Positions 1 through 64,000 of a DNA stretch of 64,000 bases are shown here, piece by piece. The DNA lies in the IMG/VR virus record IMGVR_UViG_3300035241_000016, positions 1-64,000 of that record. One strand, written 5' to 3'. The notes beneath the pieces are model-generated. The model did not search any database, was not told the DNA's origin, and saw only the letters and a program-made list of their open reading frames with translations. Within the stretch, counting starts at the first letter, position 1; each line of letters begins with the position of its first letter. Both the position numbers and the translations under genes were made by a program. Origin of the DNA: a virus (Duplodnaviria; Heunggongvirae; Uroviricota; Caudoviricetes).

Positions 1-943
1 CGCCCCAGCCCACCTTGCGGTTGGTCCAGTAGCCGAACATCAGGCCGGGCGCCTGGAAGTAGGGCACCTGCTTGTAGCCGTGCTGCCACTGGGCCACCTG
101 CTGGGCCGCGTTGCCGACGCCGCTTATGAGGTACGTGCACCAGGTGTTGTCCCAGTGCTCGATGAAGGTCACGTCCCTGGTCCCGCCCAGGCTGCGCAGC
201 TCCGACTCGGACGTGCCGCGGCCGGTCTCGTCGGGCACGATGTCGCCGTTCTCCACCCGCAGCCGATGCTCCCGCAGGGCCGAGAACAGCGGCCGGCGGG
301 TGACCTCGATCACCTCGGTGAGGCGCGTGCCCGACCACAGGGGATAGACCGTGAGCGGGTCCACGTTCACCCAGATGAAGGGCGGCCCGGCATCGCGCTT
401 GGCATCCTCGGTGCGGCGGTTGTACTCGCCGGCGGGCAGCTTGCCCTTGCCGGCCACGGGCTGGCCGTCGTCGTCCAGCGGCTCGCGGCGCAGGCGGTAG
501 CGCTCGTCCCACAGGTCGCGCTGGAACAGGAGCTTGGTCCAGGCGCCGCCATCGCCCACGCAGCAGTCCACGGCGGCGGCGAACGTATCCAGCCCGGCGA
601 TGCGCCGGCCAGCGGCCAGCAGGGTGGCCTGCGTCCACTCCTCGCGCAGGGTGCTGTTGGCCTGGGCGCCCTCGCTGGCGTTCACGCCCGAGGAGGGCGT
701 GACGAAGCACTTGGGCGGGTTCAGCGCCAGGATGGCCGAGCGCCGGCCGATCTCCGCGGCAACGTCCGGATCGCGCACCTCGATGTCGACGACGCGCTGC
801 TCGAGCGCCACCGGCTGGCGCAGCTCGCGGACCTTGCGCATGCGCTCGATCTGGTCGTCCTGCTCGCGGAACGCCTCAGTCAGCTCATCCTTGAGGCGCA
901 GGATGTACGCGGCATCCGGCGGCGCCAGCTTTGCCCGGGCCAT
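1..943 (-). CDS. phage structural protein, possibly portal (start ~943; 3' end lies beyond window start)
   Basis: Minus-strand frame from ATG ~943 (MARAKLAPPDAAYILRLKDELTEAFREQDD...) has protein-like composition and strong GC3 bias. The listed + ORF 80..952 is Ala/Arg/Gly-rich antisense. Same orientation as, and downstream of, the terminase block. Confidence 0.45.
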   Translation of the reverse strand, partial: MARAKLAPPDAAYILRLKDELTEAFREQDDQIERMRKVRELRQPVALEQRVVDIEVRDPDVAAEIGRRSAILALNPPKCFVTPSSGVNASEGAQANSTLREEWTQATLLAAGRRIAGLDTFAAAVDCCVGDGGAWTKLLFQRDLWDERYRLRREPLDDDGQPVAGKGKLPAGEYNRRTEDAKRDAGPPFIWVNVDPLTVYPLWSGTRLTEVIEVTRRPLFSALREHRLRVENGDIVPDETGRGTSESELRSLGGTRDVTFIEHWDNTWCTYLISGVGNAAQQVAQWQHGYKQVPYFQAPGLMFGYWTNRKVGWG

Positions 944-1169
944 TCAAGGTGAGGGTAGTCCGCAAGGGCACCGCACGGCGGATACGGCCGGCAGCGGCCG
1001 ACAGGTCCAGCACCAGGACACCGCGGTCTGCTCAGTGAGTCGTGCCAGCCCTCGCGCCTCGAGGCGGTGACCTCACTTCCACCTGGCCCCGCTCATGTCC
1101 CCCGACGTCCAAAGCAGGGGGTACGTCCTAGGGGGCAGCATGCCCCCTGGACACCTAAATCCGTCCTCC

Positions 1170-1440
1170 CCCGTAATACTCCGTAATCCCGTTTTCGGGG
1201 GGCGTAACCCCGTAGCCTAAAGACGGGGTTCCCCGCGCGCGCGTGTTCATACCGTGCTTCTGAGCTCGCGAAATATTCCGTAATGCCATTACGGTCGCCT
1301 AATACGCTCGCCCGCTATACCGTAATATTACGAAATACATTACGCCCTGATTTTGAGCTCGCTACTCTGCTCGCTTGCGTAATACTGCCCCGATTCGACG
1401 ACGCCCGCTTGCGTAATGGCATTACGGAATATTACGGTCG
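1170..1440. repeat. cluster of CGTAAT(G)/CATTACG half-sites including two perfect palindromes CGTAATGNCATTACG arranged as a ~150-bp inverted repeat
   Basis: ...cccccgtaatactccgtaatcccgttttcggggggcgtaacc... aatattccgtaatgccattacgg ... ccgtaatattacgaaatacattacgcc ... gcgtaatggcattacggaatattacgg; in the divergent intergenic region between the portal-like gene and hicA. Confidence 0.6.
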
Positions 1441-1489
1441 GCCTTGCGGCGATGTCTCACTTCCGCTCTGACGGGGACTGACGCAATCT

Positions 1490-1520
1490 ATTGACATTGT
1501 ATGTAGATTCTGGTAAACTG
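1490..1520 (+). promoter_or_regulatory. near-consensus sigma70-type promoter (TTGACA-N17-TAAACT) upstream of hicA; a second TTGACA follows
   Basis: Seen directly: ttgacattgtatgtagattctggtaaact, then GGGGATAGG SD 9 nt before the hicA ATG. Locally AT-rich in a high-GC genome. Confidence 0.5.
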
Positions 1521-1548
1521 TTGACACAGTACGGGGATAGGTGCCAGA

Positions 1549-1767
1549 ATGAACATCCGAGACATTGCCAAAGCAGCCGAGGACCAAGGCTGGACCGTCA
1601 GCCGCAACAAGCAGCAACACTGGGTGTTCCTACCGCCGACCAAGGAGCAAGGCGGGCCGTACGTCTACTCGGGCACGCCGAGTGACTGGCGGAGCATCCG
1701 CAACTTCCTGGCCCATGCTCGTCGCGGCGGCCTGGTATATCCGGTGAACAAGAAGGGATCGAAGTAA
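1549..1767 (+). CDS. hicA: HicA-family mRNA interferase toxin
   Basis: 72 aa; DIAKAAEDQGWTVSRNKQQHWVFLPPTKE matches the HicA/YcfA consensus (xLxKdGWxlvRqkGSHrqfkhP) including the conserved His. Overlaps the next gene (TAATG). Confidence 0.7.
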   Translation: MNIRDIAKAAEDQGWTVSRNKQQHWVFLPPTKEQGGPYVYSGTPSDWRSIRNFLAHARRGGLVYPVNKKGSK

Positions 1768-2243
1768 TGGATTGGGTAGTTACGCTGGAGTTCGACCAGC
1801 TGATCGATGCGGACCGCTGTGACGAACTGCTGGAGCAGCTCCGGCCACAGGCGGCCAGTATTGAGCAGGCGCCAGACCACACTGGCATCATCCTCAGCGT
1901 CGACGGCCTTGAGGGTGATGCCGAGGCAGCGCTGCGGTGCGCCCGGGGTTATGCCGCCGGCATCCCTGGCCGCCTGGTAGGCGCCCAGGTGCAGACGGCC
2001 GCGGCGCTCGAGCGCGAGCTGCAGCAGCCGCAGGTCCCGGAGCTCGGCGGCGTGACCGAGTTCGCGGAGTTGCTGGGCCTGTCGCGGCAGCGCGCCTGGG
2101 GCATCAGCCAGAAGCCGGACTTCCCGGCGCCGATCATGGAGCTCGCCGCGGGCCCGGTGTGGTTGCGCAGCCAGCTGGAACACTGGGCCAACACGCACGA
2201 GCGCAAGCCCGGGCGGCCGCCAAAGGTTGCAGTAGAGGCTTAG
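1767..2243 (+). CDS. hicB: HicB-like antitoxin candidate with C-terminal excisionase/AlpA-type HTH
   Basis: 158 aa, translationally coupled to hicA. C-terminal half (VTEFAELLGLSRQRAWGISQKPDFPAPIMELAAGPVWLRSQLEHWA) is an AlpA/Xis-type HTH. N-terminal fold assignment is tentative. Confidence 0.5.
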   Translation: MDWVVTLEFDQLIDADRCDELLEQLRPQAASIEQAPDHTGIILSVDGLEGDAEAALRCARGYAAGIPGRLVGAQVQTAAALERELQQPQVPELGGVTEFAELLGLSRQRAWGISQKPDFPAPIMELAAGPVWLRSQLEHWANTHERKPGRPPKVAVEA

Positions 2244-2244
2244 G

Positions 2245-2463
2245 TTATAGCCGCGGCTTGCCGGGCTTGTCTCGCCACCGTTGCCAGGCCTCCCACTCGG
2301 CGCGCGACACACCATGCTGCTGGGCGACATCGGCAGTCAACCGCTGCCGCTCCAGGTCGTAGGGATCTTCGGTGTAGGCTCCGCCGCTGAGCAATTCCCG
2401 CAGCACGATGTCGACGGCCGCTGGCGCTCGCAGGGTTTGGGCCTCCAGATGGCGAAAGGTCAC
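2245..2463 (-). CDS. small putative DNA-binding protein (GTG start)
   Basis: The frame ending 2245 encodes ...VDIVLRELLSGGAYTEDPYDLERQRLTADVAQQHGVSRAEWEAW... The listed 104-aa ORF has a junk N-terminus; a GTG start overlapping a small upstream ORF is inferred. Confidence 0.3.
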   Translation of the reverse strand: MTFRHLEAQTLRAPAAVDIVLRELLSGGAYTEDPYDLERQRLTADVAQQHGVSRAEWEAWQRWRDKPGKPRL

Positions 2464-2630
2464 GATGGGAACCGCTGGGGCGCGAACTGGGCGATGTCCG
2501 CGGCCGTGGTGCTGTACCGATCCCGCGCGTCTGCCATGACAGTAGCAGCATAGCGGCATCCAGGCTGTCCATCGGTGCAGGCAATCCGCACTGGCTTATA
2601 GAACACGCGAGCTAGGACTAATAGGCAGTA

Positions 2631-2672
2631 TTGACAACGCACCAACCAGGGTGTACGCTGTCTGCAGACAGC
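2631..2672 (+). promoter_or_regulatory. promoter-like TTGACA-N17-TACGCT overlapped by the perfect 14-bp palindrome CTGTCTGCAGACAG (operator candidate)
   Basis: Seen in sequence upstream of the Zn-ribbon operon starting 2742 (AGGAG SD before its ATG). Confidence 0.4.
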
Positions 2673-2741
2673 GGAAGAGGCCACCAGGCGGCAACCCGAT
2701 GACCTCCACTTCACCCGCTGCCACTGTTAGGAGCAGTGACA

Positions 2742-2975
2742 ATGAACAAGGCTATCAGCCTCGCACCCGGCACACGCTGCCACAGCGGCGTAACCGGCCT
2801 CCCACTCGATCACGACGCTACGGGCTGGCTGTGCGCCCCCAATGGCTCGCGAGGTCCCGCTATGTGCCAGGAACATGCCTACGAAGTCATCCACGAATAC
2901 GCCGAGAAGTTGGGCGAGCAATGGACCTGGCAATCCGCCGGCGGCACCCACTATGCACCGATGGCCCGCTCATGA
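2742..2975 (+). CDS. small Cys-containing protein (first gene of coupled operon)
   Basis: ATG preceded by AGGAG. MNKAISLAPGTRCHSGVTGL...; inside listed ORF 2736..2975. Confidence 0.5.
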   Translation: MNKAISLAPGTRCHSGVTGLPLDHDATGWLCAPNGSRGPAMCQEHAYEVIHEYAEKLGEQWTWQSAGGTHYAPMARS

Positions 2976-3127
2976 CCTGCCAGCACCCACCGACGCGCCT
3001 CTACTCCTGGTTCGCCTTCGATGGCACCTGGTGCGTGTGCTGCTGCCAGTGCCGCAAGGTCCTCCGTGGCGCAGCACCCGAAACCCCTGCAGCGTGGGTG
3101 GCCGAACAGGCAAGGCTGGTGCGCTGA
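2972..3127 (+). CDS. small Cys-rich protein (CVCCCQC)
   Basis: ATGA overlap with upstream stop; MTCQHPPTRLYSWFAFDGTWCVCCCQCRKV... Confidence 0.45.
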   Translation: MTCQHPPTRLYSWFAFDGTWCVCCCQCRKVLRGAAPETPAAWVAEQARLVR

Positions 3128-3381
3128 TGAGCAGCGCTTACACGTCGGATGGCAAGCGCCGTTCGTCCCAGACCCACGCAAGACGGGCTCACACCTGCGT
3201 CTGCGGGAAAGTGACGCACGGCAATGGCGGCAGGAGCAGTCATCAACGCGCCTGCCCTGAGTACATCGCTCGTTACGGCTGTCCTGCCTGCAAAAGCACT
3301 CGCATGAAGTACCACCATAAGCCCGACGACTGGCGCTGTGAGGACTGCGGGGCCTGGCGGCGCAGCGAGACGAACCTATGA
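3128..3381 (+). CDS. zinc-ribbon protein (multiple CxxC)
   Basis: TGATG junction; MSSAYTSDGKRR...CVCGK...CPACKS...CEDCG. Confidence 0.5.
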
Positions 3382-3572
3382 AGATCTGCAAGCACTGCGG
3401 CGGCATTGACCACTACTGGAACGAACGACCAGCGTGCGAAGCGGCGGTCATGCTTGGATGCCCACCCCGTCCCGGCTGGACATGCCCTTACTGCGGTGTA
3501 CGGATCGCTGGCGACAACGGCACCGCCAAGGCGCGGCATCTCCACGACGTCCATATGAAAGCCGCTGCGTGA
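3378..3572 (+). CDS. zinc-ribbon protein
   Basis: ATGA overlap; MKICKHCGG...CPYCG. Confidence 0.55.
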   Translation: MKICKHCGGIDHYWNERPACEAAVMLGCPPRPGWTCPYCGVRIAGDNGTAKARHLHDVHMKAAA

Positions 3573-3820
3573 CCCTCCCCGCCGCCGAAGCCCGTGCACG
3601 CCGCAGGGCCAAAGGACTGTGTACAGAAGATGCTGTGGCGGTCAATCTGGCCCTAGGTCGCATCTTCGGCATGATGCATCGGCCCCACAAGCCAGGCGAT
3701 GATATCGAATATGAGCGCTGCCGTGCGATCGTCCTCGACTCATTGGACGGCCGCTATGTAGTCCGCGACGATAGGCCAAATTACGCAACCTCTTACGGCA
3801 AGGGCGCGGCGGGTGCCTGA
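3569..3820 (+). CDS. hypothetical protein (GTG start, GTGA overlap)
   Basis: GTG overlapping upstream TGA; VTLPAAEARARRRAKGLCTEDAVAVNLALGRIFGMMHRPHKPGDDIEYERCRAIVL... Confidence 0.4.
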   Translation: MTLPAAEARARRRAKGLCTEDAVAVNLALGRIFGMMHRPHKPGDDIEYERCRAIVLDSLDGRYVVRDDRPNYATSYGKGAAGA

Positions 3821-4026
3821 TGAACCGTACCGCCAAGGTCCGCCGCCGCTACCGTGCGGAGGGCCGGTGTACCTACTGCCCGGCCCCTGCAGTCCAGGGC
3901 CGCGCTTTGTGCGAGCACCACGCGGCTATCAACCGGCAGAAGGCCCGAGAACGGCGCCAGGCACAGAAGCGCCCCGCGGATAGACGTCAGGCGACAGCCG
4001 AGCGCGCCGGCGGTTCTGAGACCTAG
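3820..4026 (+). CDS. small Zn-binding basic protein
   Basis: ATGA overlap; MNRTAKVRRRYRAEGRCTYCPAP...CEHH. Confidence 0.5.
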   Translation: MNRTAKVRRRYRAEGRCTYCPAPAVQGRALCEHHAAINRQKARERRQAQKRPADRRQATAERAGGSET

Positions 4027-4072
4027 ACGGCTGCCTTTGAGGCGGCCCCGCACGTCACTTGTCCGCAGTGGA

Positions 4073-4273
4073 TCACGACAGCGAGTGCTCCCCGGCCCCG
4101 ATATCTCCGTCATCATCTGGCCAGTGATTGTCCACGACGCCCCACAGGCCTTCTTCGTCCCACCACTCCGACCAAGATCCATCCGGCGCAACGTCACGCC
4201 ACTGCGGGAACTCGGACCAGCGTCCGCCGCTGAGTCCCTTTAGCCAGCGAGACTGCCACGCCTGGTATCCCAT
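4073..4273 (-). CDS. hypothetical Trp-rich small protein
   Basis: 66 aa, abuts the next gene; W-rich (SRWLKGLSGGRWSEFPQWRD...). Confidence 0.4.
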   Translation of the reverse strand: MGYQAWQSRWLKGLSGGRWSEFPQWRDVAPDGSWSEWWDEEGLWGVVDNHWPDDDGDIGAGEHSLS

Positions 4274-4474
4274 TTAGACGCCGGGCAGCCAACCAGTGGC
4301 CTGGATGACGCTCATGAGCGCGAGAATGCCAGCCGCGATGACCACCGGGACCAGCAATAGGCCCCCAGCGGGACATAGCTGCAGGGGATTCGATAGCCGC
4401 GGGTCGGGCATCCTGCTCTTGCCGCCGTCAGCCGCCCTTTTCTCCGTGTTCATGTCATGCCCGCCGTAACCCAC
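4274..4474 (-). CDS. small membrane protein
   Basis: Hydrophobic helix LLLVPVVIAAGILALMSVIQA. Confidence 0.4.
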   Translation of the reverse strand: MGYGGHDMNTEKRAADGGKSRMPDPRLSNPLQLCPAGGLLLVPVVIAAGILALMSVIQATGWLPGV

Positions 4475-4492
4475 TCTCGCAGGCGTGCCAGA

Positions 4493-5002
4493 TCACAGAA
4501 GTGCTCCGCCTGGAGGCGCCACAGCGACATTCATCACCGCTCCCCCCTCCTGCGTGGCTCGCCTAGCCAGCGCGGCACCCTTCGCGATCACCGCGGTTCT
4601 ACCGTGTTGTAGGCACCCCAAGGCCAACGTGGCAACCGCTGCAGGTCCGCCACGGTGGATGGTGTCGGCTACGTCGCGGAGCGCGGCCTCTTCGGTGGCG
4701 TACTCTCCAATGACATTGCCCGTTTGCAGCTCCATTAGTTCATAGGGGCTCGCCCCGCCGACGGCGAGCGGCAGGCCTGGGACGACATCCTCAAGTGGCA
4801 CCTGCCCAGGCATTCGCACAGCCTTTGACCACGGCATGAATGTCACGAGCAAAGCGACATCGTGGGCACGGGCTATCTCCATCAACTGCCTAACGTCATG
4901 GTCCTCTGCCGGGTCAAGGCCAACCATCGCCAACGTCCGAGCAATGTCCGCATCGTTTATTTCACGACGCTTCGTACTCCAGAGCGGGTCATTCGACCTC
5001 AT
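4493..5002 (-). CDS. hypothetical protein
   Basis: 169 aa, overlaps the start region of the upstream gene; moderately protein-like. Confidence 0.35.
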   Translation of the reverse strand: MRSNDPLWSTKRREINDADIARTLAMVGLDPAEDHDVRQLMEIARAHDVALLVTFMPWSKAVRMPGQVPLEDVVPGLPLAVGGASPYELMELQTGNVIGEYATEEAALRDVADTIHRGGPAAVATLALGCLQHGRTAVIAKGAALARRATQEGGAVMNVAVAPPGGALL

Positions 5003-5777
5003 GCTCCTGCCTCCTACTGCGCAACAGGTTCCACGTCGACAGCCTTAAGGCGGCCAGGCAGATGGCCTCGGCGGCAGTTGCAGCAGTGACGTGGGCCACG
5101 GGTTCAGCGCCGTGCGCCACGATGCACTCCCAGCGATATTCGGGCAGTGACGACTCCAAGGTGTACGTCGCCACCTTGACCTGGAACCCACCAGCCACCA
5201 TGTGCTCCACCACCTGCCAGGCAGCCGCCATATCGCTGGAGTACTTTTTCAGCCAATGGCCACACTGGCCATGTGCCCACGTACCGGCACAGCGGCACAC
5301 TGGGCGGCCATTTGAGTAGCCCACGGCGCAGCCCAACATCTTCTCCGCCACCAGCGCGTCCAACTCCGGGCCAGCCTTCATGCTCACGGACGAGGCCACG
5401 GGAATACGCCCGGCGCCGCCGTCGTGGCGCTGCAGGGCCGTCAGGCCTTTGCCGGTGATGACGAACACGGGCTTCTGGGCCTTGCGGGTCTGGCCGTGGC
5501 CGACGGGCACGTCCACCGAACGCGGCGGGAGCTCGCGGATGAGGCCATCCTCCTTCATGCGCTTGAGCACAAAGAAGGTGGTGCTGCCGTCTAGTTCAGA
5601 CAGGGGGTGCGCCGCCTGCAGTTGGTCGATGATCTCGATGCCCGAAAGCGCGGTCCGCGGCCGGGCCAGCACACGCAGAATGGTCCACGACGGGTCACCG
5701 TTGCGGCGGAAGATGCGCTTAAGCTCGGGCTCGGGCACCTCCTCGGCGCGCACGTCCTCGAGATGCGCCTGATTCAT
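4989..5777 (-). CDS. PadR-like winged-HTH fused to phage ABA-sandwich-like domain (paralog 1 of 3)
   Basis: Start re-placed at MNQAHLED (listed ORF has a junk N-terminus). TILRVLARPRTALSGIEIIDQL...FFVLKRMKEDGLIRE is a PadR-type wHTH. C-terminal KAGPELDALVAEKMLG...AAAWQVVEHM...AICLAALRL is shared with 9342..9740 and 50276..50746. Confidence 0.55.
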   Translation of the reverse strand: MNQAHLEDVRAEEVPEPELKRIFRRNGDPSWTILRVLARPRTALSGIEIIDQLQAAHPLSELDGSTTFFVLKRMKEDGLIRELPPRSVDVPVGHGQTRKAQKPVFVITGKGLTALQRHDGGAGRIPVASSVSMKAGPELDALVAEKMLGCAVGYSNGRPVCRCAGTWAHGQCGHWLKKYSSDMAAAWQVVEHMVAGGFQVKVATYTLESSLPEYRWECIVAHGAEPVAHVTAATAAEAICLAALRLSTWNLLRSRRQEHEVE

Positions 5778-5787
5778 CGGATCGCTC

Positions 5788-5988
5788 TCATGCTGGTCGT
5801 CTCCAACGTTCGACCTCTCGGCCGTTGATCGTCCGGGTGGTGGTGATGTAGGCCCACGGCTCCTTCCCACACCGATAGCAGCGGAACTTCGCAGCATAGG
5901 CCGGGAGCTTGGTCGGAACCTCGCGCCAGGCATGGCCGAATTCGCGGCAACGCCTACCCTTCGGGAACCGCAGCCTCCGAAGCCTCAT
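5788..5988 (-). CDS. small zinc-ribbon protein
   Basis: CREFGH...CYRCG; ATGA overlap with the terL stop. Confidence 0.45.
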   Translation of the reverse strand: MRLRRLRFPKGRRCREFGHAWREVPTKLPAYAAKFRCYRCGKEPWAYITTTRTINGREVERWRRPA

Positions 5989-7313
5989 CGCCCGTATCCA
6001 TAGCTAGTGGTGGTCGCTGCCTGCGGGCGCAGCTTATGCCCGCCCATCAAGCCGTAGCGCAGGGCATCGACGGCGTGGTCTTCGCCTTCCGTGTTCAGGT
6101 CCTCCACACGGTGTAGGTCGTGGACCTGCGCCGGCAAGGTGCGGATCAGGTTCACGCACGTGTCGAACACCTGCAGCACCGGTTCCTCTGACAGCGCCTG
6201 ATGCACCCGCTGCCAGCCGGCGAGGCGGTCGTTGTTCGCCGGCACCAGGTACACTCCGCCGGCCTGGTAGGCCTGCGCGATTGACGTGCCATTCGGCTGC
6301 GTGTTCCACATCGAGGGGTCGCCATACGAGACGGCGATACGCTCGTTGCCCGACAGTCCCTGAATGGTCATGGCCTGCTCGGTGTCGCGCAGGCCGGTCT
6401 CGTACAGCTCACGGTACACGAACACCTGCCCCTCGGGCGATCGCGCCAGCCACAGGCAGCACATCGGGGCGAAGTGCCCGAAGTCCACTGCCCGCCAGCG
6501 CAGCCACTCCCGCGGGATGGCGAACGGCCGGCACACGTGGATATCGCGGCGCCACTCTGGAAAGTACTGCCCGGCGAAGACGTCCCAGTCGCCGTCCAGC
6601 ATGGCCCGGCGCTCATGATCGGGCAGCATCTGCAGGCGCGCGCGATAGCCGGGGTCGGCCGCCTCGCCGGCCGGGTTGTCGTCGATCTTGGCGAAATGGA
6701 AGCAGCGGTCGACCGGCACGCCGGCTCCATTGGTGATACCCTTGCCGCGGTCATCCAAGACCGTCCAGGGTTCGCAATCGAAGGTGCCGTGGTTGACGAA
6801 CCGTTGACGCACCCAGGCGTGCCCGATGCCACCCGGGTTGAAGGTGGAGCGGGTGTAGGGCTCCAGCTCGGCCACGCCGCTGCGGTTCTGCATCAGCAGG
6901 TAGGTGTACTGGCTCTCGCTGAACTCCTCGAGCTGGTCGAAACCCATGAACTGGTACTCGTGGCCCTGGTAGGCGAACTTGGATTCCTCGTGCTGGCAGT
7001 GCCGCAGCAGCAGCCGGCCGCCGCTGGGGAAGGTCCACACGTGCTCGTCGCCCTTCCAGGTGGCGCCCAGGCCCGGCAGCCACTGCCAGGCGCGATCGAG
7101 CAGCTCCGAGAGGCGTGGGAAGTCGCGCCGGAAGATGACCCCCCGGTAGCGCGGATGATGGCTGTAGCGCGTTGCCTCCATCAGGAGGCCCAGGCTCTTG
7201 CCGCCGAACTTGGCCCCGCCAAAGCCGCTCTCGTAGGCGGGACATTGGTGCCAGGCCTCCTGCTTGGGCTGCGGCCGGTACACCAGCTGCGGCTTCTCGG
7301 CGACGGCGGCCAT
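5985..7313 (-). CDS. terL: terminase large subunit
   Basis: Walker A GGAKFGGKS, DGDWD, C-terminal nuclease motif EDHAVDALRY; Terminase_6-like. Start placed at MAAVAEKPQLVY (TAATG overlap) rather than the listed 7412. Confidence 0.85.
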   Translation of the reverse strand: MAAVAEKPQLVYRPQPKQEAWHQCPAYESGFGGAKFGGKSLGLLMEATRYSHHPRYRGVIFRRDFPRLSELLDRAWQWLPGLGATWKGDEHVWTFPSGGRLLLRHCQHEESKFAYQGHEYQFMGFDQLEEFSESQYTYLLMQNRSGVAELEPYTRSTFNPGGIGHAWVRQRFVNHGTFDCEPWTVLDDRGKGITNGAGVPVDRCFHFAKIDDNPAGEAADPGYRARLQMLPDHERRAMLDGDWDVFAGQYFPEWRRDIHVCRPFAIPREWLRWRAVDFGHFAPMCCLWLARSPEGQVFVYRELYETGLRDTEQAMTIQGLSGNERIAVSYGDPSMWNTQPNGTSIAQAYQAGGVYLVPANNDRLAGWQRVHQALSEEPVLQVFDTCVNLIRTLPAQVHDLHRVEDLNTEGEDHAVDALRYGLMGGHKLRPQAATTTSYGYGR

Positions 7314-7654
7314 TAGGCTTTGGTGCCACCATCGCGGAGCTCGATGAGTTCGTTCACTTGGGGTTCCTCCGCCGTACCATCGGACGGCTCCGCCGGGCGC
7401 TCCAATAGACACAGGGCAACGGCATTGGGGGCGTAGCGTCGGATGGCCTGCTCACACCGCTCGGCTGACGCGAGTAGCATGTGGAATGCTCGCGTGGTCT
7501 CGTGGTCGTTCACCGTGCGGACCATGTCTAGGTCACGGATCAGTGACACCAATCCACAGGCCGCGTGCAGAACGTTCTCCCGCCGCACGTTCTGTATGGC
7601 GCGAAGCTCGTCGTGGTTGACCACTACCTGAAGCGCCGGCCCCTCAGTGGCCAT
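7313..7654 (-). CDS. hypothetical protein directly upstream of terL
   Basis: 113 aa, coupled to terL (TAATG). No recognisable TerS motifs. Confidence 0.4.
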   Translation of the reverse strand: MATEGPALQVVVNHDELRAIQNVRRENVLHAACGLVSLIRDLDMVRTVNDHETTRAFHMLLASAERCEQAIRRYAPNAVALCLLERPAEPSDGTAEEPQVNELIELRDGGTKA

Positions 7655-7982
7655 CGTTGCCCGAGCCTAAGCCTGAGTGCGTCGGCAACGTGGTCCTGGC
7701 TGCCGGAGTCAAGCGCGGGTCCCATTCCGGACGCCATGCTTTGCATGTGCAGGTGTCGAATGGGTAGCCGTGCGAGCACCCCAAAGGTCCGTGTATCCCG
7801 GTGTCGTGTGGGCACTCTGGGCACTCGCTGCCCTTTTCCTCCAGCGCCTTCAACTCCGCCTCCATCGCGGCGGGGAAGCCCAGCCACCCAGCAGCGTCGA
7901 ACCGAGCATTCACGCGGTCGACGAAGGACCGTACGGCCTCCAGTTCACGCGAGCTCATAAGCTCGGTACCGCGGATCGCCAT
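7644..7982 (-). CDS. zinc-binding small protein
   Basis: Real part MAIRGTELMSSRELEAV...CPECPHDTGIHGPLGCSHGYPFDTCTCK; listed ORF 7644..8345 has a junk N-terminal extension. Confidence 0.4.
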   Translation of the reverse strand: MAIRGTELMSSRELEAVRSFVDRVNARFDAAGWLGFPAAMEAELKALEEKGSECPECPHDTGIHGPLGCSHGYPFDTCTCKAWRPEWDPRLTPAARTTLPTHSGLGSGNDGH

Positions 7983-8770
7983 TCGATCCACATATCCTTC
8001 AGTAGCTCCTTCACCGCGTACCGCATGGCAGCCTCGTGGCGGTGGGCTTGCGTCCAATCGGGGCGCTCGGCTTCGTAGTACGCCTTCTTGGCGTCGTATG
8101 CCGCCCTGTATGGTCCGCGTCCAACCTTCACGATGGCCTCGGCGAGTTGGTGGCAGACCATGCGGCCCTGCGGGCTGTGCGTGAGCTTCTGGCCTCGGAC
8201 GAGCCGCGGTGCCGCTCCGTCCACGACGTGCAGCCCGAGATAGTGCCAGAGCTTCGACACCGTAGCGAAGTTGCTGAGCGGGCCGGTGATCCCCATGAGC
8301 CGCGCAAACCCTGGCAATCCGATGCCTGGCGCCTGCTCGACCCATCTGCGCATTGGGTGCTGCCTGGCCAGGCGTTCTAACTGTCGATCAATCCCTCGCT
8401 CGGTCAGCAGCAGGGCATCCGCGGCGGTCTGCGCCGGCAGTCGCCACTCCTCTGCCAACTGGTCACGGACCATCGCGGCAACGCGGTTGCTCATGGCGAT
8501 GCGCACCTTCTGGACGTCCCACAGCAGACGCGCGTAGTGGCCCAGCAGGGCGTGGAGGAGCCGTAGGTCGGGCACTACGACTTCGGGCTGCACGTGCAGC
8601 TGGGCCCGACCTACGGCCTCCGAACCCCTGGCATGTGGGAAGCGGGTATCAGCCCCATCTCGGCCAGGAGTGCTCTCCCCAGCATGTACTCGAAGGGCGT
8701 CATCGCCTACTCGGCTGGAGAGCGGGATAGGCAACGGTACTTGCGGCGCGCGCACGGGCCCGTTGTTCAT
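7955..8770 (-). CDS. HhH-motif protein resembling IS110 transposase C-terminal (Transposase_20) region; lacks DEDD domain
   Basis: VEQAPGIGLPGFARLMGITGPLSNFATVSKLWHYLGLHVVDG...GRMVCHQLAEAIVK matches the PGIG...GL...R pattern of Transposase_20/HhH. N-terminal half looks non-coding, so the true start may be internal. Confidence 0.35.
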   Translation of the reverse strand: MNNGPVRAPQVPLPIPLSSRVGDDALRVHAGESTPGRDGADTRFPHARGSEAVGRAQLHVQPEVVVPDLRLLHALLGHYARLLWDVQKVRIAMSNRVAAMVRDQLAEEWRLPAQTAADALLLTERGIDRQLERLARQHPMRRWVEQAPGIGLPGFARLMGITGPLSNFATVSKLWHYLGLHVVDGAAPRLVRGQKLTHSPQGRMVCHQLAEAIVKVGRGPYRAAYDAKKAYYEAERPDWTQAHRHEAAMRYAVKELLKDMWIEWRSAVPSL

Positions 8771-9309
8771 GCGGCCTCAATGACGAGCTCGACGCCCAGG
8801 GCAAGCTGTCGCACCTGCTCCTGGGCGGTCAGCACCTGATCGACCATCACGTCGTCGGTCTTGAGCTGACCGCCCAGGAGCCGCCAAAACGACAGCGCTG
8901 TCTCGGCGCGCTCCATGCGCGTCTGGTGCATCTCTGCCTGATGCCGGCAATCACGGCGAGTGAACGAACCCAGGCGCTTCCACTGGCCGCCGTGTACCGG
9001 CAGCATCGCCTCGAGGATCGCCTGCTCCGTCTTCAGCAGTGTCACGTTGACCTTGCGTGGGCCAAAGACATCACTGTCGTACTCCAGCGGGAGCGGTTGC
9101 GAGGCGAGGTGTGATTGCCGGCGGTTGCTCGGTGTCAGGAGTCCGACGCGCTGCTTGTCGTTGTTAACGGCTGAATTCCAGATCTTCATCAAGCCCTGGA
9201 CGCCGACCAGCGCCAGCACTTCGTCACCCCGCCCGTCTTTGATGAACCCATCCAACGCTACGCGAGCAGCCTCACCGGTGGGCATGCGCTGGTCCTCGAC
9301 CAGCGGTAG
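8767..9309 (-). CDS. hypothetical protein (coupled to 7955..8770)
   Basis: ATG preceded by AAGAGG; ends in ATGA overlap; ~180 aa (MLPLVEDQRMPTGEAARVALDGFIKDG...). Confidence 0.4.
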   Translation of the reverse strand, partial: LPLVEDQRMPTGEAARVALDGFIKDGRGDEVLALVGVQGLMKIWNSAVNNDKQRVGLLTPSNRRQSHLASQPLPLEYDSDVFGPRKVNVTLLKTEQAILEAMLPVHGGQWKRLGSFTRRDCRHQAEMHQTRMERAETALSFWRLLGGQLKTDDVMVDQVLTAQEQVRQLALGVELVIEAA

Positions 9310-9341
9310 CATGGCGTTGATAACCTCTTGGGCGTCCACGG

Positions 9342-9740
9342 CTACGCCGGCACCTCGGCACCCACGGCCTTCAGGGCAGCCAAGCAAATGGCAAGCGGCA
9401 CCGTGGGAGCCACGCAACTGTCCTTCGGGTCGCCCGTGAAGTTGACCAGCGCGCCGAGGCCATCCTTGAACGGACGACGCGCCATCTCCCACCACCTGTA
9501 ATGGTTCGTCGCCATGTGCTCCACCACCTGCCACGCCGCCGCGATGTCGGTGCTGTACGCAGGAACGTCGCGACAGTAGTCCGACCAGCGTGGAAAGTCG
9601 GGGCGACATTCCTCGTGTTGGCTGTAATAGCCCAGCGGGTCCAACGTCGCCTTGACCACGCCGTTCACGCCGACCTTGCGCCACACAACGCCCATCACCT
9701 TCTCGGCCACCAGCGCGTCCAGTTCCCGGCCTGCGGTCAT
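9342..9740 (-). CDS. phage ABA-sandwich-like domain protein (paralog 2 of 3)
   Basis: MTAGRELDALVAEKVMGVVWRK...DIAAAWQVVEHM...LAICLAALKAVG. Listed ORF (to 10184) has a low-complexity false extension. Confidence 0.6.
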   Translation of the reverse strand: MTAGRELDALVAEKVMGVVWRKVGVNGVVKATLDPLGYYSQHEECRPDFPRWSDYCRDVPAYSTDIAAAWQVVEHMATNHYRWWEMARRPFKDGLGALVNFTGDPKDSCVAPTVPLAICLAALKAVGAEVPA

Positions 9741-9778
9741 CGTGTCGAAATCTAGGGTTGGCGTGTGGTGCGCCGCCG

Positions 9779-10330
9779 TCACTTCTTCTTCCGTTCGGGC
9801 AGGTAGATGGTGACGCCGGGCCCGTTCAGATCGAGCTGCTTTTTCTCGGTCCACTGGCCCAGTTCCTTTGCGGCCTGCTCCTGCAGCGCGCGTACCTCGC
9901 GGGGGATGATCGGATCCACTTCGTATTCGGTGACGGTCTGGGCGTTCGGCCCCATGCCGATCACCTTCAACGTCTTCACCACCAGGCCTTGGTCGCCGCC
10001 GGGTAACTCCCGCAGTTCCGGGTCTGCAGCACGAGCCGCCAAGACCTTTAGATAGCGCTCCTGCAGGTCGTCCAGGATCCTGACGCGCTTGTGTCGCTGG
10101 GCGATGGCCAGATGGACGATGCTCCGCTCCATCTCCTCGAGGATGGCTGCCTTCTTCGCCTTGAAGTCCGGGTGGAGTTTCCACGTCGCCAGTGTGCGCC
10201 GGTTAACGCCACACTCGGCCGCGATGTCCTCATCACTAAGCCGGTCTTCGGCAAGCAGTTGGGCGGCCCTCAGACGTTCCTCTGTCCACTCGAATGCCGT
10301 GGAGTTTTGTGATCCGTGGCCACCGCTCAT
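9779..10330 (-). CDS. terS: terminase small subunit candidate (HTH)
   Basis: Start at MSGGHGS preceded by AAGGAGAGAAGGA. N-terminal HTH WTEERLRAAQLLAEDRLSDEDIAAECGVNRRTLATWKLHPDFKAK typical of TerS; ~183 aa with basic C-terminus. Confidence 0.55.
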   Translation of the reverse strand: MSGGHGSQNSTAFEWTEERLRAAQLLAEDRLSDEDIAAECGVNRRTLATWKLHPDFKAKKAAILEEMERSIVHLAIAQRHKRVRILDDLQERYLKVLAARAADPELRELPGGDQGLVVKTLKVIGMGPNAQTVTEYEVDPIIPREVRALQEQAAKELGQWTEKKQLDLNGPGVTIYLPERKKK

Positions 10331-10725
10331 TCCTTCTCTCCTTGGTTCGCGGTCCTTGTGGCTTTGTACCCCCAGCCGGTCAGGGGCTCCGAACCTCGGC
10401 GCACCTCGGGTAGCGCCTCTGGATAGCAGGAAGAACAGGCGCAGGTTCCTTTCATGGACCGGTCCGCCGGCGGCGTCACAAGCCCACCCTTCGCACCGTG
10501 CGCCGCGTTCCGCCAAGGAGCACTCGCGGCCACCAGCCACGCACTTAGCCCGGCGAAGACCATTGCGTCCGGCACCCAACTCGGGATGTGATCCGCAAGC
10601 AACGCAACCCAGCCGATTCGGTCCTTTAGAATGACGGCGACCACCAGCATGGGCATCCCCACATTCGTCAAGAGGGAGTACTGCCTCTCCAGCATGGTCG
10701 CCTTCTGATCAGTCTTCATAGCCAT
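10327..10725 (-). CDS. membrane protein (2 TM)
   Basis: MAMKTDQKATMLERQYSLLTNVGMPMLVVAVILKDRIGWVALLADHIPSWVPDAMVFAGLSAWLVAASAPW; AAAGGAG SD; ATGA overlap with terS. Confidence 0.5.
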   Translation of the reverse strand: MAMKTDQKATMLERQYSLLTNVGMPMLVVAVILKDRIGWVALLADHIPSWVPDAMVFAGLSAWLVAASAPWRNAAHGAKGGLVTPPADRSMKGTCACSSCYPEALPEVRRGSEPLTGWGYKATRTANQGEKE

Positions 10726-10733
10726 ATCTCCTT

Positions 10734-10931
10734 TCAGTTCCCCATGTCCGAAATCAGCCGCAGCACGAGCTGCTGTCCGCCATCTGGAGGAGGCACGAAC
10801 CCGGCGCACCACACCTGACGTCCCATGACGTCGCGCACCATCAACAAGGCCGCGCGCTGAGCTCGCGCCGCCGCAATCAGGTCGGGCTCCGCCAACACCG
10901 CGCGCAGGGTTGCCGGATTGATGGGCGTCAC
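10734..10931 (-). CDS. hypothetical small protein
   Basis: 65-aa ORF, plausible composition. Confidence 0.3.
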   Translation of the reverse strand: MTPINPATLRAVLAEPDLIAAARAQRAALLMVRDVMGRQVWCAGFVPPPDGGQQLVLRLISDMGN

Positions 10932-10992
10932 AGGAGAACCCCATCAGACGGCAGCAACTTGGCCGCATCAGCAATGGTCAACCGTCCGACAG

Positions 10993-11652
10993 TCACTTCG
11001 CTTGATCTCTGAACGCGTCCGCCCACGCCCGCCATTCGGCCACGAGCCGCGACATCTCCGCTCGCTCGGCGGCGCTGAGGTGCAGCAGCAGTTCCGCCGG
11101 CGGGACAGTGCGCACGAGTTGGCTCATGGCGCCGCAAGCCCGCGACCAGGTCGCACGGACGGCGAAAGCCGACTGCCGAATGAAGCGCGCTGTGGGCAGC
11201 GTGGACGTGTCCACGGTCGTCCTGCCAGATGCCGGCGCCGGTGCACTCGCCCCGAGGTGCGCGGCCACAGCCTCGCGAACCTCGACCACCGTCGCGGTCC
11301 CGACGTCGATCCTGGCGGCGACCTGCCGCTGGCCTTCAGTAGGCAGGCGTGAGAGGACGCGGGCCGTCTCGTGGCCGACCGGTTTTGTGGACAGGCTGTC
11401 CACATTTTGGGCGGCTCGTGAGGCGCTGATGTACTTGTAGCCAGCCGAGCGCCCGAATCCCCAGCGCTGCTCACAGTAGTCCTCGAAGGTGTCGTAGCCG
11501 GTCAGGCGGTAGGCCTTGGCCTCGCGGATGGCGGCCAGAGCGTTGCCGACGGCGACGAAGTGCTCCCGGCTGGATTCGATGACTGCCTCATGGCCTTCGA
11601 GTTCGGCCACCGTCATTGTGGAGGCGGCGGCTGCGGTGAGGTGGTCAGGCAT
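10993..11652 (-). CDS. putative DNA-binding protein (DUF3102-like)
   Basis: Start MPDHL with GAGGA SD; contains AIREAKAYRLTGYDTFEDYCEQRWGFGRSAGYKYISASRAA, a motif common in phage/plasmid HTH proteins. Confidence 0.45.
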   Translation of the reverse strand: MPDHLTAAAASTMTVAELEGHEAVIESSREHFVAVGNALAAIREAKAYRLTGYDTFEDYCEQRWGFGRSAGYKYISASRAAQNVDSLSTKPVGHETARVLSRLPTEGQRQVAARIDVGTATVVEVREAVAAHLGASAPAPASGRTTVDTSTLPTARFIRQSAFAVRATWSRACGAMSQLVRTVPPAELLLHLSAAERAEMSRLVAEWRAWADAFRDQAK

Positions 11653-12283
11653 CGCTATCCTCACGCACCGACTCCACAGCGAAGTACACGAACTGCATCG
11701 TCTCCCCCCATCTCTGGCAATCGGCCTTTGTCCTCGCCTCTTGAATCAACTGCCGCCGCGTCCGCGCTCGCTCGCGGTGGGCATTCCATTGCTGGATGAG
11801 CTCGGGTCTCAGTTGATCCTCGGGCACCGGGACGTACTCGGGACAGCCACCTAGCGCGGCGTCCTTGAGCGGCGCGCGGTGATTGTTGAGGTTGTACATT
11901 GAACACAGCCCTGTCCACATGCCCCGTGTGCAGGCGAACAGGCGGTTGTCGGCGTACCGCACCCGTGGTAATTGGGGCCGCGCCGCCTCCTTTACTTCGA
12001 TCGTGTTGGCGCACGTCGCGCAGTTCGTCGCGCTGCGCTGGTACTGCCGGCGCGGGCTCTCCTCCATCCGCGGTGCCGCGCTGACATTGACGAGCGGGCC
12101 CACGGTGAGCAGGCTCCCGTCCCAGCAGCGCTTCGTCCCAAGGGCGACGCAAGCGTTCCGCCCAATGCAGCGTGTGTATTGATTGCGGATGTCCATACAG
12201 GGGAAGCGACTTGGCGTGTCGGATCTGGGCTCAGCGGAGGCATCCTCGTCGCGATCCAGCGTCAACATCGGCAGATCGATCAC
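11645..12283 (-). CDS. Cys-rich protein sharing a C-terminal domain with the 12582..14132 gene product
   Basis: GTG start in GTGA overlap after an AAGGAGAAGGAG SD. NCATCANTIEVKEAARP...RLFACTRGMWTG...CPEY...LRPEL parallels QCATCANAVDIPQKRADG...RLVRCQVGCWSG...CPHF..ADLRPEL in the neighbour. Confidence 0.45.
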   Translation of the reverse strand: MIDLPMLTLDRDEDASAEPRSDTPSRFPCMDIRNQYTRCIGRNACVALGTKRCWDGSLLTVGPLVNVSAAPRMEESPRRQYQRSATNCATCANTIEVKEAARPQLPRVRYADNRLFACTRGMWTGLCSMYNLNNHRAPLKDAALGGCPEYVPVPEDQLRPELIQQWNAHRERARTRRQLIQEARTKADCQRWGETMQFVYFAVESVREDSDA

Positions 12284-12585
12284 TCCTTCTCCTTGGCGGC
12301 TGCCTCGCGCTTAGCCGCAATCCGCAGCCGAGGGCCCAGGATGTCGCGCCTGTACTGGCGCTGGTTGTACAGGTAGAACTGCACCGTCGTGCTGATGAGG
12401 GCGGCCAACTCCAGCGCCTCGCACGGTGCCATGTCGAAGCTGTGCGCGTGTTCTCCTCCCTCAATCGGCGTGAACTCCAACCGCAGCACATCGCAGGCAT
12501 GCTCCTCGCCGACAGGCAGGATGTGCGCTCGCATCTGCCCTTCACCAACCGTGAAGGAGTCCGCTCGCGGGGGTAGGCGCTTCAC
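12280..12585 (-). CDS. hypothetical protein
   Basis: 101 aa, GTGA overlaps at both ends. Confidence 0.4.
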   Translation of the reverse strand: MKRLPPRADSFTVGEGQMRAHILPVGEEHACDVLRLEFTPIEGGEHAHSFDMAPCEALELAALISTTVQFYLYNQRQYRRDILGPRLRIAAKREAAAKEKE

Positions 12586-14132
12586 GCTGCCTCCGCTTTC
12601 TCTCGTTCGGTCCGGCGTTTCTGCGAGGCTCGGTCGGCCTCGCGTTTCGACACCAGCTCAGGACGGAGGTCGGCCGCCTGCACGAAGTGAGGGCAAGGCC
12701 GCGGGCTCCTCGGGAGCACCGGAACACGACCGTTCACCAGGCTCGTCACCGAGATGGCACCTGACCAGCAACCCACCTGGCACCTCACCAGCCGGTCGTC
12801 ACGGCCGCGACCGTCGGCGCGCTTTTGGGGAATGTCCACCGCGTTGGCACACGTCGCGCACTGTCCGTTCGTGTAGCGCTTCGGCGCCAGTGCCACGTGA
12901 AGTGGTGCCGTGAGCGCTACGACCGATGCTTCGTCATCACCGCCCTGGTCCCTCAGATGCGCTTTCCAGTGCTGCTGCATTGGCGCGAAGCCCTCGGCCC
13001 GACAGAAGTCGTCGAACCAAGCGACGAAGTCAGCGAGTGGTACGGAAGCCCGCCACAGTCGATGGCTGGCCTCGGCCGCTCCTGCGGTGGCCGGCTCCAA
13101 GAGCAGGCGCTTGCTGGAATCCGCGAACAGCCGCTCAAGCCGCAGGTGCTCAGCCCATCCAGCTTTGGTCGGCTTGTCGGCGTGGGTGAACCACGCCCGG
13201 AAGTCTGCGTACGGCGTGTCGGCGTTGGCCCATGCCTGGTAGGCAGACTCGGGCCCGACCATCAGATCCTCCAGCGGCCTCCGGTCGCGCAGGGCGCTGG
13301 AGGGTTTGCGCCCGGAGATAAGGTCGTCCAGTTTGCGCCGGGCCTCCTCGATGGTCCGGCCAAAGACGATCTTGGGCCCGGCATCCGTGGTGAGCCGGCC
13401 CCGCCAGCGGCCGCGGGTCCTGTCCCAGACGATGGTGCCGGCAGGGTTCCGGGGACGTCCGCGAGCAATAGGTGAGGCGGACTTGTTCGGCGCCGCCGGT
13501 CGGAAGCACTCGCGACAGCGACCCCGTACGCCAGCGCCGCCATCCCGGGCGATCTGGAAGGCAGCGATGGGCAGCACGCGATCGCACCCGCGGCAGCGCT
13601 TCGTGCCCGGCTCGAGCACCACGACGCCAAGCCGCGCCCGCAGCGCCGCGAGCTTCTCCAGGCAGCGCTCGCGGTCCGTCGACGCCACCCAGAACTGTCG
13701 CCCCTGGTGCGTGACGTGCCCGCGCCAGCCGCCGTGCACGCGGTCGTACGACAGCCCCTTGAGCTTGGGCGGGTTGGTGCGCAGGCACTCGGCGCACTCT
13801 CGGCGCTCAGGGTCCACGTCCGTCGCCGGAAGCAGGCGCTTACAGCGTCGGCAGTAGGCGAGGCTGCTGTTATCCTCGGAAGCAAGTGGGCTCGGATTGT
13901 TCCGGGTCGGCGGGGAGGCTCCGGCGGGTGCCTGGGGTGCCTCTTCCTTCGTGGAATGTCGGTCCGGTGCGTGCCCCGGAGCCTCCAGCTTCTCGGGCGG
14001 TTCCGTTTGTGGGCCATCCCACTCCGCTATGGTCGACGTACCGTCGCGGCTGAGGCGACCAAAGGATGCCCTCGTTACCGTCACCTCGACAGAAGTGGTG
14101 CGCCCCGTCCCGCTGCGACCCGCGGTACTCAC
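12582..14132 (-). CDS. AP2-like/zinc-ribbon DNA-binding protein with long Pro/Glu-rich N-terminal tail
   Basis: GTG start in GTGA overlap. Zn ribbon AYCRRCKRLL...ECAEC; two AP2-like units (GLSYDRVHGGWRGHVTHQGRQFWVASTDRERCLEKLAAL and GTIVWDRTRGRWRGRLTTDAGPKIVFGRTIEEARRKLDDL); C-terminal Cys domain shared with 11645..12283. Confidence 0.5.
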   Translation of the reverse strand: MSTAGRSGTGRTTSVEVTVTRASFGRLSRDGTSTIAEWDGPQTEPPEKLEAPGHAPDRHSTKEEAPQAPAGASPPTRNNPSPLASEDNSSLAYCRRCKRLLPATDVDPERRECAECLRTNPPKLKGLSYDRVHGGWRGHVTHQGRQFWVASTDRERCLEKLAALRARLGVVVLEPGTKRCRGCDRVLPIAAFQIARDGGAGVRGRCRECFRPAAPNKSASPIARGRPRNPAGTIVWDRTRGRWRGRLTTDAGPKIVFGRTIEEARRKLDDLISGRKPSSALRDRRPLEDLMVGPESAYQAWANADTPYADFRAWFTHADKPTKAGWAEHLRLERLFADSSKRLLLEPATAGAAEASHRLWRASVPLADFVAWFDDFCRAEGFAPMQQHWKAHLRDQGGDDEASVVALTAPLHVALAPKRYTNGQCATCANAVDIPQKRADGRGRDDRLVRCQVGCWSGAISVTSLVNGRVPVLPRSPRPCPHFVQAADLRPELVSKREADRASQKRRTEREKAEAA

Positions 14133-14665
14133 GCCGCCAACATCTCCGCCGTGATGGCTTCGCCGCGTTCCCAGCGATTGGCGAAGTCCGCCCAACCAGC
14201 CTCGAGCGTCCAAGAAGCATCACGCTGCAGGCGCGTGAGTAGGTCCGCCAACGTACTCGGCACCATCGCGACCTCGTCCCAGCACCAGTTGCCCACCCAG
14301 GTCGAGTAGCCTTTGATGGCGAAGGCACCGCAGCGGTCGAACACCACCCGGAAGTCCTGCCGGTCGATGTGGCCAGGTACGCCGTCGGGCTCGTCATCGC
14401 TATCGCTTACGGGTCCGTGCAATTCCAAACACGGCTCCAGGTGTTCGCTGGCCGTGTAGACCTTCAGCGCTCGGATCCAGCCGTCGGGGAAGCCGTTGCG
14501 CGGGTTATTGCTCGCCAGGGCCAGGCACGGGTAGGGGTAGGGAGAGGCACTCACGTGGACGAGTGAGGTTCTCAAGAGTTTGGTACGGCCACCACCATTC
14601 GGCGCAGTGGCCTTCGCTGGATTTGCGACGCGACCCGGAGTCACCGTTCGGCTCCCTCCAGGCAC
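14129..14665 (-). CDS. hypothetical protein abutting the tRNA 3' end (true start probably internal)
   Basis: C-terminal 120 aa is protein-like (...DRQDFRVVFDRCGAFAIKGYSTWVGNWCWDEVAMVPSTLADLLTRL...). Listed start lies 7 nt from the tRNA, so is unlikely. Confidence 0.35.
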   Translation of the reverse strand: MPGGSRTVTPGRVANPAKATAPNGGGRTKLLRTSLVHVSASPYPYPCLALASNNPRNGFPDGWIRALKVYTASEHLEPCLELHGPVSDSDDEPDGVPGHIDRQDFRVVFDRCGAFAIKGYSTWVGNWCWDEVAMVPSTLADLLTRLQRDASWTLEAGWADFANRWERGEAITAEMLAA

Positions 14666-14672
14666 TGTGCAG

Positions 14673-14744
14673 CTGGCGAGGCAGGATTCGAACCTGCAAC
14701 CGTGCGCTTAACAGGCGCCTGCTCCACCGTTGAGCTACTCGCCA
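14673..14744 (-). tRNA. tRNA-Asn (anticodon GTT)
   Basis: Reverse complement reads TGGCGAGTAGCTCAACGGTGGAGCAGGCGCCTGTTAAGCGCACGGTTGCAGGTTCGAATCCTGCCTCGCCAG. 7-bp acceptor stem, D stem GCTC/GAGC, anticodon loop CTGTTAA (U33, GTT, A37), T arm GCAGG-TTCGAAT-CCTGC; no encoded CCA. Confidence 0.8.
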
Positions 14745-14900
14745 AAACGTGATCCTGGGACACGCCGAGGGTCAGCAGCCGCTCCATGCCCAGCACGATC
14801 GCCTGCAGCGCCTCCCGCTCGGCCTCAGCTCTGTGCATCGCCGCCCGGAACTGCGGCATGGTGTCGGCGATGAGCGCCAGGAGCGTCGGGGTCACGCCTT

Positions 14901-15485
14901 TTACCACGCCGTCGGCGGCGAACCCGGCTGATGGGCATTCGCTGGCCGCTCCGTATCGAGCACCGATCCGGTGCTGTAGGACGAATAGTCACCGATGATT
15001 CGAAACGTCCGCACTACCGCGAAGTCGAAGAGATAGACCTCCGGATCGGCTAGCCCGTATAGCCGCAGGTCAATGGTTCCCGCCGCCGATTTCGCGATGG
15101 CTTCTGGCGTGCAATCATCGGCGCCATGTGTGGAGATGTACTGCACCACCGCATGACGGGCGATGCTCATGACGACGTCCTCCGCGTGGTGGAGGGTCTG
15201 GTACAGCTGCGCAATGTTGGTGATGGAGTAGCTGACGGATCCGGAGAACGTGATGGTGACGCTATCCCGGTTCGTGATGGTCTGGCGCCCCAGACTCGCC
15301 GTCCTCTTCCGAACGCTCTGCACATACACGACATCGATGAATGGCAGCTTCCAATGTGGTCCGGCTTCCAGGACTTTCACGTACTTGCCAAGGCGCACAC
15401 GAACCGCCTGCTGCCAAGGACTGACGACGATCCAGATCACCAGACTGCCGACAAATCGCTGGATGATGTTCAGGATTTCGTTCAT
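14901..15485 (-). CDS. SPFH/band-7 (stomatin/prohibitin-like) domain membrane protein
   Basis: N-terminal TM FVGSLVIWIVV followed by SPWQQAVRVRLGKYVKVLEAGPHWKLPFIDVVYVQSVRKRT...TNRDSVTITF, the classic SPFH core. Locally lower GC. Confidence 0.7.
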   Translation of the reverse strand: MNEILNIIQRFVGSLVIWIVVSPWQQAVRVRLGKYVKVLEAGPHWKLPFIDVVYVQSVRKRTASLGRQTITNRDSVTITFSGSVSYSITNIAQLYQTLHHAEDVVMSIARHAVVQYISTHGADDCTPEAIAKSAAGTIDLRLYGLADPEVYLFDFAVVRTFRIIGDYSSYSTGSVLDTERPANAHQPGSPPTAW

Positions 15486-15874
15486 TCGCTGAACCCTTCA
15501 GTGGGCAGAATTGAAACATTTGTTCTAGTCGCTGAGAAAAAAAGAGAGGCCGGCCGCTGGACCAATCGAGCGCACGTCCAGGCGCCCTCCTGGCCGTCGA
15601 TGACCTGCTCGGCGAAGAAGTTGGCCGCCTGCGCCGGGTCGTATGGGTTGTCGTACCCCGCTCGCCGGAAGGCTGCAGCCTTGCCGTAGTCGCTGATCTG
15701 ATACAGGCCCCGGTTGGGGCCGTTCGTAGCAAGCGGGTTGAACGAGCTTTCGCATCCGGCAACCTCGAGCATGAACCCAGCATGCACACCATGTGCGAGC
15801 GCCACCGCAATGATGAGCTGCTTGATAGCGTCGATTGTCACGCTGGCAATCCTTCGGACTCGCGCGGTTCCCAC
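15482..15874 (-). CDS. lysozyme-like / SLT-family transglycosylase domain protein
   Basis: LEVAGCESSFNPLATNGPNRGLYQISDYG matches the E-S...GL(M/Y)Q SLT motif. True start is probably a GTG near 15841. Confidence 0.5.
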   Translation of the reverse strand: MGTARVRRIASVTIDAIKQLIIAVALAHGVHAGFMLEVAGCESSFNPLATNGPNRGLYQISDYGKAAAFRRAGYDNPYDPAQAANFFAEQVIDGQEGAWTCARLVQRPASLFFSATRTNVSILPTEGFSE

Positions 15875-16017
15875 CAGGCGATCTGGATAAGGTGGTCGAG
15901 CCCGGCCTTGAAGACCGTGAGCTTCTTGCCAGTCGGGCCCATGATTTCCAGCATGTCGCCGGTATCGTCAGTGACGACCCAATCCTTCAAGAACCTCGGC
16001 AGTCGCTTATCCGCCAT
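15838..16017 (-). CDS. hypothetical small protein
   Basis: MADKRLPRFLKDWVVTDDTGDMLEIMGPTGKKLTVFKAGLDHLIQIAWWEP. Confidence 0.4.
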   Translation of the reverse strand: MADKRLPRFLKDWVVTDDTGDMLEIMGPTGKKLTVFKAGLDHLIQIAWWEPRESEGLPA

Positions 16018-16228
16018 CCGTTTCCACCACCTTTTCGCGCTGTTCCTCCGGGGACAGCCAGCCAGCCAATTGGAGCCATTGACGGCTTTCATAGAAGGTG
16101 CAGCCACAAGAGGACACATGTGACGGAGGCCCGGATGGGCTGCCAGTCCACGACTTCAATTCGGCCCGACAACGTGCGCCCTCATGGTCATGGCCGCAGA
16201 TGGGGCACTCCACTTCAGCGCGGACCAT
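16007..16228 (-). CDS. zinc-ribbon small protein
   Basis: MVRAEVECPICGHDHEGARCRAELKSW... Confidence 0.4.
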   Translation of the reverse strand: MVRAEVECPICGHDHEGARCRAELKSWTGSPSGPPSHVSSCGCTFYESRQWLQLAGWLSPEEQREKVVETDGG

Positions 16229-16877
16229 CGGCGTTCGCCGAATCTCCGGAATAGCGTTGATCGGCGAGACGCGGCGACAGAAACCACTTGATGTCGCTCC
16301 ACCAGCGCCGCCAGCGGCGGTACTCCCGCGAGGCATAGCCGACAACGATGAACCCTTCCGGACTAATGGGCTGTGCCTTGCCTCGGGTCGGCCCAATACG
16401 GTGTTTGTAGTAGTCGTCGCGCTCCCAATTCAGATAGGTGGGTCGCAGGTCGTTGAACTGCCGGCCGTCCAGCAGCGCCATGTTTTGCATGTCAGCCAGC
16501 GTTTCTCGGAGGAATCCTCGCTCGCTCAGGTGCTTGTCATATTGGTTGTCGTTGAAGATGCCGACGACGATGGTTTTCGCTGGCCGGATCTGCCCTTTAT
16601 GGCTCCGCACGACGAGGGTGCGAAACGGCCGCTCAGGCTCGCCACCATCATCGGCCCGGTTACGGCACAGCGAACATCGCCACGTTGTCCAGCGGATGCC
16701 ATTTGCGGCAACCCGATCAATCACCAACTCCGCGTTGGGGTGGACCTTGCAATGCACGCCGGTCACGGCTGCGTATATCCTCCGAAACAGGTCGGGCACT
16801 TGGGCAGGTGCGGCAAGAGGCGTTCCTCCTCCGTCCCATTGGTCATTGGTATGGCCGTCCCGCACGTGGTTTTCCAT
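16215..16877 (-). CDS. hypothetical protein
   Basis: Start placed at MENHVRDGH; contains a Rossmann-like beta-alpha stretch TLVVRSHKGQIRPAKTIVVGIFNDN. Function unknown. Confidence 0.4.
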   Translation of the reverse strand: MENHVRDGHTNDQWDGGGTPLAAPAQVPDLFRRIYAAVTGVHCKVHPNAELVIDRVAANGIRWTTWRCSLCRNRADDGGEPERPFRTLVVRSHKGQIRPAKTIVVGIFNDNQYDKHLSERGFLRETLADMQNMALLDGRQFNDLRPTYLNWERDDYYKHRIGPTRGKAQPISPEGFIVVGYASREYRRWRRWWSDIKWFLSPRLADQRYSGDSANADGPR

Positions 16878-16958
16878 GCCCAATGGGTTTCGCTCCAGCC
16901 ATGTTTGGCCAGGTGAATATTCCGTCCGACCCCTGGCTCCCCATCCCACAAATACCGG

Positions 16959-17174
16959 TTACTCGGCATTCGCCACCTCGAACGTCGGCTCAGCCGTCGA
17001 TGTCTTGCATGGCTTGCCGAAGATGAGGTGCGTGGGATCATCGTTCGTGCCCCTGATCACCCGCACCACACGTATGGGGAGCAGTTCACCCTCAGCTTCG
17101 GCAACCTGACACTTCGAGTCCTTAGCGACAGGGTTGCCGATGATAAGCCTGTGGGGCTGGTCGGTAGTCATCAT
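16959..17174 (-). CDS. hypothetical small protein
   Basis: 71 aa; ATGATGA coupling with the upstream gene. Confidence 0.4.
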   Translation of the reverse strand: MMTTDQPHRLIIGNPVAKDSKCQVAEAEGELLPIRVVRVIRGTNDDPTHLIFGKPCKTSTAEPTFEVANAE

Positions 17175-17389
17175 GTGTTCCGCACGTTGGCGGACCGCAG
17201 CAGCAGACCGTCCAAGTACTCGAGCTCGTCGTACATAGCAGCCAACTGCCAGGCGTTAATTTCGCCGTCCTCAAACCAGTGAATAATCGTGTTTATTCGC
17301 CGGTTGCTTCGGCCCTCAAGAGACTCGTCCTCTGGCAAGTCCTCCCAGGCAACATGGCCGAGCGGCACTAAACGCTTGTCCTTAGCCAT
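17171..17389 (-). CDS. hypothetical small acidic protein
   Basis: 72 aa; GGAGTAAGG SD; protein-like composition. Confidence 0.5.
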   Translation of the reverse strand: MAKDKRLVPLGHVAWEDLPEDESLEGRSNRRINTIIHWFEDGEINAWQLAAMYDELEYLDGLLLRSANVRNT

Positions 17390-18134
17390 GCGCCTTACTC
17401 CGTTCTCGCGCAGTTAAGCGGAGGGATGGCAGGCTCAGGACCCCAAAGGCATCCGCTCCCATCCAGTCGCGAGCAAAGCCTTCGACCCGTGCCCCATTCA
17501 GCATCGTGCTGTTGCGATGGTGGTAATGACCATGCACGATGAGCTTTGGACTGACGGCATCAACCACTCGACGGACCTGGCGCCGGTTGCCTAGCGACTC
17601 AGGCCACCTATCTTTGTCGCCTGCCGTTGACGGCCCAACGACGCCGGCGGCGCCATCCGGTGCGTCATGACACACCAGCACATCGGTAGGGCCGCCTTCG
17701 CTGGCCTTCCTAACCTCGTCGTCAGTGATGGTTTCCTCGGACCACCACGACTGGCCTTCGACGCGGTTCGGCTTGTCAACGCTGTAGGCCCCGCCGAGAG
17801 CAAGAAATCGCACGCCGTCACAGGCCCACCGATAACCGCGGGGGAGATACGTCACACGCGGCCGAATTTCGACCGCTCGGCTGCAGTCGTACCGCGTTCG
17901 CAGCAACGCGTGATTCTCGTGATTGCCGTCTACCCAAAAGAGGAAGAGGCCGTACCGCTCCATCAATTCGCTAGCGGCCTTCAGGTAGTAACACCCATCG
18001 TCAAGGTGCTCCCAGTAGCCAAAGTCACCAAGCTGGAGAATGGCCGTGCATTTCTGCTCGTCAGCGACCTGGGCAAGGAACCGGAGCCAGTCCGCTTGGC
18101 CGTGCGTGTCGCCGGCCAGAAGCACTTTCGTCAT
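17382..18134 (-). CDS. Ser/Thr protein phosphatase (calcineurin-like metallophosphoesterase)
   Basis: Motifs LLAGDTHGQ, GDFGYW, VDGNHENH, GHYHH. Start placed at MTKVLLAGD. Confidence 0.75.
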   Translation of the reverse strand: MTKVLLAGDTHGQADWLRFLAQVADEQKCTAILQLGDFGYWEHLDDGCYYLKAASELMERYGLFLFWVDGNHENHALLRTRYDCSRAVEIRPRVTYLPRGYRWACDGVRFLALGGAYSVDKPNRVEGQSWWSEETITDDEVRKASEGGPTDVLVCHDAPDGAAGVVGPSTAGDKDRWPESLGNRRQVRRVVDAVSPKLIVHGHYHHRNSTMLNGARVEGFARDWMGADAFGVLSLPSLRLTARERSKAHG

Positions 18135-18159
18135 GACGCTGACCCTTCGCTCAGTTCCA

Positions 18160-19938
18160 TTAGCGGCTCGCGCTTTCTCGTGGAATGCCGGCCGGGAATA
18201 GGAGCTCCGTTGCCGCAACCGCGCCACGCACGGGGTAGTCAATCAGGCCGAGGCTTCGGAGGCCTCCCAGGTTATTCCCGTAGCCGCTGGACGTCGCCGA
18301 CTGCCCAACCCGCCGCGCGAGGTCATCCCGTGTCATGTGAAGTGGATACGCGTCGACCAACGCCCGGACGATGTTGGCGCGCGGCGCCGGCAACTTGGCG
18401 TACCAGGCATCGTGCAGGGCCTCGAGCGACCGGAAGGCGCCACGCATGGCGGCCACCTGGCGTCCGGCCTCGGTCAGGGCCACCATCCCACCGCGGGGGT
18501 AGTCGACCAGGCCGTTCGTCCGCAGCCGGCCAAGATTGTTCCCGAATCCCGACGATCTCGGCGATTGGTCCGCGAATACGGCGACGTTGCTCCGGGCGAT
18601 CTCCGGCAAGCCCAGAGCTTCGAACTCGGCGAGAGCATCCAGGATGGCTTGCTGGGGTCGGGTTATGTCGCCGGCTGCAATGCTGGCTGGTTGGAGTATC
18701 CTCGGATCCGCGGGTTCTGGCGTCTTTACACCACGCGGTAATCCGTCATGCGCAGCCTGCACAACCGCCGGCGGCGTGTACGAGGGTCGCTGGGCTGAGC
18801 TGAGAGCGGTGGCTACTCGCTCGGCCGCGGTGTTCAGACTGGCGGCAGCCTCCTGGGCTAGCTGCGCCGCTCGCTGCAGGGCTTCGACGTCAGCCGCGCC
18901 GACGATCGGCACCTCAATCCGTTCGACGACGGGCTCCGCCGCTGGCCGGCTCGCTAGTTGGCGCTCAAGCTCGGCAATCCGCTGGCGAAGTTCCTTCGGG
19001 TCGTCCGCCTTCGCCTTGTCGACCACGGACGCCAACTCAGCCGAGAGTGCCGTCAGATCGACGTCGGCTAGCGTTCGCGGCTCAACACGCGTCTCGCCAG
19101 GCTTCGGTGTCGCGGAGCTGTCGAAGGTCTCCCGGCGAGCCACCTGCACGCGCTGAAAGATGCCCTCGTCATCGGGCCAGCCCGGCGACCAGACCCAGGC
19201 CGTACCCACTGGCAGCGATGGCAGCGAATCCATCAACTCGCGGCGCTGCTCCGGCGTGCCATGAACGTCAATCCAATCGTTGAGCGCCGCCAGGTCCTGC
19301 GGCGCGATCGTCCGAAGTGCGATGAGGATCTGGATCTGGGTGAGGACGTTCTTATTAAGAACTGCCGCGCGTTGCGTGGCCATGAGGCAGCCAATTCCAC
19401 GCTGGCCACCGCGGCGGACGATGTCCTCGCAGGCGCCAAGCATCCGCTCCTCACCCTTCTGCGGACGCTGAGGCGCGACAGCATCAGCCTCGTCGATGAT
19501 GAGCATCATCGGCGTGCGGAACTGCTCCTTGGCCTTCAGCCGATACAGCGTCTCCAGGAAGATGGCCATGAACGTGGCCAGCTCGTGCTTGCGAAACATG
19601 GACAGGTCGACCAGCGCCGTCACCCGCTGCTCCACCAGGAACCTGGCCACGGCCTCGCCGGCGTTCACGTCCAGCGGGATGTCGGCGTGTTCACCACCCA
19701 GAATGAGGATTGGTAGGCCAGGCGACTTGCCGTCGGCACTGGAGCGCAGACCATACCAATCGCCTTTGGGATCGACGACAACGACTTGTAGGCCGGCTCC
19801 GAGCATTTGCTCGGTCAGCTTGGCTGCGCAATAGCTCTTACCGGCCCGGCGCTTTGCAAGCACGCCAATGGCCTGCGTCACGGTTTCGAGAGGGAGTTCC
19901 AGCTCGCTGGCAATTCGCAGCACTCTCATCGCTACCAA
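18160..19938 (-). CDS. P-loop NTPase (HerA/FtsK-like; Walker A AKRRAGKS, Walker B LIIDEAD) with two C-terminal wHTH-like repeats
   Basis: 592 aa; VLAKRRAGKSY...VVVVDPKGDWYGL...MMLIIDEADAV. C-terminal repeats SSGFGNNLGRLRTNGLVDYPRGG and SSGYGNNLGGLRSLGLIDYPVRG. Confidence 0.6.
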   Translation of the reverse strand: MVAMRVLRIASELELPLETVTQAIGVLAKRRAGKSYCAAKLTEQMLGAGLQVVVVDPKGDWYGLRSSADGKSPGLPILILGGEHADIPLDVNAGEAVARFLVEQRVTALVDLSMFRKHELATFMAIFLETLYRLKAKEQFRTPMMLIIDEADAVAPQRPQKGEERMLGACEDIVRRGGQRGIGCLMATQRAAVLNKNVLTQIQILIALRTIAPQDLAALNDWIDVHGTPEQRRELMDSLPSLPVGTAWVWSPGWPDDEGIFQRVQVARRETFDSSATPKPGETRVEPRTLADVDLTALSAELASVVDKAKADDPKELRQRIAELERQLASRPAAEPVVERIEVPIVGAADVEALQRAAQLAQEAAASLNTAAERVATALSSAQRPSYTPPAVVQAAHDGLPRGVKTPEPADPRILQPASIAAGDITRPQQAILDALAEFEALGLPEIARSNVAVFADQSPRSSGFGNNLGRLRTNGLVDYPRGGMVALTEAGRQVAAMRGAFRSLEALHDAWYAKLPAPRANIVRALVDAYPLHMTRDDLARRVGQSATSSGYGNNLGGLRSLGLIDYPVRGAVAATELLFPAGIPRESASR

Positions 19939-19976
19939 CTCCCCACCAGTTGCCCATTCGTAGCTAGAATTGGCGC

Positions 19977-20465
19977 ATGCTTCCTCGCGGCGCCGACCTC
20001 TCGGGAAAGCGATTCGGCCGACTGGTAGTCATCGAAGAGGCCCCTCGTCCGAGCCCGCGTCATCGTCTGTGGATATGTCGTTGCGACTGCGGCAACACGG
20101 CCGTCGTTCGACAGGACCACTTGGGGAAGAAGATTCAGGCGTGCGGTTGCCTCCAGCGAGAACGGACATCGGCGGCCAATCGCACACACGGTATGAGCAA
20201 GACTCCCGAGTTCCACACGTGGGAGCGCATCAAGAATCGTTGCCACAATCCGCGCACGCCGGACCATCCCGACTGGGGCGGGCGGGGAATCTTCGTCTGC
20301 GAAGAATGGCGCCATGACTTCACGGCCTTTTATCGCGACATGGGGCCACGCCCAAGCCCGCAGCACTCCATCGACCGCATCGACAACGACGGTCCATACT
20401 CGCCTGAGAATTGCCGATGGGCCACGGCGAAGGAACAAGCCAACAACCGACGCCACGCCGCCTAG
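19977..20465 (+). CDS. HNH_3-like (degenerate, IDRID) DNA-binding/homing-endonuclease-like protein, paralog 1 of 3
   Basis: N-terminal Zn motif [12 protein letters not shown]...[13 protein letters not shown]...CGC. C-terminal [12 protein letters not shown]...DMGPRP...[27 protein letters not shown] resembles HNH_3 but with His replaced by Arg. Opposite strand to all neighbours. Confidence 0.6.
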
Positions 20466-20627
20466 ATCCACGATGACCACCTGCTGACCAGCGCCACTAA
20501 GTTGCTCCGTGAACTTGGCTGCGGAGTAGCTCTTGCCGGCGCGGCGTTTCGCGAGGATCCCGATGGCCTGGGTAACCGCCTCCAATGGCAGCACCAGGTC
20601 GGAAGAAATCTGCAGACCGGCTCTCAC
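20457..20627 (-). pseudogene. duplicated 5' fragment (~57 codons) of the P-loop ATPase gene, truncated where the HNH-like gene sits
   Basis: MRAGLQISSDLVLPLEAVTQAIGILAKRRAGKSYSAAKFTEQLSGAGQQVVIVD aligns with residues 5-57 of the 18160..19938 product. Frame collapses into antisense of the HNH gene after VVIVD. Confidence 0.55.
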
Positions 20628-20796
20628 CAGCCACCGCCGGAATGGTCGTCTAGCCGATCAAAGACCCCGCAGTGGCCGAGCGCAGCTGCAACGCCCAGCG
20701 CCAGACCTGGCCACCATGCTGCCGGCGGGCACCCTTTGGCAGGAGCGTGATGTCTTGTACGTCTTCCTTTAGGATGCATGATGCACAACATACTGC

Positions 20797-22434
20797 CTAC
20801 GCTTCCCTCCGCCAAATGATAGGACCGGCCGCGGCCTGCTGCTCCAGCCGGAGGCGCTCGCCTGGCGTGCGGATTTCGAACTCCCAGCGCAGGCTGCGGC
20901 CATCAGTGACGATGTGGTCGACCAGCGTGCGTACCACTTCGCGCCGCTGTTCGAAGGTGGCGGAGGCGGCCCGATCGCGGATGATGCCCACCACGCTGGC
21001 AGCGCTGGCGATCTGCAGTTCCGAGAGGCGGCGGTGGCCCAACTTCTCCACCAACTCGGCGCGGCGGGCCAGCCAGCGGTCTTCCTCCAACTGGACCTTC
21101 CGGAACTCGGCCTCGGTGACGGCCAGGGTGTACAGCTCCGGCAGCTTGCGCCGGCCGTCCAGAACGACGTCGCGCTCTCGCGCGAGGCGCGGCAGGGCGC
21201 GCGTGTCGATCTCCTCGAGCTCGCGCTCGAGCCCCTCGTAGTAGGCAGCGCCCTTCTCCCGCAGCCGTGAGAGCTCGGCCAGCACCAGCTCGGGCTGCTC
21301 GAGCAGCTCCCGCACCTTTGCCCACACCGGCTCGTCCAGCCGGTAGCTGGCCACGCTCGTACTGGTGCACCTGGGCCCCGGGTGATAGACGCTGCGTAGC
21401 TTGCCGTTACAGCGGTAGAAGGTGTAGGTCACGCCCTTCTTCTTCCCGTCGCGGCTGGCGCCGTGCACAGCACGGCCGCAGACCGAGCAGCGGAGAATGC
21501 CGCTCAGCAGGAACTCGTGCTTGCTGTTGCGCGCCGCGAAGCGCTTGTTGTCGGCGATGCGACGCTGGACTTCGTCCCACAGCTCATCAGTGATGAGTCG
21601 CGGGCAGCCGAGCCGGATCCAATCCTCCTGCGGCCGCAGGCGCTCAGTCTTGCGTGGCTTGCCTCCGACCTTCTTCCGATAGCCCGGCTCGGCGGCGCGG
21701 TAGCGGCGCTGCACCAACTCGCCCTTCAGGGCTGGATTGCGGAGCATGCGGGCGAGCGTGGCCGTGCGCCACTTTCCGCCCCTGGTAGTGGCCACGCCGC
21801 TGTCGATCAGCCAGTAGACGATGGACTGCAAACTGTGGCCAGCGAGCACGCGCTCGACGATGCTGCGCATGGTGGCGGCCTCGGTCTCGCGCAGAACGTA
21901 CTTGCGCTCCTGCTTGTCGTAGGCCATCCAGAAGAACTCGCCTGGGTTGACGATGCGTCCGGCCCGGGCATGCTCGAGGCGGCCGCGGGCGGTGCGCTCG
22001 GCGATCTGCATGCGCTCCACCTGAGCCAACACACCCTGCAGGGCATCGAAGGCAAATCCCATCGGCGTGTCGGTGTTGGCGAAGGGCTGCCCGTTGGGGC
22101 CGGCCAGCACGACGCCGGCGGCGCGCAGTTCCTTGTCGAGGAAGAGCTTGTCGGCCAGGTCCCGGCTGATGCGATCAGGATCGACGCAGCGCACCTGGTC
22201 CACGCCGCGGGCGCGGACCAGCTCACGCAGCCGGGACAGGGCTGGCCGCTCGAGCAGCGCACCGGACCAGCCGGGATCCTCGAACACGGGGGCGTCCATG
22301 TCCTCATCGCGGACCAGCTCGTCGTCAGGGCCCAGGCCGGCCAGAAGGATGGCGCGCTGCACCTCGACGGTCTGGCCGTCCGTGGAAACCCGAGCATAGA
22401 GCGCCACCCGCATGCCGTTAGTCCGGCTCACCAT
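20797..22434 (-). CDS. large serine recombinase (integrase)
   Basis: MRVALYARVSTDGQ catalytic N-terminus, recombinase domain, Cys-containing zinc-ribbon region and long coiled-coil C-terminus; 545 aa. Confidence 0.85.
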   Translation of the reverse strand: MVSRTNGMRVALYARVSTDGQTVEVQRAILLAGLGPDDELVRDEDMDAPVFEDPGWSGALLERPALSRLRELVRARGVDQVRCVDPDRISRDLADKLFLDKELRAAGVVLAGPNGQPFANTDTPMGFAFDALQGVLAQVERMQIAERTARGRLEHARAGRIVNPGEFFWMAYDKQERKYVLRETEAATMRSIVERVLAGHSLQSIVYWLIDSGVATTRGGKWRTATLARMLRNPALKGELVQRRYRAAEPGYRKKVGGKPRKTERLRPQEDWIRLGCPRLITDELWDEVQRRIADNKRFAARNSKHEFLLSGILRCSVCGRAVHGASRDGKKKGVTYTFYRCNGKLRSVYHPGPRCTSTSVASYRLDEPVWAKVRELLEQPELVLAELSRLREKGAAYYEGLERELEEIDTRALPRLARERDVVLDGRRKLPELYTLAVTEAEFRKVQLEEDRWLARRAELVEKLGHRRLSELQIASAASVVGIIRDRAASATFEQRREVVRTLVDHIVTDGRSLRWEFEIRTPGERLRLEQQAAAGPIIWRREA

Positions 22435-22572
22435 CGCGAGAGTCAGTATCCGTCAACAGCGGCGCGAGCAGCCAGGCCCACATACGGTCCCAGCGCTCCT
22501 GCTTCTCACCATCATCGACCACCCGCACGCCACAGGTAACCGGAATGGCGGCGGGATCCTCGGGGGGCGAGA

Positions 22573-22953
22573 TCATAGTGTTTCCAGCAGTGAGCCGTAA
22601 TAGCCGAGCCGCTGCTCATCAGAAGGCACGTCTGCAATCGCTTCGGCACTGCGGCCTCGTCCGTATTCATAGGGAACGCGGCTGTTGTCGAAGTCCAGAT
22701 CGCGGGGCGGATCGACGCCAAGTGCTCGCATCCCTTGCGCAAGCCCGCGTGCGATCCGTTTGGCCGCATCCTTCCTCTGTTTTGCCAACCGCTCCTGGTC
22801 TTGGGCTAGCAGAAAATCCTGGACGGCTCCACGTAGCTCGCGCTGCAAGCCCTCGGCTAGATGGCGCCGAAGGTCGAGGTCTGGCGGAAACGCATTCATG
22901 TCTGTCGCACGGCCTTCGCGCATCAACAGCTCCCCGGCGCTCAGTTTGGGCAC
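22573..22953 (-). CDS. hypothetical protein (small-gene cassette, GTG start)
   Basis: MPKLSAGELLMREG...; junction GAGGGTAAAGCGTAAGTG with the upstream gene. Confidence 0.45.
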   Translation of the reverse strand: MPKLSAGELLMREGRATDMNAFPPDLDLRRHLAEGLQRELRGAVQDFLLAQDQERLAKQRKDAAKRIARGLAQGMRALGVDPPRDLDFDNSRVPYEYGRGRSAEAIADVPSDEQRLGYYGSLLETL

Positions 22954-23298
22954 TTACGCTTTACCCTCGGAGCGTGAGCAGTCAGGCAAACGTTTGAGAC
23001 TGGCCATCAACGCCCCCAGCGTGTCACCGCCGACGAGCTCGTACTCCTTGCCACCGTCAGCGGCTATCAAGTGCATACTCAGGCCGATGCCACCGGTCCA
23101 AAACTGCGGGCTGCCATCGAACGTATAGCCCTTCCGCTTAACGAGCGAAACGAGGCGATTCTCGGACGACTCGGAGATCCAGCCGTGCGGTCGGACGGTC
23201 GGCACCAGCGACTCCGACCGGCCATCGACGTAGCTGTAGAAGAACTTTCCGTCTTCCCACTTGATGGTGGGCAGGTGATTGAAGGCGTGATCTGCCAT
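22954..23298 (-). CDS. hypothetical protein (small-gene cassette)
   Basis: MADHAFNHLPTIKWEDGKFFYSYVDGR...; ends ...SEGKA. Confidence 0.5.
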   Translation of the reverse strand: MADHAFNHLPTIKWEDGKFFYSYVDGRSESLVPTVRPHGWISESSENRLVSLVKRKGYTFDGSPQFWTGGIGLSMHLIAADGGKEYELVGGDTLGALMASLKRLPDCSRSEGKA

Positions 23299-23478
23299 CT
23301 ACGCCTTACCCCCGGCCTGCGGGTCATCGTCGCCAGCAATGAAGCAGGGGCGGCACATGTTCCTCGGATTGACGGCGACTAGCTCTCCGCCGATGGACAT
23401 GACGCTATCGTTGAAAACGATCGGCTGACCTCGCCGCCGTTTCCCGCAGCGTGAGCAGACAAAGCGGTTACTCGGCAT
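23299..23478 (-). CDS. zinc-ribbon small protein (cassette)
   Basis: MPSNRFVCSRCGKRRRG...CRPCF; ends ...AGGKA. Start placed inside the GGGGGTAAGGCGAATG junction. Confidence 0.5.
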   Translation of the reverse strand: MPSNRFVCSRCGKRRRGQPIVFNDSVMSIGGELVAVNPRNMCRPCFIAGDDDPQAGGKA

Positions 23479-23797
23479 TCGCCTTACCCCCGTCCTCGGC
23501 ATACGGAACCACCGTCGTCTCGCTCGACAAGACGTACACCCAAAGGTTGCAACGATTGCAAAGGAAGGCGTCGATCTTGGCTCCGAACTGCGTCACAACC
23601 GGATGCTTGCAGAGGCGATCTCGAACCCGCTCGCTGTCGGAGCGCAGCAGATAGTTCACGTCCCGCAGCGCCATTTGGATCGGGTCACAAGTGCCGTCCC
23701 GGTACTTCCCATCAACGGCATCCAGCCGGACGATCTCCAGCACGTCTGTGACCTTCTCCCAGGCCACCGCGTTGATGCTGTAATCGTGGTCGCTCAA
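23468..23797 (-). CDS. hypothetical protein (cassette, TTG start)
   Basis: MSDHDYSINAVAWEKV...; ends ...DGGKANAE. Confidence 0.5.
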   Translation of the reverse strand: MSDHDYSINAVAWEKVTDVLEIVRLDAVDGKYRDGTCDPIQMALRDVNYLLRSDSERVRDRLCKHPVVTQFGAKIDAFLCNRCNLWVYVLSSETTVVPYAEDGGKANAE

Positions 23798-23816
23798 TGG
23801 TTCGCCTTACCCCCGC

Positions 23817-24128
23817 TCACCGGACTATCTGCGACTCGACGCCGCGCAGGGCCACTTGGACCCGCTTACTCAGTTCCTCCCACGCAGCTGCATAGCCTTC
23901 CTCAGCACCGAGGTACTTAGCCGTAACGTCCGCGTCGGCTAACGCTGCGTCGATCACCGCCTGCCGTGACCGTACTTCGGCCAGCAGGGTTAGCCCGATT
24001 CTGGCAAGGTCATGAACCTCCCTCGCTGCGGCCTGCAGAATCGGCACGGGATCATCACCGGGACACCAGCCATAGGAGCGTTGTTCGCTGGCATGCAGAT
24101 GTAGCTCGTAGTTAGCAAGATCACCCAT
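23817..24128 (-). CDS. hypothetical protein (cassette)
   Basis: MGDLANYELHLHASEQRSYGW...; start inside GGGGGTAAGGCGAATGGGTGA. Confidence 0.5.
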   Translation of the reverse strand: MGDLANYELHLHASEQRSYGWCPGDDPVPILQAAAREVHDLARIGLTLLAEVRSRQAVIDAALADADVTAKYLGAEEGYAAAWEELSKRVQVALRGVESQIVR

Positions 24129-24273
24129 TCGCCTTACCCCCGATTAGCGAAAGGCGCAGAACAGCCCGGTAATGCCCATCCTCGCCGTTTATCGTCCAGA
24201 CAAGCAGCCCTCGGCCAATCTTTGATGCCACCAACACCCGACGACCAAACCGCATGACAAACAAGTTCTTCAT
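24121..24273 (-). CDS. small protein ending ...LIGGKANG (cassette)
   Basis: MKNLFVMRFGRRVLVASKIGRGLLVWTINGEDGHYRAVLRLSLIGGKANG; ATGA overlap with the upstream small gene. Confidence 0.45.
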   Translation of the reverse strand: MKNLFVMRFGRRVLVASKIGRGLLVWTINGEDGHYRAVLRLSLIGGKANG

Positions 24274-24431
24274 GCCGACGTTCCCCCGTTTACCGAACGA
24301 TGCTTGTCCAGCGCCCTCTGGACTTCGGCGACCCACTCCGGATCGTTCTCGGCCAGCTCACGCCCTAGCTCCTCCATCATTTCGGCGTAGCCTGGTATGT
24401 CCATCAGGCTTGGCCGCTTCGAATCAGCCAT
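24270..24431 (-). CDS. unlisted 53-aa protein ending ...VNGGTSA (cassette)
   Basis: MADSKRPSLMDIPGYAEMMEELGRELAENDPEWVAEVQRALDKHRSVNGGTSA; start immediately after GGAGGGAGTCGCTAG; not in the ORF track (<60 aa). Confidence 0.4.
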   Translation of the reverse strand: MADSKRPSLMDIPGYAEMMEELGRELAENDPEWVAEVQRALDKHRSVNGGTSA

Positions 24432-24698
24432 CTAGCGACTCCCTCCATAAGGCGCATACGACGACCGGAACGTCATGCGGCTCGCCATCTGAGCAAGCAC
24501 CCCCTTATCCCGGCTTTGATCGCCGGCGATGATGGCCATGACCACATCAAAGCGCCGTGGTGCGCCGGTCCATAATTCGCGGTACAGCGCCTCGTTGCGA
24601 ACCTTCCAGTCGCAGTACTCTGGCGCGTTCAATCGTGGCGTGATGTCGTGGTGTCGCCGGATGGCCAGCTTGGCGATCTTGGCCTGCTTGCCGGTCAT
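24432..24698 (-). CDS. hypothetical protein ending ...YGGSR (cassette)
   Basis: MTGKQAKIAKLAIRRHHDITPRLNAPEYCDWKVRNEALYRELW... Confidence 0.5.
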   Translation of the reverse strand: MTGKQAKIAKLAIRRHHDITPRLNAPEYCDWKVRNEALYRELWTGAPRRFDVVMAIIAGDQSRDKGVLAQMASRMTFRSSYAPYGGSR

Positions 24699-24892
24699 TC
24701 CGACGACCCTCGGTTTCGCGAACGTCCGGAAATCGACACCAGGGGCACGGGCTCGTCGTCGGAGGGGTCGTACCCGCAGCGGGCGCAGCCGCTAGGGCCT
24801 TCGCGATTCCATTTCTTGCACTCGGGACACTGCCACAAATAGACTCGGCCGAGCCGCTCATCAACCGTCCGCCAAACGGTTTGGGGTATCAC
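24695..24892 (-). CDS. zinc-ribbon protein (GTG start)
   Basis: IPQTVWRTVDERLGRVYLWQCPECKKW...CARCG; GTGA overlap. Confidence 0.5.
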   Translation of the reverse strand: MIPQTVWRTVDERLGRVYLWQCPECKKWNREGPSGCARCGYDPSDDEPVPLVSISGRSRNRGSSE

Positions 24893-25077
24893 CGCGACCC
24901 TCCGAGTAGCAGCGGCTCTACAGAGAACAGCGGCGGCAACGGTGGGCAGCCGCGATCAATCCAGTCCCGAACCGTGTTGCCGATGGTCGCCTCAAAGTGC
25001 TCGTCGCAGCAGGTCGGGCAGGACACAACACCCATCCCTGGCTCCAGCTTTCCACCGTGGTGACACCACCGCGCCAT
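24889..25077 (-). CDS. Cys-rich small protein ending ...LLGGSR
   Basis: MARWCHHGGKLEPGMGVVSCPTCCDEHF...; start after GGAGGGAGTCGTTAG. Confidence 0.45.
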   Translation of the reverse strand: MARWCHHGGKLEPGMGVVSCPTCCDEHFEATIGNTVRDWIDRGCPPLPPLFSVEPLLLGGSR

Positions 25078-25560
25078 CTAACGACTCCCTCCAGACGCGG
25101 TTTTCGACTTCCAGTCCTCGCCGTACTGCTCTCGAAACCGCTCGGCTCGCGCCGCGCCGTAGTCCATCCCCATGCAGGTTTCGCAGCATTGAATCTCCGC
25201 CAACGTCTCGCGGTGCCAGGAGTCAACGTGCTGGATAACGGCGTGCTCCATCCCGCCTCCGCTTAGGCCCTGGCCGCCGGCGATTCCCTGTACCGAACGC
25301 CTGAGGGTGTCCTCTTGGCCTTGCTCGTAGGCTTGGCGCTGCTTCTCCTGGCAATCCGCGATCAACTCCCTGTTCTTGGCTCGCTCGGCATCCAGAGTTG
25401 CCAGGAGGTCCAAGCAGCTGCACTCCGCGCAAATAAGGCGCTTGTCGTCAGTGCCTCTGGTGTTGACACAGACGTGGCGCAGGGTGAAGGCACGGACCAG
25501 CTCGACCTGTTCGATCGACAGTGGCCTGGGCTCATATGCCCCGGCTTTCATCTGTTTCAT
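25078..25560 (-). CDS. hypothetical protein ending ...SGGSR; paralog of 52190..52450
   Basis: Contains ADCQEKQRQAYEQGQEDTLRR (cf. DDECQEKQRWAYEQGQEDLRR at 52190..52450) and CxxC pairs. Confidence 0.5.
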   Translation of the reverse strand: MKQMKAGAYEPRPLSIEQVELVRAFTLRHVCVNTRGTDDKRLICAECSCLDLLATLDAERAKNRELIADCQEKQRQAYEQGQEDTLRRSVQGIAGGQGLSGGGMEHAVIQHVDSWHRETLAEIQCCETCMGMDYGAARAERFREQYGEDWKSKTASGGSR

Positions 25561-25573
25561 TCAGCACTCGCCA

Positions 25574-26554
25574 TCAGGCCGCCACCGCCGGGAATTCTTC
25601 CCGCACCCGGCCGTCTAGTTCGGGGTGCTTGGCGGGCCGTAGACCACTAGATTGCTTGTAGAAGAAGGGGATCCCCCAGATGTGGCAGTCGTGGCTAATC
25701 TGCCGCGCCCACTCCTCGCTCATCGGCCTGTAGCCAGGGCCGGACTCCCCACCGACGACTACCCAGTCGAGACCACCGAGCTCCCCTGGGTTGAGGAAAC
25801 TTCTCATGAACCGTCCGAAGTTCAGCGGCCCCAGGAGCGGCTCCCCGCTCACCCAACGCACCGCGGCCCTGGTCTGCGCGACGTAGTTGAAGCGCCACAG
25901 GTAGTCCTGGGACTCGATCGTCGTGCCGCACCAGACGTGGGGCAGCACCGGCGAAGCCAGCGCCGTCAGGGTCGCCTGGTAGTGCTCCGGCAACCGCTCG
26001 GCAATGTTGTTGACGCCGGTGTCGAGCATTCCCGGCAGCAGCAGATCGATGGCCGCGCGCTTCAGCCTCTGAGTGTCGAGCCCGTTGATGTAGTCGCGCA
26101 TCCGTTTCGGGCGCTTCGTGAGCAGTTGGAACGTGTGGTGCGGCGCCAGCGCCATCATGCCGAAGACCTTGTCGAGCCAAGCATCCGGAACCCAATCGCC
26201 GAACAGATCCGTCATTGAGCAGACGAAGATGCGCCGCGGCCGCGTCCAGTGCAGCGGCTGCAGGAGTGTCGGCTCATGCAACTGCAGCGGCTCCTTACCG
26301 GCGTAGACCGCGCCAGCCAGGCTGACCGTCTGCAGCCCCTCGGTGGTGTATGGGTGCCCGCCGTGGTTCACGTGCAGCGTCGAGGCGTAGCAGTTGTCGC
26401 ACGCTGGCGAGACCTTCTCACACCCCCACAGGACCATGTTTCGCGTGACGACTTTCCCGTCACCCGCGGTGGTCGTGTACTCAGTGCCCGGCCGCGCTGA
26501 GCGGATCGGGTTCAGCGTGGCATCGGTCCACGCAATGCCGCTTCTATCGCCCAT
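25574..26554 (-). CDS. phage Gp37/Gp68 family protein (DUF5131)
   Basis: MGDRSGIAWTDATLNP...WGCEKVSPACDNCYA...WTRPRRIFVCSMTDLFGDWVPDAWLDKVFGMMALAPHHTFQLLTKRPKRM matches the family signature. Confidence 0.75.
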   Translation of the reverse strand: MGDRSGIAWTDATLNPIRSARPGTEYTTTAGDGKVVTRNMVLWGCEKVSPACDNCYASTLHVNHGGHPYTTEGLQTVSLAGAVYAGKEPLQLHEPTLLQPLHWTRPRRIFVCSMTDLFGDWVPDAWLDKVFGMMALAPHHTFQLLTKRPKRMRDYINGLDTQRLKRAAIDLLLPGMLDTGVNNIAERLPEHYQATLTALASPVLPHVWCGTTIESQDYLWRFNYVAQTRAAVRWVSGEPLLGPLNFGRFMRSFLNPGELGGLDWVVVGGESGPGYRPMSEEWARQISHDCHIWGIPFFYKQSSGLRPAKHPELDGRVREEFPAVAA

Positions 26555-27028
26555 TTAGACCGTCCTCACGTCCAAACCGTGCTTGTCCTTGAGCCATTTG
26601 CGTTTTGTGGTCCAGTCCTTCGTCGCCATGCCTTTGGCGTCCTCCAGCACGACGCTGGAATCCGGCAGTTCGTACCGGAAGTCGATGAGCATCCGCACGG
26701 CGCGCATGCCCGGCTGAGCCTCAAATAGGACGTACTCGACCTGTTCCTCCAGCTCAGCTATCTCGCCGGCCAGTTCCATCAGTCGGAGCTCACGCCACCG
26801 GCGACACTCACGCAGGCTGTCATGGGGCCTGAATTGGAGCCGCTCCGAGCGGTCGCATGCAGCCACGAACCCCATGCATCCATCGCCCGCGCTGCAGCCT
26901 GCTTTCCCGTGATCGGCAGCGGCGTGGCTGCAGCGACAGGCGCACTTCACGGCGCCGAACTTCGAGCGCCGCGGTGCCTCAGCCAGCCCCATGCGGACGG
27001 CTTCCTTCGCCGACAGGAACACCGTCAC
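26555..27028 (-). CDS. DUF1064-like (NinX-like, putative nuclease-fold) protein
   Basis: C-terminal IDFRYELPDSSVVLEDAKGMATKDWTTKRKWLKDKHG resembles the DUF1064 YxxDFxY...EDxKG...K signature; N-terminal Cys cluster. Confidence 0.4.
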   Translation of the reverse strand: MTVFLSAKEAVRMGLAEAPRRSKFGAVKCACRCSHAAADHGKAGCSAGDGCMGFVAACDRSERLQFRPHDSLRECRRWRELRLMELAGEIAELEEQVEYVLFEAQPGMRAVRMLIDFRYELPDSSVVLEDAKGMATKDWTTKRKWLKDKHGLDVRTV

Positions 27029-27318
27029 CGGACCGCTTCCGCGCGGCTAACCATGAATTGCTGCGCGGCTGGGGTCTCTGCCGGCGTCCTCGCCTGTCGC
27101 GCACGAGCCTCCACGGTATACGCCGTCTCAGTCACACGACTCCAGGCCAAGGCAGCACGCTCAGAAGCACCAGCCAGCAACCACAGGATCAGCGCCACAG
27201 CCACCAACTTGGTCAGCGGGTGCGCTTTCACTCCCCACCTCCATCCAACATCCCGGCCTCGCTGGCTTTGGCGAGCTTCGAGCGATGGCAGCAGCATCCC
27301 AGCGCCTGGCCCGGACAC
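27025..27318 (-). CDS. putative small membrane protein
   Basis: TM LVAVALILWLLAGA; ATGA overlap with the downstream gene; weak. Confidence 0.25.
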   Translation of the reverse strand: MSGPGAGMLLPSLEARQSQRGRDVGWRWGVKAHPLTKLVAVALILWLLAGASERAALAWSRVTETAYTVEARARQARTPAETPAAQQFMVSRAEAVR

Positions 27319-27639
27319 TCCGGCTGGTGCGCGGTCGTCTCCAGCGCCGTCGCCAATTCCATCGCCAGTTCCCGCAGCGCCTCGTGGCTCCGGGCCAACT
27401 TCACAGCCGCACAGCGTGGGTGTGCTCGCTCACAGCCCTCCCAATGAGTCGCTATCAGGGCCGTGTCCAGCGCCGGTGATACCTGCATCGCGGCCACTTC
27501 GGCCGGCGGCAGAATCACGCTCATGCCCACACCTCCAGAGCCCTGAGGTACATCAGCAGGGAGCGGCGCTTCCTCCAGGACCAGCGGGGCGGCGTCACAC
27601 TGCCCGTCTTATCCGCTTCGGCCCTCTCAGTGGTCGCCC

Positions 27640-27712
27640 ACCGTAATGTTTGGGGGCTCTCCCCCTTATAGGGGGAGCCCTCCATTACGCACGAAATATT
27701 CCGAAAGGTATT
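27640..27712. repeat. cruciform-capable palindrome CGTAATG...CATTACG flanking a GC hairpin, plus CGTAAT half-sites, immediately 3' of the helicase gene
   Basis: ccaccgtaatgtttgggggctctcccccttatagggggagccctccattacgcacgaaatattccgaaaggtattacgc; same motif family as 1170..1440. Confidence 0.6.
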
Positions 27713-28991
27713 ACGCACTCTGCACCAGTCCCCAGCGGTCCCCCAACTTCTGGAACCGTTTGCTCTGATTGAGCGTGGCCCGCACCTTGTCCGGACGCTC
27801 GTCCAGCTCGTCCGAAATCTCCCGGACGGTCAGAGAGCCGTGTCGTAGCACGTGCTCGATCCGCATCGTTAGACCGCCGGCCTGAACCAAGGTGGAAGAG
27901 GCTCGAACGTCCTCTGAATGGAGTAGAACGGCAGGCTCGGCCTCGTCCGAAAACCAGTTGGCTCGGATGCCAATAGGTGGCAGTTTCGCGCCGCGATTGC
28001 TCTTGTGGTTGAACAGCCCGATGTGCGCTTCGGAGCTGCCGTCCTCCTGATCCTTGCGGACCTCCCAGGCTTGCCGACACAGGTTCTCCTTGTAAATCGA
28101 GCCGTAAGCCCTTGGGTGTGCGCCTTTGCTGTTCAACCCCTCTTTGCTTATGTGATCGATGCATAAGGGCGTGGCCTCTAGGTAGCCCATCGCCTCGAAT
28201 AACGACAGCGTTGATTCTTCCGGCCCGCCTCGCTCCGACCCTAGACCAGCAGCTAGCCCAACGGAGTCGATAACGTAGAACCCAATCCCGAGCTCAGCAA
28301 ACTCGTTCGCGATGTGATTGGTCTGGTTCTTCAACGGGCCGTTGCGTTTGCAGGACCGCCAGTAGAACTTCGGCCGGTCGATGCCCATGCCGCGACAGAT
28401 GATGGAAATGCGGTAGATCATCTCGTCGTGGTCGTCTTCCCAATCGAGGTAGGCCACATTCGCCTGCCGCACGCGCATGCCCAGGAACTCCCTGCCGGTG
28501 GCCACGCACACAGCGATCGCGGTGGCTATCAAGCCCTTGCAGCTGCCGCCCTCGCCGTACAACCAGGTCGCTGCCCGCCAGGGAACAATGCGCTCCACGT
28601 GGTCAGGCTCGCGCGGCTTCTCCGCCACCTCGGATAGGTCAACGAAGGGCGTCCCCTCGCGCTCGCGGCGCATCACGCCCACGCAAAACTGCTCGACCAG
28701 ATCCCGCCAAGGCACGTTGTCAGCGCGTTCCTGCAAGGCTCGGGCGAGTGTTGTCCGGGCAGTGAGCGAGGAGAAGTTTTGCGTCGCCTCATGGAGGTGC
28801 GGCGGCGTCCCGGGCATGGTGGTTTCCACGGTCAGCACGCCGTGCAATTCCTCACCGCGCCGCTTGAGGAAGTCCGCTCGCATCCGCACCTGCTGTCCCG
28901 GCGGCTCGTAGACGTAGCCGAGCCCTTCACGGCGGAACGCCTCCACGCGCGGCGCGTCCACTGGATCAGGAAAGGCAAGCACTTCCCCCAA
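27711..28991 (-). CDS. replicative RecA-fold helicase/primase-associated ATPase (AAA_25/DnaB-C-like) with C-terminal wHTH
   Basis: GEGGSCKGLIATAIAVCVATG (P-loop, atypical K-G), YLDWEDDHDE (Walker B), C-terminal wHTH LTMRIEHVLRHGSLTVREISDELD; TTG start. Confidence 0.6.
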   Translation of the reverse strand: MGEVLAFPDPVDAPRVEAFRREGLGYVYEPPGQQVRMRADFLKRRGEELHGVLTVETTMPGTPPHLHEATQNFSSLTARTTLARALQERADNVPWRDLVEQFCVGVMRREREGTPFVDLSEVAEKPREPDHVERIVPWRAATWLYGEGGSCKGLIATAIAVCVATGREFLGMRVRQANVAYLDWEDDHDEMIYRISIICRGMGIDRPKFYWRSCKRNGPLKNQTNHIANEFAELGIGFYVIDSVGLAAGLGSERGGPEESTLSLFEAMGYLEATPLCIDHISKEGLNSKGAHPRAYGSIYKENLCRQAWEVRKDQEDGSSEAHIGLFNHKSNRGAKLPPIGIRANWFSDEAEPAVLLHSEDVRASSTLVQAGGLTMRIEHVLRHGSLTVREISDELDERPDKVRATLNQSKRFQKLGDRWGLVQSA

Positions 28992-28992
28992 C

Positions 28993-29382
28993 TCAAGGCA
29001 CCGCGATGCCGCTGAAGGTTGGCTTAGGTCGTTGCCTGGGCCGCGACTGCTCCACGATGCCTTCCCACCGTGCCGCGGCCCAGGCGACGATCACGTCCCC
29101 GAACAGCGCACGCCATAGGCGCATCTGGTCGCAACCCGCGGAGCACTCGGCCGTCATGGTCCAGTCCACCAGCACCTCGAGAGAGAGCGTGGCTTCAGGC
29201 CGCAGCGGATGCAGCGGGCAATGGGTCGTGCCCTTCCGAGCCCGAGCACACGCATGGCAGGAGCAGCCCCGACGCTGACACTCGAGCTGGCGCAGCCGGC
29301 GCTCGATGTCGAGGACGGTAATAATGCCGCGCGTCTCGGTGGGCAGGCTCACGCGGCCATCCAGAGCGCCATGTCCTCGCAT
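28993..29382 (-). CDS. hypothetical Cys-containing protein
   Basis: 129-aa ORF between the PAPS-reductase-like and helicase genes. Confidence 0.3.
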   Translation of the reverse strand: MRGHGALDGRVSLPTETRGIITVLDIERRLRQLECQRRGCSCHACARARKGTTHCPLHPLRPEATLSLEVLVDWTMTAECSAGCDQMRLWRALFGDVIVAWAAARWEGIVEQSRPRQRPKPTFSGIAVP

Positions 29383-29392
29383 AGACGACGAC

Positions 29393-30592
29393 TCATGCCT
29401 CAGACTCCAAGCCCAGCAGCAGGTGCTGCACAGATCCGTTCTCCATCACCTGCGGCAGCAGGACATCGCCGCGGACTTCCGTGCCGTCCCACCCGTTCGG
29501 CCAGGTGTTGGCATCTATCAGCTCGAGGATCCGGGCGTGCTCGGCTGGGTCGATCAGGGTTACCTGCGGCCGTTCGGCAGCCGCCGCACTGATCTCGTCC
29601 TGGATGGCCAGCACGGTCGCGAGGCCAGCCCGCCGGGCGTCCATCGTAAGGGGGCCCATACGCATCGGGTTCAGTGGGATTGAGCCATCCTTGAGGCGCT
29701 GATCGCCTGCCTTGCGCAGCCGGCTATGCGCCTTGGTCAGCTCGGCGTACAGCGGTCGGAGGCGTCGCAGTGGCTCCAGGTAGCGCCAGTGCTCCAGGCC
29801 GAGCAGCATCTCCAGCGCGGTGTCGCGGCTCGCCAGATTGCAGCCCACGCAACCCGTGCGGGCGTTGATTTCCTCGGCCTCATCACCGCCGTAGGCCTCG
29901 GCCACCATCTGCGTCGGGAAGCCCATCCCGGGCGCTTCGAACATCAGCCAGTCCCACACGTGGCAGACGCGCCAATGCAGCAGCGGCGCCAACGTGTCGG
30001 CCACGGCGGTTGGCGTCGCCTCCTGAAACCAGCCCTGGCCGCACTCAGCGCCATCGCGGCTACAGGAAACGGCGATCCGCTGGTCGCGCGCGGCGCTCTC
30101 GCCCAGCCGGACGCCGGTCAGCGCCAACAGCTTCTGGCCGACCTGGTCGCGCAGTCCCTGGAGCGCCGCCATCATCGGCTCGATCTTCAGTTGCGGCGTG
30201 CACCACCGGAAATGGTTCTTGGGCGGGGGCACGCCCCGGCCGAACATGTAGACGAAGAAGCGCTCATCGAGCGGTGGCTTGACGACCTCGGCCCGGTAGC
30301 CGCGCTGGCGCAGCTCGTCAAGGACCCGGAGCGCGGCCACGTTCAGCGGGGGCAACTCCATGCCTGTGTCGGCGTACATGATGGACAGCGACGCAGGCCG
30401 TGGCACAGCGCCCGTTTCGATGAGGTGGATCACGACAGTCACCGTGGCGGTTGAGTCCTTGCCGCCCGAGTAGGCGATAGACCAATGCGGATAGCGCTCG
30501 CCGTAAGCCCGCAGGGACTCGGCCGTCAGTTCGACGCTCTCCTGCATCGTCAGGCGCTCAGCTTCGAACAGGCTCACTCGGCGCACTGTCAT
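29393..30592 (-). CDS. PAPS reductase-family PP-loop ATP pyrophosphatase (DndC/SspD-like)
   Basis: PP-loop WSIAYSGGKDSTATVTVV; 399 aa; C-terminal Cys pair GCVGCN. Confidence 0.7.
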   Translation of the reverse strand: MTVRRVSLFEAERLTMQESVELTAESLRAYGERYPHWSIAYSGGKDSTATVTVVIHLIETGAVPRPASLSIMYADTGMELPPLNVAALRVLDELRQRGYRAEVVKPPLDERFFVYMFGRGVPPPKNHFRWCTPQLKIEPMMAALQGLRDQVGQKLLALTGVRLGESAARDQRIAVSCSRDGAECGQGWFQEATPTAVADTLAPLLHWRVCHVWDWLMFEAPGMGFPTQMVAEAYGGDEAEEINARTGCVGCNLASRDTALEMLLGLEHWRYLEPLRRLRPLYAELTKAHSRLRKAGDQRLKDGSIPLNPMRMGPLTMDARRAGLATVLAIQDEISAAAAERPQVTLIDPAEHARILELIDANTWPNGWDGTEVRGDVLLPQVMENGSVQHLLLGLESEA

Positions 30593-30795
30593 GCAGCCAC
30601 CATCCAGGACCGGTCCTTCTCCTCGCGCCTACGCAGCGCCTCGTGGTTCCGCCGGTCCTCGGCCCAAAGCCACAGAACCGCCAGCGAGCTAGCCGTCACC
30701 AGAAACGTCACCAGCACCAAGTCGATGAGACCCCCGAGCGGGAGATGGACAGGGGTCTGGAGCCCGGCCATGATGGCGTCGATCACGCAGTCCAC
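30589..30795 (-). CDS. small membrane protein
   Basis: TM LIDLVLVTFLVTASSLAVLWLWA; ATGA overlap. Confidence 0.45.
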   Translation of the reverse strand: MDCVIDAIMAGLQTPVHLPLGGLIDLVLVTFLVTASSLAVLWLWAEDRRNHEALRRREEKDRSWMVAA

Positions 30796-30827
30796 CTACG
30801 CCGACTCCAACACCATGTTCGCGCTCA

Positions 30828-31118
30828 TCACGCTGGCATGGCCCCAAAGAGGCTGGCGCTCGTCGCATAGAAGTGGCAGCCCGCCAAGCAATCGGCGCAG
30901 ATGTCCTGTGGCGTCGGCTCCATGCAGTCACACGCGGGGCAGCCGCAGGCGTCGGGGTTAGGATCATTCGGGCCGTGAACATTCGACCGGCCCGCTGCTG
31001 GCACATCTGGCTGTGCGAGGTATGTTTCCGCCGGCCGGCCGTCACCCTCTGCCCTGACCACCCGGCCCAAGTCCTCTGCCAGCGGTGCTACCGAGGCCAT
31101 CTCCTCACCTACGGTCAC
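30828..31118 (-). CDS. hypothetical Cys-rich protein
   Basis: ...DACGCPACDCMEPTPQDICADCLAGCHFY; weak. Confidence 0.25.
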   Translation of the reverse strand: MTVGEEMASVAPLAEDLGRVVRAEGDGRPAETYLAQPDVPAAGRSNVHGPNDPNPDACGCPACDCMEPTPQDICADCLAGCHFYATSASLFGAMPA

Positions 31119-31239
31119 CGGGAGGACTCCGGCGAAGCGCCTACGTCGGCGGGCCGATCAACCCAAGCACGGGACAACACCACAGCGCCCGCGAGAGCCT
31201 GAACAACCAGCCACATCGGCACGGCGGCGCAGGATGGAA

Positions 31240-32385
31240 TCACGACGCCACCTCCTCATGCGGTTCCACTCGCTTGAGCGCGTGAAGAGGCAGCGTGTAG
31301 GTGACGCGCGCGCCGCGGGTGAGCCGCTTCTGCCGCTTGAATTCGACTCGCGCCACCCAGCAGGGCTCGCTGTGGGCGAACCTGGTCTCCGTCCAGGGCT
31401 TGCTGCCCTCGGGCCAGTCCTCGAGATCCTCGACCAGACGAATCTTGCCCTTGTACTCCTCCGCCGGCTTGGCCATGCGGTTGAGCGTCCAGTACACCAG
31501 GTGAACGACACCGACGCGGCCCTTGACGTACTGGCGGCCGGGGACGTCGGCGATACAGTGCACCAGGTCTCCAGGCCGAATATGGGTGGGCTTCTCGCGC
31601 GGCTCCGTCAGATAGGCGCTCCGGCGTTGCTTGTTGCGAGAGCGGTCGAGGAAGGCGACCTGATGGACTTTGTAGGGGCTGCCGACGCGCCAATCCTGGC
31701 CCTGCAGGAGCGCGACCAGCCGCTTGGTAAGCGATCGGCGGACGGCTTGCTCGAGCTCCGCCGGCGGATGCTCCCAATCGATCTCTTCGACCACCAACAG
31801 GTCGGCGGGGTCGATGTAGAAGACCTTGGTGCCTTTGAGGTAGGGCAGCTCGCCGCGGGCCATGTACTTCCGGAGGCGGTAGTCGTGGATCCCGGCGACG
31901 CGCGCGACGCGATTGGTTGTCCATCCATGGCGCTCCCACGTGTTGAGCCCGAGGTCGTAGATCCGCCGGTGGATGGCGTCCGGGGTGCGTTTGAGCTCGG
32001 CCGCGATCTCCTGGCGGGTCAGGATGCCGATGGCCTCCTGGATGAACCAGTCCTCGAGGTCCGAGTACTCCTCATGACTCTTGTTGACGTCGATACCGAC
32101 TGCGGTCCAGGCCGCGCGCATGCTGCCAAAGTAGTTGCCGATGGTGGCGAAGCTCGGGAACTCGCCACGGTTGACGTTGGGCCGCGGCCGCCGGCGCCTC
32201 GTCCGGCGATTCCATTCCCCAGTGCTCAGTGGGGTCTCGTTGTGCAGGGCGTAGAACCGCCGCATGGCTTCAAGCACGCGAGTCCGCGTCCAGTAGGTCC
32301 GTGATGGCAGCTTGGCCTTGGTCCGGATCGCCGGCAGAACTGGGTGCGGCTCCGGGAATATGGGCATGGTGCTGACGACTTTCAT
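31240..32385 (-). CDS. HTH-domain protein (sigma-region-4-like and second HTH, SH3/KOW-like C-terminus)
   Basis: Start MKVVSTMPIF in ATGA overlap with the ParB stop; LTRQEIAAELKRTPDAIHRRIYDLGL; VARVAGIHDYRLRKYMARGELPY. Confidence 0.5.
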   Translation of the reverse strand: MKVVSTMPIFPEPHPVLPAIRTKAKLPSRTYWTRTRVLEAMRRFYALHNETPLSTGEWNRRTRRRRPRPNVNRGEFPSFATIGNYFGSMRAAWTAVGIDVNKSHEEYSDLEDWFIQEAIGILTRQEIAAELKRTPDAIHRRIYDLGLNTWERHGWTTNRVARVAGIHDYRLRKYMARGELPYLKGTKVFYIDPADLLVVEEIDWEHPPAELEQAVRRSLTKRLVALLQGQDWRVGSPYKVHQVAFLDRSRNKQRRSAYLTEPREKPTHIRPGDLVHCIADVPGRQYVKGRVGVVHLVYWTLNRMAKPAEEYKGKIRLVEDLEDWPEGSKPWTETRFAHSEPCWVARVEFKRQKRLTRGARVTYTLPLHALKRVEPHEEVAS

Positions 32386-33230
32386 GCGGCGATCGCCGCC
32401 AGCCGGGCCATGTACTCCGCCAAAGGACACGCGGAGCAGATCGACGGCTCCGATTCCATGCCACAGGCGCAGCAGGTCGCCTTGAACACGTCGGCGAGCT
32501 GGCTAAACGCGATCGTGCGATCACCCTCCGCCTCGAGGCGTTCGAGAGCATTGCGCCGGCACTCACTCAAACCTTGTGGCTCGGCGTCCTGGTCGTCGTC
32601 CGGCGGCCGGCGTGGCGGGCTGCTAACGACACCCTGAGCACGGTCGATGACTCGCCGCAGCTCCAGGACGGTGATCTGTTTACGAGCGGCTATCGCTGCC
32701 AGTCGGCGCTGGTGGGCCGGATCCTTGACGTCGACCAGGACGTCAGCCAGGGTGACCGGCAGCTCGCCGCGGTGAAAGCGCTCTTGCACTTCGGGATCCA
32801 GTTTCAGCAGTACCAGCCGACTGTGGACGCGGTTGTGCGGGACACCAAGCCGGCGCGCTGTGTCGGCCTGAGTCCAGCCGGTGCGTTCGATGAGCGCACG
32901 GAAGGCCTGAGCCTCCTGCAGGGGCGTCAGGTCCTCGCGCTGGATGTTCTCGACCAGCATGATTTCCTGCTGCTCGGTCTCGGTCAGGTGCTTCACGATG
33001 ACAGGGACCTCGCGCTCCTTGGCGAGCGTCGCCGCAGCGTGCCGGCGGTGGCCGGCGACGATGGTGCCCTCGGGCGTGATGAGAAGCGGCTGCAGGACGC
33101 CTTTCTGGCGGATCGAGTCGGCCATCTCCTGGATGCCGGGTGCGGCCGGATCTACGGGCCCGCGTGGGTTGAGCGGATTGGGCTTCAGCGTGTCGGTCGG
33201 CCTGCGATCGCCTGGGGTCACGCGCTCCAC
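32382..33230 (-). CDS. ParB-like nuclease domain (ParB/Srx fold) protein
   Basis: LKPNPLNPRGPVDP...SIRQKGVLQPLLITPEGTIVAGHRRHAAATLAKEREVPVIV is the ParBc signature; C-terminal Cys cluster. Confidence 0.7.
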   Translation of the reverse strand: MERVTPGDRRPTDTLKPNPLNPRGPVDPAAPGIQEMADSIRQKGVLQPLLITPEGTIVAGHRRHAAATLAKEREVPVIVKHLTETEQQEIMLVENIQREDLTPLQEAQAFRALIERTGWTQADTARRLGVPHNRVHSRLVLLKLDPEVQERFHRGELPVTLADVLVDVKDPAHQRRLAAIAARKQITVLELRRVIDRAQGVVSSPPRRPPDDDQDAEPQGLSECRRNALERLEAEGDRTIAFSQLADVFKATCCACGMESEPSICSACPLAEYMARLAAIAA

Positions 33231-33815
33231 CTATGCCGCCTCCAACAGCCGGGCCTGCAGCGGACGGCCCAGGCGATCGCAGGCCTCAAACTGCTGCCCG
33301 GGCGTGCGCTCGAGGCCGGGCCGGAAGATCACGACGCCTGCAGGGAAGGTGGCCGGGCCCGACTTGGCGCCGTCCCTTCCTATCTGTATGTAGGACAGGC
33401 GCCCACGGATCAGCCGCACACGGTCAGCGAAGGGCATGACGTACTCGTGCCAGATGGCGGTATCCGACAGGACCTTGCAGACCATCACCACCAGCGCGCC
33501 GGCCCTCGCCGATTGGCAGGCCTTTGGGACGAGCTGGTGGATGAGCGAGAACGGGGGGTTCAGGAACCCTCGCTCCTGTCCCCAATCCGCGGCGAGCGCG
33601 TCCTCGACGATGCCACCGGGGCCGAACCAGCGTGGCAGCTTGTGGTTGGCTGGCGCCAGGATCTCGTACTCCTGGTCCTGCTCCCGGATGCGCGTCAGAT
33701 GTTCGTGCGATGCGGCGAGATCGATGGTGAAGTCGAACTCCCTGTGTAACGACGCGAACAGGTCGTCCGGGGTCCCGTACAGGTCAGTCTTTGGGGTCGC
33801 GATCGTGCCGGCCAC
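33231..33815 (-). CDS. phage Dam-type DNA N6-adenine methyltransferase
   Basis: LYGTPDDLFASLHREFDFTIDLAAS...FLNPPFS (NPPF motif IV) ...VVMVCKVLSDTAIWHEY...IRGRLSYI matches phage Dam (PF05869-like). Confidence 0.75.
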   Translation of the reverse strand: MAGTIATPKTDLYGTPDDLFASLHREFDFTIDLAASHEHLTRIREQDQEYEILAPANHKLPRWFGPGGIVEDALAADWGQERGFLNPPFSLIHQLVPKACQSARAGALVVMVCKVLSDTAIWHEYVMPFADRVRLIRGRLSYIQIGRDGAKSGPATFPAGVVIFRPGLERTPGQQFEACDRLGRPLQARLLEAA

Positions 33816-33997
33816 TTAGGCGCCCACCAGCAACCGCCGAGCGGCCACGCAAATCCAGCAAGGGGCAATTTCCCCCGCTCCATGGAGGGCGCGATCAACG
33901 CGCAGCCAGGGGCCCAGTTCCATGGAGAATGGGCCGCCGGCCGCCCATCGCAGCCATTCGCCAGGCGAAACCGCCGCTAAGTGCGCGTCCAACGGGC

Positions 33998-34477
33998 TCA
34001 CGAGCAAGCCTTCATCAGGTCACCGAGCGGACCTCGGACGTAAGTCTTGAAGTGGACGAACTGACCTTTGTGCCAGAAGCCCCACTCGCGCTGCGTTGGA
34101 CCGACGAGCACCAAGGTCCAACAGTCCTCCTGGCCGTCGCGCACCGCGAACCCACGCTCATCCCGCAGCCGCCAGAACATCGTGATTCGGTGCCGATGCG
34201 ACGATGGGAACGTCCGCAACCAGGGAGCTGCGTAGGTCCGTTCGCCTTCGTCTGAGCGCTCGAGATAGCGACCCTTCAGGCCGACCGTTACGAACCGCTT
34301 CGGATGGTCGTGCAGGTCGAAACTCCAGTCGTCGCCAACGAAGTGGTGGAGGTAGATCTTGACGGGCCCGACATGGCCGATGACCCATCTGTATAGATAG
34401 GTAGAACAGCGCTCGGCGCCGTTGATTTCCTCAGCAGTTCCAAACAGCCGATCGAGGACCGCATGGGCAAAGTTCAA
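33998..34477 (-). CDS. cupin-like His-rich protein (TTG start, TTGA overlap)
   Basis: IYLHHFVGDDWSFDLHDHPKRFVTVGLKG...SSHRHRI; possible metal-binding cupin fold (inference). Confidence 0.4.
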   Translation of the reverse strand: MNFAHAVLDRLFGTAEEINGAERCSTYLYRWVIGHVGPVKIYLHHFVGDDWSFDLHDHPKRFVTVGLKGRYLERSDEGERTYAAPWLRTFPSSHRHRITMFWRLRDERGFAVRDGQEDCWTLVLVGPTQREWGFWHKGQFVHFKTYVRGPLGDLMKACS

Positions 34478-34893
34478 GGCACCACCTCCACAAGCTCGAA
34501 GCGGATCACCCACATCTGGGCGTCGGAGTGGCGCCAGTGGTCGAAGGCGCCCAGGCTGAAGTCCTCGCGGCCGACCTTCTGGCCCCACAGCGTCTTCGGT
34601 AGGTGCTCAGGGTGCTCGTACAGATAGCCGAAGCCCTCGGCCTCGTAGTCGCTGTCGGGCATGGCCGAGATCGGCTCTTTCGTGACAGACACCAGGCGGA
34701 TGGTGGCCACCTTGCGGCCGATAGGCTTACCGGTGTTCCGGTCGACGACGCGCGGACTCTTGTCCCAGGCGTCGACCAGCATCGGCACCTGGCGGGCTAT
34801 GCGCTGAGCGTAGGAGTCGGTCCAATCGCGGCGAGTCACCGTTTTCATGCCGGCCAACAAAGCCGGAGTTGTGTGAGCGAACGAGATGATCAC
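34474..34893 (-). CDS. ASCH (PUA-like) domain protein
   Basis: GTG start; IISFAHTTPALLAGMKTVTRRDW fits the ASCH N-terminal signature. Confidence 0.55.
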   Translation of the reverse strand: MIISFAHTTPALLAGMKTVTRRDWTDSYAQRIARQVPMLVDAWDKSPRVVDRNTGKPIGRKVATIRLVSVTKEPISAMPDSDYEAEGFGYLYEHPEHLPKTLWGQKVGREDFSLGAFDHWRHSDAQMWVIRFELVEVVP

Positions 34894-35417
34894 GCCGACA
34901 CCACCGATAGGGTTGTGGGCGCGTCCAGGCCAGCCCTGGCGCCGAGCGCTCGGCTGTGATGCGTGCACTGGGGGTGACGGTCGTCCGCGCATACGCCGAA
35001 ACTGCAACAGGGGCCGATCACCGCATCGCGTGCCCACCAATCGCTCGGGCTGGGAGCGCCGCACAACACGCAGCAGGTGGCCGCGGGATCGTCGTAGCCG
35101 GAGGCCTCCAGCGCACCGATCAGATCGCGTCCGCGACCCAGGCCAATTGCCGCCCAATGGCGCCAACAGTGCAGCGGGCGCCGCGGACGATCCAGCAGCC
35201 ATAGGTAGAGCTGCACCACTGCCATTGCCTCGGTGCCGCCCATTCCCAGGCTGGCCGGTCTCGCGGTGGGATAGGTACCACCGCCGCGGCGGTCTTGCTG
35301 CAACTGCTTGCGGGCAACGGGGGTAACGATGAACAGTCGGCGGCCGTCCTGCTCGAAGCGATAGGCAGGGTTGATCGCAGCCAGCACGGTGTTCACGTCA
35401 GCCAAGGTGGGGCTCAT
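34890..35417 (-). CDS. hypothetical protein
   Basis: Start MSPTLADV in ATGA overlap; Cys pairs. Confidence 0.4.
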   Translation of the reverse strand: MSPTLADVNTVLAAINPAYRFEQDGRRLFIVTPVARKQLQQDRRGGGTYPTARPASLGMGGTEAMAVVQLYLWLLDRPRRPLHCWRHWAAIGLGRGRDLIGALEASGYDDPAATCCVLCGAPSPSDWWARDAVIGPCCSFGVCADDRHPQCTHHSRALGARAGLDAPTTLSVVSA

Positions 35418-35860
35418 ACGACCGCCCTCATCAACTCGCCCACGGCCTCGAAGTGCCACACGCCGAGCTGGTCCTTGTGCGAGCGGCAGTCCGGACTCAG
35501 GAACAGCGCCATGCTGAACGCGTGATGTGCAATCAGCGGAGCGGATTCGCTATCGAGCTCGCGCCAGCCCTTCCGAGCGGCCAGGAATGGGCACTGCTGC
35601 ATAGCCAGCCGGCCGCAGTCCTCGTGCATCCATGGGTCGGCGAAGCACTGCCTGTGTGCGCTGTCGGGTGCGCCAATGAAGGCGATGGGGCCAGACCGAA
35701 TCTTGCCGTCGCAGACTCCGCAGCGCCGATGCTTCGCGCAGCGGTCAACATGCTCCGGATCGACCGCCTTGAAGTCAACGGGGTGCCGGCGCGCGTCGAC
35801 CATGTAGGGGATGGTCAGCTTGCCCTTGACTGGTCGTTCGTCGAGGCGTGCGCGGCTCAC
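35414..35860 (-). CDS. hypothetical protein
   Basis: 148 aa; HRRCGVCDG...; coupled on both sides. Confidence 0.4.
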   Translation of the reverse strand: MSRARLDERPVKGKLTIPYMVDARRHPVDFKAVDPEHVDRCAKHRRCGVCDGKIRSGPIAFIGAPDSAHRQCFADPWMHEDCGRLAMQQCPFLAARKGWRELDSESAPLIAHHAFSMALFLSPDCRSHKDQLGVWHFEAVGELMRAVV

Positions 35861-36384
35861 GCTCCCACTCCTGCAGCCCGGTACACCTCACGCGGCGTGT
35901 CATAGCCGAGCCGACTTGGATGCCGAGGGCTGCCCGACCCTGTTCGACCCAGGCACCAAAGCTCGATCCCACTGAGCAGCCGAAGCACATCCCGCGGTCG
36001 CCAGTCCCCGGGGCCGGAGTCGCCCCAGGCGACGAGCACGGCCGCGGCGCTCTGCGCCTCAACCCGCAGCCAGTGATCGTTGTCGGGCCCGATCGGATCC
36101 ACGACGGCACGCAGGGCCTTGGGGTCCGTCGACCTCCAGGCAAAGATGTTCGTGACGACAACGCCGTCGTAGCCCCACAGCCGAGCCCATTTCTGCAGCT
36201 TGTGGACGGTCGGGTCGTCGCTCGTCTCGTCAGCGGTGCTGGGATTGAGCGCGATGACATTGAGGCGCCGCGGGTTCGTCTCGTCAGTGAAGTCACGGAA
36301 CAGGCTGTACCGCCACCGGCGGCAGCTGGAGAACAGCGCCCAGCACCGGACGCCATCCGGGCGGACTGTGACGGTAGGGGTCAC
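35857..36384 (-). CDS. DUF1643 domain protein
   Basis: RLNVIALNPSTADETSDDPT...GYDGVVVTNIFAWRSTDPKAL...VAWG matches DUF1643; GTGA overlap with the C5-MTase. Confidence 0.6.
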   Translation of the reverse strand: MTPTVTVRPDGVRCWALFSSCRRWRYSLFRDFTDETNPRRLNVIALNPSTADETSDDPTVHKLQKWARLWGYDGVVVTNIFAWRSTDPKALRAVVDPIGPDNDHWLRVEAQSAAAVLVAWGDSGPGDWRPRDVLRLLSGIELWCLGRTGSGSPRHPSRLGYDTPREVYRAAGVGA

Positions 36385-38153
36385 GCGACGGCCTCGGTCG
36401 ATTCGTCGGTTAGCACTGGTAGGTCGTCGAGCATCGCCTCGAAGAGTGCCCGGGCTGTTTCCAGAGGGACGCTGTTCCCGATCTGCTTGGTGATGTCGGC
36501 CTGCGTGCCCACGAACTTGTAGTCGGGTGGGAAACTGTGGGCGCCGGCCAGTTCAGGTAGGGGCTTGAGCATGCGGTAGCCGATGTCCCCAACGACCACC
36601 ACGAACGTGATCCCGTCGGTGGTCACGAAGCCGAGCCGTCGCGGATCGACGTCTAGGCCTTCGGTCCAGGTTCGGAGCTCGGCGGTAGCGACGGCAATGT
36701 TGTTGCGGATCGTCAGGGTAGGCAGCGGGTCGGCGCTGGAACGGTTGACTCCGTCGTCCTCGCGGCTCGTGTTGGCGACCGTGATGAGCAACGGAGTAAC
36801 CAGGTTGTGATGGCATTCCGTCGTGACAGTTGGCATTGGGTCGTCGATTCCGTGAGTCCGCGGGTGTTGACCTTCACGCTCCTGCAGACGCGGCGTGATA
36901 AACGGCGTGGCGACTGCTAGGCGGTCTTTGGTCATGACGGTCGGCAACGGCTCTTTCGCTGACCGGGCCTCGGCGGTTGGGCCGTAGGGCACGACCTGAG
37001 GAGTAGCGATGGCATGGTGAATGCCGCCGGCGCTGATGGCCCCGATCGGCTCCGTCAGCGGCTTGGCCGTCGACCGTATCTGATAGCCTTTTGTCCCGCG
37101 CAGCGTCACCAGGACGGGGCTGGCAAGTCCGAAGCGGTCACGGACGAAGATGAACGGCTCGAGCGCTTCGGCGCCGTCCTCGGCAACGATGACGAACGGC
37201 TCGCCTGGCTTCCAATCTGTTCCGCACTCCGCGATGTAGCGGTTTTTGGCGGCCTGTGGAATGTCCAGCATGTTGATGTACCAAGGGCCATAGTTCCCCC
37301 AGTACAGTCGCGCGCCGCGGGCAACACGCATCTGGGTGTTGACCGACAGCCGAACCGTGCCATCGGCTTTGTAGATGCTCGGTCCGCGATCGTTCAGATC
37401 CAGCACTTCGGCGGCTGCCCGATAGGGCTTGAGATTCCCGAACATGGTCCGCCGGCCGGCATTCCTCGGGGCATGGGTGGCCATCGGCCAGCGCAGCGGA
37501 CGTCCATCCTTGCGAGCGATGAGGAAAAACCGTCGACGGGTGGTCGGGTCGCCGTAATCCGCGCACGTCAGGACCTTCCAATCGACGTCATAGCCACAGT
37601 CGATGAGGCTCTGACGCCACGCCTGAAAGAAGACGCCTTTACGAGTGGGGTCCGGTCGCTCACCGTCCATCTTCGCGCACTTGGCGATGGACTGGTTATG
37701 GCGCTGGCAATGAGTGTCATGGCCGCGAGTCGGGACGCAGTCTTTGGCGTACAGCATCGGGCCCCAGTCGACGAACTCGGGAACGTTTTCGACGATGAAC
37801 CGGTCAACGTCTAGGTCGGTCAGCCAGCGGTTGATGAGCCAGGGGCTGACACGGAGTTGGTCGGACATGGGCTTCCGGCCGCGGGCTCTGCTGTGGTAGG
37901 TGCACTCGGGACTTGCCCACCCGATGTCGACGTGGCCTCCCCGAATCAACTCGATCGGCTTGACGTCCTCGAGATTGCGGCAGAGGCCCGGGCCGATGTT
38001 CCGCTCGTAGGTCGCGATGGCTACTTTCCAGTGATTCACAGCCGTGATGTGAATGTCATAGCCACGGGCTCGAAGCGCCTGGCGCATGGCTTCGCTTACA
38101 ACGCCCGTCCCGCAGAACAGGTCGAAGCCTTCCAGGGTCTTCGTCGAGCTCAA
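36381..38153 (-). CDS. DNA cytosine-5 methyltransferase (atypical P-E-C catalytic motif)
   Basis: Motif I FCGTGV, motif IV ASPECTY (PEC instead of PCQ), motif VI ENVPEF, motif X GNSVP; 590 aa. Confidence 0.7.
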   Translation of the reverse strand: MSSTKTLEGFDLFCGTGVVSEAMRQALRARGYDIHITAVNHWKVAIATYERNIGPGLCRNLEDVKPIELIRGGHVDIGWASPECTYHSRARGRKPMSDQLRVSPWLINRWLTDLDVDRFIVENVPEFVDWGPMLYAKDCVPTRGHDTHCQRHNQSIAKCAKMDGERPDPTRKGVFFQAWRQSLIDCGYDVDWKVLTCADYGDPTTRRRFFLIARKDGRPLRWPMATHAPRNAGRRTMFGNLKPYRAAAEVLDLNDRGPSIYKADGTVRLSVNTQMRVARGARLYWGNYGPWYINMLDIPQAAKNRYIAECGTDWKPGEPFVIVAEDGAEALEPFIFVRDRFGLASPVLVTLRGTKGYQIRSTAKPLTEPIGAISAGGIHHAIATPQVVPYGPTAEARSAKEPLPTVMTKDRLAVATPFITPRLQEREGQHPRTHGIDDPMPTVTTECHHNLVTPLLITVANTSREDDGVNRSSADPLPTLTIRNNIAVATAELRTWTEGLDVDPRRLGFVTTDGITFVVVVGDIGYRMLKPLPELAGAHSFPPDYKFVGTQADITKQIGNSVPLETARALFEAMLDDLPVLTDESTEAVA

Positions 38154-38500
38154 GCCGCCACCCTCTGAATCGCCACTAGCATGCGCCGTGCGCCAACCAT
38201 GATGGTGATGGCTCGCCGGCGCTGCTGCTGCGCGAACGCCCGCACGTCTTCAGGGTTCTCAGCCAGCCGGTAGCCGCGGGGCTTGGCCGGGATGATGCCC
38301 CAGCCCAGGCCGCGTAGGCCATCGATGGCCTCGCGCACGTCCCGATCCGTGAGCCCCGTGCAGTCACAGAGGTCGGCCCGCATCAGCACGCCGGGCCGGT
38401 TCTGGAAGGCGCGAAGCACCAGCTGCTCGGAAGCAGTGGTCGGCTCCTGCGCCCGCCAGGGCGATCCCTCTGGCAGGGTCAACTGGACCGCCGTGGTCAC
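38150..38500 (-). CDS. hypothetical protein (possible wHTH)
   Basis: 116-aa ORF coupled to the MTase. Confidence 0.4.
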   Translation of the reverse strand: MTTAVQLTLPEGSPWRAQEPTTASEQLVLRAFQNRPGVLMRADLCDCTGLTDRDVREAIDGLRGLGWGIIPAKPRGYRLAENPEDVRAFAQQQRRRAITIMVGARRMLVAIQRVAA

Positions 38501-39300
38501 ACCTTCGCTTCCGCAGCAGGGTTGGGAATCGCTGCCAACAGGGCATCGGCCACATGCTGCTCGGGGATTGCGCGGTCCTCCAGAGGCATCAGCAGCCCAA
38601 ACAGGTCGGCGCCGGGCGACGAATGGAACGTCATGATCGGTTGCGGGTGCTTATCGTCGGCGTGGAACCCGACGACGAAGGCCTGATTCAGTCGCTTCGC
38701 GGCGTGTGCGAATGCAGCGAGCCGCGTGAGGTCAACCGAAACCCAGGTGGTCGGCATCGACGGCAGTGCATAGGCCTTGCGCAATATGGCCCCGATGAAT
38801 GCCAGGTCGACTCTCTCGGCGCGGAATGAATCGGCCATGATGACGATGCCGTGGTCCTGGTTGTGCCAGGTGCCAAGGAGCCCATCGAACGCAGTCTTCT
38901 GCCATTCCTCGGGGCAGTGCGGAGTCAGCATCGCCAGATCGCCAGCCACGACGAGCCGGCCTGGCCTTGGCTGTACCTCGACTTCGAAGCTGTCGCCCTC
39001 TCCCACCATGCGAACGTGCTTGATGGCGGCAGCGGCAAGTAAGTCGTCTGGCAGGTAGAGCTTGATGGGCTCCGTCGCCATGCCCTCCGTGTCCCGAAGA
39101 ACCAGCAGGCGGCAGTAGTCCAGGACCAGCACCAGCGTGCCCTTCTCCTGCGGGATCAGGTACGTGCCGACCTTTCGAGGGTCCCACTGTGACATGAACG
39201 CCATGTCGCTACCAGCGAAGTCCTGGACCTCGCGGATCATCGGCCCCAGCGCGTCGAGAACGGTCGCTGATACGCTGGCGGATAGTGGTCGCTCGGTCAT
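38497..39300 (-). CDS. hypothetical protein
   Basis: 267 aa, protein-like; no motif recognised. Confidence 0.4.
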   Translation of the reverse strand: MTERPLSASVSATVLDALGPMIREVQDFAGSDMAFMSQWDPRKVGTYLIPQEKGTLVLVLDYCRLLVLRDTEGMATEPIKLYLPDDLLAAAAIKHVRMVGEGDSFEVEVQPRPGRLVVAGDLAMLTPHCPEEWQKTAFDGLLGTWHNQDHGIVIMADSFRAERVDLAFIGAILRKAYALPSMPTTWVSVDLTRLAAFAHAAKRLNQAFVVGFHADDKHPQPIMTFHSSPGADLFGLLMPLEDRAIPEQHVADALLAAIPNPAAEAKV

Positions 39301-39478
39301 GCCGCCGCGCCCTCCAGACTGAGCTGCTCAGCGTCGAACAGCGGCAGGGGCGGTGTGCGGGAGCCCTTGGCCGCGAAGTGTTCGCAGTAGCAGCCGCGGA
39401 CCATGCACGGACCTGCAAGCTCGTGCTGATGCTCCGTGTGGGGGCATGTGGTGCAGGGGTCGTTCGGCGCCGCCATCA
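39297..39478 (-). CDS. small zinc-finger protein
   Basis: MAAPNDPCTTCPHTEHQHELAGPCMVRGCYCEH; TGATG junction. Confidence 0.4.
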
Positions 39479-39976
39479 GACCGCCGCTCGCTGCGCATCG
39501 GTCAGTGCCCGGCGTTCCCGGCCCACTCGGACCGGCTTGGCGGACGACAGTCCGCACTGGCACGGGTAATAGCCGCAAGCCTCGCAGAATGTTGGGAGTT
39601 CCGGCCGCACCATCTTCGCGATGGCGTCTTCGATGGTTGGATGGCGTCGTGCGAACGACCCCACGCGGTCCTCGCGCGGATGGAAGTACACCTTCAGGTA
39701 GCGGAAGTTGCAGGGCACGATTTCCACGCGGATGCAGAAGTCGTGTGCCCCAACGACCAAGCGCATCAACAGGCTCCCGTCGTAGCTCGATAGATCCGTG
39801 GTCAGGTTGAGCGCGACGTAGAAGCTGGACCAGTCCGCCGCCAGAACCGCGTGCTCTTGGTGGTAGATGCCGTCGAAGAGCCATTCGCAGAAGCGGGCTA
39901 CGCGCTCGCCCTCGGCACTCAATTCCTTACCGCGCCGGCGGAGCCATTGCGGGCCGAAATTCAGGTCCCGTGGCAT
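39476..39976 (-). CDS. hypothetical protein
   Basis: Start MPRDLNFGPQWLRRRGKELSAEGERVARFCEWLFDG... Confidence 0.45.
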   Translation of the reverse strand: MPRDLNFGPQWLRRRGKELSAEGERVARFCEWLFDGIYHQEHAVLAADWSSFYVALNLTTDLSSYDGSLLMRLVVGAHDFCIRVEIVPCNFRYLKVYFHPREDRVGSFARRHPTIEDAIAKMVRPELPTFCEACGYYPCQCGLSSAKPVRVGRERRALTDAQRAAV

Positions 39977-40521
39977 CAGACCGATGCCTCCTGCGCCGGC
40001 TGGAACAGCGCCAACTGCTGGAATCGCTGCAGGTCCCAACTCCAGAGGCCATGCGTCTGGACGACGTACGCGAATTCCTCGATGTCGTGACCGACGATGA
40101 CCCAGCGCACCTCGCCGTCGTCAGTCAGGGTCTGGCTGATGTGCAGCATCTCGTGCAGCAGCAGCGGCTCAACCTGCTCGCGTGTGAACTGCGACTGGCG
40201 GCAGTTGTCGGCGGCCAGCCAGATGACGAAGTCCGCCTTCGAGTAGTGCGCCAGCAGACCGGACGGCTTCTGACACTGGCCGAACCGCGTCTTCCCCTTG
40301 ACGTTGCCGCCCTGCCGCTTCCAGAGGTAGTGGATGGTGATCTGCGTCAGTACGGACAAGCGGGCATGCTTCTCGATTAGGTCGTCGGCCATTTGCGTCA
40401 GATCTGGCGCGGGCAGGAAATCAACCTCTTCTCCGAAGTCGCCGGTAAACGCGCTGAGCGTCGGAACGGGGTACAGAGCGGACATCTTCGCGGCCCTCAG
40501 GTGCTCACCGAGTACGGTCAC
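39976..40521 (-). CDS. putative Zn-metalloprotease (HExxH; SprT-like)
   Basis: LLLHEMLH zinc-binding motif, preceded by KGKTRFGQCQKPSG...ADFVIWLAADNC. Confidence 0.5.
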   Translation of the reverse strand: MTVLGEHLRAAKMSALYPVPTLSAFTGDFGEEVDFLPAPDLTQMADDLIEKHARLSVLTQITIHYLWKRQGGNVKGKTRFGQCQKPSGLLAHYSKADFVIWLAADNCRQSQFTREQVEPLLLHEMLHISQTLTDDGEVRWVIVGHDIEEFAYVVQTHGLWSWDLQRFQQLALFQPAQEASV

Positions 40522-41909
40522 GTCTGGGCCACCAATCCTGTCGCCATCGCCTCGGGCTCGTCACCCAGCGTCCAGGCCACAGCCTCGCGCGCGTTCCGCA
40601 CGGCCGGCGGCACGCGCAGCCAGTAATCCTTGAAGGAGCCATCCGGCTCTGGCGTGCTGTTGGTGACCTGCACCATCAGGAGATCCTCGTCGCCGGGCAG
40701 CGGTGCTCGCCACAGCGTGCCCCAGTCGTCGGTGCTTACCTTCTCGGCGTTGCACAGCCTGAGGTAGTTCTCCATGCCGAACCGATCGAGCATGATGCGC
40801 CGGATTTCCACGTTGACCTCATCGCGGATCTGCTCCATCGTCAGGGTGTTGGGTGCTTCGACCACCTGTCGGGGTACACGGACGCCGTGAATGGCCCACA
40901 CGCCCCAACCGTCGGGCCAGACCACAGCCGGCCCGTCGTCACAGTGGAGGCGGTGCGAGCCCCAGCCGCGCGGGCGGGACTCGTCGACCAGTTCGCGATG
41001 AATGACCAGCGGACGCTCGCTGACCATGACGAAGTCGCGGTGGGCGTACCACCAGCAGGCGGACTCCATCGTGGCCTCGTAGGCCCGCGCACGGTCCCAC
41101 AGATCACCTAGTAGCTCAAGGTGGCAGACCTCGCGGAAGAAGGATGTCCAGGCTCCGCCATACCACCAGCCGCCCACCCAGAATTGGCCACCGATGATGC
41201 CCCGGTACCAAGATGATCCGATGACCTGCCGGACCGCGTCATCGACCGCGTCATCGACCGCGCCACCGACCGCGTCACGGACCGCGTCATCGACCGCGCC
41301 ACCGACCGCGTCACGGACCGCGCCACGGACCGCGCCACCGACCGCGCCACCGACCGCGTCATCGACCGCGCCACGGACCGCGCCACCGACCGCGTCATCG
41401 ACCGCGCCACCGACCGCGCCACCGACCGCGTCATCGACCGCGCCACGGACCGCGCCACCGACCGCGTCATCGACCGCGCCACGGACCGCGCCACGGACCG
41501 CGCCACGGACCGCGCCACCGACCGCGCCACCGACCGCGTCATCGACCGCGCCACGGACCGCGCCACCGACCGCGCCACCGACCGCGTCACCGACCGCGTC
41601 ACGGACCGCGCCACGGACCGCGCCACCGACCGCGTCATCGACCGCGTCATCGCGTCGCCCTCCTTTCAGTCGGGCAAGGACGTATGACGCCGTGGGGGCC
41701 GCCAGGGCAACCACCAGCGGCGAACTGGTCCAGACAATGACCTTCGGTGGCTGCAGGCCGGCGTAGCGATAGCACTCACGCACGGCCGCCTCAAAGCGAG
41801 GCCTGTCCGCTGGGCCGGTGCGCAGTCCGATTTCGATCCACTTGTCGGCCCACTCCTCGAAGCGGGCCTCTTGCTCCGGTGTCAGCCGGGCGATCTTCTT
41901 AGCCATCAA
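40518..41909 (-). CDS. protein with ~110 consecutive tetrapeptide repeats (D/G/R)-A-V-(G/D/R)
   Basis: Conserved N-terminus MAKKIARLTPEQEARFEEWADKWIEIGLRTGPADRP... and Trp-rich C-terminus; central DAVGGAVRGAVRDAVG... encoded by the 12-bp tandem repeat. Confidence 0.6.
   Translation of the reverse strand: MMAKKIARLTPEQEARFEEWADKWIEIGLRTGPADRPRFEAAVRECYRYAGLQPPKVIVWTSSPLVVALAAPTASYVLARLKGGRRDDAVDDAVGGAVRGAVRDAVGDAVGGAVGGAVRGAVDDAVGGAVGGAVRGAVRGAVRGAVDDAVGGAVRGAVDDAVGGAVGGAVDDAVGGAVRGAVDDAVGGAVGGAVRGAVRDAVGGAVDDAVRDAVGGAVDDAVDDAVRQVIGSSWYRGIIGGQFWVGGWWYGGAWTSFFREVCHLELLGDLWDRARAYEATMESACWWYAHRDFVMVSERPLVIHRELVDESRPRGWGSHRLHCDDGPAVVWPDGWGVWAIHGVRVPRQVVEAPNTLTMEQIRDEVNVEIRRIMLDRFGMENYLRLCNAEKVSTDDWGTLWRAPLPGDEDLLMVQVTNSTPEPDGSFKDYWLRVPPAVRNAREAVAWTLGDEPEAMATGLVAQT
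41228..41652. repeat. 12-bp tandem repeat (gaccgcg[tc]ca[ct][cg]) x ~36, coding
   Basis: Visible directly; period 12, four unit variants interleaved. Confidence 0.8.
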
Positions 41910-42247
41910 TCAGCGACGCGCCGGATGGCTTCCGGGCTGTACTCCCTCTGGATGCGCACCCGGTAGACGCCAGGCTCCAGAGCGATGGCGGCGTGCTCGT
42001 CATGTGTCAGCGTGGCGCCGTTTGGACCAACGCGCAACCAGCGATCAGCCGCTTCGGCGGTGGTCGCGAACAGCTCGACCTCGGGGCTGACGATGACGTG
42101 CGCGTGACCGGTCACCTCGCCGTAGGCCAGGACAACCCGACCCCTGTCGCGCGTGATCGGTTGCGCTGCCGGCGGAATGTCGCCGTCGGCCTTGACCAGG
42201 TAGACGTCGCCCTGGCGGTAGCGGGGTTGGACCTTCTTGTTCACCAT
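41906..42247 (-). CDS. hypothetical protein
   Basis: Start MVNKKVQPRY preceded by AAAGGAG. Confidence 0.45.
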   Translation of the reverse strand: MVNKKVQPRYRQGDVYLVKADGDIPPAAQPITRDRGRVVLAYGEVTGHAHVIVSPEVELFATTAEAADRWLRVGPNGATLTHDEHAAIALEPGVYRVRIQREYSPEAIRRVAD

Positions 42248-42266
42248 GAGACTCCTTTTCGTTGGG

Positions 42267-43559
42267 CTAGCCGGCCTGTGCCGGCTGCTGGTCATGCTCA
42301 TCAATGGCACCGCCTGACGCGAGTTGGACGATCTCGCCGAATGTGAGCTCATCGGCGTTTCGGGGCACGACGCCCTGGTTGTGGGCCATCTGCTTCTGGA
42401 AGGTGCTGTACGCCTGGAAGTGCTCCGGGATGCCGCGGTCGCGATACGGCACCTTGCGCCAGGTGGCGCCGGCCGGGGAGGAGGCGCCCGGAGCGGCCCG
42501 ATCCGTACCGGCGGACGTACCATTTTCCTGGCCTTCCGACTGTGCGCTCGATGCCGGTGTTGTCGTCGCTACGTCGGTTTGGGGCGCAGTAGCTCCCGCT
42601 TGCGCGTTGTTCTTTACGGACGCCTCCTCTCCCGGCTCAGTACCCGTGAGTTCAGTGGCCTCGACGTCGATCGCGTCGTCGGGCGGAATATCCTCCGAAG
42701 GTGGCGGCAGAGTCGGGCCGCTGGGCGCCGCGATCTGTGGCACCTGCGCAGCGCCTGGCATCAGCACGAAGGCTTCCTCGAGGCGGAGGACAGGGACTCG
42801 AGATGCATGCGGGCCGAACACTGCCGATCGACCCTTCTTCTCTTTAATGGAAAGCGTTGCGGCGATGGGCCGGCCATCCTGCTGGCGCGAGAGGTACTCG
42901 GCCTGGATAACGACGTTCGTCCAGTGCTGCGCTGCGTAATTCCCGTGACACACGACGTCCCACACGCCGCGAAAGGGAATCCCTCGAATGCCGACCTTGA
43001 GCCGGGTCACACGCGCACACGCATCCGCATCGCTTCGGTCGCAGCTGCAGGGTCGAGGTATCCAGGGTGGTTGCGTCTTGTCGTCGCGTGCGAGAGGGTT
43101 AGGAACCATAGCGATCTGTCCATCGCAGTACTTCTGCATGGCGTGGCTCCCGTTGTAGGCCTCATAGCGAGGACCAACCAGCGTGTCGGGAAGGGGAAAT
43201 AGCAGGACCGGCAAGACGCTGGCCGTCAGAACGGTCTGCCAGGCGGGTCCATCCGGCGAGTCCCAGGGAGTGATGGTTGCCGGATCGCCGTGGACGCGGG
43301 CTAGCTCTTCGAGGTCATCCCGCTCAAGCGCGGTGGCGCGGAAGCGGTCGAGGGCTTCTCCGAACCCCATGACGGGCTTGCCGTTCCGACCGATGAGCGG
43401 CTTGCCACTGCGTAGTACGGGTCGCTTCGGGCCACCAAGGCGCAGCCGACCAACAACATCAAGCTTCTGTTCGGTGCCCACAATCTGCGGTTGTGGCCGG
43501 TCGGAAGGGCTGATCTCCGCAGCCTGACGTACGGCTACTGCGGTTGACGGTGAACTCAT
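42267..43559 (-). CDS. hypothetical protein with acidic Pro/Thr/Ser-rich C-terminal region (possible recombination/nuclease-type early protein)
   Basis: 430 aa from MSSPSTAVAV (ATGA overlap with HNH paralog 2); Cys cluster CSCDRSDADAC; acidic low-complexity tail. Confidence 0.45.
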   Translation of the reverse strand: MSSPSTAVAVRQAAEISPSDRPQPQIVGTEQKLDVVGRLRLGGPKRPVLRSGKPLIGRNGKPVMGFGEALDRFRATALERDDLEELARVHGDPATITPWDSPDGPAWQTVLTASVLPVLLFPLPDTLVGPRYEAYNGSHAMQKYCDGQIAMVPNPLARDDKTQPPWIPRPCSCDRSDADACARVTRLKVGIRGIPFRGVWDVVCHGNYAAQHWTNVVIQAEYLSRQQDGRPIAATLSIKEKKGRSAVFGPHASRVPVLRLEEAFVLMPGAAQVPQIAAPSGPTLPPPSEDIPPDDAIDVEATELTGTEPGEEASVKNNAQAGATAPQTDVATTTPASSAQSEGQENGTSAGTDRAAPGASSPAGATWRKVPYRDRGIPEHFQAYSTFQKQMAHNQGVVPRNADELTFGEIVQLASGGAIDEHDQQPAQAG

Positions 43560-44011
43560 GCTGCATGCCTCTTGAGCCAGTTCTTGCGCTGGCCAAATGG
43601 AATCAATGGGGTAGTGAGCGCTCGCTCGACAGGCCAGCCATTGTTTAGACGGAACTGGAGCGAGCGCTTCGTGAGCCCCTTTTCCCGGGCCCACACGATG
43701 AGCGGCTTTGTCTCGCCACCGAACGTAATCAATCGGTTCGAGCGCAGATTCTGCTGCTGCTGCCGAGCTGTCGCCCAACGGCAGTTGATGCGGTCGATGC
43801 TGTACCCGGGCCCAGGTCGAGGCCCCATGTCCGTCAGGAACGCCTCGAAGGAGTCGCGCCAGCGATCGCATACGGTGATGCCCCTACCGCCATACCTGGA
43901 GTAGCTCCGATCGCTAGGGTTCTGACACCGCCGTTTGAGGGAATCCCATGTGCGGTATTCGGAGAGGTAGGTGGCCTTGATGCCGATCGGTGTTGTCCGT
44001 GGCTGCCTCAC
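43556..44011 (-). CDS. HNH_3-like (degenerate) protein, paralog 2 of 3, with C-terminal HTH extension
   Basis: [15 protein letters not shown]...DMGPRPGPGYSIDRIN; lacks the N-terminal Zn finger, has a C-terminal LIVWAREKGLTKRSLQFRLNNGWPVERAL HTH. Confidence 0.55.
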   Translation of the reverse strand: MRQPRTTPIGIKATYLSEYRTWDSLKRRCQNPSDRSYSRYGGRGITVCDRWRDSFEAFLTDMGPRPGPGYSIDRINCRWATARQQQQNLRSNRLITFGGETKPLIVWAREKGLTKRSLQFRLNNGWPVERALTTPLIPFGQRKNWLKRHAA

Positions 44012-44466
44012 GTCCAGGCCTCCTCGACCATCGCGGACGGCCGGCTCTCACGAACACGCCGCAGCGTTTCCTCCCAGGCCGCCAGCGCGGCGTCGCCGTT
44101 CGCCGCATAGCCAACCCGCTGTCGCCAGTCGGAAATAGCGGCGCCTAGGTGATGGCAGACGTGGATGGCCGCGCACTCACAGCCGATGGGCCGGCCGGTC
44201 TGCTCGTCGATCTGGCAGACGTACCAAAACCCAGGGTGCTCCTCGCGGCTCTCAGCAGCATGCCAGCCCTCGCCGCGCTCGCGCCACAGCCGGATGCATC
44301 GCGTCCCGTACTCCGCTGCTCGCTCGACCGCCGCCTCGATTTCTGCAGCTGCCGCCTTTATGGCCTCTGGCGTCGGTTCAGGGAACTCGACGGAGATGCC
44401 GTCTTTTGAGTCGCGCACCGTTCCGCCGTGCTCCTCGACGTACTTCCTGAGGCTGGGCGTGCTCAT
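44008..44466 (-). CDS. hypothetical protein
   Basis: MSTPSLRKYVEEHGGTVRD...; ATGA overlaps at both ends. Confidence 0.45.
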   Translation of the reverse strand: MSTPSLRKYVEEHGGTVRDSKDGISVEFPEPTPEAIKAAAAEIEAAVERAAEYGTRCIRLWRERGEGWHAAESREEHPGFWYVCQIDEQTGRPIGCECAAIHVCHHLGAAISDWRQRVGYAANGDAALAAWEETLRRVRESRPSAMVEEAWT

Positions 44467-44642
44467 GCGTCGCCTCGCGGGTACTTGCTGTCGAGCTCGT
44501 CCACCACTTCGGCCATTGCTTTCAAGGTGGCCGCCATGTCGGTGTCGTCGTTGTACAGGTGAACTTCGAAGGAATAGCCCTTGGTGTTCCGAATAACCTT
44601 CACGCCGGACCGCTGCCGCTCGGCCCCAGCCTCGGGCGTCAT
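44463..44642 (-). CDS. hypothetical small protein
   Basis: MTPEAGAERQRSGVKVIRNTKGYSFEVHLYNDD... Confidence 0.4.
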   Translation of the reverse strand: MTPEAGAERQRSGVKVIRNTKGYSFEVHLYNDDTDMAATLKAMAEVVDELDSKYPRGDA

Positions 44643-44908
44643 GCCACACACTCGCGCAACTTGTCGAGCGATGCATCGCCGAGCAGCGGGTGCCGGTGGG
44701 AATCCTCGGGGGAGCCGTGACAGCCGGTCTGGGCGCTGAGCAGGATCTCCAGCAGCTTCGCGCACACGCCCTCTGCGACGGTCGTGCGCCGCTGGAGCAG
44801 GGCCACGTCGGCACGAAGCGCGAACACCAGCGCTTGCAGTTTCTCCACGCGAGAATCCCGGCTCTGCCGGTTCAGGTCGCGCGGATCGATATCGGTAGGA
44901 GTGCTCAT
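44639..44908 (-). CDS. hypothetical protein
   Basis: 89 aa, coupled. Confidence 0.4.
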   Translation of the reverse strand: MSTPTDIDPRDLNRQSRDSRVEKLQALVFALRADVALLQRRTTVAEGVCAKLLEILLSAQTGCHGSPEDSHRHPLLGDASLDKLRECVA

Positions 44909-45090
44909 CGCTGCAACTCGGCCAACATCTGCCTGGAGAACCCGGCGGCGAGACCAGCTAGCCCGTGGAGGGCCTCAGGGCCCTGGCTGACAGCCCCGAG
45001 CAGGGTCTGCAGGACGATCGCGACTTCCGGGGCGATCGGTTCCGCAAAGTCGGATGCCTCCTGTAGAAGGCGCTTCAGTTCCTCGCTCAT
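44905..45090 (-). CDS. hypothetical small protein
   Basis: MSEELKRLLQEASDFAEPIAP...; ATGA overlap with the KGG gene. Confidence 0.4.
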   Translation of the reverse strand: MSEELKRLLQEASDFAEPIAPEVAIVLQTLLGAVSQGPEALHGLAGLAAGFSRQMLAELQR

Positions 45091-45329
45091 CGGTGGGTCC
45101 GCGTCTTGGGCTGTTTGCCGCCGAGGCTGCCGATGCGCTTGTAGTGCGCCTGGCCGTGCCGCTCGTTGGTGGCGTTGCCACCCTTGCGGCCGAGCTCGGC
45201 GTAGTCGGGCCGCTGGCTCTTGGTGGTCGCGCCGCCCTTCCGGCAAATCTCCCGGAAGTGCTCGACGCCGTACCGCTCCTTGACTTTGAGCCCGCCATTC
45301 CGTCGGCGGCCCTGGGTAGGGGCGCTCAT
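45087..45329 (-). CDS. KGG-repeat stress-induced protein family (GsiB/YciG-like)
   Basis: GGLKVKERYGVEHFREICRKGG...GRKGGNATNERHGQAHYKRIGSLGG: repeated KGG motifs. Confidence 0.6.
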   Translation of the reverse strand: MSAPTQGRRRNGGLKVKERYGVEHFREICRKGGATTKSQRPDYAELGRKGGNATNERHGQAHYKRIGSLGGKQPKTRTHR

Positions 45330-45565
45330 TCGGTCGCCTCGACTGGCTGCGCCTTTGGGGCGGGCTCAAAGTGCGCGACGTCGGCGGTGCGGCCGACCAC
45401 GTACTGGAATTCGCGCGAGATGTACAGCTGACCGTCGCGCTTGGTTCGCTCATGGGTCGTGATGCCCTCATAGAGCAGGACGTAGCCAGCGGCCAGGTAC
45501 TCGTTCGCCTTGCGCAGGTGACACTCCTGCACTTCGACAATGCCCTCAGGGATAGGGGTGTTCAT
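45326..45565 (-). CDS. hypothetical protein
   Basis: AAGGAGAGG SD; MNTPIPEGIVEVQECHLRKANEYLAAGYVLLYEG... Confidence 0.5.
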   Translation of the reverse strand: MNTPIPEGIVEVQECHLRKANEYLAAGYVLLYEGITTHERTKRDGQLYISREFQYVVGRTADVAHFEPAPKAQPVEATE

Positions 45566-45611
45566 GTGGTAGCCTCTCCTTGGTTCGTCGTTTCTTCTGG
45601 GTGCGCGGACT

Positions 45612-45815
45612 TCAGGCGGCTTCTCGTTGCGAGCGGGAAGCCGCTGCTGCTTTCTGGTAGTTCACGCGTTGCTGAGCTGACTCAATCAGCTGGTACACCA
45701 CAAACAGGCTGCGGATGACCGTAAACAGGAAGCGGATGACCGTTTCCGCGAGCGCTTGGACTTCCATCCGCGCCTCGTCGAGTTCGGTGTCATGTAGCGT
45801 GAGGTCGCTTTTCAT
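45612..45815 (-). CDS. small hydrophobic-helix protein
   Basis: MKSDLTLHDTELDEARMEVQALAETVIRFLFTVIRSLFVVYQLIESAQQRV...; GGAAGGAGGG SD; ATGA overlap upstream. Confidence 0.5.
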   Translation of the reverse strand: MKSDLTLHDTELDEARMEVQALAETVIRFLFTVIRSLFVVYQLIESAQQRVNYQKAAAASRSQREAA

Positions 45816-46126
45816 GGGCGTGCTTGTTCCCTCCTTCCCTGGGTAGTCGCGTAGCGCTCGACGTCGTCGAGGGGCAGGCGGTACTGGGACCGGCCACCCA
45901 CGGCCTGCAATGCGCCCATGCCGATGAGCCGGACCACGCTGCGCTCGGTGAGATGGAGAAGCTCTGCCGCCTCGTGCGTGGTGACCATCGTGGTGGGCAC
46001 CTCCAGTGGGCCTGGCTCTTCGCACCGCTGTAGCCGCTCGATGTAGTAGAGGTCCTCTTCCTCGGACACGGCGCGTAGGAAATCCTCGGCGCTCATGGAG
46101 GAACGGCCGCCGGGGAGGCCCATCAC
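45812..46126 (-). CDS. excisionase-family HTH DNA-binding protein
   Basis: VTTHEAAELLHLTERSVVRLIGMGALQAVGGRSQYRLPLDDVERY. Confidence 0.55.
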   Translation of the reverse strand: MMGLPGGRSSMSAEDFLRAVSEEEDLYYIERLQRCEEPGPLEVPTTMVTTHEAAELLHLTERSVVRLIGMGALQAVGGRSQYRLPLDDVERYATTQGRREQARP

Positions 46127-46584
46127 ACCACCGCCTCGCTGGGCACCGCCTCGCCCGGTGGCATGTAGGCGACACCGACGACAGCCCAGCCGCGGCTGGT
46201 CAGAGCTAGCTGCTGCACACGCACGTGTGCAGCGGACGAGCCGAATCCCGCTGGCGCCACGTAGCCGCGCTCCCGCAAGTGCCGCAGGTGGTAGGAGAGC
46301 TGGCCGTTGGAACCCAGGCCGGCAGTGCGGATCACGTCTTGGAACGAGGGCGGTCCGTCGTGCTGGGCGCGGTAGGCCGCGATCGCCTCCAGGATCTCCA
46401 CCTGCCGCTCGCTCAGGTCGTCGGCGTCAGACGGCTCCTCGTGGGTGGCGTCGCCTTCGATGACAACCTGCAGCCGGATGGGCGCCGGTACCCCTGGAAG
46501 CAGGCGCAGGGTTGATAGCCGATCATGGCCATCGTCCGGCTGGTTAGCCACAACCGCCCGCGCGTCCTCTAATGTGGCGCTCAT
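46123..46584 (-). CDS. winged-helix (LexA-N-terminal-like) DNA-binding protein
   Basis: LSERQVEILEAIAAYRAQHDGPPSFQDVIRTAGLGSNGQLSYHLRHLRERGYV. Confidence 0.5.
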   Translation of the reverse strand: MSATLEDARAVVANQPDDGHDRLSTLRLLPGVPAPIRLQVVIEGDATHEEPSDADDLSERQVEILEAIAAYRAQHDGPPSFQDVIRTAGLGSNGQLSYHLRHLRERGYVAPAGFGSSAAHVRVQQLALTSRGWAVVGVAYMPPGEAVPSEAVV

Positions 46585-46781
46585 GGAGCAGCTTTCAGGC
46601 GCTCGACGTACTCGTCGATGGCTTCGATCGGCACCTTGACCACGCCACCGTCCGTCACCGCTACCAGATCTCCAGCGGCGATACGGCGCTGGAGAGTGCG
46701 TTTGCTCGTGTCGAGCATCCTGGCAGCCTCAGAAAGCTTGACCAAACGTCTCGGAATGTCACGGCTTGTCGTGGTCTGCAT
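46581..46781 (-). CDS. Cro/excisionase-like HTH regulator (first leftward early gene)
   Basis: LVKLSEAARMLDTSKRTLQRRIAAGDLVAV...IEAIDEYV (AlpA/Xis-type HTH); divergent from the CI-like gene. Confidence 0.6.
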   Translation of the reverse strand: MQTTTSRDIPRRLVKLSEAARMLDTSKRTLQRRIAAGDLVAVTDGGVVKVPIEAIDEYVERLKAAP

Positions 46782-46803
46782 TACGTGACGGATGCTATCA
46801 GAT

Positions 46804-46838
46804 GTGCCGAACGATTGTCAAGAGCAATTATTCGGCAC
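46804..46838. promoter_or_regulatory. operator candidate GTGCCGAA-N19-TTCGGCAC in the divergent Cro-like/CI-like intergenic region
   Basis: Seen in sequence: 8-bp inverted repeat arms in a 119-bp AT-richer intergenic region. Confidence 0.45.
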
Positions 46839-46900
46839 AATCGCCCCCGTCTTTTGTGCCCGATAGACACAACCGGCCGTTTCGCTTTTAGGATGCGGAT

Positions 46901-47530
46901 GTGGATCTGGCAGCGATAGGCAAAGGCGTGCTCGAGCGGCGCTTGGCACTCAACATGAGCCAAGACGACCTCTCAAAGGCAGCAGGCCTTGCCGGCGGCA
47001 GCTACATCTCCCGGATCGAGAGAGGAGGCTGGGCACGCCCAGGTGGCAAGGTGCTGGAGGCACTCTCCGCGGCGCTGCGCGTCCGGGACTGGCGAGACCT
47101 AGAAGCCATCGGTCTGGGTCGCCTCGACCCTCAGTCTGACTTCACTGGCGACATCAGCGATCGACTGGCACCACCGCCGGTACCAGCGGACATCCATTCC
47201 TTGACGCAATCGGTGGCAGACCTGGCGGCATCAGTGACGGCAATGGCAAAGGTGATGTTTGAGCGCGAAGGCGTTGAAGAAAAAGCTGGCGTCTCCTTCC
47301 CGGCTTGGTACCGTCAGCTCACCACCGAGACCCCCGCGAATGAGGCACAGCGATCACGACTGCTGAAGAAGGCCCAGCAGTTAGACGAGGAAGCGCTTAT
47401 CGAGCAGGAAGTGCAACGTCGGGTGGAGGAGGTGCTGGACCAGCTCGTCGATGAGTCCGCTTGGCGGCTCTGGCGCGAGCAGCGAGCACAAGAGAAGAAG
47501 CGGCGCCAACGAGGGCGAGCTCGTGGCTGA
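46901..47530 (+). CDS. XRE-family (CI-like) repressor
   Basis: LALNMSQDDLSKAAGLAGGSYISRIERG HTH_3 motif; charged coiled-coil C-terminus. Confidence 0.65.
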   Translation: MDLAAIGKGVLERRLALNMSQDDLSKAAGLAGGSYISRIERGGWARPGGKVLEALSAALRVRDWRDLEAIGLGRLDPQSDFTGDISDRLAPPPVPADIHSLTQSVADLAASVTAMAKVMFEREGVEEKAGVSFPAWYRQLTTETPANEAQRSRLLKKAQQLDEEALIEQEVQRRVEEVLDQLVDESAWRLWREQRAQEKKRRQRGRARG

Positions 47531-47817
47531 TATGGTCAGGCTCGACGTCAGGCAGAAGTCGCGCCAGCTGAGCAACTGCCTCCCACCACCGGATCCCGTG
47601 ACATTGGTAGGACCGGAGCACCAGCGCAATTCGGAGCACGTCCGGGTTCTTCTTCATCACCCTCCACGGGCCACCAGAATACTCCGATCTCACGTTTGCG
47701 CAAACGTCGAGGTGCACATGTCGGGACCAAGGTACTACGTGAGACCGAATACCACCATTTACCACCGCAGAGCACCAATCTTTGCCAGCTTGGTGGGAGT
47801 TCCATTAGATAGCGCAT

Positions 47818-47991
47818 GTGCCACCACAGAAGCGCAAGGTCATTCCAATCTCGATTCGCCTACCCGAGGACCTGCACGCGGAAATGAAGGCTCTCGCCGA
47901 CAAGGATTACCGCCTGCTGACGCAGGAAATCGTGTTTGCCCTCCGCCAGTTCGTCGAGTCCCGGCGAGAGAACCCGCAACCACCGAAGTAG
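47818..47991 (+). CDS. ribbon-helix-helix (CopG/Arc-like) small protein, GTG start
   Basis: PPQKRKVIPISIRLPEDLHAEMKALADKDYRLLTQEIVFALRQFVESRREN; not in the ORF track. Confidence 0.45.
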   Translation: MPPQKRKVIPISIRLPEDLHAEMKALADKDYRLLTQEIVFALRQFVESRRENPQPPK

Positions 47992-48055
47992 CCTGTCGGC
48001 GGCGCGCCGGGCGCCGGCGGTTCGTAGAAGGACACCTCGCCTAAGGAGGCTTTCC

Positions 48056-48817
48056 ATGCGTCGCCACGCCATTATGTTTGCAGTCCTGCTGTCGCTGCTC
48101 CCGGCGCACGCCCTTGCGGCACCATGCCAGTTCGTGCTCGGCTTTGCACAGATGGCCGCCGCCGTGGCGGAGGTCGGCCAATGCAAGGAAGACCAGCACT
48201 TCGCGCCGAATGGCGACGCCCAACAGGCGACTACTGGCGGGCTGCTGGCGTGGCGGAAGGCCGACAATGGGACCGCGTTTACGGACGGCTACCGCACATG
48301 GTTGATGGGGCCGCACGGCCTGCAGCGTCGGCTCAATACAGAGCAATTCGCCTGGGAGCAGCAAGCAGTCTCGCCGCCCACGCCTCAGTCGGCATCATCA
48401 GGTGCAATCACACCCACAGGTAACCCGGCGCTTAGTTGTGAGTGGAAGGATCGGCTCGTCTTTAACGACGCAACCCTCGATGGTCCGGTTTACCTGTGTA
48501 CGAACGTCGACGGCACGTGGGGATTTTGGGATCAGGAGGGCACGACCACGCCATCGGTCGGGCCCTATGCAGGCCAGCGCCTGCCGTGGCGCTTGCTTGG
48601 AACGACCAGCAAAACGGGCTGGAGCCTTACCGACGCCGGCAACAGGCGGTGGCCTCAGTATGCACCTGTCCCACCGAGTGCAGCCGAGGTAGCGCAGCGC
48701 CAAGCCGCCCTGGTTGCCAAATGCCAGGTCGCCGCAATGGACGCTCTCCGCCAGCCCGGTGCATTCCCGCCCAGTCAAACGTTCGATGACTGCATGCGCA
48801 ACCCTGGGGCGTACTAG
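48056..48817 (+). CDS. secreted protein with Sec signal peptide
   Basis: AAGGAGG SD; MRRHAIMFAVLLSLLPAHALA|APCQ...; 253 aa. Confidence 0.6.
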   Translation: MRRHAIMFAVLLSLLPAHALAAPCQFVLGFAQMAAAVAEVGQCKEDQHFAPNGDAQQATTGGLLAWRKADNGTAFTDGYRTWLMGPHGLQRRLNTEQFAWEQQAVSPPTPQSASSGAITPTGNPALSCEWKDRLVFNDATLDGPVYLCTNVDGTWGFWDQEGTTTPSVGPYAGQRLPWRLLGTTSKTGWSLTDAGNRRWPQYAPVPPSAAEVAQRQAALVAKCQVAAMDALRQPGAFPPSQTFDDCMRNPGAY

Positions 48818-48839
48818 GGCTGCAGATTCACAGGGCGAA

Positions 48840-49097
48840 GTGACCAATAGCCGCGCTGCCATCGCCATTCTGGCCGTCCTCTTGGTGGCCTGCGGCGGCA
48901 GTCCCAAATACGGCGGAGTGTCGCCGGTGAACCGTGCCTGCCCAGCGGAGGCGCCCATCAAAGGCAACGTCAACCAGCAAGGGGAGCGCATCTACCACGT
49001 GCCGGGGGGCGAGTTCTACGCCCGCACCAATCCCGAAACCTGCTTCTCCTCTGAGTCCAGCGCCCGAGCGGCCGGCTTCCGCGCTAGCCTGCGTTAG
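48840..49097 (+). CDS. small lipoprotein (lipobox LVAC)
   Basis: GTG start; AIAILAVLLVACGGSPKYGG...GERIYHVPGGEFYARTNPETCFSSESSARAAGFR. Confidence 0.45.
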   Translation: MTNSRAAIAILAVLLVACGGSPKYGGVSPVNRACPAEAPIKGNVNQQGERIYHVPGGEFYARTNPETCFSSESSARAAGFRASLR

Positions 49098-49232
49098 CCC
49101 CCGGAGACACTTCTTACTCCAAGAGACGGAAGTATCAAAGTCCTCGGGCTTTCGATACCAAAGTACAGGAGCGACCGGTCGCCCAACAATGTCCAGCTTT
49201 ACACCAGGTGTAATGGTGGACATTGACAGGGC

Positions 49233-49487
49233 TCAGGATTCCCGGCGAGGTGGTGGCGAAATGGTGGCAGGCTGCGGCTTCCCGGTGTCCGCTCGGGCCC
49301 GCTCCCCCTCAGCCAGGAACTCCTCCCTAAGCCGCTGCACCAGCTCCGGCCGTGGTGGCCAGTGGTGCCGTTCGCACGGGGCCGTGAGGTGCTCAATGCA
49401 GGTGGGCTGCCGGCAGAGAGGGCACGATGTCAGCGCCTTCTTGCCGCACTGGACACAGCGCTCGCTTCGCGTGACCATGCTCGCCAT
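49233..49487 (-). CDS. zinc-binding small protein
   Basis: MASMVTRSERCVQCGKKALTSCPLCRQPTCIEHLTAPCERHHW. Confidence 0.4.
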   Translation of the reverse strand: MASMVTRSERCVQCGKKALTSCPLCRQPTCIEHLTAPCERHHWPPRPELVQRLREEFLAEGERARADTGKPQPATISPPPRRES

Positions 49488-49748
49488 GATACTGCTCGTC
49501 TGAGCAGTATCACCCACGACTTCAGGGTCGCTGGTCCGCGATTCTTGCCCAGCACACCCGCAGTCAAATGACCGTCAAATACATCCGGCGCTCCTCAGGC
49601 TCAGATGGTGCCTTCTACTCCCAGGGCGGCAGGTTCATCCACGCGGGTTCTGTCGGCAGCTGAGTTGATCGGCCCGCGGAAGCATGATGAACACGATGAC
49701 CGGGGGCACCAACAAACGCCCCTGCAGCCAAGCCCAATAGGAAGGCCG

Positions 49749-50153
49749 TCAGCATGGGTGCGCTGCGCGGTTCATTGCGCTGTCGCGAGCGTGCACGTTC
49801 GCACCACTGAGTGCAGGCGGCCCGAAGCTAGCATTCACCCAGCCAATGAACCGCGCCTGCTCGGCATAAGCCTCGGCCTCCCACTCGCCGCACTCCCTGT
49901 GGAAGCCGGCGCGAGCGTTCGTCCCCTCGTGGACGATCAGCGCCGCTACGGCCGCGGGATGAGTGATAGCGGGATGGATGTGGATAGCCACGGGCTGACC
50001 GTCGCGCCAGACCGTCTCGGCAATGGCGTTGGGGTTGCGGTCCTGGAGCGGCTGGATGCTGATGGGCACCGTGCGCGCTGCCGCACAGTCAGGCGCTGAG
50101 AATGCGCAGACGAGCGACAGGGCGTCCTTCAGTAGCCCTAACGACGCAGTCAT
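49749..50153 (-). CDS. hypothetical protein
   Basis: 134 aa. Confidence 0.3.
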   Translation of the reverse strand: MTASLGLLKDALSLVCAFSAPDCAAARTVPISIQPLQDRNPNAIAETVWRDGQPVAIHIHPAITHPAAVAALIVHEGTNARAGFHRECGEWEAEAYAEQARFIGWVNASFGPPALSGANVHARDSAMNRAAHPC

Positions 50154-50275
50154 GGCGCCTGCTCGAGGCGCCTCGGTATCCTGTCCATTGCAGGAAGGCG
50201 TGTCCTTTCTGCCGTGTCGGGAGCGCTGTCGGGGCTGACTGTGAGAGGGAAACCCCGGCAGCGTGGACGCGGCTG

Positions 50276-50746
50276 CTAGTCCGTTGACGGGATCTTTTGA
50301 CCTCCTGTCACCTCTGCAGGCCCAGGATCAGGACCGACCAGCGCATCAAGGTCCACGCCAACAGCCTTCAAGCCCGCCAGGCAGATGGCCAGCGGGGCGG
50401 TGTCGGCCCAGGCGTCGCTTGCGATACTGCTACCTCGCCATGTTTGGACCGTCCAACCGGTAGCCTCGCCGGTCATGCACTGGTCGATGGTCCAATCGAC
50501 ACCCTGATGGTGAAGGTGCTCCACCACCTGCCACGCCGCCGCGATCTCCGTGCTGAAGGGATCGGCATCAGGGCGAGCGTAATCGTCCACAGGCCGCGCG
50601 GGTATCCAATACGCGTTCACGCTCTCTGGCCGCATCAACCATGCACTATGCGGCTCACTGTCAATGCCATCGGCGGCGGCAATCATCCAACGCCAGCCAA
50701 GCATCTTCTCCGCCACCAGTGCGTCCATCTCTGGCCCGGCCTTCAT
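50276..50746 (-). CDS. phage ABA-sandwich-like domain protein (paralog 3 of 3)
   Basis: MKAGPEMDALVAEKMLGWRWM...EIAAAWQVVEHLHHQGVDW...LAICLAGLKAVG; GAGGA SD; listed ORF has a false extension. Confidence 0.6.
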   Translation of the reverse strand: MKAGPEMDALVAEKMLGWRWMIAAADGIDSEPHSAWLMRPESVNAYWIPARPVDDYARPDADPFSTEIAAAWQVVEHLHHQGVDWTIDQCMTGEATGWTVQTWRGSSIASDAWADTAPLAICLAGLKAVGVDLDALVGPDPGPAEVTGGQKIPSTD

Positions 50747-50754
50747 GATTGTCC

Positions 50755-50973
50755 TCACGGTTGGTCCTCGGAAATCCGAGTCAGCGCCTGCTGCATGAGC
50801 CGCTTGGCGGCGATGGCCGTCGACACCTTGCCCGTCACTTTGTTGGTACATTCCTCGGGATGCTGTTCGGCGTAGCGCCTGAGTGCTGCCTGCTCTGCTG
50901 AATTCACCCAGAAGACAACGCTCTCGCCGCCGTGCTCTGAACGTTTCGGGATTGCCACGCGCCCATTCTGCAT
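50755..50973 (-). CDS. small protein (possible RHH-like)
   Basis: MQNGRVAIPKRSEHGGESVVFWVNSAEQAALRRYAEQHPEECTNK...; AGGAG SD. Confidence 0.45.
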   Translation of the reverse strand: MQNGRVAIPKRSEHGGESVVFWVNSAEQAALRRYAEQHPEECTNKVTGKVSTAIAAKRLMQQALTRISEDQP

Positions 50974-51156
50974 TAGTGCACTCCTGGATCTTCGCGGAGG
51001 CCATCCGCTATGAAGCTCATCGCGGGTGCCGCTGTTCGTAGCGCACACGCCGCTGGTGGGACTTGGGACCGCCGAGCTCCCGGAGATGCGCGCGGAGATG
51101 TTCGGCCGGCGCTGCACGCTGGGCAGCAGCGGGGACAAGGCGGGGATCGGGGAGAT

Positions 51157-51981
51157 TCACGCCGCACGCTCCGGATACGGCAGTACGGGCAGCCCGACCG
51201 TGATGTAGCGGCGGCGCTGCCTGCTGGTGAACACGTACCGATGATTGCCCGGGTGGACCAACTCCCGAACGCCAGCCGTCGCCATAGCCTCCCGGAGCCA
51301 GGCGCGCGCATCTTCGCCGGCCAGCATCGGGCGAGCGCCGAAACTGACGAGGATCCCCTCGGCATAGGCTCGCCCACAATCCCGGCTAAGGATCTTGGCG
51401 ATGCTTCGCTCGCTGAACACGCGACCATCCGGGAGAATGCGCAGTGTGCGCGGTCGGGATCGTCCACAGTAGCGGGCCGAGCTCGCCTTGTAGATGTGGC
51501 CGATGTGCCCAGGGAACACGATCTGTCCCTCCACGGTCGTTCGGGGCAGCGGGTCCGAGAAGGCAACCAGGCCGTGGATATGCTCGCGAGCTGCGAGCTC
51601 CAGGACGCGGGCGATCATCCACGTTTCCGCGGGGGCCGGGACGTCGTCCAGCAGCACGAACCTGCCGAGCTCGGCAAGCTCATCAAGGGGCTGTCCAGGG
51701 AAAGCGCTGCTGAGCGTGGCCGGGTTCGTGGGCACAGAGAGGACCGCGGCGCCCTGTAGTTCGCCGCCGCGATACAGGCCAAGGCAGCGACGCGCGGCAG
51801 GAAAGCTGCCGCTGTAGTGCTGCTGCACGACGAACGGCCGCGCCTCTGACTCCACGCAGAGCTCAACAGAGTAATGGCGACAGTTGAAACCACCTTCGCT
51901 GACGTGTCGCCAGGAGTGCTGGTGGCCGCGCCAGCGCTGGCACCACTCGAGGCCTAGAGGCAACTGGGCCGCGACCTTCAC
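51157..51981 (-). CDS. hypothetical protein, possibly a GNAT-fold modification enzyme (Mom-like?)
   Basis: 274 aa; conserved-looking blocks LGLYRGGELQGAAVLS, GRFVLLDDVP, HGLVAFSDP...GHIGHIYKASSARYCG; family assignment tentative. Confidence 0.4.
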   Translation of the reverse strand: MKVAAQLPLGLEWCQRWRGHQHSWRHVSEGGFNCRHYSVELCVESEARPFVVQQHYSGSFPAARRCLGLYRGGELQGAAVLSVPTNPATLSSAFPGQPLDELAELGRFVLLDDVPAPAETWMIARVLELAAREHIHGLVAFSDPLPRTTVEGQIVFPGHIGHIYKASSARYCGRSRPRTLRILPDGRVFSERSIAKILSRDCGRAYAEGILVSFGARPMLAGEDARAWLREAMATAGVRELVHPGNHRYVFTSRQRRRYITVGLPVLPYPERAA

Positions 51982-52193
51982 GATGTCGCCTCATCGGGGT
52001 AGTCAGCTCGGTAGCACTTCACTCCGCAGTAAGGGCCGCGCCAGCCAGTGAACCCGTGTATGCCGTCTATGTCGATGTCCTCGCCGTACTTCACCCCACC
52101 GAGCGCTTGGGCACCACAGCGGACGCAGCCCTGACCTTTCGCATCGGTGAAGACGCGGTGCAGAATCGGCTTCGCCTTAACAGCCGTCGTCAT
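51978..52193 (-). CDS. small Zn-binding protein
   Basis: MTTAVKAKPILHRVFTDAKGQGCVRCGAQALGG...GPYCGVKCY; start after AACGGCGGAACGTCGGCATGA. Confidence 0.45.
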   Translation of the reverse strand: MTTAVKAKPILHRVFTDAKGQGCVRCGAQALGGVKYGEDIDIDGIHGFTGWRGPYCGVKCYRADYPDEATS

Positions 52194-52450
52194 GCCGACG
52201 TTCCTCCATTTGGCGAATGTCGGCGCAAGTCCTCTTGCCCCTGCTCGTAGGCCCAGCGCTGCTTTTCCTGGCACTCGTCGTCAGTCAGGAGGCGACTGTC
52301 AGCGAGTCGTGTCGCCAACGCGATCAGGCTCGCCGGGCCTTGTACAACACCGAAGGAGTGTCCACCCAGGGTGACGTAGTTCTCGGGCTCGTTGAACCAT
52401 CGATCCAACGTCTTGGCAATGCTCTGAATCCGCCGTGTCCGACTGTCCAT
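52190..52450 (-). CDS. hypothetical protein ending ...NGGTSA; paralog of 25078..25560
   Basis: DDECQEKQRWAYEQGQEDLRR. Confidence 0.5.
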   Translation of the reverse strand: MDSRTRRIQSIAKTLDRWFNEPENYVTLGGHSFGVVQGPASLIALATRLADSRLLTDDECQEKQRWAYEQGQEDLRRHSPNGGTSA

Positions 52451-52816
52451 TCAGCCTCCGTTCGACGAACGTCCCACCCGGACGGCAAGGTGATACAGGT
52501 CCGGACTGCCAAAGTCGCCGACGTTTGATGCGCCGGCGTGTTTACCCGTCAGGTCTAGCCGGGCGTCCTTTATCGCGCCCGGGCTACTGAATTCGCCCGA
52601 ATCCTCGTCAGGGCAGTAGTTGACCCCGGTGGGGTTATTGACGAACAGGTGCACCCAGTAGTCCGCTCCAGGATCCCCATCGGTTGCTCGTGTGACATCA
52701 ACGAACCCCCAGGGGAAGGCCACCCGGAACGTCTCGACTTCCGCGCGCCGTGGATCGCCGGTGATGCGGACACCCTGAACCTTGTCGCCCATGTTGGTGA
52801 GGCGAAACGCACCCAC
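52451..52816 (-). CDS. hypothetical protein (GTG start)
   Basis: MGAFRLTNMGDKVQGVRITGDPRRAEVETFRVAFPWGFVDVTRA... Confidence 0.4.
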   Translation of the reverse strand: MGAFRLTNMGDKVQGVRITGDPRRAEVETFRVAFPWGFVDVTRATDGDPGADYWVHLFVNNPTGVNYCPDEDSGEFSSPGAIKDARLDLTGKHAGASNVGDFGSPDLYHLAVRVGRSSNGG

Positions 52817-53042
52817 CTACCGACTCCCCCCGATTAGCGAATCGACGCGCATCGTCCACACACGTTGGCCATACGTTTCTTGCCAGGCCAAACCCCGATC
52901 TTCTTCCGCTGCGTCGGTCCCGGACGCTTGCAAACTTCACACGCCGACGCGACCTTAACGGCCATCGATCTCTCCCCCCGTTTGGCGACGACAGACTAGG
53001 ACCATCAGGCACTTAGGTGTCACTCGGCCGCGACCTGGGCGC

Positions 53043-53291
53043 TCACAGGAGTACCAGCTGCTCAAGCGATGCACTGGGCGCCAGCGCGGCAGCAGGGCAT
53101 CGGCCGTAGCCGGGGACCGAAGCCAGGGCAAGGCGATCGCGGTCGGCGTGGACGCCGATGAACGCTCCGCCGCGGTACTGACTCGGCCGGCTGCAGCGTT
53201 GGCCTACCTTGGCGCCGCAGTGAGGGCAAGGCACTTCGAGAGCTGGATCTCGTGGCCACTCTTGGCCGCAGGAATGGCAGGAGACGATCAT
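53043..53291 (-). CDS. zinc-ribbon small protein
   Basis: MIVSCHSCGQEW...CPHCGAKVGQRC. Confidence 0.45.
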   Translation of the reverse strand: MIVSCHSCGQEWPRDPALEVPCPHCGAKVGQRCSRPSQYRGGAFIGVHADRDRLALASVPGYGRCPAAALAPSASLEQLVLL

Positions 53292-53584
53292 TCGCCATCC
53301 CAGGCGATCTCATTGCAGTCGAAGTCCTCGGAGGCCGAGCACCAGCCGCACGAGCCGCACTCAAGGTGGCCACCGTGGGCGCTGTCGTAGTCGTAGTCAT
53401 CGATGACGGAATTGACGGCGAGCGTCCCGTTCGGTAGCCAGTACATGGCCTGTCGAATGGCCGCGACGTCCTCGATATGGCGCAACCATTCCTCACCACA
53501 CGACGGGCAAACAGCGGCGTGGTTGCCGTGCTCGTCCGCCTCAATGGCCACAGCTGGGCCCCCGGCGAGCGTGACCACGCTCAC
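53288..53584 (-). CDS. zinc-binding small protein
   Basis: CPSCGEEW...ECGSCGWC; ATGA overlap. Confidence 0.45.
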   Translation of the reverse strand: MSVVTLAGGPAVAIEADEHGNHAAVCPSCGEEWLRHIEDVAAIRQAMYWLPNGTLAVNSVIDDYDYDSAHGGHLECGSCGWCSASEDFDCNEIAWDGE

Positions 53585-53925
53585 ATCGTCACCTCCAGCG
53601 GATATGGCTCATGGAGGATGCGTTGGATGTGGCCGATGGGGGTCCGTTCAGTCGTGGAGATGATGGCCATGAACCGCCGCTTTGCGGTCGGGGTAAGGAG
53701 CGCCAGCCACGTGGGCGCATCCTTCAGATTGCGGAGATCGCGGGCCAGTCCAGCGAACCAGTAGCCCGGGCTGGCCGGAGTGTGATTTGGGACGTCCTTC
53801 CCAGTCTGGATGAGGGCGTCGTACTCATTCAAGCCCTCGGCTGCCCACACTAACGCCTTCGGCTGCTGGGTGGGCCTTCGCTTCGCTGTAGCGATCATCT
53901 GGTCGACGTCGCTATTTGTGGTCAC
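53581..53925 (-). CDS. hypothetical protein (GTG start, GTGA overlap)
   Basis: TTNSDVDQMIATAKRRPTQQPKALVWAAEGLNEYDALIQTGKDVPNH... Confidence 0.4.
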   Translation of the reverse strand: MTTNSDVDQMIATAKRRPTQQPKALVWAAEGLNEYDALIQTGKDVPNHTPASPGYWFAGLARDLRNLKDAPTWLALLTPTAKRRFMAIISTTERTPIGHIQRILHEPYPLEVTM

Positions 53926-54344
53926 GCGACGACCTCCACGGAGGCTCCACAGTTGACACACTGACCGGCGTAGCTCGTCCAGCGGCCGATGGCGCGTACC
54001 TTTCGGTCGCCGCGCAGAAACGTAGTGCTGTGGAACCCAGCATCGTGTTGACAGCGCATCTCTTGATGGAAGGCAATGAGCGCTGGGCTCTGAATGAGTA
54101 CGCTGGAGTGGCAACCGCTACGGCAGTCCCACCACTCGCCACACCATGCTTGCTCTGGCGTCAGATTCGTGCGCCGCACCATCGGACCGTGCTGTGGGCT
54201 CGCTGGGCAGACGATAGAGGTCATCGGACCGCCACCCAGCGCTCGATGCCGGCGCCCAGCTGCGGGGATTGACCGCCAGCATTCACGACAGAAGAACAGG
54301 CGATTCACGACGCGGCGCAGGCCGCAGAGCTTACAGTTGCTCAT
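53922..54344 (-). CDS. Cys-rich zinc-finger protein
   Basis: MSNCKLCGLRRVVNRLFFCRECW...CVNCGASVEV. Confidence 0.45.
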   Translation of the reverse strand: MSNCKLCGLRRVVNRLFFCRECWRSIPAAGRRHRALGGGPMTSIVCPASPQHGPMVRRTNLTPEQAWCGEWWDCRSGCHSSVLIQSPALIAFHQEMRCQHDAGFHSTTFLRGDRKVRAIGRWTSYAGQCVNCGASVEVVA

Positions 54345-54419
54345 GTCGGAACCTCACTTCCGACAGGGATCAATTGGGAGCGGTTCGGTTGGCGCCGGGC
54401 CGCTCTCGCCCTATCTGAC

Positions 54420-54447
54420 TGCATTATTGCACAGATGCATATATGCA
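54420..54447. promoter_or_regulatory. AT-rich operator-like element TGCATTATTGCA + perfect palindrome TGCATATATGCA
   Basis: Seen in sequence in the intergenic region upstream of 53922..54344; a similar TGCATGATGCA element lies at ~20775..20785. Confidence 0.35.
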
Positions 54448-54527
54448 GTCAACTACTCAACCCCTGGCCTGGCTCCAGCCAGCGCACGGCACGCGCACGA
54501 ACTCTCGGCGCGCGAGTCGTCCTACGT

Positions 54528-54908
54528 CTACGGCTTCAGGGTCGCCTCGGGCCTTGGTGAGGAGCCGGACCAGGCCGGGATCGGCAGGCCGAGCACACGC
54601 AACTGGTCCGCGATCTTGCCCAGCAGTGCAGCGATTACCAGCGCCGACACGGCCGTCTCGAGCGCCATCGCGGCTTCACGGTAATCCACCAGCGCGGTCA
54701 GTGCGAGCATCTTGACGGCCGCCCAGCCAATCACGTACGGCATGATCCGGGTCAACAGGAAGTCGCCGACCGCCCCCAGATAGAACTGGTACTGCTTCGA
54801 GAAGAGGGCGCAGGCGATCCCGAGCAGCACGTTCGCGGCGATCAGCCCCATGATGCCTCGGACCCAGGGTGTATTGAAGATGGCTAGCGCCAGGCTGTAA
54901 GCGTCCAT
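54528..54908 (-). CDS. membrane protein with 3 predicted TM helices (holin-like)
   Basis: Start MDAYSLA with AAGGAGA SD; [53 protein letters not shown]. Confidence 0.5.
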
Positions 54909-54929
54909 TGCGAGTCTCCTTACCTTGGT

Positions 54930-55490
54930 TTGTTTGCCGTTCGGCAGTTGGGACATCTATACTTAGTCGTGGCCGCACCATTGCAACTAGTCGGTCGGGT
55001 TTTTGGACGGCTTACCGTTGTGGAACGAGTCGATAACACCCCGACACAGGGAACTCGATGGCGTTGCGTGTGTGAATGTGGACAAACGACCGTCGTTTCA
55101 CGTACCCATCTAGGCAGGGATTGCTTTAGTTGTGGCTGCCTGCTTCGCGAACGGCAACACCTAAGCAAGAATGTGCGCCACGGCCAAAGCCACCACCGCC
55201 GCACGCCGGAATATGCAGTATGGGTTTCCATGAAACAGCGCTGCTTGAATCCCAACAGCGTTCGGTTCCCCATGTATGGAGGGCGTGGAATAACCGTCTG
55301 TGATCGATGGCTTGGCCGCGACGGGTTTAGTAACTTCTTGGCAGACATGGGGCCTAGGCCATCCGGGACGCGTGGAGCGCGGTCTCTTTTTTCAATCGAC
55401 CGCATAGATAACAACGGGCCCTATGCGCCGGATAACTGCCGCTGGGGAACGCGTGAACAGCAACGCGCAAATCAACGACGGATGGCCTGA
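54930..55490 (+). CDS. HNH_3-like (degenerate, IDRID) protein, paralog 3 of 3
   Basis: [12 protein letters not shown]...[14 protein letters not shown]...CGC; [12 protein letters not shown]...DMGPRP...[28 protein letters not shown]; opposite strand to neighbours; true start probably internal. Confidence 0.55.
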
Positions 55491-55663
55491 CGGCAGGACG
55501 GGCAGATCCATCCCTGCGGCCCGCAGGCCCATTGCCGGTTGTTCAGCGTGTTACGAGCGCCGTCACGCGAGACCACGCCCTCCATCGACGTCAGTTGCTT
55601 GCACTCGGTACAGCGAACAGCCCACAGTTGTGCCAGCTCGCCCGCCTTCACGCCCAGCGGCAT
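55472..55663 (-). CDS. zinc-ribbon small protein
   Basis: [24 protein letters not shown]...WICPSCRQ; not separately listed in the track. Confidence 0.4.
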
Positions 55664-55665
55664 GG

Positions 55666-55821
55666 CTAGCTCAGCCTCGCGAGGTGCACCAGGAACAGCC
55701 CGAAGCCAAGCGCGGCGAAGTCGTACCGCACCGGCACGACAGTGGCCAGCACCAGGTCGACGACCGAGAACCCGAAGCAGGCAAGGCCGGCGAAGTGGCA
55801 GACGAGGCGGGCGCGGCTCAC
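55666..55821 (-). CDS. small hydrophobic (2 TM) protein downstream of amidase (holin-like), GTG start in GTGA overlap
   Basis: SRARLVCHFAGLACFGFSVVDLVLATVVPVRYDFAALGFGLFLVHLARLS. Confidence 0.45.
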   Translation of the reverse strand: MSRARLVCHFAGLACFGFSVVDLVLATVVPVRYDFAALGFGLFLVHLARLS

Positions 55822-56327
55822 CGCAGCACCGACAGCCCCAGTTCCCTGGCGAGCTGGTCGAAGCGACCCGAAGCGAGCCAACGCCCAGCTGGGCATGACC
55901 GGGACTGCGGCGAGATGGCGTGGTGCGCCACAAGGTGGGTGATGCCAGGCCATTCGAGGCGGGCCTGCCGGCACAGCGAGAGGACCGCGCGGTACTGGGC
56001 ATCCGTGACAGGCTCGTCGTCCGGGCGTCCGCGGTCCTCCGTCTCGATTGAGATGGTGCGCCGGTTGGGGTTCTCGGATCCGAACACCGGCTCCCACTGG
56101 TTGCCAGGCTCCAGCACACCATTGGCCCACGCACCATCGTGGTCGTCCACGTACTGGTGCACGGTCCCATCCAGCCCGACGCCGAAGTGGGCGCTCACCT
56201 GGCTGGCCGGGTTGGAAAACTGCGCATCACACGACGCCAGGCTCCCAACCATCGTGTGAATGACGATCGCGCAGACGTCGTGCATGCCCTTCGGCCAGAA
56301 GTTCGGCGAGCCCTTCCAGATCTGCAC
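55818..56327 (-). CDS. N-acetylmuramoyl-L-alanine amidase (Amidase_2/PGRP) endolysin
   Basis: CAIVIHTMVGSLASCDAQFSNPASQVSAHFGVGLDGTVHQYV...TISIE...HHAISPQSRSCPAGRW matches the Amidase_2 zinc-amidase signature. Confidence 0.75.
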   Translation of the reverse strand: MQIWKGSPNFWPKGMHDVCAIVIHTMVGSLASCDAQFSNPASQVSAHFGVGLDGTVHQYVDDHDGAWANGVLEPGNQWEPVFGSENPNRRTISIETEDRGRPDDEPVTDAQYRAVLSLCRQARLEWPGITHLVAHHAISPQSRSCPAGRWLASGRFDQLARELGLSVLR

Positions 56328-56356
56328 CGCCGGCTGGGCCGGCGCTTCAGCGGTGC

Positions 56357-57333
56357 TTACTTGAAAGAAGGGACTCGGATATGCCCGGTCAGGTCGTCGT
56401 GGCCGCCCTGCAGCGCGACGACATCAGCCGCGGCGCCTTCGGCTCCGAGGTACTCACCCTTGAGCATGCGGTTCAGTGCTTGAGTAAGCAGGGCGTCCCG
56501 CTCCTCCAGCGCCTTCACGCGCTGCTCGAGATCGGTAGCTGCCATGTCGCGGCCTCCTATCGGGAAATCAGGTACTGAGCTGCCGGCGGAGAACGCTCCG
56601 CGCGGGTCGGTGAATTCGAAGTTGCTCCAGTCGGGTGTCATCCCGTCCGCGGTAAACACGGTCGCCCCCAGCACCTGCGGCTCGCCTGCAACCAGCGCGT
56701 CGTAGTCCTGCAGGTACGCGTAATAGCCGTCTTCGCTGAGATGCAATCGCCAACCGCCGGCGTTCGTTCCGCTGCTGTCGAAGCCGGCTTCGGTGATGAA
56801 GATCGGCCCCGTCCAGCCGGCCTGGATGGCTAGGCGGAACCGCCCCACGTTCACTGGATCGTGGATAGTGCCAGTGTTGGTGTATTCCTGCAGGGACAGG
56901 GCGTCTCGCTTAGGGTTGAGCCTGCACCAATTCCTCGAGGCGACGTACCGCCAGATGTCGTATTCGGGCTGCCCGGTGTACCAGGAGAAAGCGGCAAGGC
57001 GGAGGCCAGCGTCATGGACCACCGGCACGGCCTCTTCGATCATGTCGCACAGGGCGGCAATGTCCCCTTGCTCCGGGCCCACGTACAACTCGACGAACAG
57101 CCGGGGATGCCGGTAGCCTTTCAGCTCCGCGATGACGTCATTGGCCACAGATCGCCCGACTCCGGGGTAATAGGGCTGGTTCTTAAACCACACCCGAAAC
57201 ACACGCCAGGCGTCATCCCGGGCGGCCTCAAGGAGGCTCGTGCCGTTATTGAACTGCTTGACCACGGCGGCACGGCGAGCCCACCCGGTCGCGCGCTCGG
57301 TAGGCCCGTAACAGTGTGGCCCGAGCTTACTCA
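56357..57333 (-). CDS. putative glycoside-hydrolase-like lysin (GTG start, GTGA overlap with holin)
   Basis: 325 aa in the lysis cassette; TIM-barrel-like alternating pattern (LFVELYVG...VHDAGLRLAAFSWYTG...IFITEAGFD); family not assigned. Confidence 0.45.
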
Positions 57334-57531
57334 CCGTGGCAGTCGTAAGGAGGTCAGCGAGGGGCCGTAGTTGTTCCACATGATGATCAGGACGATCACT
57401 GCCAAGATGCACCAACACACCCTCTGGAACGCGGGCGGGATATCCATTACCTCGAACAGCGACCGAAGCGCAATGACGACGATGATGAGGACCGCGATGA
57501 GGAAGAGGAATCCGAGCAGCGCTATCAGCAT
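57331..57531 (-). CDS. holin-like small membrane protein (2 TM)
   Basis: MLIALLGFLFLIAVLIIVVIALRSLFEVMDIPPAFQRVCWCILAVIVLIIMW; AT-richer; directly upstream of the lysins. Confidence 0.6.
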   Translation of the reverse strand: MLIALLGFLFLIAVLIIVVIALRSLFEVMDIPPAFQRVCWCILAVIVLIIMWNNYGPSLTSLRLPR

Positions 57532-57592
57532 GGCCGTGTACCTCCAGGGTTGCCGCGCCAGTCGAAGGCGACGGTGTCAGGCATAGCGAGCC

Positions 57593-57811
57593 TCACGAAC
57601 TCGCCCGCTGGCGATTACGCTCTTGGCGCCAGGGGAACTGCAACACGCCGCCCCGACGCTCAGTGACGAACTTGGCCGCGAGGAGTTCCAACCGCGCCAG
57701 ATCTGATGCCAGGGCCGCATTCAGCCGCTCCATCACTTCACGCCCCTGCCGGCTCTGCGCGACCGTCATGGGACGACCGGGCTCCACGATGGGCACCAAC
57801 GGCAACGGCAT
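57593..57811 (-). CDS. hypothetical small protein
   Basis: 72-aa ORF. Confidence 0.3.
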   Translation of the reverse strand: MPLPLVPIVEPGRPMTVAQSRQGREVMERLNAALASDLARLELLAAKFVTERRGGVLQFPWRQERNRQRASS

Positions 57812-58200
57812 CAGCCCTTCACCACGTCCTCGAGGATGGTCGCCGCCTTGGCCGTGTGCTGGTACAGCTGAAAGGTCATGTCACGCCAGCCTTCACATTC
57901 CTTCACCAGGTCGTCGATACGCTCTGTCAAATCGCGGCGCTCTCGGCTGCGCTCGCGGTCGAGCATGGCCAGTTCCCGCTCACAGCGTTCGCGCTCCCGC
58001 GTGCGCTCCCTGTCGGCGTCATCTCGTTCGCGGAGGCGTTCCTCCTCGAAGTCGGCCCGCTCCTTCGCGCAGCGGTCCTTTTCGTCGCGGAGTTGAGATC
58101 CCCAGCAGAGGAGTTGGGCCTTGAGCGCGGCGATGAATGCCGCTGCCATGACACCGGGGAGGCCGTACTGAAGGAGGATCTGCTTCGTGACTTCATCCAC
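57811..58200 (-). CDS. N-terminal hydrophobic segment + highly charged coiled-coil protein (spanin-like?)
   Basis: LPGVMAAAFIAALKAQLL then ERLRERDDADRERTRERERCERELAMLDRERSRERRD. Confidence 0.45.
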   Translation of the reverse strand: MDEVTKQILLQYGLPGVMAAAFIAALKAQLLCWGSQLRDEKDRCAKERADFEEERLRERDDADRERTRERERCERELAMLDRERSRERRDLTERIDDLVKECEGWRDMTFQLYQHTAKAATILEDVVKG

Positions 58201-58310
58201 CAGCCGCCCTCAGACCCACGGCGTATATGCGCTCGGACCCGAATGGTCTCGGGCAAGTGCCAGTACGGCAGATATGGATTCCAATCACCGCGCCCTCGTC
58301 ATCAAGGACG

Positions 58311-58496
58311 TCATGTGTCCAACGGCGGCGGCGCTCCGGTTCCAGCCGGGGCGTCGTCGGTCCTGGTAAGCTCGGCCACGCGCGCCTCTAGCTCGGCCAC
58401 GCGCGCCTCCGCCCGCTCCGCGCGGTCCTCCGCCCGCTCCGCGCGGGCCACTAGGTTGCTCATCTCTTGCCAGACTTCGGCCAGCGTAATGGCCAT
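58311..58496 (-). CDS. small coiled-coil protein encoded by direct DNA repeats
   Basis: AERAEDRAERAEARVAELEARVAEL; DNA 58369..58450 contains 2x gctcggccacgcgcgcctc and 2x cgcccgctccgcgcgg. Confidence 0.4.
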   Translation of the reverse strand: MAITLAEVWQEMSNLVARAERAEDRAERAEARVAELEARVAELTRTDDAPAGTGAPPPLDT

Positions 58497-59305
58497 CAGG
58501 GCACGTTGCTCACGGCGACCGCGCCCGGCGAGTTTTCGACGTGAATGGTCGCGCCCGTCAGCCCGGATCCAACATTGCCCAGGATGATGCTGTTCGGGCC
58601 AACCTCGTTGGCGTGGACGGCGTTCAGCGCGTTGCTGACAGTGTTGCCCTGAATGCTGACCCCGTCCAGCGTGAGCACCGTCGTAGCGCCACCCTGCGCC
58701 AGGATGGCCTCCAGCGCGCCGCTGGCAATGTTGGTCAGCCGATTGCCATGCACCTGCGCTCGGTGGCTTGCCCCGTTCACCGTGTTGTTGGTGATGAGGA
58801 TGCCGTAGCTACCGCAGATGTCGATGACGTTGCCCACGATGGCGTTGTCGGGCGACTGGTCCACGATGATGCCGTAGCGGCCGACGTTCTGGAGGATGTT
58901 GCCCGCCACCCGGTTGAAGGCCGAATTCAGGTCAACGTAGATGCCGTCGCTACCGCAGGTATCCACGATGTTGCTCTCAAGCAGGTTGTGGCTGCTCGGC
59001 GATCCACCGACCTGGCCGCCGGTTCCCAGCGAGAACCCGATACCCGTCGCAGTCTTGATGCGGTTGCCCCGAACGATGCAGTGGTTGCTACCGATCAGCG
59101 CCACGCCATTCCACACGTTGAGGAAGCTGTTGTCCTCCACCGCGCACTGATCGCAGCCCTGGAGCGTGAGGGCGTTGACGTTGTTCGGGGTATTCAGGAA
59201 CGAGCAGCCGCGGATGACCGTCCGCGTGCAGTTCAGGACCTTCACGCTGTCCGTGAAGGTGCGTCCCTCAATGATCAGATTGTCATAGCCGGTGAAGGTG
59301 ATCAC
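58496..59305 (-). CDS. right-handed parallel beta-helix protein (tail spike/depolymerase-like)
   Basis: Repetitive N/G/V-rich units (CSFLNTPNNVNALTLQGC..., IVRGNRI..., VAGNILQNVGRYGIIVD..., IVGNVIDICGSYGILI...) typical of pectin-lyase-fold repeats; GTG start with AAGAGGA SD. Confidence 0.6.
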   Translation of the reverse strand: MITFTGYDNLIIEGRTFTDSVKVLNCTRTVIRGCSFLNTPNNVNALTLQGCDQCAVEDNSFLNVWNGVALIGSNHCIVRGNRIKTATGIGFSLGTGGQVGGSPSSHNLLESNIVDTCGSDGIYVDLNSAFNRVAGNILQNVGRYGIIVDQSPDNAIVGNVIDICGSYGILITNNTVNGASHRAQVHGNRLTNIASGALEAILAQGGATTVLTLDGVSIQGNTVSNALNAVHANEVGPNSIILGNVGSGLTGATIHVENSPGAVAVSNVP

Positions 59306-59322
59306 TCAGGTATCCTCTTGCC

Positions 59323-60003
59323 ATGAAGCGGCTGATTGATTGGGCCTACCACAATCCGCTCATCGAGCGGCTGGTGCACACGTCCGTCTACTGCCTGAAG
59401 CGCGAGCTGCGCGGTTGCAGATCGGTGCTGGATTTGGGCTGTGGTCCGCGCTCGCCGCTGGAGCACGTCCATACCGATTTCTCGGTCGGCGTCGATATGT
59501 GGGACGACTACCTGACCGCCTCGCAAGAACGCCGCATTCACAGTGCGTACCTCAAAGCAGACCTGGCGACGCTCGACTTCCAATCGCGGTCCGTTGACGC
59601 CGTCATCCTGATCGGCGTGCTGGAACACATGGACAAGGAGGACGGTCGCAGGCTCATGCAGCGGGCCCAGCAGTGGGCCAGGAAGCGTCTGATTGTTTCC
59701 ATGCCCAACGGCTTCTTGCCGCAGGCCGACTGCGACGGCAACCCATACCAGCGGCACCGCTCGGGCTGGACCGTCGAGGATTTGCGGGCTGAGGGGTTCC
59801 GCGTGTACGGCATGACCGGCTGGAAGCCGCTGCGCTCCGTCAACGAAGCCGAGGAACTGGAGGCGGCATCCATCTTCGAGACGATCCGATTCCGGCCCAG
59901 GCTGCTCTGGCTGGCCATCTCAGAGCTCACGCAGGTGTTCACCTACTACCTCCCGAAGGGCAGCTTCGAGCTGTTTGCGGCGCGTGATGTCGCTCTGGGA
60001 TGA
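59323..60003 (+). CDS. class I SAM-dependent methyltransferase (Methyltransf_11-like), opposite strand within the tail module
   Basis: Motif I VLDLGCGPRSP, post-I DMWDD, motif II/III DAVILIGVLEHM; 226 aa. Confidence 0.65.
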   Translation: MKRLIDWAYHNPLIERLVHTSVYCLKRELRGCRSVLDLGCGPRSPLEHVHTDFSVGVDMWDDYLTASQERRIHSAYLKADLATLDFQSRSVDAVILIGVLEHMDKEDGRRLMQRAQQWARKRLIVSMPNGFLPQADCDGNPYQRHRSGWTVEDLRAEGFRVYGMTGWKPLRSVNEAEELEAASIFETIRFRPRLLWLAISELTQVFTYYLPKGSFELFAARDVALG

Positions 60004-60166
60004 CGTCTACTGGAGCTGGTTGTCGTACCTGACGCCGGATCAGCAGCGCCAGATGGTGGGCCTGCTGATGCTGATCGTCCTCGACTGCCTGTGCCTGCTG
60101 GCCTACGGCGTGTACCGCCTGCATCGTCAGGCAATGCCGGTCCACGAACCACCCGTTCTGAAATAG
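59987..60166 (+). CDS. small membrane protein
   Basis: MSLWDDVYWSWLSYLTPDQQRQMVGLLMLIVLDCLCLLAYGVY. Confidence 0.35.
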   Translation: MSLWDDVYWSWLSYLTPDQQRQMVGLLMLIVLDCLCLLAYGVYRLHRQAMPVHEPPVLK

Positions 60167-60933
60167 ATGTGTGTGGTGGAACTACTGCCGTCCGAGCGAA
60201 AGTAGTAGTCACCATTCTGGCCGTTGGCGTTGTTAGGTGCACCTGAGCCAGCGAACAAGGCGGCCGCCGTCTGTGCCGCCAGGGCATCCGTCGAGGGCTG
60301 TAGACGCGCCGAAATCTTGAAGCCAGGCGTACTGGTCCCGCTGTCGATCTGGAGGACGTTCTGAAGGCTGTTCGAGCCGTTGTACGTCTGAAGGGCGATG
60401 CCCGTACCAGCGTTGGCAGCAGTCCGGCGACTGATCAACGTCACCTGGCCCGTGGCCTCCGTGGCGTCAATGTTCGGGTTGGCCCCGCTTAGGGTCAGGG
60501 CGTTGGAGCCGGTGCCACTCGAGGTCAGAGTCGTGAACGTGCTGCTGTTGGTTACCGTGCCAGTCAGCGTGGCAGCGTTAATGGTCGGGCTGGTCAGCGT
60601 CTTGTTGGTCAGGGTTTCCGTACCGGCTACCGACGCCGCCGTGCGGGTCGTCGAGCCGTTGCCATACACGAGGGCGTTGGCCGTAGAGTCGTAGGCCAGG
60701 ACGCCCGCTGTGGTCGGGACCGCACCCGCCGCGCTCGGCAGCTTGAGGCCGGCCGTAGTGCTGGCGGCGCTCATGTCGATGCGGCCGGACGACGTCAGCG
60801 TATTGGTCACGCTGCGGATCAGGGCGCCGTCGAGAGTGTCGAAGTTGGCGCCGATGTTGGTCTTGACGTAGGTGTTGGCGTTGTCGGTATCCTCGGCCTT
60901 GACGAGGCTGAGGATGGGAGTAGTTGTGCTCAT
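60127..60933 (-). CDS. tail fibre protein
   Basis: Start MSTTTPILSLVKAEDTDNANTYVKTNIGANFDTLDGAL (typical fibre N-terminus); long T/S/G/N-rich beta-repeat region. Confidence 0.6.
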   Translation of the reverse strand: MSTTTPILSLVKAEDTDNANTYVKTNIGANFDTLDGALIRSVTNTLTSSGRIDMSAASTTAGLKLPSAAGAVPTTAGVLAYDSTANALVYGNGSTTRTAASVAGTETLTNKTLTSPTINAATLTGTVTNSSTFTTLTSSGTGSNALTLSGANPNIDATEATGQVTLISRRTAANAGTGIALQTYNGSNSLQNVLQIDSGTSTPGFKISARLQPSTDALAAQTAAALFAGSGAPNNANGQNGDYYFRSDGSSSTTHIYFRTGGSWTGIA

Positions 60934-62954
60934 AGCCCCCCCAGCTGTCCCACGGTGAAGCCGGCCAGGTCGCCCACGGTGTAGGGGGCCAGCCGGCCGA
61001 CAATGCCGGTGATGGTGTTCGTCTTGAACTGAAAGGCCTTCACGTCCAGCGAGGCTCGCCATTGGTGGGCGCGCTCATCCCATCCCATCGCCTCGCCGTA
61101 GCTCACGTAGCTGAGCTGCTGGCTGGTCTCGTCCGGTAGGATGGTCGTGCTGCTGCCTTGCGCTGCCGCGGCCGCCTTCACGGCCGTGCGGATCTCGTCC
61201 GCCCCCAGGCGGATGGGCCGGCCGCCGCGGTCTGTCAGGCCGTCCGCGGCCAGCACCTGGAACTCGTACAGCAGCACCAGCGGCGGCCGCACCGCGTGCG
61301 CCAGGCCGATGCCGGCGACGATCGGCGTGGACGAGCCGCCCGGCCCGTTAAGGGTGATCTCGGCGTCGATCAGGTTGCCGCTGGTGTTGTTGGGGAAGTC
61401 GGCCCGCTCATGCGGCGTCGTGTCGAAGTTGGTGCCGAAGGCGGTGTACGAGCTGGCGCTGGGGTCGGTCTTGTAGGCGAAGGTGGCGTAGCGGGTCGGG
61501 CCCAGGTTCGGGCCGGTCACGATCAGGCTGCGCAGCGTCTTGGGCTCGCCCAGGAAGGTGCCGTGCCACAGCGGCGGGTACAGCTTGCCGGTGGTGGTGA
61601 AGACGTAGGACGTGCATCCGGATGGATCTGGCACGCACGAGAGCGTGAAGTACCCATAGCCACCGTCACTGAACCCAATCCAGGCCCGCTTATGGCCACT
61701 GGCAGCGCCAACCGTTGACTGCCACATCGCGGTGATCTTCTTGCCGCTGAAGGCCGTGGTGACAGACCCGTTCCAGGCCTCCGATAGCGTTGGCTGCACG
61801 CTGGGTACGTCCTGCCCCGTGATGCCGAAATGAGACTGCTTCCAGGCGCCGAACTTCATCAGGTAGCTGTCGCCGGTGTCCGGGTTGTACAGACCGCCGA
61901 AACCGTTGTTGGTCGTGCCCAGGAAAGCGCTCACGTAGCCCCGTACGGGCGAATCGTTGCCCGCGATGCGTTCAGGGCCAATGGGCTGCAGCGCGAACTC
62001 TGGCGTGACCTTCCACAGGGCGCCGTCATACTGCACGTACACGTCGTTGCCGAAGTAGCCCACGTTCTTCGCGTTGTCACTGCCCGCGTTCGCGTTCAGC
62101 GACAGGAAGGGGTAGTACTTGATGTCCTGGCCGGCCTGATCCAGTGAATAGATGCCGTCCGTCTTGAAGATGAGCAGCACGCCAGTCGCGGTGACGCCGA
62201 AGCGCACGATGGCGCTCGATTTGTCGCCCACCCGGAACTGCTCGGGCGCCGTCCAGTTGGCCTCCACGGTTGGGTTGGCGTTGGTGTCGACCTTGCTGAC
62301 CAGGTTGACGTCGCTGGCACGATAGAACTCGCGGCCAACGGCGATGAAGTCCAGGCTCTGGAAGGTCGCCATCTGGGTCCAGGTGGTGCCGTCGAAGTAC
62401 CAATCGTTGGCTGGCGTTGCCGAGCCCATCGCGACGAAAATCAGGTTCGTCGAGCTGGCCGTGCTGCGGAACAGCCGCGCCGTTAGGCCTGCGTTGCCTG
62501 CACCGAAGTCCTTGTTGACGGCGAAGGTGGCGTCGTCGGTGCGCTTCTGGACGTAGCGGCCGTTGAGGTAGTACAGCGAGCCGCCGATCTCGAAGAAGTC
62601 CTGCACGCCGTTGGTGCTATCCACGGTGCCGGGCGTCACGCTGGTGACCAGCGGGCCGAGCATCAGCTTGCCCTCGATGCTCGTGTCCACACCGAGGGCG
62701 TAGCGGCTGCGGCGGTCGTTCCACTGCGCCTGGATCTTCTGACCGAACCCGAAGGAGAAGTCTTCCCACGGCTGGATCCGCTCGTCGATGGGCGACTGGG
62801 CGCCGTAGTTGTAGTCGGTCGGGGCGACCTGGTCGAGCGTCTGGGGTCGGGTGGCCACCAGCGGTGAACCCGGCTTAGGCCGAGCCAACATCACGCCCGT
62901 GCCGGCGATGTGCATGTCGTAGGGGAAGGGGTCGCGCACGGGAACGCCGGCCAT
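60930..62954 (-). CDS. large tail protein (minor tail/baseplate-type)
   Basis: 674 aa, beta-rich, ATGA overlap with the fibre gene; position within the tail module. Confidence 0.55.
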   Translation of the reverse strand: MAGVPVRDPFPYDMHIAGTGVMLARPKPGSPLVATRPQTLDQVAPTDYNYGAQSPIDERIQPWEDFSFGFGQKIQAQWNDRRSRYALGVDTSIEGKLMLGPLVTSVTPGTVDSTNGVQDFFEIGGSLYYLNGRYVQKRTDDATFAVNKDFGAGNAGLTARLFRSTASSTNLIFVAMGSATPANDWYFDGTTWTQMATFQSLDFIAVGREFYRASDVNLVSKVDTNANPTVEANWTAPEQFRVGDKSSAIVRFGVTATGVLLIFKTDGIYSLDQAGQDIKYYPFLSLNANAGSDNAKNVGYFGNDVYVQYDGALWKVTPEFALQPIGPERIAGNDSPVRGYVSAFLGTTNNGFGGLYNPDTGDSYLMKFGAWKQSHFGITGQDVPSVQPTLSEAWNGSVTTAFSGKKITAMWQSTVGAASGHKRAWIGFSDGGYGYFTLSCVPDPSGCTSYVFTTTGKLYPPLWHGTFLGEPKTLRSLIVTGPNLGPTRYATFAYKTDPSASSYTAFGTNFDTTPHERADFPNNTSGNLIDAEITLNGPGGSSTPIVAGIGLAHAVRPPLVLLYEFQVLAADGLTDRGGRPIRLGADEIRTAVKAAAAAQGSSTTILPDETSQQLSYVSYGEAMGWDERAHQWRASLDVKAFQFKTNTITGIVGRLAPYTVGDLAGFTVGQLGGL

Positions 62955-63799
62955 CAGCGGCCCGGGCCCCAGCGACGCATCGGGATAAGGGTCTGGGGCA
63001 GACGATCCTTCCAGCCGGGATCCCAGCGGCTGAACAGGGCGGCGGCCTGGGCCAAGCTCTGGACCAGCCGTGGGTTAGCTTCTGCCACGAGGATCTCGCT
63101 CTTCCGTCGCCAGCCCTCCGCCAGCGCGGCATAACCCGCCCACTCCAGGTCGATCGGCACCACGTCGCCCTCAGCCGAAAGCCCACTCTGAGTGAACGTC
63201 GTAGGCGTGGCGGCAGCGGCGCAGTGATAGTAGGCCGGCTTTAGTGCCGTCACGTAGATGGTGTCGGTGGTGTTGAACGCGCCGATGTTCAGGTAGACCG
63301 CATTTGCCGTCGCGTCCAGGTATGCCTCGCCGCGGATTCCGATGTACGGGTTGTTGCTGTCGCGGACCTGGCCTGATCCGAGCACGCCCACCGAACGCAC
63401 CCATACTGGGTCGGTAAGCCAGCTAGCAGCCGTGGCCAAGGAGTGCCGTGTGTTGGTCGCGCTCGATGGCGAGAAACTGAACTCCACCGGGATCATGCAC
63501 AGCTTCAGCCCGTCGTTGATCAGGGTCGGAAACTCGGTGCCCGGCTCGAAGAATCCGTGCAGCTCATAGGCCTCTCCGTTAGTGGGCGCGACGCTCCAGA
63601 CCTTGTCCGGCTGCAGCGTGCCCGCCGTGGCCGATGGGGTATAGGTGGCCACGAGCCGCACCTTGTTTGCCGCGGCCGCGCTCGGCCGCAGGATCCAGTA
63701 GTCCTGCCACGTCTTGGAGCCGGCGATCGAGCTGGTGATCGGCCAGGCGGTGTCCTCCAGCGAGGACACGGTGCTGCCCGCGGTAGCCGTGGACGCCAA
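62954..63799 (-). CDS. tail protein
   Basis: 281 aa, TTG start; beta-rich; tail module. Confidence 0.5.
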   Translation of the reverse strand: MASTATAGSTVSSLEDTAWPITSSIAGSKTWQDYWILRPSAAAANKVRLVATYTPSATAGTLQPDKVWSVAPTNGEAYELHGFFEPGTEFPTLINDGLKLCMIPVEFSFSPSSATNTRHSLATAASWLTDPVWVRSVGVLGSGQVRDSNNPYIGIRGEAYLDATANAVYLNIGAFNTTDTIYVTALKPAYYHCAAAATPTTFTQSGLSAEGDVVPIDLEWAGYAALAEGWRRKSEILVAEANPRLVQSLAQAAALFSRWDPGWKDRLPQTLIPMRRWGPGR

Positions 63800-63881
63800 G
63801 AAGCGCCCCGTCTCGCGGGCTGCAAACTGCCGGATCTGTGTCAGGGTGGCTATGGCGCCACGTCCTGCACGGGCAGGTAGG

Positions 63882-64000
63882 TCACTGGTTAGGCGCCTCC
63901 TGCTCCAGAGGCGCAGCAGCCTTTTGGCGCTTCTCCGCCATATTGGCCAGCTTGAGTGCCAGTCGGGCGCGCACGGCTTCTGCTCCTGAGCCGATCGCCG
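63882..64000 (-). CDS. 3' end of a gene whose start lies beyond the window end
   Basis: Frame ending TGA ~63882: ...AIGSGAEAVRARLALKLANMAEKRQKAAAPLEQEAPNQ. Confidence 0.35.
   Translation of the reverse strand, partial: AIGSGAEAVRARLALKLANMAEKRQKAAAPLEQEAPNQ

Follow-up and report, generated by a model that had tools for sequence, protein, structure and literature searches.

Twelve small, tightly packed genes lie on the minus strand of a temperate phage genome, from 25560 to 22418 of the window (the whole stretch of 64,000 nt analysed here), and near-identical sequences from a small repertoire are used at 10 consecutive junctions between them. In all, we found 14 junction copies of modules of 13-35 nt. 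On balance, we favour the view that these repeats are extended start-associated modules of translation initiation in a translationally coupled early operon, and that they probably spread by recombination at the junctions. The preliminary description of this region reported near-identical motifs at the junctions of about 10 small genes; its positions for the motifs are correct to within a few bases, and the cassette is as described except that it has 12 genes.

The cassette (22418..25560) is flanked by a DUF5131 gene upstream and a serine integrase gene downstream. Each of its genes has a higher codon-model score in frame than in all other frames. Between cassette genes, stops and starts overlap by up to 11 nt or are separated by up to 19 nt, and the last gene overlaps the integrase gene by 17 nt. 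No Pfam or PHROG family matched the cassette proteins, an all-versus-all BLASTP found no paralogy among them, and two of them had only themselves as homologs among 5.8 billion proteins. The gene bodies are unrelated orphans and the repeats do not result from gene duplication. The suggestion that tiny genes were duplicated and shuffled together with their signals is therefore not borne out by these searches: reuse and recombination concern the junction module rather than the genes. Promoter-like and terminator-like sites are not in excess. A second small-gene cluster with the same modules lies just upstream of a Mom-like gene (51157-51981), and all motif copies in the window are on the minus, i.e., coding, strand.

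The modules differ in their spacers (Table 1). The F1 spacer is TAAGGCG(A) (TAAGGCGA). The 12-nt F1 core GGGGGTAAGGCG has 4 exact copies (23302, 23480, 23803 and 24130) and two variants, and only two copies match the 17-mer CGGGGGTAAGGCGAATG exactly (23476-23492 and 24126-24142). Five F1 copies had been counted previously: four hold as exact cores, and the fifth (GAGGGTAAAGCG, 22957-22968) has 2 mismatches and belongs here by its position only. A sixth had been missed; its core, CGGAGTAAGGCG (17391-17402), ends 1 nt ahead of the ATG of 17171-17389. F2, with the spacer (A)GTCGNTAG, has two exact 20-mers and variants, such as GGGGGGAGTCGGTAGGTG at 52814-52831; the copies announced near 24424 and 25070 are exact and that near 52825 is a variant, whereas the one near 24885 is only a weaker relative. 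The two F3 sites (spacer AACGTCGGC) were correctly described: there are 2 differences in 21 positions between 24270-24290 and 52190-52210, both of which fit the 18-mer GGRGGAACGTCGGCATGA. So was the common 15-mer CCCCCGATTAGCGAA, which is exact at 24137-24151 and 52827-52841. We also identified a new 35-nt element, U, in 6 copies, made of an upstream module (TTCGCYAAWY) and a spacer, which could form a hairpin.

Table 1. Genes of the two small-gene clusters and copies of the junction modules in the window.
Feature	Position	Strand	Sequence	Context
Cassette gene 1	25078-25560	-		
Cassette gene 2	24889-25077	-		
Cassette gene 3	24695-24892	-		
Cassette gene 4	24432-24698	-		
Cassette gene 5	24270-24431	-		
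Cassette gene 6	24121-24273	-		
Cassette gene 7	23817-24128	-		
Cassette gene 8	23468-23797	-		TTG start
Cassette gene 9	23299-23478	-		
Cassette gene 10	22954-23298	-		
Cassette gene 11	22573-22953	-		
Cassette gene 12	22418-22576	-		
Second small-gene cluster	51978..52965	-		genes 52834-52965, 52451-52816, 52190-52450, 51978-52193; same junction modules
F1, exact 17-mer	24126..24142	-	CGGGGGTAAGGCGAATG	precedes ATG of 23817-24128; upstream gene reads GGKAN; is the 3' arm of a U element
F1	23799..23815	-	CGGGGGTAAGGCGAACC	5 nt ahead of TTG of 23468-23797; past the TGA of the upstream gene, non-coding
F1, exact 17-mer	23476..23492	-	CGGGGGTAAGGCGAATG	precedes ATG of 23299-23478; upstream gene reads GGKAN
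F1	23298..23314	-	CGGGGGTAAGGCGTAG	directly followed by ATG of 22954-23298; reads GGKA, stop
F1 variant	22954..22968	-	GAGGGTAAAGCGTAA	directly followed by GTG of 22573-22953; reads EGKA, stop
F1 variant	17390..17402	-	CGGAGTAAGGCGC	directly followed by ATG of 17171-17389; outside the cassette, beyond the integrase
F2	25073..25092	-	GGAGGGAGTCGTTAGATGGC	GGSR, stop, then ATG of 24889-25077
F2	24427..24446	-	GGAGGGAGTCGCTAGATGGC	GGSR, stop, then ATG of 24270-24431
F2-related junction	24889..24904	-	CGGAGGGTCGCGGTGA	GGSR, stop, with different codons; GTG of 24695-24892 overlaps the stop
U, F3-like spacer	24697..24731	-	GTCGTCGGA	flush with ATG of 24432-24698; covariance model 18.2 bits, E 0.006
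U, F3 spacer	24272..24306	-	…TTCGGTAAACGGGGGAACGTCGGC ATGA	precedes 24121-24273; reads RSVNGGTSA, stop
U, F1 spacer	24126..24160	-	GCGCCTTTCGCTAATCGGGGGTAAGGCGA ATG	stem CGCCTT/AAGGCG closes conserved loop; z -2.0
U, F3 spacer	52192..52226	-		precedes ATG of 51978-52193; reads HSPNGGTSA, stop; z -3.1
U, F2 spacer	52816..52850	-	TTCGCTAATCGGGGGGAGTCGGTAG GTG	precedes 52451-52816; holds TAA of the 43-aa gene 52834-52965, hence a different frame
U, fourth spacer	52964..52998	-	GAGAGATCG	precedes ATG of 52834-52965; non-coding gap
Decayed ("fossil") U+F3 junction	25276..25299	-		inside 25078-25560, directly after the segment in common with 52190-52450; no start codon follows

The sharing of motifs is not due to chance. 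Among the 29 start regions with a Shine-Dalgarno-like G-run, 9 pairs have at least 11 nt in common; matched G-run windows away from starts average 0.67 such pairs, and none of 500 draws of these windows reached 9. The chance convergence of G-rich Shine-Dalgarno sites, which had been put forward as what might undo the observation, is thus contradicted by these controls, even if the motif flanks are indeed unrelated. An independent repeat finder placed F1 and F2 first among the direct repeats. The 8-mer GTAAGGCG occurs five times in the 64 kb (both strands), always directly upstream of minus-strand starts and once in the sixth F1 copy, and all three occurrences of the 8-mer GGGAGTCG in the window are at starts. 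The register is equally constant: the 14 junction copies all end 0-5 nt ahead of the start codon, with the Shine-Dalgarno G-run 8-10 nt ahead of it. The mean anti-Shine-Dalgarno pairing is -11.05 kcal/mol at motif junctions and -6.87 kcal/mol for the other 103 genes (p 1.8e-5), the starts being those of a simple codon model; some control starts may be wrong. ATG is the start at 10 of 14 motif junctions, vs 53 of the 103 other genes. The F1 spacer shifts the pairing only from -9.5 to -10.0 kcal/mol: the conserved F1 core adds almost nothing to ribosome pairing and is not the Shine-Dalgarno sequence.

The F1 spacer core recurs in a second, divergent phage. The 5.3-kb contig L018, found solely via a 45-54% identical protein, is the only one giving comparative support; it has one gene in common with the window and no alignable DNA. 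It carries GTWARGCG exactly three times, at three consecutive starts of unrelated genes (shuffle mean of 0.33; none of 200 shuffles reached 3), and the genes flanking these sites are not homologous to window genes. Two of the three copies deviate from the window core at one position, and the sites have weak anti-Shine-Dalgarno pairing. The search in related phages advocated in the preliminary description was positive in this contig for the F1 spacer core, while the distant relatives L011, L012, L016 and L017 have no repeated motif. Searches for the exact F1 17-mer gave only 28 scattered single matches across 185,579 species genomes, and the viral collection yielded 9.

All six U copies are predicted to form a common hairpin, whose loop and adjoining bases hold the Shine-Dalgarno run (z from -0.9 to -3.1). 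Stem cells are paired in 75% of cases vs 62% in shuffles (9/500), and the covariation score is 0.44 vs 0.20 in shuffles (7/500), with all slid registers scoring worse; these values come from 5-6 related sequences and a structure picked after inspection, and the covariation support is thin because three copies have the F3-type 3' arm in common by descent. A covariance model built on five copies recovered the sixth (24697..24731), which was outside the training set, at a start codon. The four F1 copies without the U module have no common RNA fold, and the conservation of the F1 spacer is therefore not due to the hairpin.

These observations are consistent with a model in which the cassette would be one early transcript, translationally coupled. 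The modules would belong to the downstream gene, each combining a G-rich Shine-Dalgarno run with one of three kinds of conserved spacer. At U junctions, the ribosome that completes translation of the gene upstream would open the hairpin, making the Shine-Dalgarno run accessible. The identity past this run is most likely maintained by selection on the initiation region, which might be bound by a phage or host factor, as proposed for the start-associated sequences (SAS) of Cluster K, and the copies probably spread as orphan genes were inserted or exchanged through recombination at junctions. Ordinary translational coupling relies on Shine-Dalgarno sequences embedded in the upstream gene and on ATGA or TAGATG junctions, and structure-gated coupling is found in the RNA phage MS2 and in ribosomal-protein operons. 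The window resembles the former in having the Shine-Dalgarno run 8-10 nt before the start, in the upstream coding sequence, with stops and starts that overlap or abut, and its U elements resemble the latter in having a predicted hairpin that the upstream ribosome would open. To our knowledge, identical sequences of 12-20 nt at many junctions of unrelated genes are neither needed for ordinary coupling nor normally seen with it; ordinary coupling also leaves unexplained the 8-nt non-Shine-Dalgarno spacer core kept in another phage.

The region had been called unusual and unannotated, which is fair, but it is not unprecedented. Its closest published counterpart is the set of SAS and ESAS repeats in Cluster K mycobacteriophages (Pope et al. 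2011, PMC3203893; PMC12699233, which surveyed 188 genomes), and the function of SAS is still not established. Both SAS and the window motifs are short asymmetric repeats, present in several copies per genome in one orientation, a few nt upstream of starts, and limited to non-structural (early) genes. Both have a Shine-Dalgarno-like core with strongly conserved positions unable to pair with 16S rRNA, precede unrelated gene families, and are absent from bacterial genomes at large. They are nevertheless distinct. The SAS consensus GGGATAGGAGCCC is at chance level in the window, which has at least three spacer families and an upstream module instead of one 13-mer, with 2-6 copies per family vs 11-19 for SAS. 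The window copies are at zero-gap or overlapping junctions, in the last codons of the upstream gene, whereas most SAS have a gap of over 50 bp before them; and the window lacks 17-bp inverted repeats of the ESAS type but has a candidate hairpin of which the Shine-Dalgarno run is part. The phage lineage and host of the window may also be unrelated to those of Cluster K.

The repeats could also be linkers or scars of recombination, recent or homogenised by gene conversion, in which only an ordinary Shine-Dalgarno sequence is functional, a possibility that we regard as real but rather unlikely. Homologous or microhomology-mediated recombination at short sequences common to gene ends would insert, exchange or delete orphan genes and copy the junction each time. 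This fits the array of unrelated orphans, each with direct repeats of 12-20 nt on either side, and the mixing of modules (U with F1, F2, F3 or a fourth spacer); exact short repeats with unrelated flanks are also expected from recent junction-targeted recombination or gene conversion. Furthermore, the three F1-like junctions of L018 are the only ones of that stretch with positive gaps, as at insertion borders. One coding segment was clearly duplicated as a unit with its junction, the sole duplication among the genes: the peptide previously seen in both 25078-25560 and 52190-52450 is real (21/37 identical residues, E 2e-9). There is a precedent in the mycobacteriophage Island3, where the orphan gp68 has been inserted and repeats both the last 18 residues and the junction of the gene upstream of it, an outcome attributed to recombination over ~50 bp (PMC3029335), and conserved gene-boundary sequences have been proposed as recombination targets (PMC3974807). 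As in gp67/gp68, unrelated genes of the window, adjacent or distant, have their last codons and junction in common at the DNA level, with orphans as insertions; yet Island3 has a single pair with ~50 bp of homology, whereas the window has 14 junctions, short modules with sharp common boundaries, and a module core that recurs in a divergent phage. Neutral scars should not outlast the divergence across which L018 retains the 8-nt spacer core at three starts, and independent crossovers would not give the identical sharp 5' boundary of all four exact F1 copies. In addition, the U+F3 copy without a following start (25276..25299) is degenerate, while the copy serving a start at 52192-52226 is intact, as are the used copies. 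Recombination explains the origin of the copies without excluding selection, and is compatible with their being initiation modules.

It is improbable that the motifs are DNA sites for a phage regulator, akin to the stoperators of Cluster A mycobacteriophages, which are repressor-binding sites found genome-wide, including in the early-promoter operator, with no fixed register to start codons (PMC3203893); the bound repressor stops transcription across short intergenic regions. Like the 13-bp stoperators, the window motifs (12-17 bp) are asymmetric, at gene junctions and in a single orientation relative to transcription, and a candidate HTH repressor is encoded at 46901-47530. However, their register to starts is fixed (cores end 1-5 nt before the start codon), which a block of transcription does not need; copies are few and clustered instead of genome-wide, and the divergent immunity region (around 46.7-46.9 kb) has none; matches to the published stoperator consensus are no more frequent in the window than expected by chance; and the motifs have no accompanying inverted repeats.

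Because the genes abut or overlap, the motifs occupy the final codons of the gene before and give Gly-Gly-x-x tails to otherwise unrelated proteins; the first description of the C-termini GGKA(N..), GGSR and NGGTSA was correct. The constraint is at the level of nucleotides, not of peptides. Copies also occur in non-coding sequence (F1 at 23803, U at 52975), and the U copy at 52827 includes a stop codon, read in a different frame. The motifs reuse identical rare codons (GGG 17%, GGT 14%, GGA 9%, AGT 8%), the probability of the codons given the peptide being 7e-3 down to 2e-5 per copy. The proposed check of C-terminal conservation was negative: in homologs of 22954-23298 the conserved domain ends at KRLPD and the tails thereafter differ. 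The idea that G-rich Shine-Dalgarno sites converged by chance in genes of high-GC codon usage, or that the tails themselves are under selection, is thus largely refuted by an identity that extends far past the G-run and is not matched in the controls, by non-coding and frame-shifted copies, by rare codons and by homolog tails, and is very improbable even though an in-frame GGAGG-like site necessarily encodes Gly-Gly, GG is enriched within the last 7 residues (14 genes vs ~4.7 expected), and GGSR arises from two codon sets (24889-24904 vs F2), which differ by 2 nt within the same nucleotide motif. The earlier notion of a coupling element constraining C-termini was essentially right as regards the placement of the Shine-Dalgarno run and the abutting or overlapping stops and starts, and the Gly-Gly tails are a by-product of the motif.

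The window is one temperate-phage-like genome, with a G+C content of 64.7% and nearly all genes on the minus strand; its gene identities come from Pfam and PHROG searches. The lineage is unsampled: deposited phages gave no nucleotide match to the window (megablast), the AAA_25 helicase has essentially no tblastn match and the large terminase subunit (TerL) is less than 40% identical to its matches. This low best identity and the mixed hosts of the matches rule out assigning a host from TerL. No close relative was found when viral contigs were scanned for peptide patterns of the DUF5131 gene and the integrase, or when the alignment of the family of gene 22954-23298 was searched in viral and genome contigs, and the metagenome scan gave a sole relative at 36% (L010). 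Among 5.8 billion proteins, two cassette proteins matched only themselves, on an 83-kb JGI contig.

Landmark genes and other annotated features of the window (Pfam and PHROG searches)
Feature	Position	Strand	Evidence or remark
Tail-like genes	right end of window	-	Pfam/PHROG
Mom-like gene	51157-51981	-	Pfam Mom, E 1e-21
HTH repressor candidate	46901-47530	+	Pfam/PHROG
Early arm: Gp3-like recombination directionality factor, DUF6745, C5 methylase, ParB, PAPS-reductase-like, AAA_25 helicase, DUF1064, DUF5131			Pfam/PHROG
DUF5131 gene	25574-26554	-	Pfam/PHROG; end of early arm, cassette next
Serine integrase	20797-22434	-	next after cassette
HerA-like ATPase, metallophosphoesterase, tRNA-Asn, small and large terminase subunits	past integrase	-	
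tRNA-Asn (GTT)	14672-14744	-	within phage-like region; overlapped by weakly scoring predicted ORF 14641-14907
Paralog pair	20193-20465; 43556-44011	+; -	51% identity over 82 aa, E 8e-29
Paralog trio	4989-5777; 9342-9782; 50276-50746	-	Phage_ABA_S domain in common

The cassette, previously described as about ten small genes, is real but counts 12 in the ORF list. These genes (50-160 codons each) run from 25560 down to 22418, with stop-start distances from an 11-nt overlap to a 19-nt gap, and under a codon model each scores better in its own frame than in every other. Neither their proteins nor those of the cluster at 52 kb belong to a Pfam or PHROG family. Four tiny orphans on the minus strand (24889-25077, 24695-24892, 23299-23478 and 52834-52965) have a zinc-ribbon-like CxxC…CxxC pattern, and one such orphan has a weak Zn_ribbon_LapB match (E 1.5e-4) under the Pfam cutoff. 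All-vs-all BLASTP found no similarity among the bodies of the cassette genes, which rules out tandem duplication or a paralogous gene family; the earlier idea of tiny genes duplicated and shuffled together with their coupling signals is not supported as far as the genes go. The sole protein match is a 37-aa segment common to 25078-25560 and 52190-52450; like the shared 15-mer reported together with it, this segment is genuine.

At the cassette junctions and around 52 kb lie three families of short, near-identical start-proximal motifs, each a G-run with a conserved spacer (F1, F2 and F3). Five copies of F1 had been listed in the preliminary description: the 12-nt core (GGGGGTAAGGCG) is exact in four, but the 17-mer is exact in only two, the fifth copy being a 2-mismatch variant, and a sixth had been missed (17391-17402, before gene 17171-17389). 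The other families were found as described, with F2 exact twice plus a clear variant at 52814-52831, and F3 present in two copies. An independent repeat finder, applied to 20-31 kb, placed F1 and F2 first among the families of direct repeats. Over all 117 start regions, an unbiased k-mer test showed that all five occurrences of GTAAGGCG in the whole window (both strands) and all three of GGGAGTCG are at starts. The only F1 spacer 8-mer (TAAGGCGA) that is not upstream of a start, 52173-52180 (-), lies 12 nt inside gene 51978-52193 (ATGACGACGGCTGTTAAGGCGAAG); gene 52834-52965, a neighbour in the 52-kb cluster, begins ATGGCCGTTAAGGTCGCG.

The copies occupy a fixed register. All are on the minus strand, which is the coding strand, and have their ends 0-5 nt and their G-runs 8-10 nt ahead of a start codon: the core of F1 ends 1-5 nt before the start, whereas F2, F3 and the 35-nt upstream element U end at the start itself. 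Their locations are 17.4 kb, 22.9-25.1 kb and 52.2-53.0 kb, where the genes are small and early or accessory, and the terminase and tail regions of the window hold none (about 19 kb of the source contig lie outside it). A single copy, 52964-52998, is in a sizeable gap (~96 nt). Chance convergence of G-rich Shine-Dalgarno (SD) sequences, raised in the preliminary description as what would undo its claim, does not account for this similarity: when 29 start regions with an SD-like G-run were compared with matched non-start windows with a G-run, nine pairs shared at least 11 nt, against a control mean of 0.67, and none of 500 draws reached nine.

The computed pairing with the anti-SD averages -11.05 kcal/mol at 14 junctions and -6.87 kcal/mol at the other 103 genes (p 1.8e-5), for an assumed generic 16S 3' tail, from which that of the host may differ. 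Junction genes start with ATG in 10 of 14 cases, against 53 of 103 elsewhere, although the samples are small and a simple gene caller supplied the control starts. By their fixed register and strong pairing, the junctions are regions of translation initiation that lie within the 3' end of the gene before them, as is usual in translational coupling. As in embedded-SD operons, a 16S-complementary SD stands in the range of 5-10 nt before the start, and stop and start overlap or are a few nt apart. A conserved coupling element, the second of the two interpretations first offered, was in essence correct as regards register, SD pairing and stop-start layout. With the generic tail, the G-run alone pairs at -9.5 kcal/mol and full F1 at -10.0 kcal/mol, so the spacer core adds almost nothing to pairing.

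The Gly-Gly tails of the encoded proteins are a by-product of the junction motifs. Fourteen genes have Gly-Gly in their last seven residues, against ~4.7 expected, and nine of them are at these junctions. Four grounds rule out selection on the C-terminal peptides. Some copies are non-coding or frame-shifted: the upstream gene has already stopped before the F1 copy at 23799-23815, and among the copies of the upstream module one contains a TAA stop that is read in another frame, while a further one sits in a non-coding gap. The identically reused codons are the rare ones of the genome (GGG 17%, GGT 14%, GGA 9%, AGT 8%), and the peptide alone would yield these codons with a probability of 7e-3 to 2e-5 per copy. 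Homologs of 22954-23298 do not keep its tail: exhaustive searching with HMMER yielded two that are genuine, and in this family a conserved domain ending in KRLPD is followed by the differing tails CSRSEGKA, RNASEAGA and AV. Finally, the F2 variant noticed near ~24885, where GGSR is written with other codons (24889-24904), is indeed the same nucleotide motif with a 2-nt difference. The motifs thereby account for odd common Gly-Gly-x-x tails that could otherwise be mistaken for protein motifs, and they help to call the true starts of tiny orphans (ATG 24273 rather than GTG 24336; ATG 23478 rather than ATG 23502).

Five junctions have in common an upstream module, TCGSYAAWYSGRGG, with five matches against 0.05 expected for a pattern derived after seeing them, and this module is combined with all three spacer types and a fourth. 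When the junctions are folded, the conserved GCYAAWYGGGG forms the loop, and the upstream arm to which the variable spacer pairs differs from copy to copy. In the 35-nt alignment of U, the share of paired stem cells is 75%, compared with 62% for shuffles (9 of 500 reach the observed value), and the covariation score is 0.44, against 0.20 (7 of 500); slid registers are all worse. A covariance model built from the five copies retrieved an untrained sixth at 24697-24731 (E 0.006; next match E 0.21), flush with the ATG of 24432-24698, and folded alone the six give the same hairpin (z -0.9 to -3.1). The modelled hairpin is probable, but short of established because the sequences are few, three have their 3' arm in common by descent and the structure was chosen after inspection. 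The four F1 copies that lack the upstream module have no common fold (z +0.9 to -1.2). An Rfam search of the window returned only tRNA, so that the junction motifs are not a known RNA family. In the relatives the covariance model had one marginal match, which is due to chance, since it falls within coding sequence and away from any start.

The history of the copies can be read in part from a degenerate U and F3 junction (25276-25299) inside gene 25078-25560. It lies just past the segment common with 52190-52450 and has no start codon right after it, whereas its counterpart at 52192-52226, which serves gene 51978-52193, is intact. The coding segment and the junction were therefore copied together at least once, and the unused junction decayed. 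This 160-aa gene seems to be two ancestral genes joined into one, its N-terminal half being a relative of 52190-52450; in 25249-25299 (-) the decayed junction precedes GGAGG and an ATG in frame (25251-25249, MEHAV…). Joint copying and the mixed combinations of modules point to a spread by recombination at gene ends, of which mycobacteriophage Island3 is the single documented case (PMC3029335). We favour, with somewhat better than even confidence, the reading that a coupled early operon here uses a set of extended initiation modules associated with its starts, which are under nucleotide-level constraint and were spread by recombination at junctions. Its main rival keeps the recombination but sees in the motifs only its legacies, with no function beyond the SD, and we regard this as rather unlikely.

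Other genomes bear on what is conserved. The nearest DUF5131 homologs are ~50% identical, on contigs that include the syntenic L012 (PAPS reductase, DnaB/AAA_25, resolvase, DUF5131). The junctions of these distant syntenic relatives (L011, L012-L016) are ordinary and have no repeated extended motif; an F1-like copy in L012 is indistinguishable from noise. Junctions ending GGTGGC(G/C)GCCTGATG (…VAA*) recur after DUF5131 genes and others in several of them (L012 10059-10088, L014 ~3920-3936, L016 ~6470-6488; window 25561-25590), and may be another common junction or just common high-GC codons. Both homologs of 22954-23298 sit in arrays of tiny genes. Other relatives with a small-gene region were not found in searches of phages, viral and genome contigs and metagenomes.

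The divergent phage contig L018 (5.3 kb, 21 genes, 60% G+C) has no protein similarity to the window except for the family of 22954-23298. Three of its consecutive junctions (gtcaGTTAAGCGaATG, gtggGTTAGGCGaATG and gtggGTAAAGCGcaGTG) carry the spacer core GTWARGCG at the starts of unrelated genes; this core occurs exactly three times on both strands, always at those starts (shuffle mean 0.33; 0 of 200 shuffles reach three). These sites pair weakly with the anti-SD of the generic 16S tail. The part that both phages have kept is the spacer core and not the G-run. Where the window motif has AAG (Lys), L018 has TAG or TAA, which ends the upstream gene, so that 'KA' in the GGKA tails comes from reading through the module. 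Bacterial genomes do not generally carry the exact F1 17-mer: a scan of 185,579 species genomes gave 28 single matches, scattered and without clusters. Viral contigs gave nine unrelated single matches of the F1 16-mer (43-53% GC) and none of the F2 20-mer. In L010, an unrelated metagenomic element, the palindromes GTAAAGCG-N-CGCTTTAC at 570-586, 616-632, ~2122 and ~20436 have a half-site that happens to resemble the core of an F1 variant, and are probably operator sites of that element.

A more speculative proposal, to which we give little credence, is that the GTWARGCG core, perhaps with the U loop GCYAAWYGGGG, is a lineage-wide non-SD signal for a dedicated factor. Such a factor, e.g., a small zinc-ribbon protein from these cassettes or a host protein, would act as a joint on-off switch for translation of an entire set of tiny accessory genes. 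The signal could also serve as a crossover site for cassette exchange, and the exchanged accessory genes might be anti-defence genes. If true, this would be a translational regulon combined with a device for gene shuffling, so far uncharacterised in any phage, and a possible handle on the still-unexplained start-associated sequences (SAS) of Cluster K mycobacteriophages.

The SAS are 13-bp asymmetric repeats that precede start codons, preferably ATG, by 3-7 bp, always in one orientation, and occur at non-structural genes only; they have an SD-like core with conserved positions unable to pair with rRNA, and are conserved across related phages before different gene families (PMC3203893). Since 2011 they have been known only in Cluster K mycobacteriophages, and their function was still untested in 2025 (PMC12699233). 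The window motifs resemble them in lying a few nt upstream of predicted starts in one orientation, in being confined, within the window, to non-structural genes, and in joining an SD-like core to conserved positions without pairing potential for the generic 16S tail. In contrast, they form several families instead of one, and are at zero-gap junctions inside coding sequence, whereas SAS mostly follow gaps of more than 50 bp. In the extended form (ESAS), two imperfect 17-bp inverted repeats immediately precede the SAS, while the motif copies have no inverted repeats, which also rules out a palindromic operator, and the U hairpin is shorter and takes in the SD itself. The SAS consensus (GGGATAGGAGCCC, at most two mismatches) has three matches in the window against 1.86 expected (26 of 100 shuffles reach three), none at cassette junctions. 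One of them, GGGATAGGTGCCA at 1534-1546 (+), has two mismatches and lies 2 nt before the ATG of 1549-1767 (+); we treat it as a single curiosity because the matches are at chance level. In behaviour the window elements are like SAS, yet they do not belong to that family. An independent SAS-like system would suggest that phages use extended start-linked signals as a recurrent strategy, and that such signals are not the quirk of one cluster.

Other kinds of repeated element fit less well. Cluster A stoperators are spread over the whole genome, including the operator of the early promoter, whereas the immunity region here lacks F1, F2 and U; the stoperator consensus (GGTGGMTGTCAAG) is at chance level, with five matches in the window against 3.65 expected. 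In integrons, cassettes are separated by attC sites, imperfect palindromes of 57-141 bp with a GTTRRRY core that are recombined by the tyrosine integrase IntI. An integron cassette array is ruled out here by junctions of at most 19 nt without palindromes, by the core GTAAGGC and by the adjacent serine integrase; the degenerate 7-mer GTTRRRY is fitted by two L018 copies only. A promoter or terminator role is ruled out, as such sites are at chance level, and an antisense partner for F1 was sought in the window, where only plus-strand 2-mismatch matches occur, at chance level.

Some further observations concern small genes and starts elsewhere in the window. The 71-aa CxxC…CxxxC protein 51978-52193 (-) overlaps the start of the Mom-family gene. 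In phage Mu, the zinc-finger translational activator Com is encoded upstream of mom, and by analogy this protein holds the position of Com; Pfam and PHROG gave no support for homology in a Com-like role. Another run of small genes with ATGA overlaps is found at 44000-46100 (-), most of which begin ATGAGC[AG]C[CT]CC (MS[TA]P…), a likeness just after the start codon and not before it. The starts at 10330, 45565 and 54908 (-), which belong to the small terminase gene and two others, have in common the upstream context (CG)AACCAAGGAGA with a canonical AAGGAG SD. Those at 27530, 53584, 57531, 34477 and 53925 (-) are preceded by a recurrent (C)TGGAGGT inside the upstream coding sequence.

Follow-up and report, generated by a model that had tools for sequence, protein, structure and literature searches.

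A short DndC-like protein among DNA methylases in a phage operon, a candidate mosaic anti-restriction island

A phage operon that combines two DNA methylases with a ParB-like protein and a protein of the PAPS-reductase type raises the question whether its genes serve one DNA modification pathway. A first-pass annotation of the window (the whole stretch of 64,000 nucleotides analyzed here) had proposed exactly this. On balance, we consider it somewhat probable that the region is a mosaic anti-restriction island, in which an orphan DndC-like enzyme probably takes part in counter-defence related to phosphorothioation (PT). The genes concerned are the following.

36381..38153, minus strand: orphan C5 cytosine DNA methyltransferase (C5-MTase), 590 aa (Pfam DNA_methylase, 9.5e-24)
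35857..36384, minus strand: DUF1643 protein (Pfam DUF1643, 2.3e-36; phrog_3230, 3.2e-44)
35414..35860, minus strand: Cys/His-rich protein, 148 aa (no Pfam or PHROG match)
34890..35417, minus strand: Cys-rich protein, 175 aa (no Pfam match)
34474..34893, minus strand: ASCH-like protein, ~139 aa (Pfam ASCH, 6.2e-4; phrog_11705, 1.1e-31)
33998..34477, minus strand: cupin-like protein, ~159 aa, with an HHF..D..HDHP motif (phrog_4786 'cysteine dioxygenase', 6e-26)
33231..33815, minus strand: phage Dam-type N6-adenine DNA methyltransferase (Pfam Dam PF05869, 8.2e-16)
32382..33230, minus strand: ParB/Spo0J/Noc-type protein (ParB_N, 1.7e-16; HTH_ParB, 1.3e-17)
31240..32385, minus strand: HTH-containing protein, ~381 aa (weak HTH_17 and AbiEi_4 matches only)
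29393..30592, minus strand: short DndC-like PP-loop ATP-pyrophosphatase, 399 aa (phrog_12882, TIGR03183, PADLOC DndC)
27711..28991, minus strand: AAA_25 (RecA/DnaB-like) ATPase (Pfam AAA_25, 1.5e-16; phrog_906 'DNA polymerase/primase', 3e-9)
25574..26554, minus strand: DUF5131 (phage Gp37/Gp68) protein (Pfam DUF5131, 4.4e-65; PADLOC PDC-M41B, 2.5e-53)
51160..51981, minus strand: Mom-family protein (Pfam PF25680 Mom, 1.3e-21)

Operon layout and gene content

An ORF check of the window placed all noted genes on the minus strand at the coordinates first assigned to them; the genes are real and most of the original domain calls hold. Start codons were corrected for four genes (34893, 34477, 35417 and 32385). 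The single packed unit described earlier stands, but instead of ~20 genes chained by 4-nt overlaps it comprises ~16 genes from the C5-MTase through the AAA_25 gene, with such overlaps at 10 of 15 junctions after start correction and gaps of 0-32 nt at the other five. No terminator-like or promoter-like sites above shuffled expectation were found. Early operons of phages are ordinarily packed this tightly; the packing shows that the genes are co-transcribed but not that they have a common function, and a common chemical pathway does not follow from it. The window also holds TerL and a large serine recombinase; the operon, long, tightly packed and on the minus strand, belongs to a phage or prophage.

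Both DNA methylases, one of the C5 and one of the Dam type, were confirmed by Pfam. The C5-MTase family profile matches M.HhaI, M.HaeIII and DNMT1 at ~1e-27, and motif IV of the window's enzyme is the variant 'SPEC' (SPxC..HS). P82, C84, E122-N123-V124, R206/R208 and G559-N560 are invariant, and every catalytic methyltransferase motif is retained. The enlarged variable region contains four tandem units of ~33 aa resembling target-recognition domains (at residues 368, 401, 438 and 475), and the enzyme most likely methylates several sequence contexts, like the multispecific Bacillus-phage methylases. The Dam-type protein matches phrog_111 (1e-30) and the PADLOC orphan MTase profile (2.4e-17), and an NPPF motif is visible in its translation.

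Two domain calls are weaker. The ASCH match scores 20.9 bits, just under the cutoff of 21.2, and covers no more than the last 140 aa of the ORF as listed; translation probably starts at a GTG at 34893. The cupin-like protein had no match in Pfam, NCBIfam or PDB sequences, phrog_4786 being the sole hit. The DUF1643 gene has a 4-nt overlap with the C5-MTase gene at the stop codon of the latter, and a homologue, weakly matched, occurs near the C5-MTase in 1 of 79 loci. No homologue of the Cys/His-rich protein was present in any fetched locus; with its start at an ATG at 35417, the gene of the Cys-rich protein overlaps the one upstream by 4 nt. In the reading favoured here, the small Cys-rich ORFs, DUF1643 and the cupin count as unlinked passengers. 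The AAA_25 ATPase is probably the replicative helicase; a DndD-like identity was ruled out by sequence comparison with cyanobacterial DndD. DUF5131 often accompanies phage methylase regions and lies within 10 kb in 26/83 loci of the DndC-like gene and 18/79 C5-MTase loci.

A Mom homologue lies 13 kb outside the methylase/DndC-like region. It covers positions 2-201 of the 202 in PF25680 (77.6 bits, cutoff 27.1) and matches phage Mu Mom by BLASTP at 1e-6, with R111 conserved and S124 replaced by T. No other gene in the window comes from a family for which DNA hypermodification chemistry has been demonstrated.

The DndC-like protein and its methylase neighbours

The protein at 29393-30592 matches Pfam PAPS_reduct (1.5e-8) and phrog_12882 (4.9e-158). 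Its best NCBIfam matches are DndC models, spanning ~320 residues (TIGR03183, 4.1e-32, 111.6 bits, which is below the cutoff of 290.4), whereas CysH and APS-reductase models gave no match. PADLOC profiles rank DndC (2.2e-34) before BrxP (3e-16) and SspD (6e-9). Judged by these profiles, the protein is nearest to DndC rather than CysH and belongs to a shorter sister family (phrog_12882), which upholds its original placement on the DNA side, not the sulfate-assimilation side, of the PAPS-reductase superfamily. Identity to canonical long DndC is 26-29%; RWCT and CxxC motifs are common to both, but the ~130-aa C-terminal extension of long DndC is missing. The PDB matches of an AF2 model (pLDDT 80.6) were generic PP-loop folds only. 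In the homologue alignment SGGKDS (residues 42-47) is invariant, as are six cysteines (C131, C177, C184, C210, C248 and C251), and catalytic residues are unchanged over 36-46 homologues. The SGGKDS motif had thus been noted correctly, but the cysteine pair described as C-terminal is a mid-protein CxxC (C248/C251). The protein looks like an ATP- and Fe-S/thiol-dependent enzyme.

Neighbours of the DndC-like gene were counted within 10 kb in 83 phage homologue loci. The related phages infect Pseudomonas, Rhizobium, Microcystis and Thermus or are soil metagenome viruses; none is an actinophage, contrary to the recurrence in actinophages first claimed. In phages, the gene recurs beside DNA methylases. 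All-against-all clustering of the two nearest genes on either side revealed no obligate partner, the largest cluster being C5-MTase (14 loci), and the 121 immediate-neighbour ORFs included C5 (9), N6_N4 (7), D12 (3), Dam (3) and DUF5131 (5).

These neighbourhoods could be read as a two-component unit, in which the short DndC-like enzyme and a methyltransferase-fold partner (an SPxC-type C5-MTase in phages, TIGR04096 in cyanobacteria) install a non-methyl modification; the methyltransferase would recognize the target and flip the base, and the PP-loop enzyme would contribute ATP-driven activation or transfer sulfur. A C5-MTase occurs in 36/83 loci and directly adjoins the gene in phages Dobby, RR1-A and phiC725A. 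Clustering is significant, with 16 of 37 nearby C5-MTase ORFs at ≤600 bp (simulated mean 3.6, maximum 11 in 5000 trials), and 24 of the 37 carry the unusual SPxC motif IV. The divergent TIGR04096 and short-DndC pair is conserved, and a PAPS-Dam fusion is known in a Vibrio phage. However, the reverse link is absent (the gene occurs in 0/79 new loci anchored on the window's C5-MTase family), the neighbouring methylases come from at least four unrelated classes, and many loci have no methylase within 10 kb. In the window 5.8 kb separate the two genes, and the C5-MTase retains all catalytic methyltransferase motifs. We therefore regard such a unit as unlikely.

Link to phosphorothioation systems

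A sister clade of the gene occurs in cyanobacteria and other phyla, where its neighbours are canonical dndCDE and a methyltransferase associated with Dnd. Among 80 cellular loci, with homologues at 56-70% identity, DndE was found in 37, DndD in 34 and TIGR04096 ('DNA phosphorothioation-associated putative methyltransferase', matched at 839 bits) in 44. Canonical long DndC is also present in the cellular Dnd loci (PADLOC, 650 bits); since these already contain the full-length protein, the short paralogue may have a role other than inserting PT. In an NJ tree the Dnd-linked copies group in one subclade, separate from the phage/prophage part that holds the window's protein, so that guilt by association is indirect. 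DndD, DndE and long DndC were absent from the window and from all 162 viral loci, and neither DndD, DndE nor DndA lies near 29393-30592, making it an orphan.

The lack of partner genes in phages and of the C-terminal extension, together with the anti-defence surroundings, would suit a decoy without catalytic activity, which would disarm PT-based defence by titrating Dnd components of the host (IscS, DndD/E). Yet the PP-loop and the six cysteines are strictly conserved in 50-85% identical homologues from phages of very different hosts, and family members are present as well in phages and prophages whose hosts show no evidence of Dnd. Because these residues are kept, the protein looks like a working enzyme, and a decoy appears very unlikely.

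ParB and a probable patchwork of DNA-protection genes

The single pathway of the first-pass annotation joined the ParB-like, PAPS-like, Dam, C5-MTase, ASCH, DUF1643 and cupin genes, with the first two working like DndB and DndC. It draws on co-directional, translationally coupled genes, on the DndC-like nature of one protein and on the co-occurrence of ParB and PAPS-type folds in Dnd and YbdMN/IbrAB. The ParB-like protein, however, is of the Spo0J/ParB/Noc type rather than DndB/DpdB-like: it matches TIGR00180 parB_part (109.6 bits, cutoff 58.45), noc (6.3e-38) and, in the PDB, Spo0J (4.3e-35) as well as Noc and ParB structures, and comprises an N-terminal CTPase-type domain with GHRR, an HTH domain and a C-terminal Cys cluster (CCxC...CxxC). 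PADLOC gave no DndB match. The first-pass annotation had itself listed a partition-type ParB gene among the findings that would count against it. Comparison of the ParB and PAPS-like proteins with YbdM/YbdN (IbrB/IbrA) gave nothing beyond shared motifs. The supposed pair does not recur, with ParB in only 6/83 loci of the DndC-like gene; ASCH was found in none of them, Dam in 3, and DUF1643 and the cupin in 1 and at most 1, respectively. The entire 30.6-39.3 kb block, including ASCH, DUF1643, cupin and Dam, is missing from the loci of the two nearest relatives of the DndC-like gene (86% and 84% identity), in which PhageMetallopep runs almost directly into that gene. The one close ParB relative found (locus L246) has no DndC-like gene; there, a 49%-identical ASCH homologue adjoins ParB and a 47%-identical homologue of the HTH protein lies 1.8 kb away. 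We read ASCH, the HTH protein and the ParB/Noc-like gene as a small module of their own; the single pathway is hardly probable.

Least probable is an auxiliary metabolic role, with the protein a genuine PAPS/APS reductase that boosts host sulfur assimilation during infection, as the Pfam assignment, database names, some papers on phage homologues (bioRxiv 10.64898/2026.02.18.706556) and an 'ECGQGW' motif superficially recalling CysH 'ECGLH' would have it, against which stand the profile results above, neighbours that include genes for DNA methylases, replication and Dnd but never any for sulfur assimilation, and an ECG motif placed differently, 14 residues past a G-R-ES-R motif. The CysH motif sits in the C-terminal tail.

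In the mosaic island that we favour, the region would be an accessory part of the phage early/replication operon, built from independently acquired genes, several of which may shield phage DNA from host restriction. A DNA-modification role would fall to three elements: the C5-MTase, the Dam-type methylase and the orphan short DndC paralogue. The last might put sulfur on phage DNA via the host cysteine desulfurase, possibly with host DndD/E, or might instead act against a restriction system based on PT. On this view, DNA-protection genes that move separately are interspersed with unrelated accessory genes, rather than forming a single exotic-modification pathway of several steps.

All four established PT systems require a PAPS-domain protein together with a dedicated NTPase (PMC12914056). 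The Vibrio phage fusion of a PAPS domain to Dam, which differs in architecture from the window's protein and was not recovered as its homologue at E≤1e-5, lets the phage escape the Dnd system of its host (bioRxiv 10.1101/2021.05.05.442762).

Gene layout of the block

The window has a G+C content of 65% and is coded nearly entirely on the minus strand. As it encodes a large terminase subunit and a large serine recombinase, it derives from a phage or a prophage. Megablast of the 27–39 kb region against 50,697 phage records returned zero matches. All ORFs claimed by the first-pass annotation were present, and most of its domain calls stand:

5985-7412, large terminase subunit
20797-22434, large serine recombinase
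27711-28991, minus strand, AAA_25 domain (call upheld)
29393-30592, minus strand, PAPS_reduct domain, phrog_12882; the PP-loop protein (call upheld)
32382-33230, minus strand, ParB_N and HTH_ParB domains (call upheld)
33231-33815, minus strand, Dam methylase, PF05869 with NPPF motif (call upheld)
35857-36384, minus strand, DUF1643 (call upheld)
36381-38153, minus strand, C5 DNA methylase (call upheld)

Two further calls are less firm. At 20.9 bits, for a cutoff of 21.2, the ASCH assignment is marginal, and it is confined to the final ~140 residues of the ORF listed for it, and the cupin label has a PHROG match as its sole basis. Neither the DUF1643 nor the cupin-like protein had significant relatives among PDB sequences, the best E value for DUF1643 being 0.4–0.58.

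The genes from the C5 methylase down to AAA_25 had been described as about 20 ORFs tightly chained by 4-nt overlaps. We count approximately 16, and after correction of four start codons 10 of the 15 junctions are indeed such overlaps, the other five being gaps of 0–32 nt. A scan for internal terminator-like or promoter-like signals yielded none above shuffled expectation, with counts below expectation that render it uninformative. The unit is very probably co-transcribed. However, phage genomes are as a rule densely packed, and this layout permits no inference to a common chemistry. The AAA_25 protein was considered as an NTPase of the DndD/SspC/BrxC type and rejected, as it gave neither a PADLOC match nor similarity to DndD. 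In relatives, ordinary DnaB or primase genes are found nearby.

Two other genes of the window were recorded. A DUF5131 (Gp37/Gp68) gene at 25574-26554 (minus strand) shows strong PADLOC matches to the candidate families PDC-M41B and PDC-M30B and weakly resembles radical-SAM mobile pair protein A. The family recurs near PAPS-like genes (26/83 loci) and near relatives of the window's C5 methylase (18/79 loci). A class I SAM-dependent methyltransferase (Methyltransf_11, E 7e-10) at 59323-60000 (plus strand), which would be the third methyltransferase-fold gene noted in the window, adjoins a beta-helix tailspike-like protein at 58499-59305 (minus strand).

A short DndC-like protein and a ParB-like protein

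The first-pass annotation had likened the PP-loop and ParB-like proteins to DndC and DndB. For the PP-loop protein, placement on the DndC side was borne out by NCBIfam TIGR03183 (4.1e-32) and the PADLOC DndC model (2.2e-34), both over ~320 residues; weaker PADLOC matches were to BrxP (3e-16) and SspD (6e-9). The TIGR03183 score of 111.6 bits, with residues 35-353 aligned, is below the equivalog cutoff of 290.4, and the PADLOC DndC model gives 117 bits in comparison to ~650 for a bona fide cyanobacterial DndC. Both types of protein share the motifs SGGKDS, FRWCT, G-R-ES-R and R-x-G-C-x-x-C over ~330 alignable residues, and SGGKDS, C131 and C248/C251 (R-T-G-C-x-x-C) align with long DndC. DndC, the sulfurtransferase of the DndABCDE phosphorothioation system, is ~530–550 aa long, whereas the PP-loop protein has 399 aa and lacks the ~130-aa C-terminal extension; the alignment stops ahead of this LLDTERQ... 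extension. The remaining cysteines also differ, being arranged as DNEC...PSC in DndC and as SC...ECGQGW plus HWRVC in the PP-loop protein. The sub-cutoff score, the 26–29% identity to genuine cyanobacterial DndC, the missing extension and the different middle cysteine pattern together mark the protein as a distinct short paralogue of DndC and not DndC proper.

Comparisons with the PDB yielded nothing useful. An AlphaFold model (pLDDT 80.6) retrieved by Foldseek only generic PP-loop ATP-pyrophosphatases from the PDB at a TM of ~0.3, APS/PAPS reductases appearing alongside GMP synthase, TtuA and TilS. A single-sequence search of the PDB gave no match and a family-profile search only FAD-synthase PAPS domains (E ~1e-3); these PDB searches identified no solved DndC structure for comparison. 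The phrog_12882 ('PAPS reductase') family is a large one: over 5,000 proteins match at E ≤ 1e-10. An identical protein, annotated 'DndC', lies on an 83-kb JGI metagenome contig, and exact-protein look-ups for the PAPS-like protein and for protein P0001 returned no record. The closest cellular homologues, at 63–70% identity, were found in metagenome-assembled genomes of Ktedonobacterales and Pyrinomonadaceae.

Cellular relatives are linked to genuine Dnd genes. Among 80 cellular loci with homologues of 56–70% identity, DndE was found in 37, DndD in 34, full-length DndC in 17 and TIGR04096 ('DNA phosphorothioation-associated putative methyltransferase') in 44. The order is conserved in at least three phyla, Cyanobacteria, Acidobacteriota and Chloroflexota: TIGR04096 is divergent from the short DndC gene, which in turn is convergent with dndE, dndD and dndC. 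The arrangement is seen at 7793-18130 of cellular locus L219, in loci L232, L238, L192, L195 and L173-L175, and in ~40 other genome loci. Its short DndC paralogues are 56–64% identical to the window's protein. In a neighbor-joining tree the Dnd-linked copies group in a single subclade that lies inside the diversity of phage and prophage proteins, and the window's protein falls in the phage part. The literature searched held neither an informative account of TIGR04096 nor a description of this arrangement.

The ParB-like protein did not bear out a DndB or DpdB role, as PADLOC matched only the ParB_N part of its MTase_II model (1.6e-8) and no DndB. Its NCBIfam matches are noc, parB_part, PRTRC ParB and RepB. 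It exceeds the cutoff of TIGR00180 (109.6 bits against 58.45), stays under that of the Noc model (130.6 against 315) and matches Spo0J/Noc/ParB structures at 1e-20 to 4e-35, with Thermus Spo0J at 4.3e-35. By these profiles we class it as a Spo0J/ParB/Noc-type protein. Like chromosomal ParB/Spo0J and Noc, which are CTP-dependent DNA clamps, it combines ParB_N, including the GHRR CTP-motif, with HTH_ParB; in contrast to chromosomal ParB, a Cys-rich segment takes the place of the C-terminal dimerisation domain. This cluster, CCACG...CSACP at residues ~250-275 (32382-32600, minus strand), is kept in the relative at locus L246. No ParA-like family was among the best 25 of the 34 families in a window-wide Pfam census.

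Mosaic ancestry, methylases and a Mom homologue

The gene content of the chain had been taken to suggest a multi-step DNA modification pathway. We collected 83 phage and viral-contig loci with homologues of the PAPS-like gene (45–68% identity) and, within 10 kb on either side, looked for relatives of every gene of the chain. The C5 methylase was present near 36 of the 83, DUF5131 near 26, ParB near six, Dam near three, DUF1643 near one and the cupin-like gene near at most one. No ASCH homologue occurred within 10 kb at any of the 83 loci, nor did the remaining chain ORFs, save for one locus with a homologue of the ORF at 34890-35417. A Pfam census of 121 immediate neighbors gave C5 methylase (9), N6_N4 methylase (7), DUF5131 (5), D12 methylase (3) and Dam (3), followed by replication genes and integrases; ParB domains matched one or two members. 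When the two genes flanking the PAPS-like gene on either side were clustered all against all, no hidden small or obligate partner emerged.

The two closest relatives of the PAPS-like protein (86% and 84% identity) come without the whole 30.6–39.3 kb block, their order running from DUF6745 through PhageMetallopep almost directly to the PAPS-like gene. In the window, DUF6745 and then PhageMetallopep lie at 39976-41909 (minus strand), syntenic with locus L085, one of these two relatives; the other, L084, keeps PhageMetallopep, and its contig ends just upstream. The upstream edge of a ~9-kb lineage-specific insert is marked by this synteny. The sole close ParB relative (48%; L246, 8269-13288) is syntenic with homologues of the ASCH protein (49%) and the 381-aa HTH protein (47%), and has no PAPS-like, Dam, C5 methylase, DUF1643 or cupin gene nearby, which suggests a small ASCH-ParB-HTH module whose movement is not tied to that of the methylases or the PAPS-like gene. 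Absence of the block from the closest relatives, the L246 arrangement and the low co-occurrence mean that the region is a mosaic in which at least three pieces travel independently of one another. Thus, although the genes overlap, an integrated pathway of all chain genes is unsupported and highly improbable, since its components do not travel together. For phage genomes in general, translational coupling alone is a poor basis for a pathway reading.

Both methylases look catalytically intact and are orphans. The Dam protein scores 58.6 bits for PF05869 (cutoff 28.1) with NPPF in translation, and its TIGR01712 score of 47.9 does not reach that model's equivalog cutoff of 97. The C5 methylase carries DLFCGTG, SPEC, ENV, RRR and GNSV, most of them invariant in 19 relatives, and its PDB profile matches are M.HhaI and DNMT1 (~1e-27). 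In a scan of viral contigs for this family a single sequence found nothing and an alignment query was needed. Labelled 'atypical' in the first-pass annotation, the enzyme keeps all catalytic motifs. Motif IV reads SPEC, with one extra residue between P and C, and this SPxC form is common to 24 of 37 methylases near PAPS-like genes. The extra length comes from tandem units of ~33 aa in the variable region (residues ~365-500), present in four copies here and in up to 10 in relatives, with the consensus S-[VI]-D-[DE]-P-[LM]-P-T-[VI]-T ... L-[VA]-x-P-F-[LI]-V. Repeat arrays are also found in the C5 methylases of loci L011, L010, L017, L009, L057 and L012. In ordinary C5 methylases a single target-recognition segment precedes motif IX, and the last unit of the array takes up this position.

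Multispecific C5-cytosine methylases of the Bacillus phages SPR, phi3T and rho11s have reportedly been described by the Trautner laboratory. These are likewise phage orphan enzymes with several consecutive units between motifs VIII and IX, and the P-x-x-T-[VIL]-T core of the window's units resembles the single target-recognition domain (TRD) of monospecific enzymes. Unlike in the Bacillus phage proteins, the units here are regular ~33-aa repeats and motif IV is SPxC, not PCQ. By analogy, the repeats most likely represent several target-recognition domains in one enzyme, which would confer broad protection from host restriction.

In locus L059 (8883-11465) an 860-aa C5 methylase diverges from the family immediately past the motif IV catalytic Cys (SPEC-FPAGSLVLTKTG...), which looks like an intein inserted at the active site.

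A gene of the Mom family (PF25680) lies at 51160-51981 (minus strand), 13 kb outside the flagged operon. Phage Mu Mom makes 6-NcmdA from Gly-tRNA and uses the catalytic residues R111 and S124 (PMC13219725). The window's homologue covers the full profile with 77.6 bits (cutoff 27.1) and is 24% identical to the Mu protein, with R111 (Mu numbering) kept and S124 replaced by Thr. It is a candidate adenine N6 hypermodification gene, and if the phage hypermodifies its DNA, this homologue, not the flagged operon, is the best candidate.

Proposed role and comparison with known systems

The region comprises very probably co-transcribed accessory genes of mosaic ancestry, among them a DndC-like enzyme whose ATP-binding and cysteine motifs are intact and whose partner genes are absent. 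Our leaning, a slight one, is that it constitutes a phage anti-restriction and methylase island in which an orphan DndC-like enzyme acts on the phosphorothioate (PT) axis of defence. We hold the mosaic anti-restriction part of this reading with much more confidence, and the PT-specific role with less. The methylases would pre-empt methyl-sensitive restriction, and the DndC-like enzyme may either contribute to sulfur-marking of phage DNA via a host desulfurase, possibly together with host DndD/E, or interfere with PT-dependent discrimination.

A more far-reaching proposal is rather unlikely, namely that the short DndC-like family acts as a stand-alone DNA sulfur-modification enzyme for which ATP and a host cysteine desulfurase suffice, with no need of DndD/E or any other dedicated NTPase. 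Its mark would be a phosphorothioate or a thio-base, spread by phages as a portable anti-restriction mark, and a descendant clade would have been recruited with TIGR04096 to serve cyanobacterial Dnd loci as an accessory arm. Every established PT system requires a PAPS-domain protein and, in addition, an NTPase (PMC12914056).

It is unlikely that a methyltransferase fold and the PP-loop enzyme form a two-component unit making a new modification. Where a C5 methylase occurs, it mostly lies near the PAPS-like gene: C5 methylase ORFs lay within 600 bp of it in 16 of 37 cases (simulated mean 3.6, maximum 11 in 5000 trials), and the two genes directly adjoin in phages Dobby, RR1-A and phiC725A. In the reverse test, none of 79 new loci anchored on the C5 methylase family held a PAPS-like gene, by which the long C5 methylase and the PAPS-like gene were rejected as an obligate pair. 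Such a one-sided link is less in keeping with an obligate enzyme pair than with a common 'DNA-protection island'. That the DndC-like protein is a non-catalytic decoy we regard as very unlikely; SGGKDS (42-47) and six cysteines, C131 (FRWCT), C177, C184 (ECGQGW), C210 and C248/C251 (CxxC), are invariant across 36–46 homologues. Least probable of all is a true sulfur-assimilation gene, as the protein does not fall with sulfate-assimilation enzymes: no CysH/APS-reductase model was matched (no CysH model among NCBIfam matches at E ≤ 0.01), its sole ECG motif is internal (residues 183-185), and CysH carries its ECGLH catalytic tail at the C-terminus.

Phage 'PAPS reductase' genes are common and routinely mislabelled as sulfur metabolism. 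A metabolic-gene interpretation has been given (bioRxiv 10.64898/2026.02.18.706556), and several recent papers draw attention to these genes as lacking an explanation (repeatedly so described, PMC11437467). The present family offers handles on the question that it raises, the function of the short DndC paralogue: its catalytic motifs are intact, in phages it sits among orphan methylases without an obligate partner, and in cyanobacteria and other phyla dndCDE and TIGR04096 are constant neighbors of a sister clade. If the enzyme modifies DNA alone, it would open a new, minimal path to sulfur-modified DNA and found a new class of anti-defence gene; otherwise, this is an anti-restriction island of the ordinary phage kind.

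Compared with the Dnd system, the window phage is without DndD, DndE and DndA, and phmmer with cyanobacterial DndD, DndE and long DndC found none of these in either the window or the 162 viral loci. E. coli YbdM/YbdN and IbrB/IbrA likewise combine ParB-like and PAPS-reductase superfamilies in one operon. However, the YbdN/IbrA type has DUF3440 and adjoins a small protein with ParB_N only, the window protein has PF01507 only, and the window's two genes lie 1.8 kb apart in a pairing that is not conserved (ParB near 6/83 homologues). Membership was rejected, as BLASTP hits to YbdN (E 0.004) and YbdM (4e-4) covered only the PP-loop and ParB-N motifs.

Closer relatives are the 'PAPS reductase/DndC' genes of the same phrog_12882 family in Pseudomonas phages Dobby, phiC725A and D14A, Rhizobium phage RR1-A, Microcystis phage Mae-JY29 and Thermus phage Tsatsa, whose proteins are 52–55% identical over 95–98% of the protein (Tsatsa 37%). 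In these phages, too, the gene lies in an early/replication region adjoining DNA methylases, but the neighboring genes differ, and no ParB is annotated near it in Dobby, RR1-A or phiC725A.

In Vibrio phage P5a_red, the PAPS-domain/Dam fusion p0018 confers escape from host Dnd (Piel et al., bioRxiv 10.1101/2021.05.05.442762; Nat Microbiol 2022; also cited in PMC13551039). It shares with the window a phage PAPS-reductase-superfamily domain and a PF05869 Dam in a variable anti-defence region. The Vibrio protein is a single 479-aa fusion with only an N-terminal PAPS domain, whereas the window has two genes 2.6 kb apart in one operon. As tblastn with the PAPS-like protein recovered no Vibrio phage at E ≤ 1e-5, the likeness is at domain level only. 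In three related viral contigs Dam lies 101 bp downstream of the PAPS-like gene (L031, 5677-6129; L032, 3295-3954; L034, 5829-6488), and by analogy these pairs would be an unfused version of the Vibrio PAPS-Dam anti-Dnd fusion.
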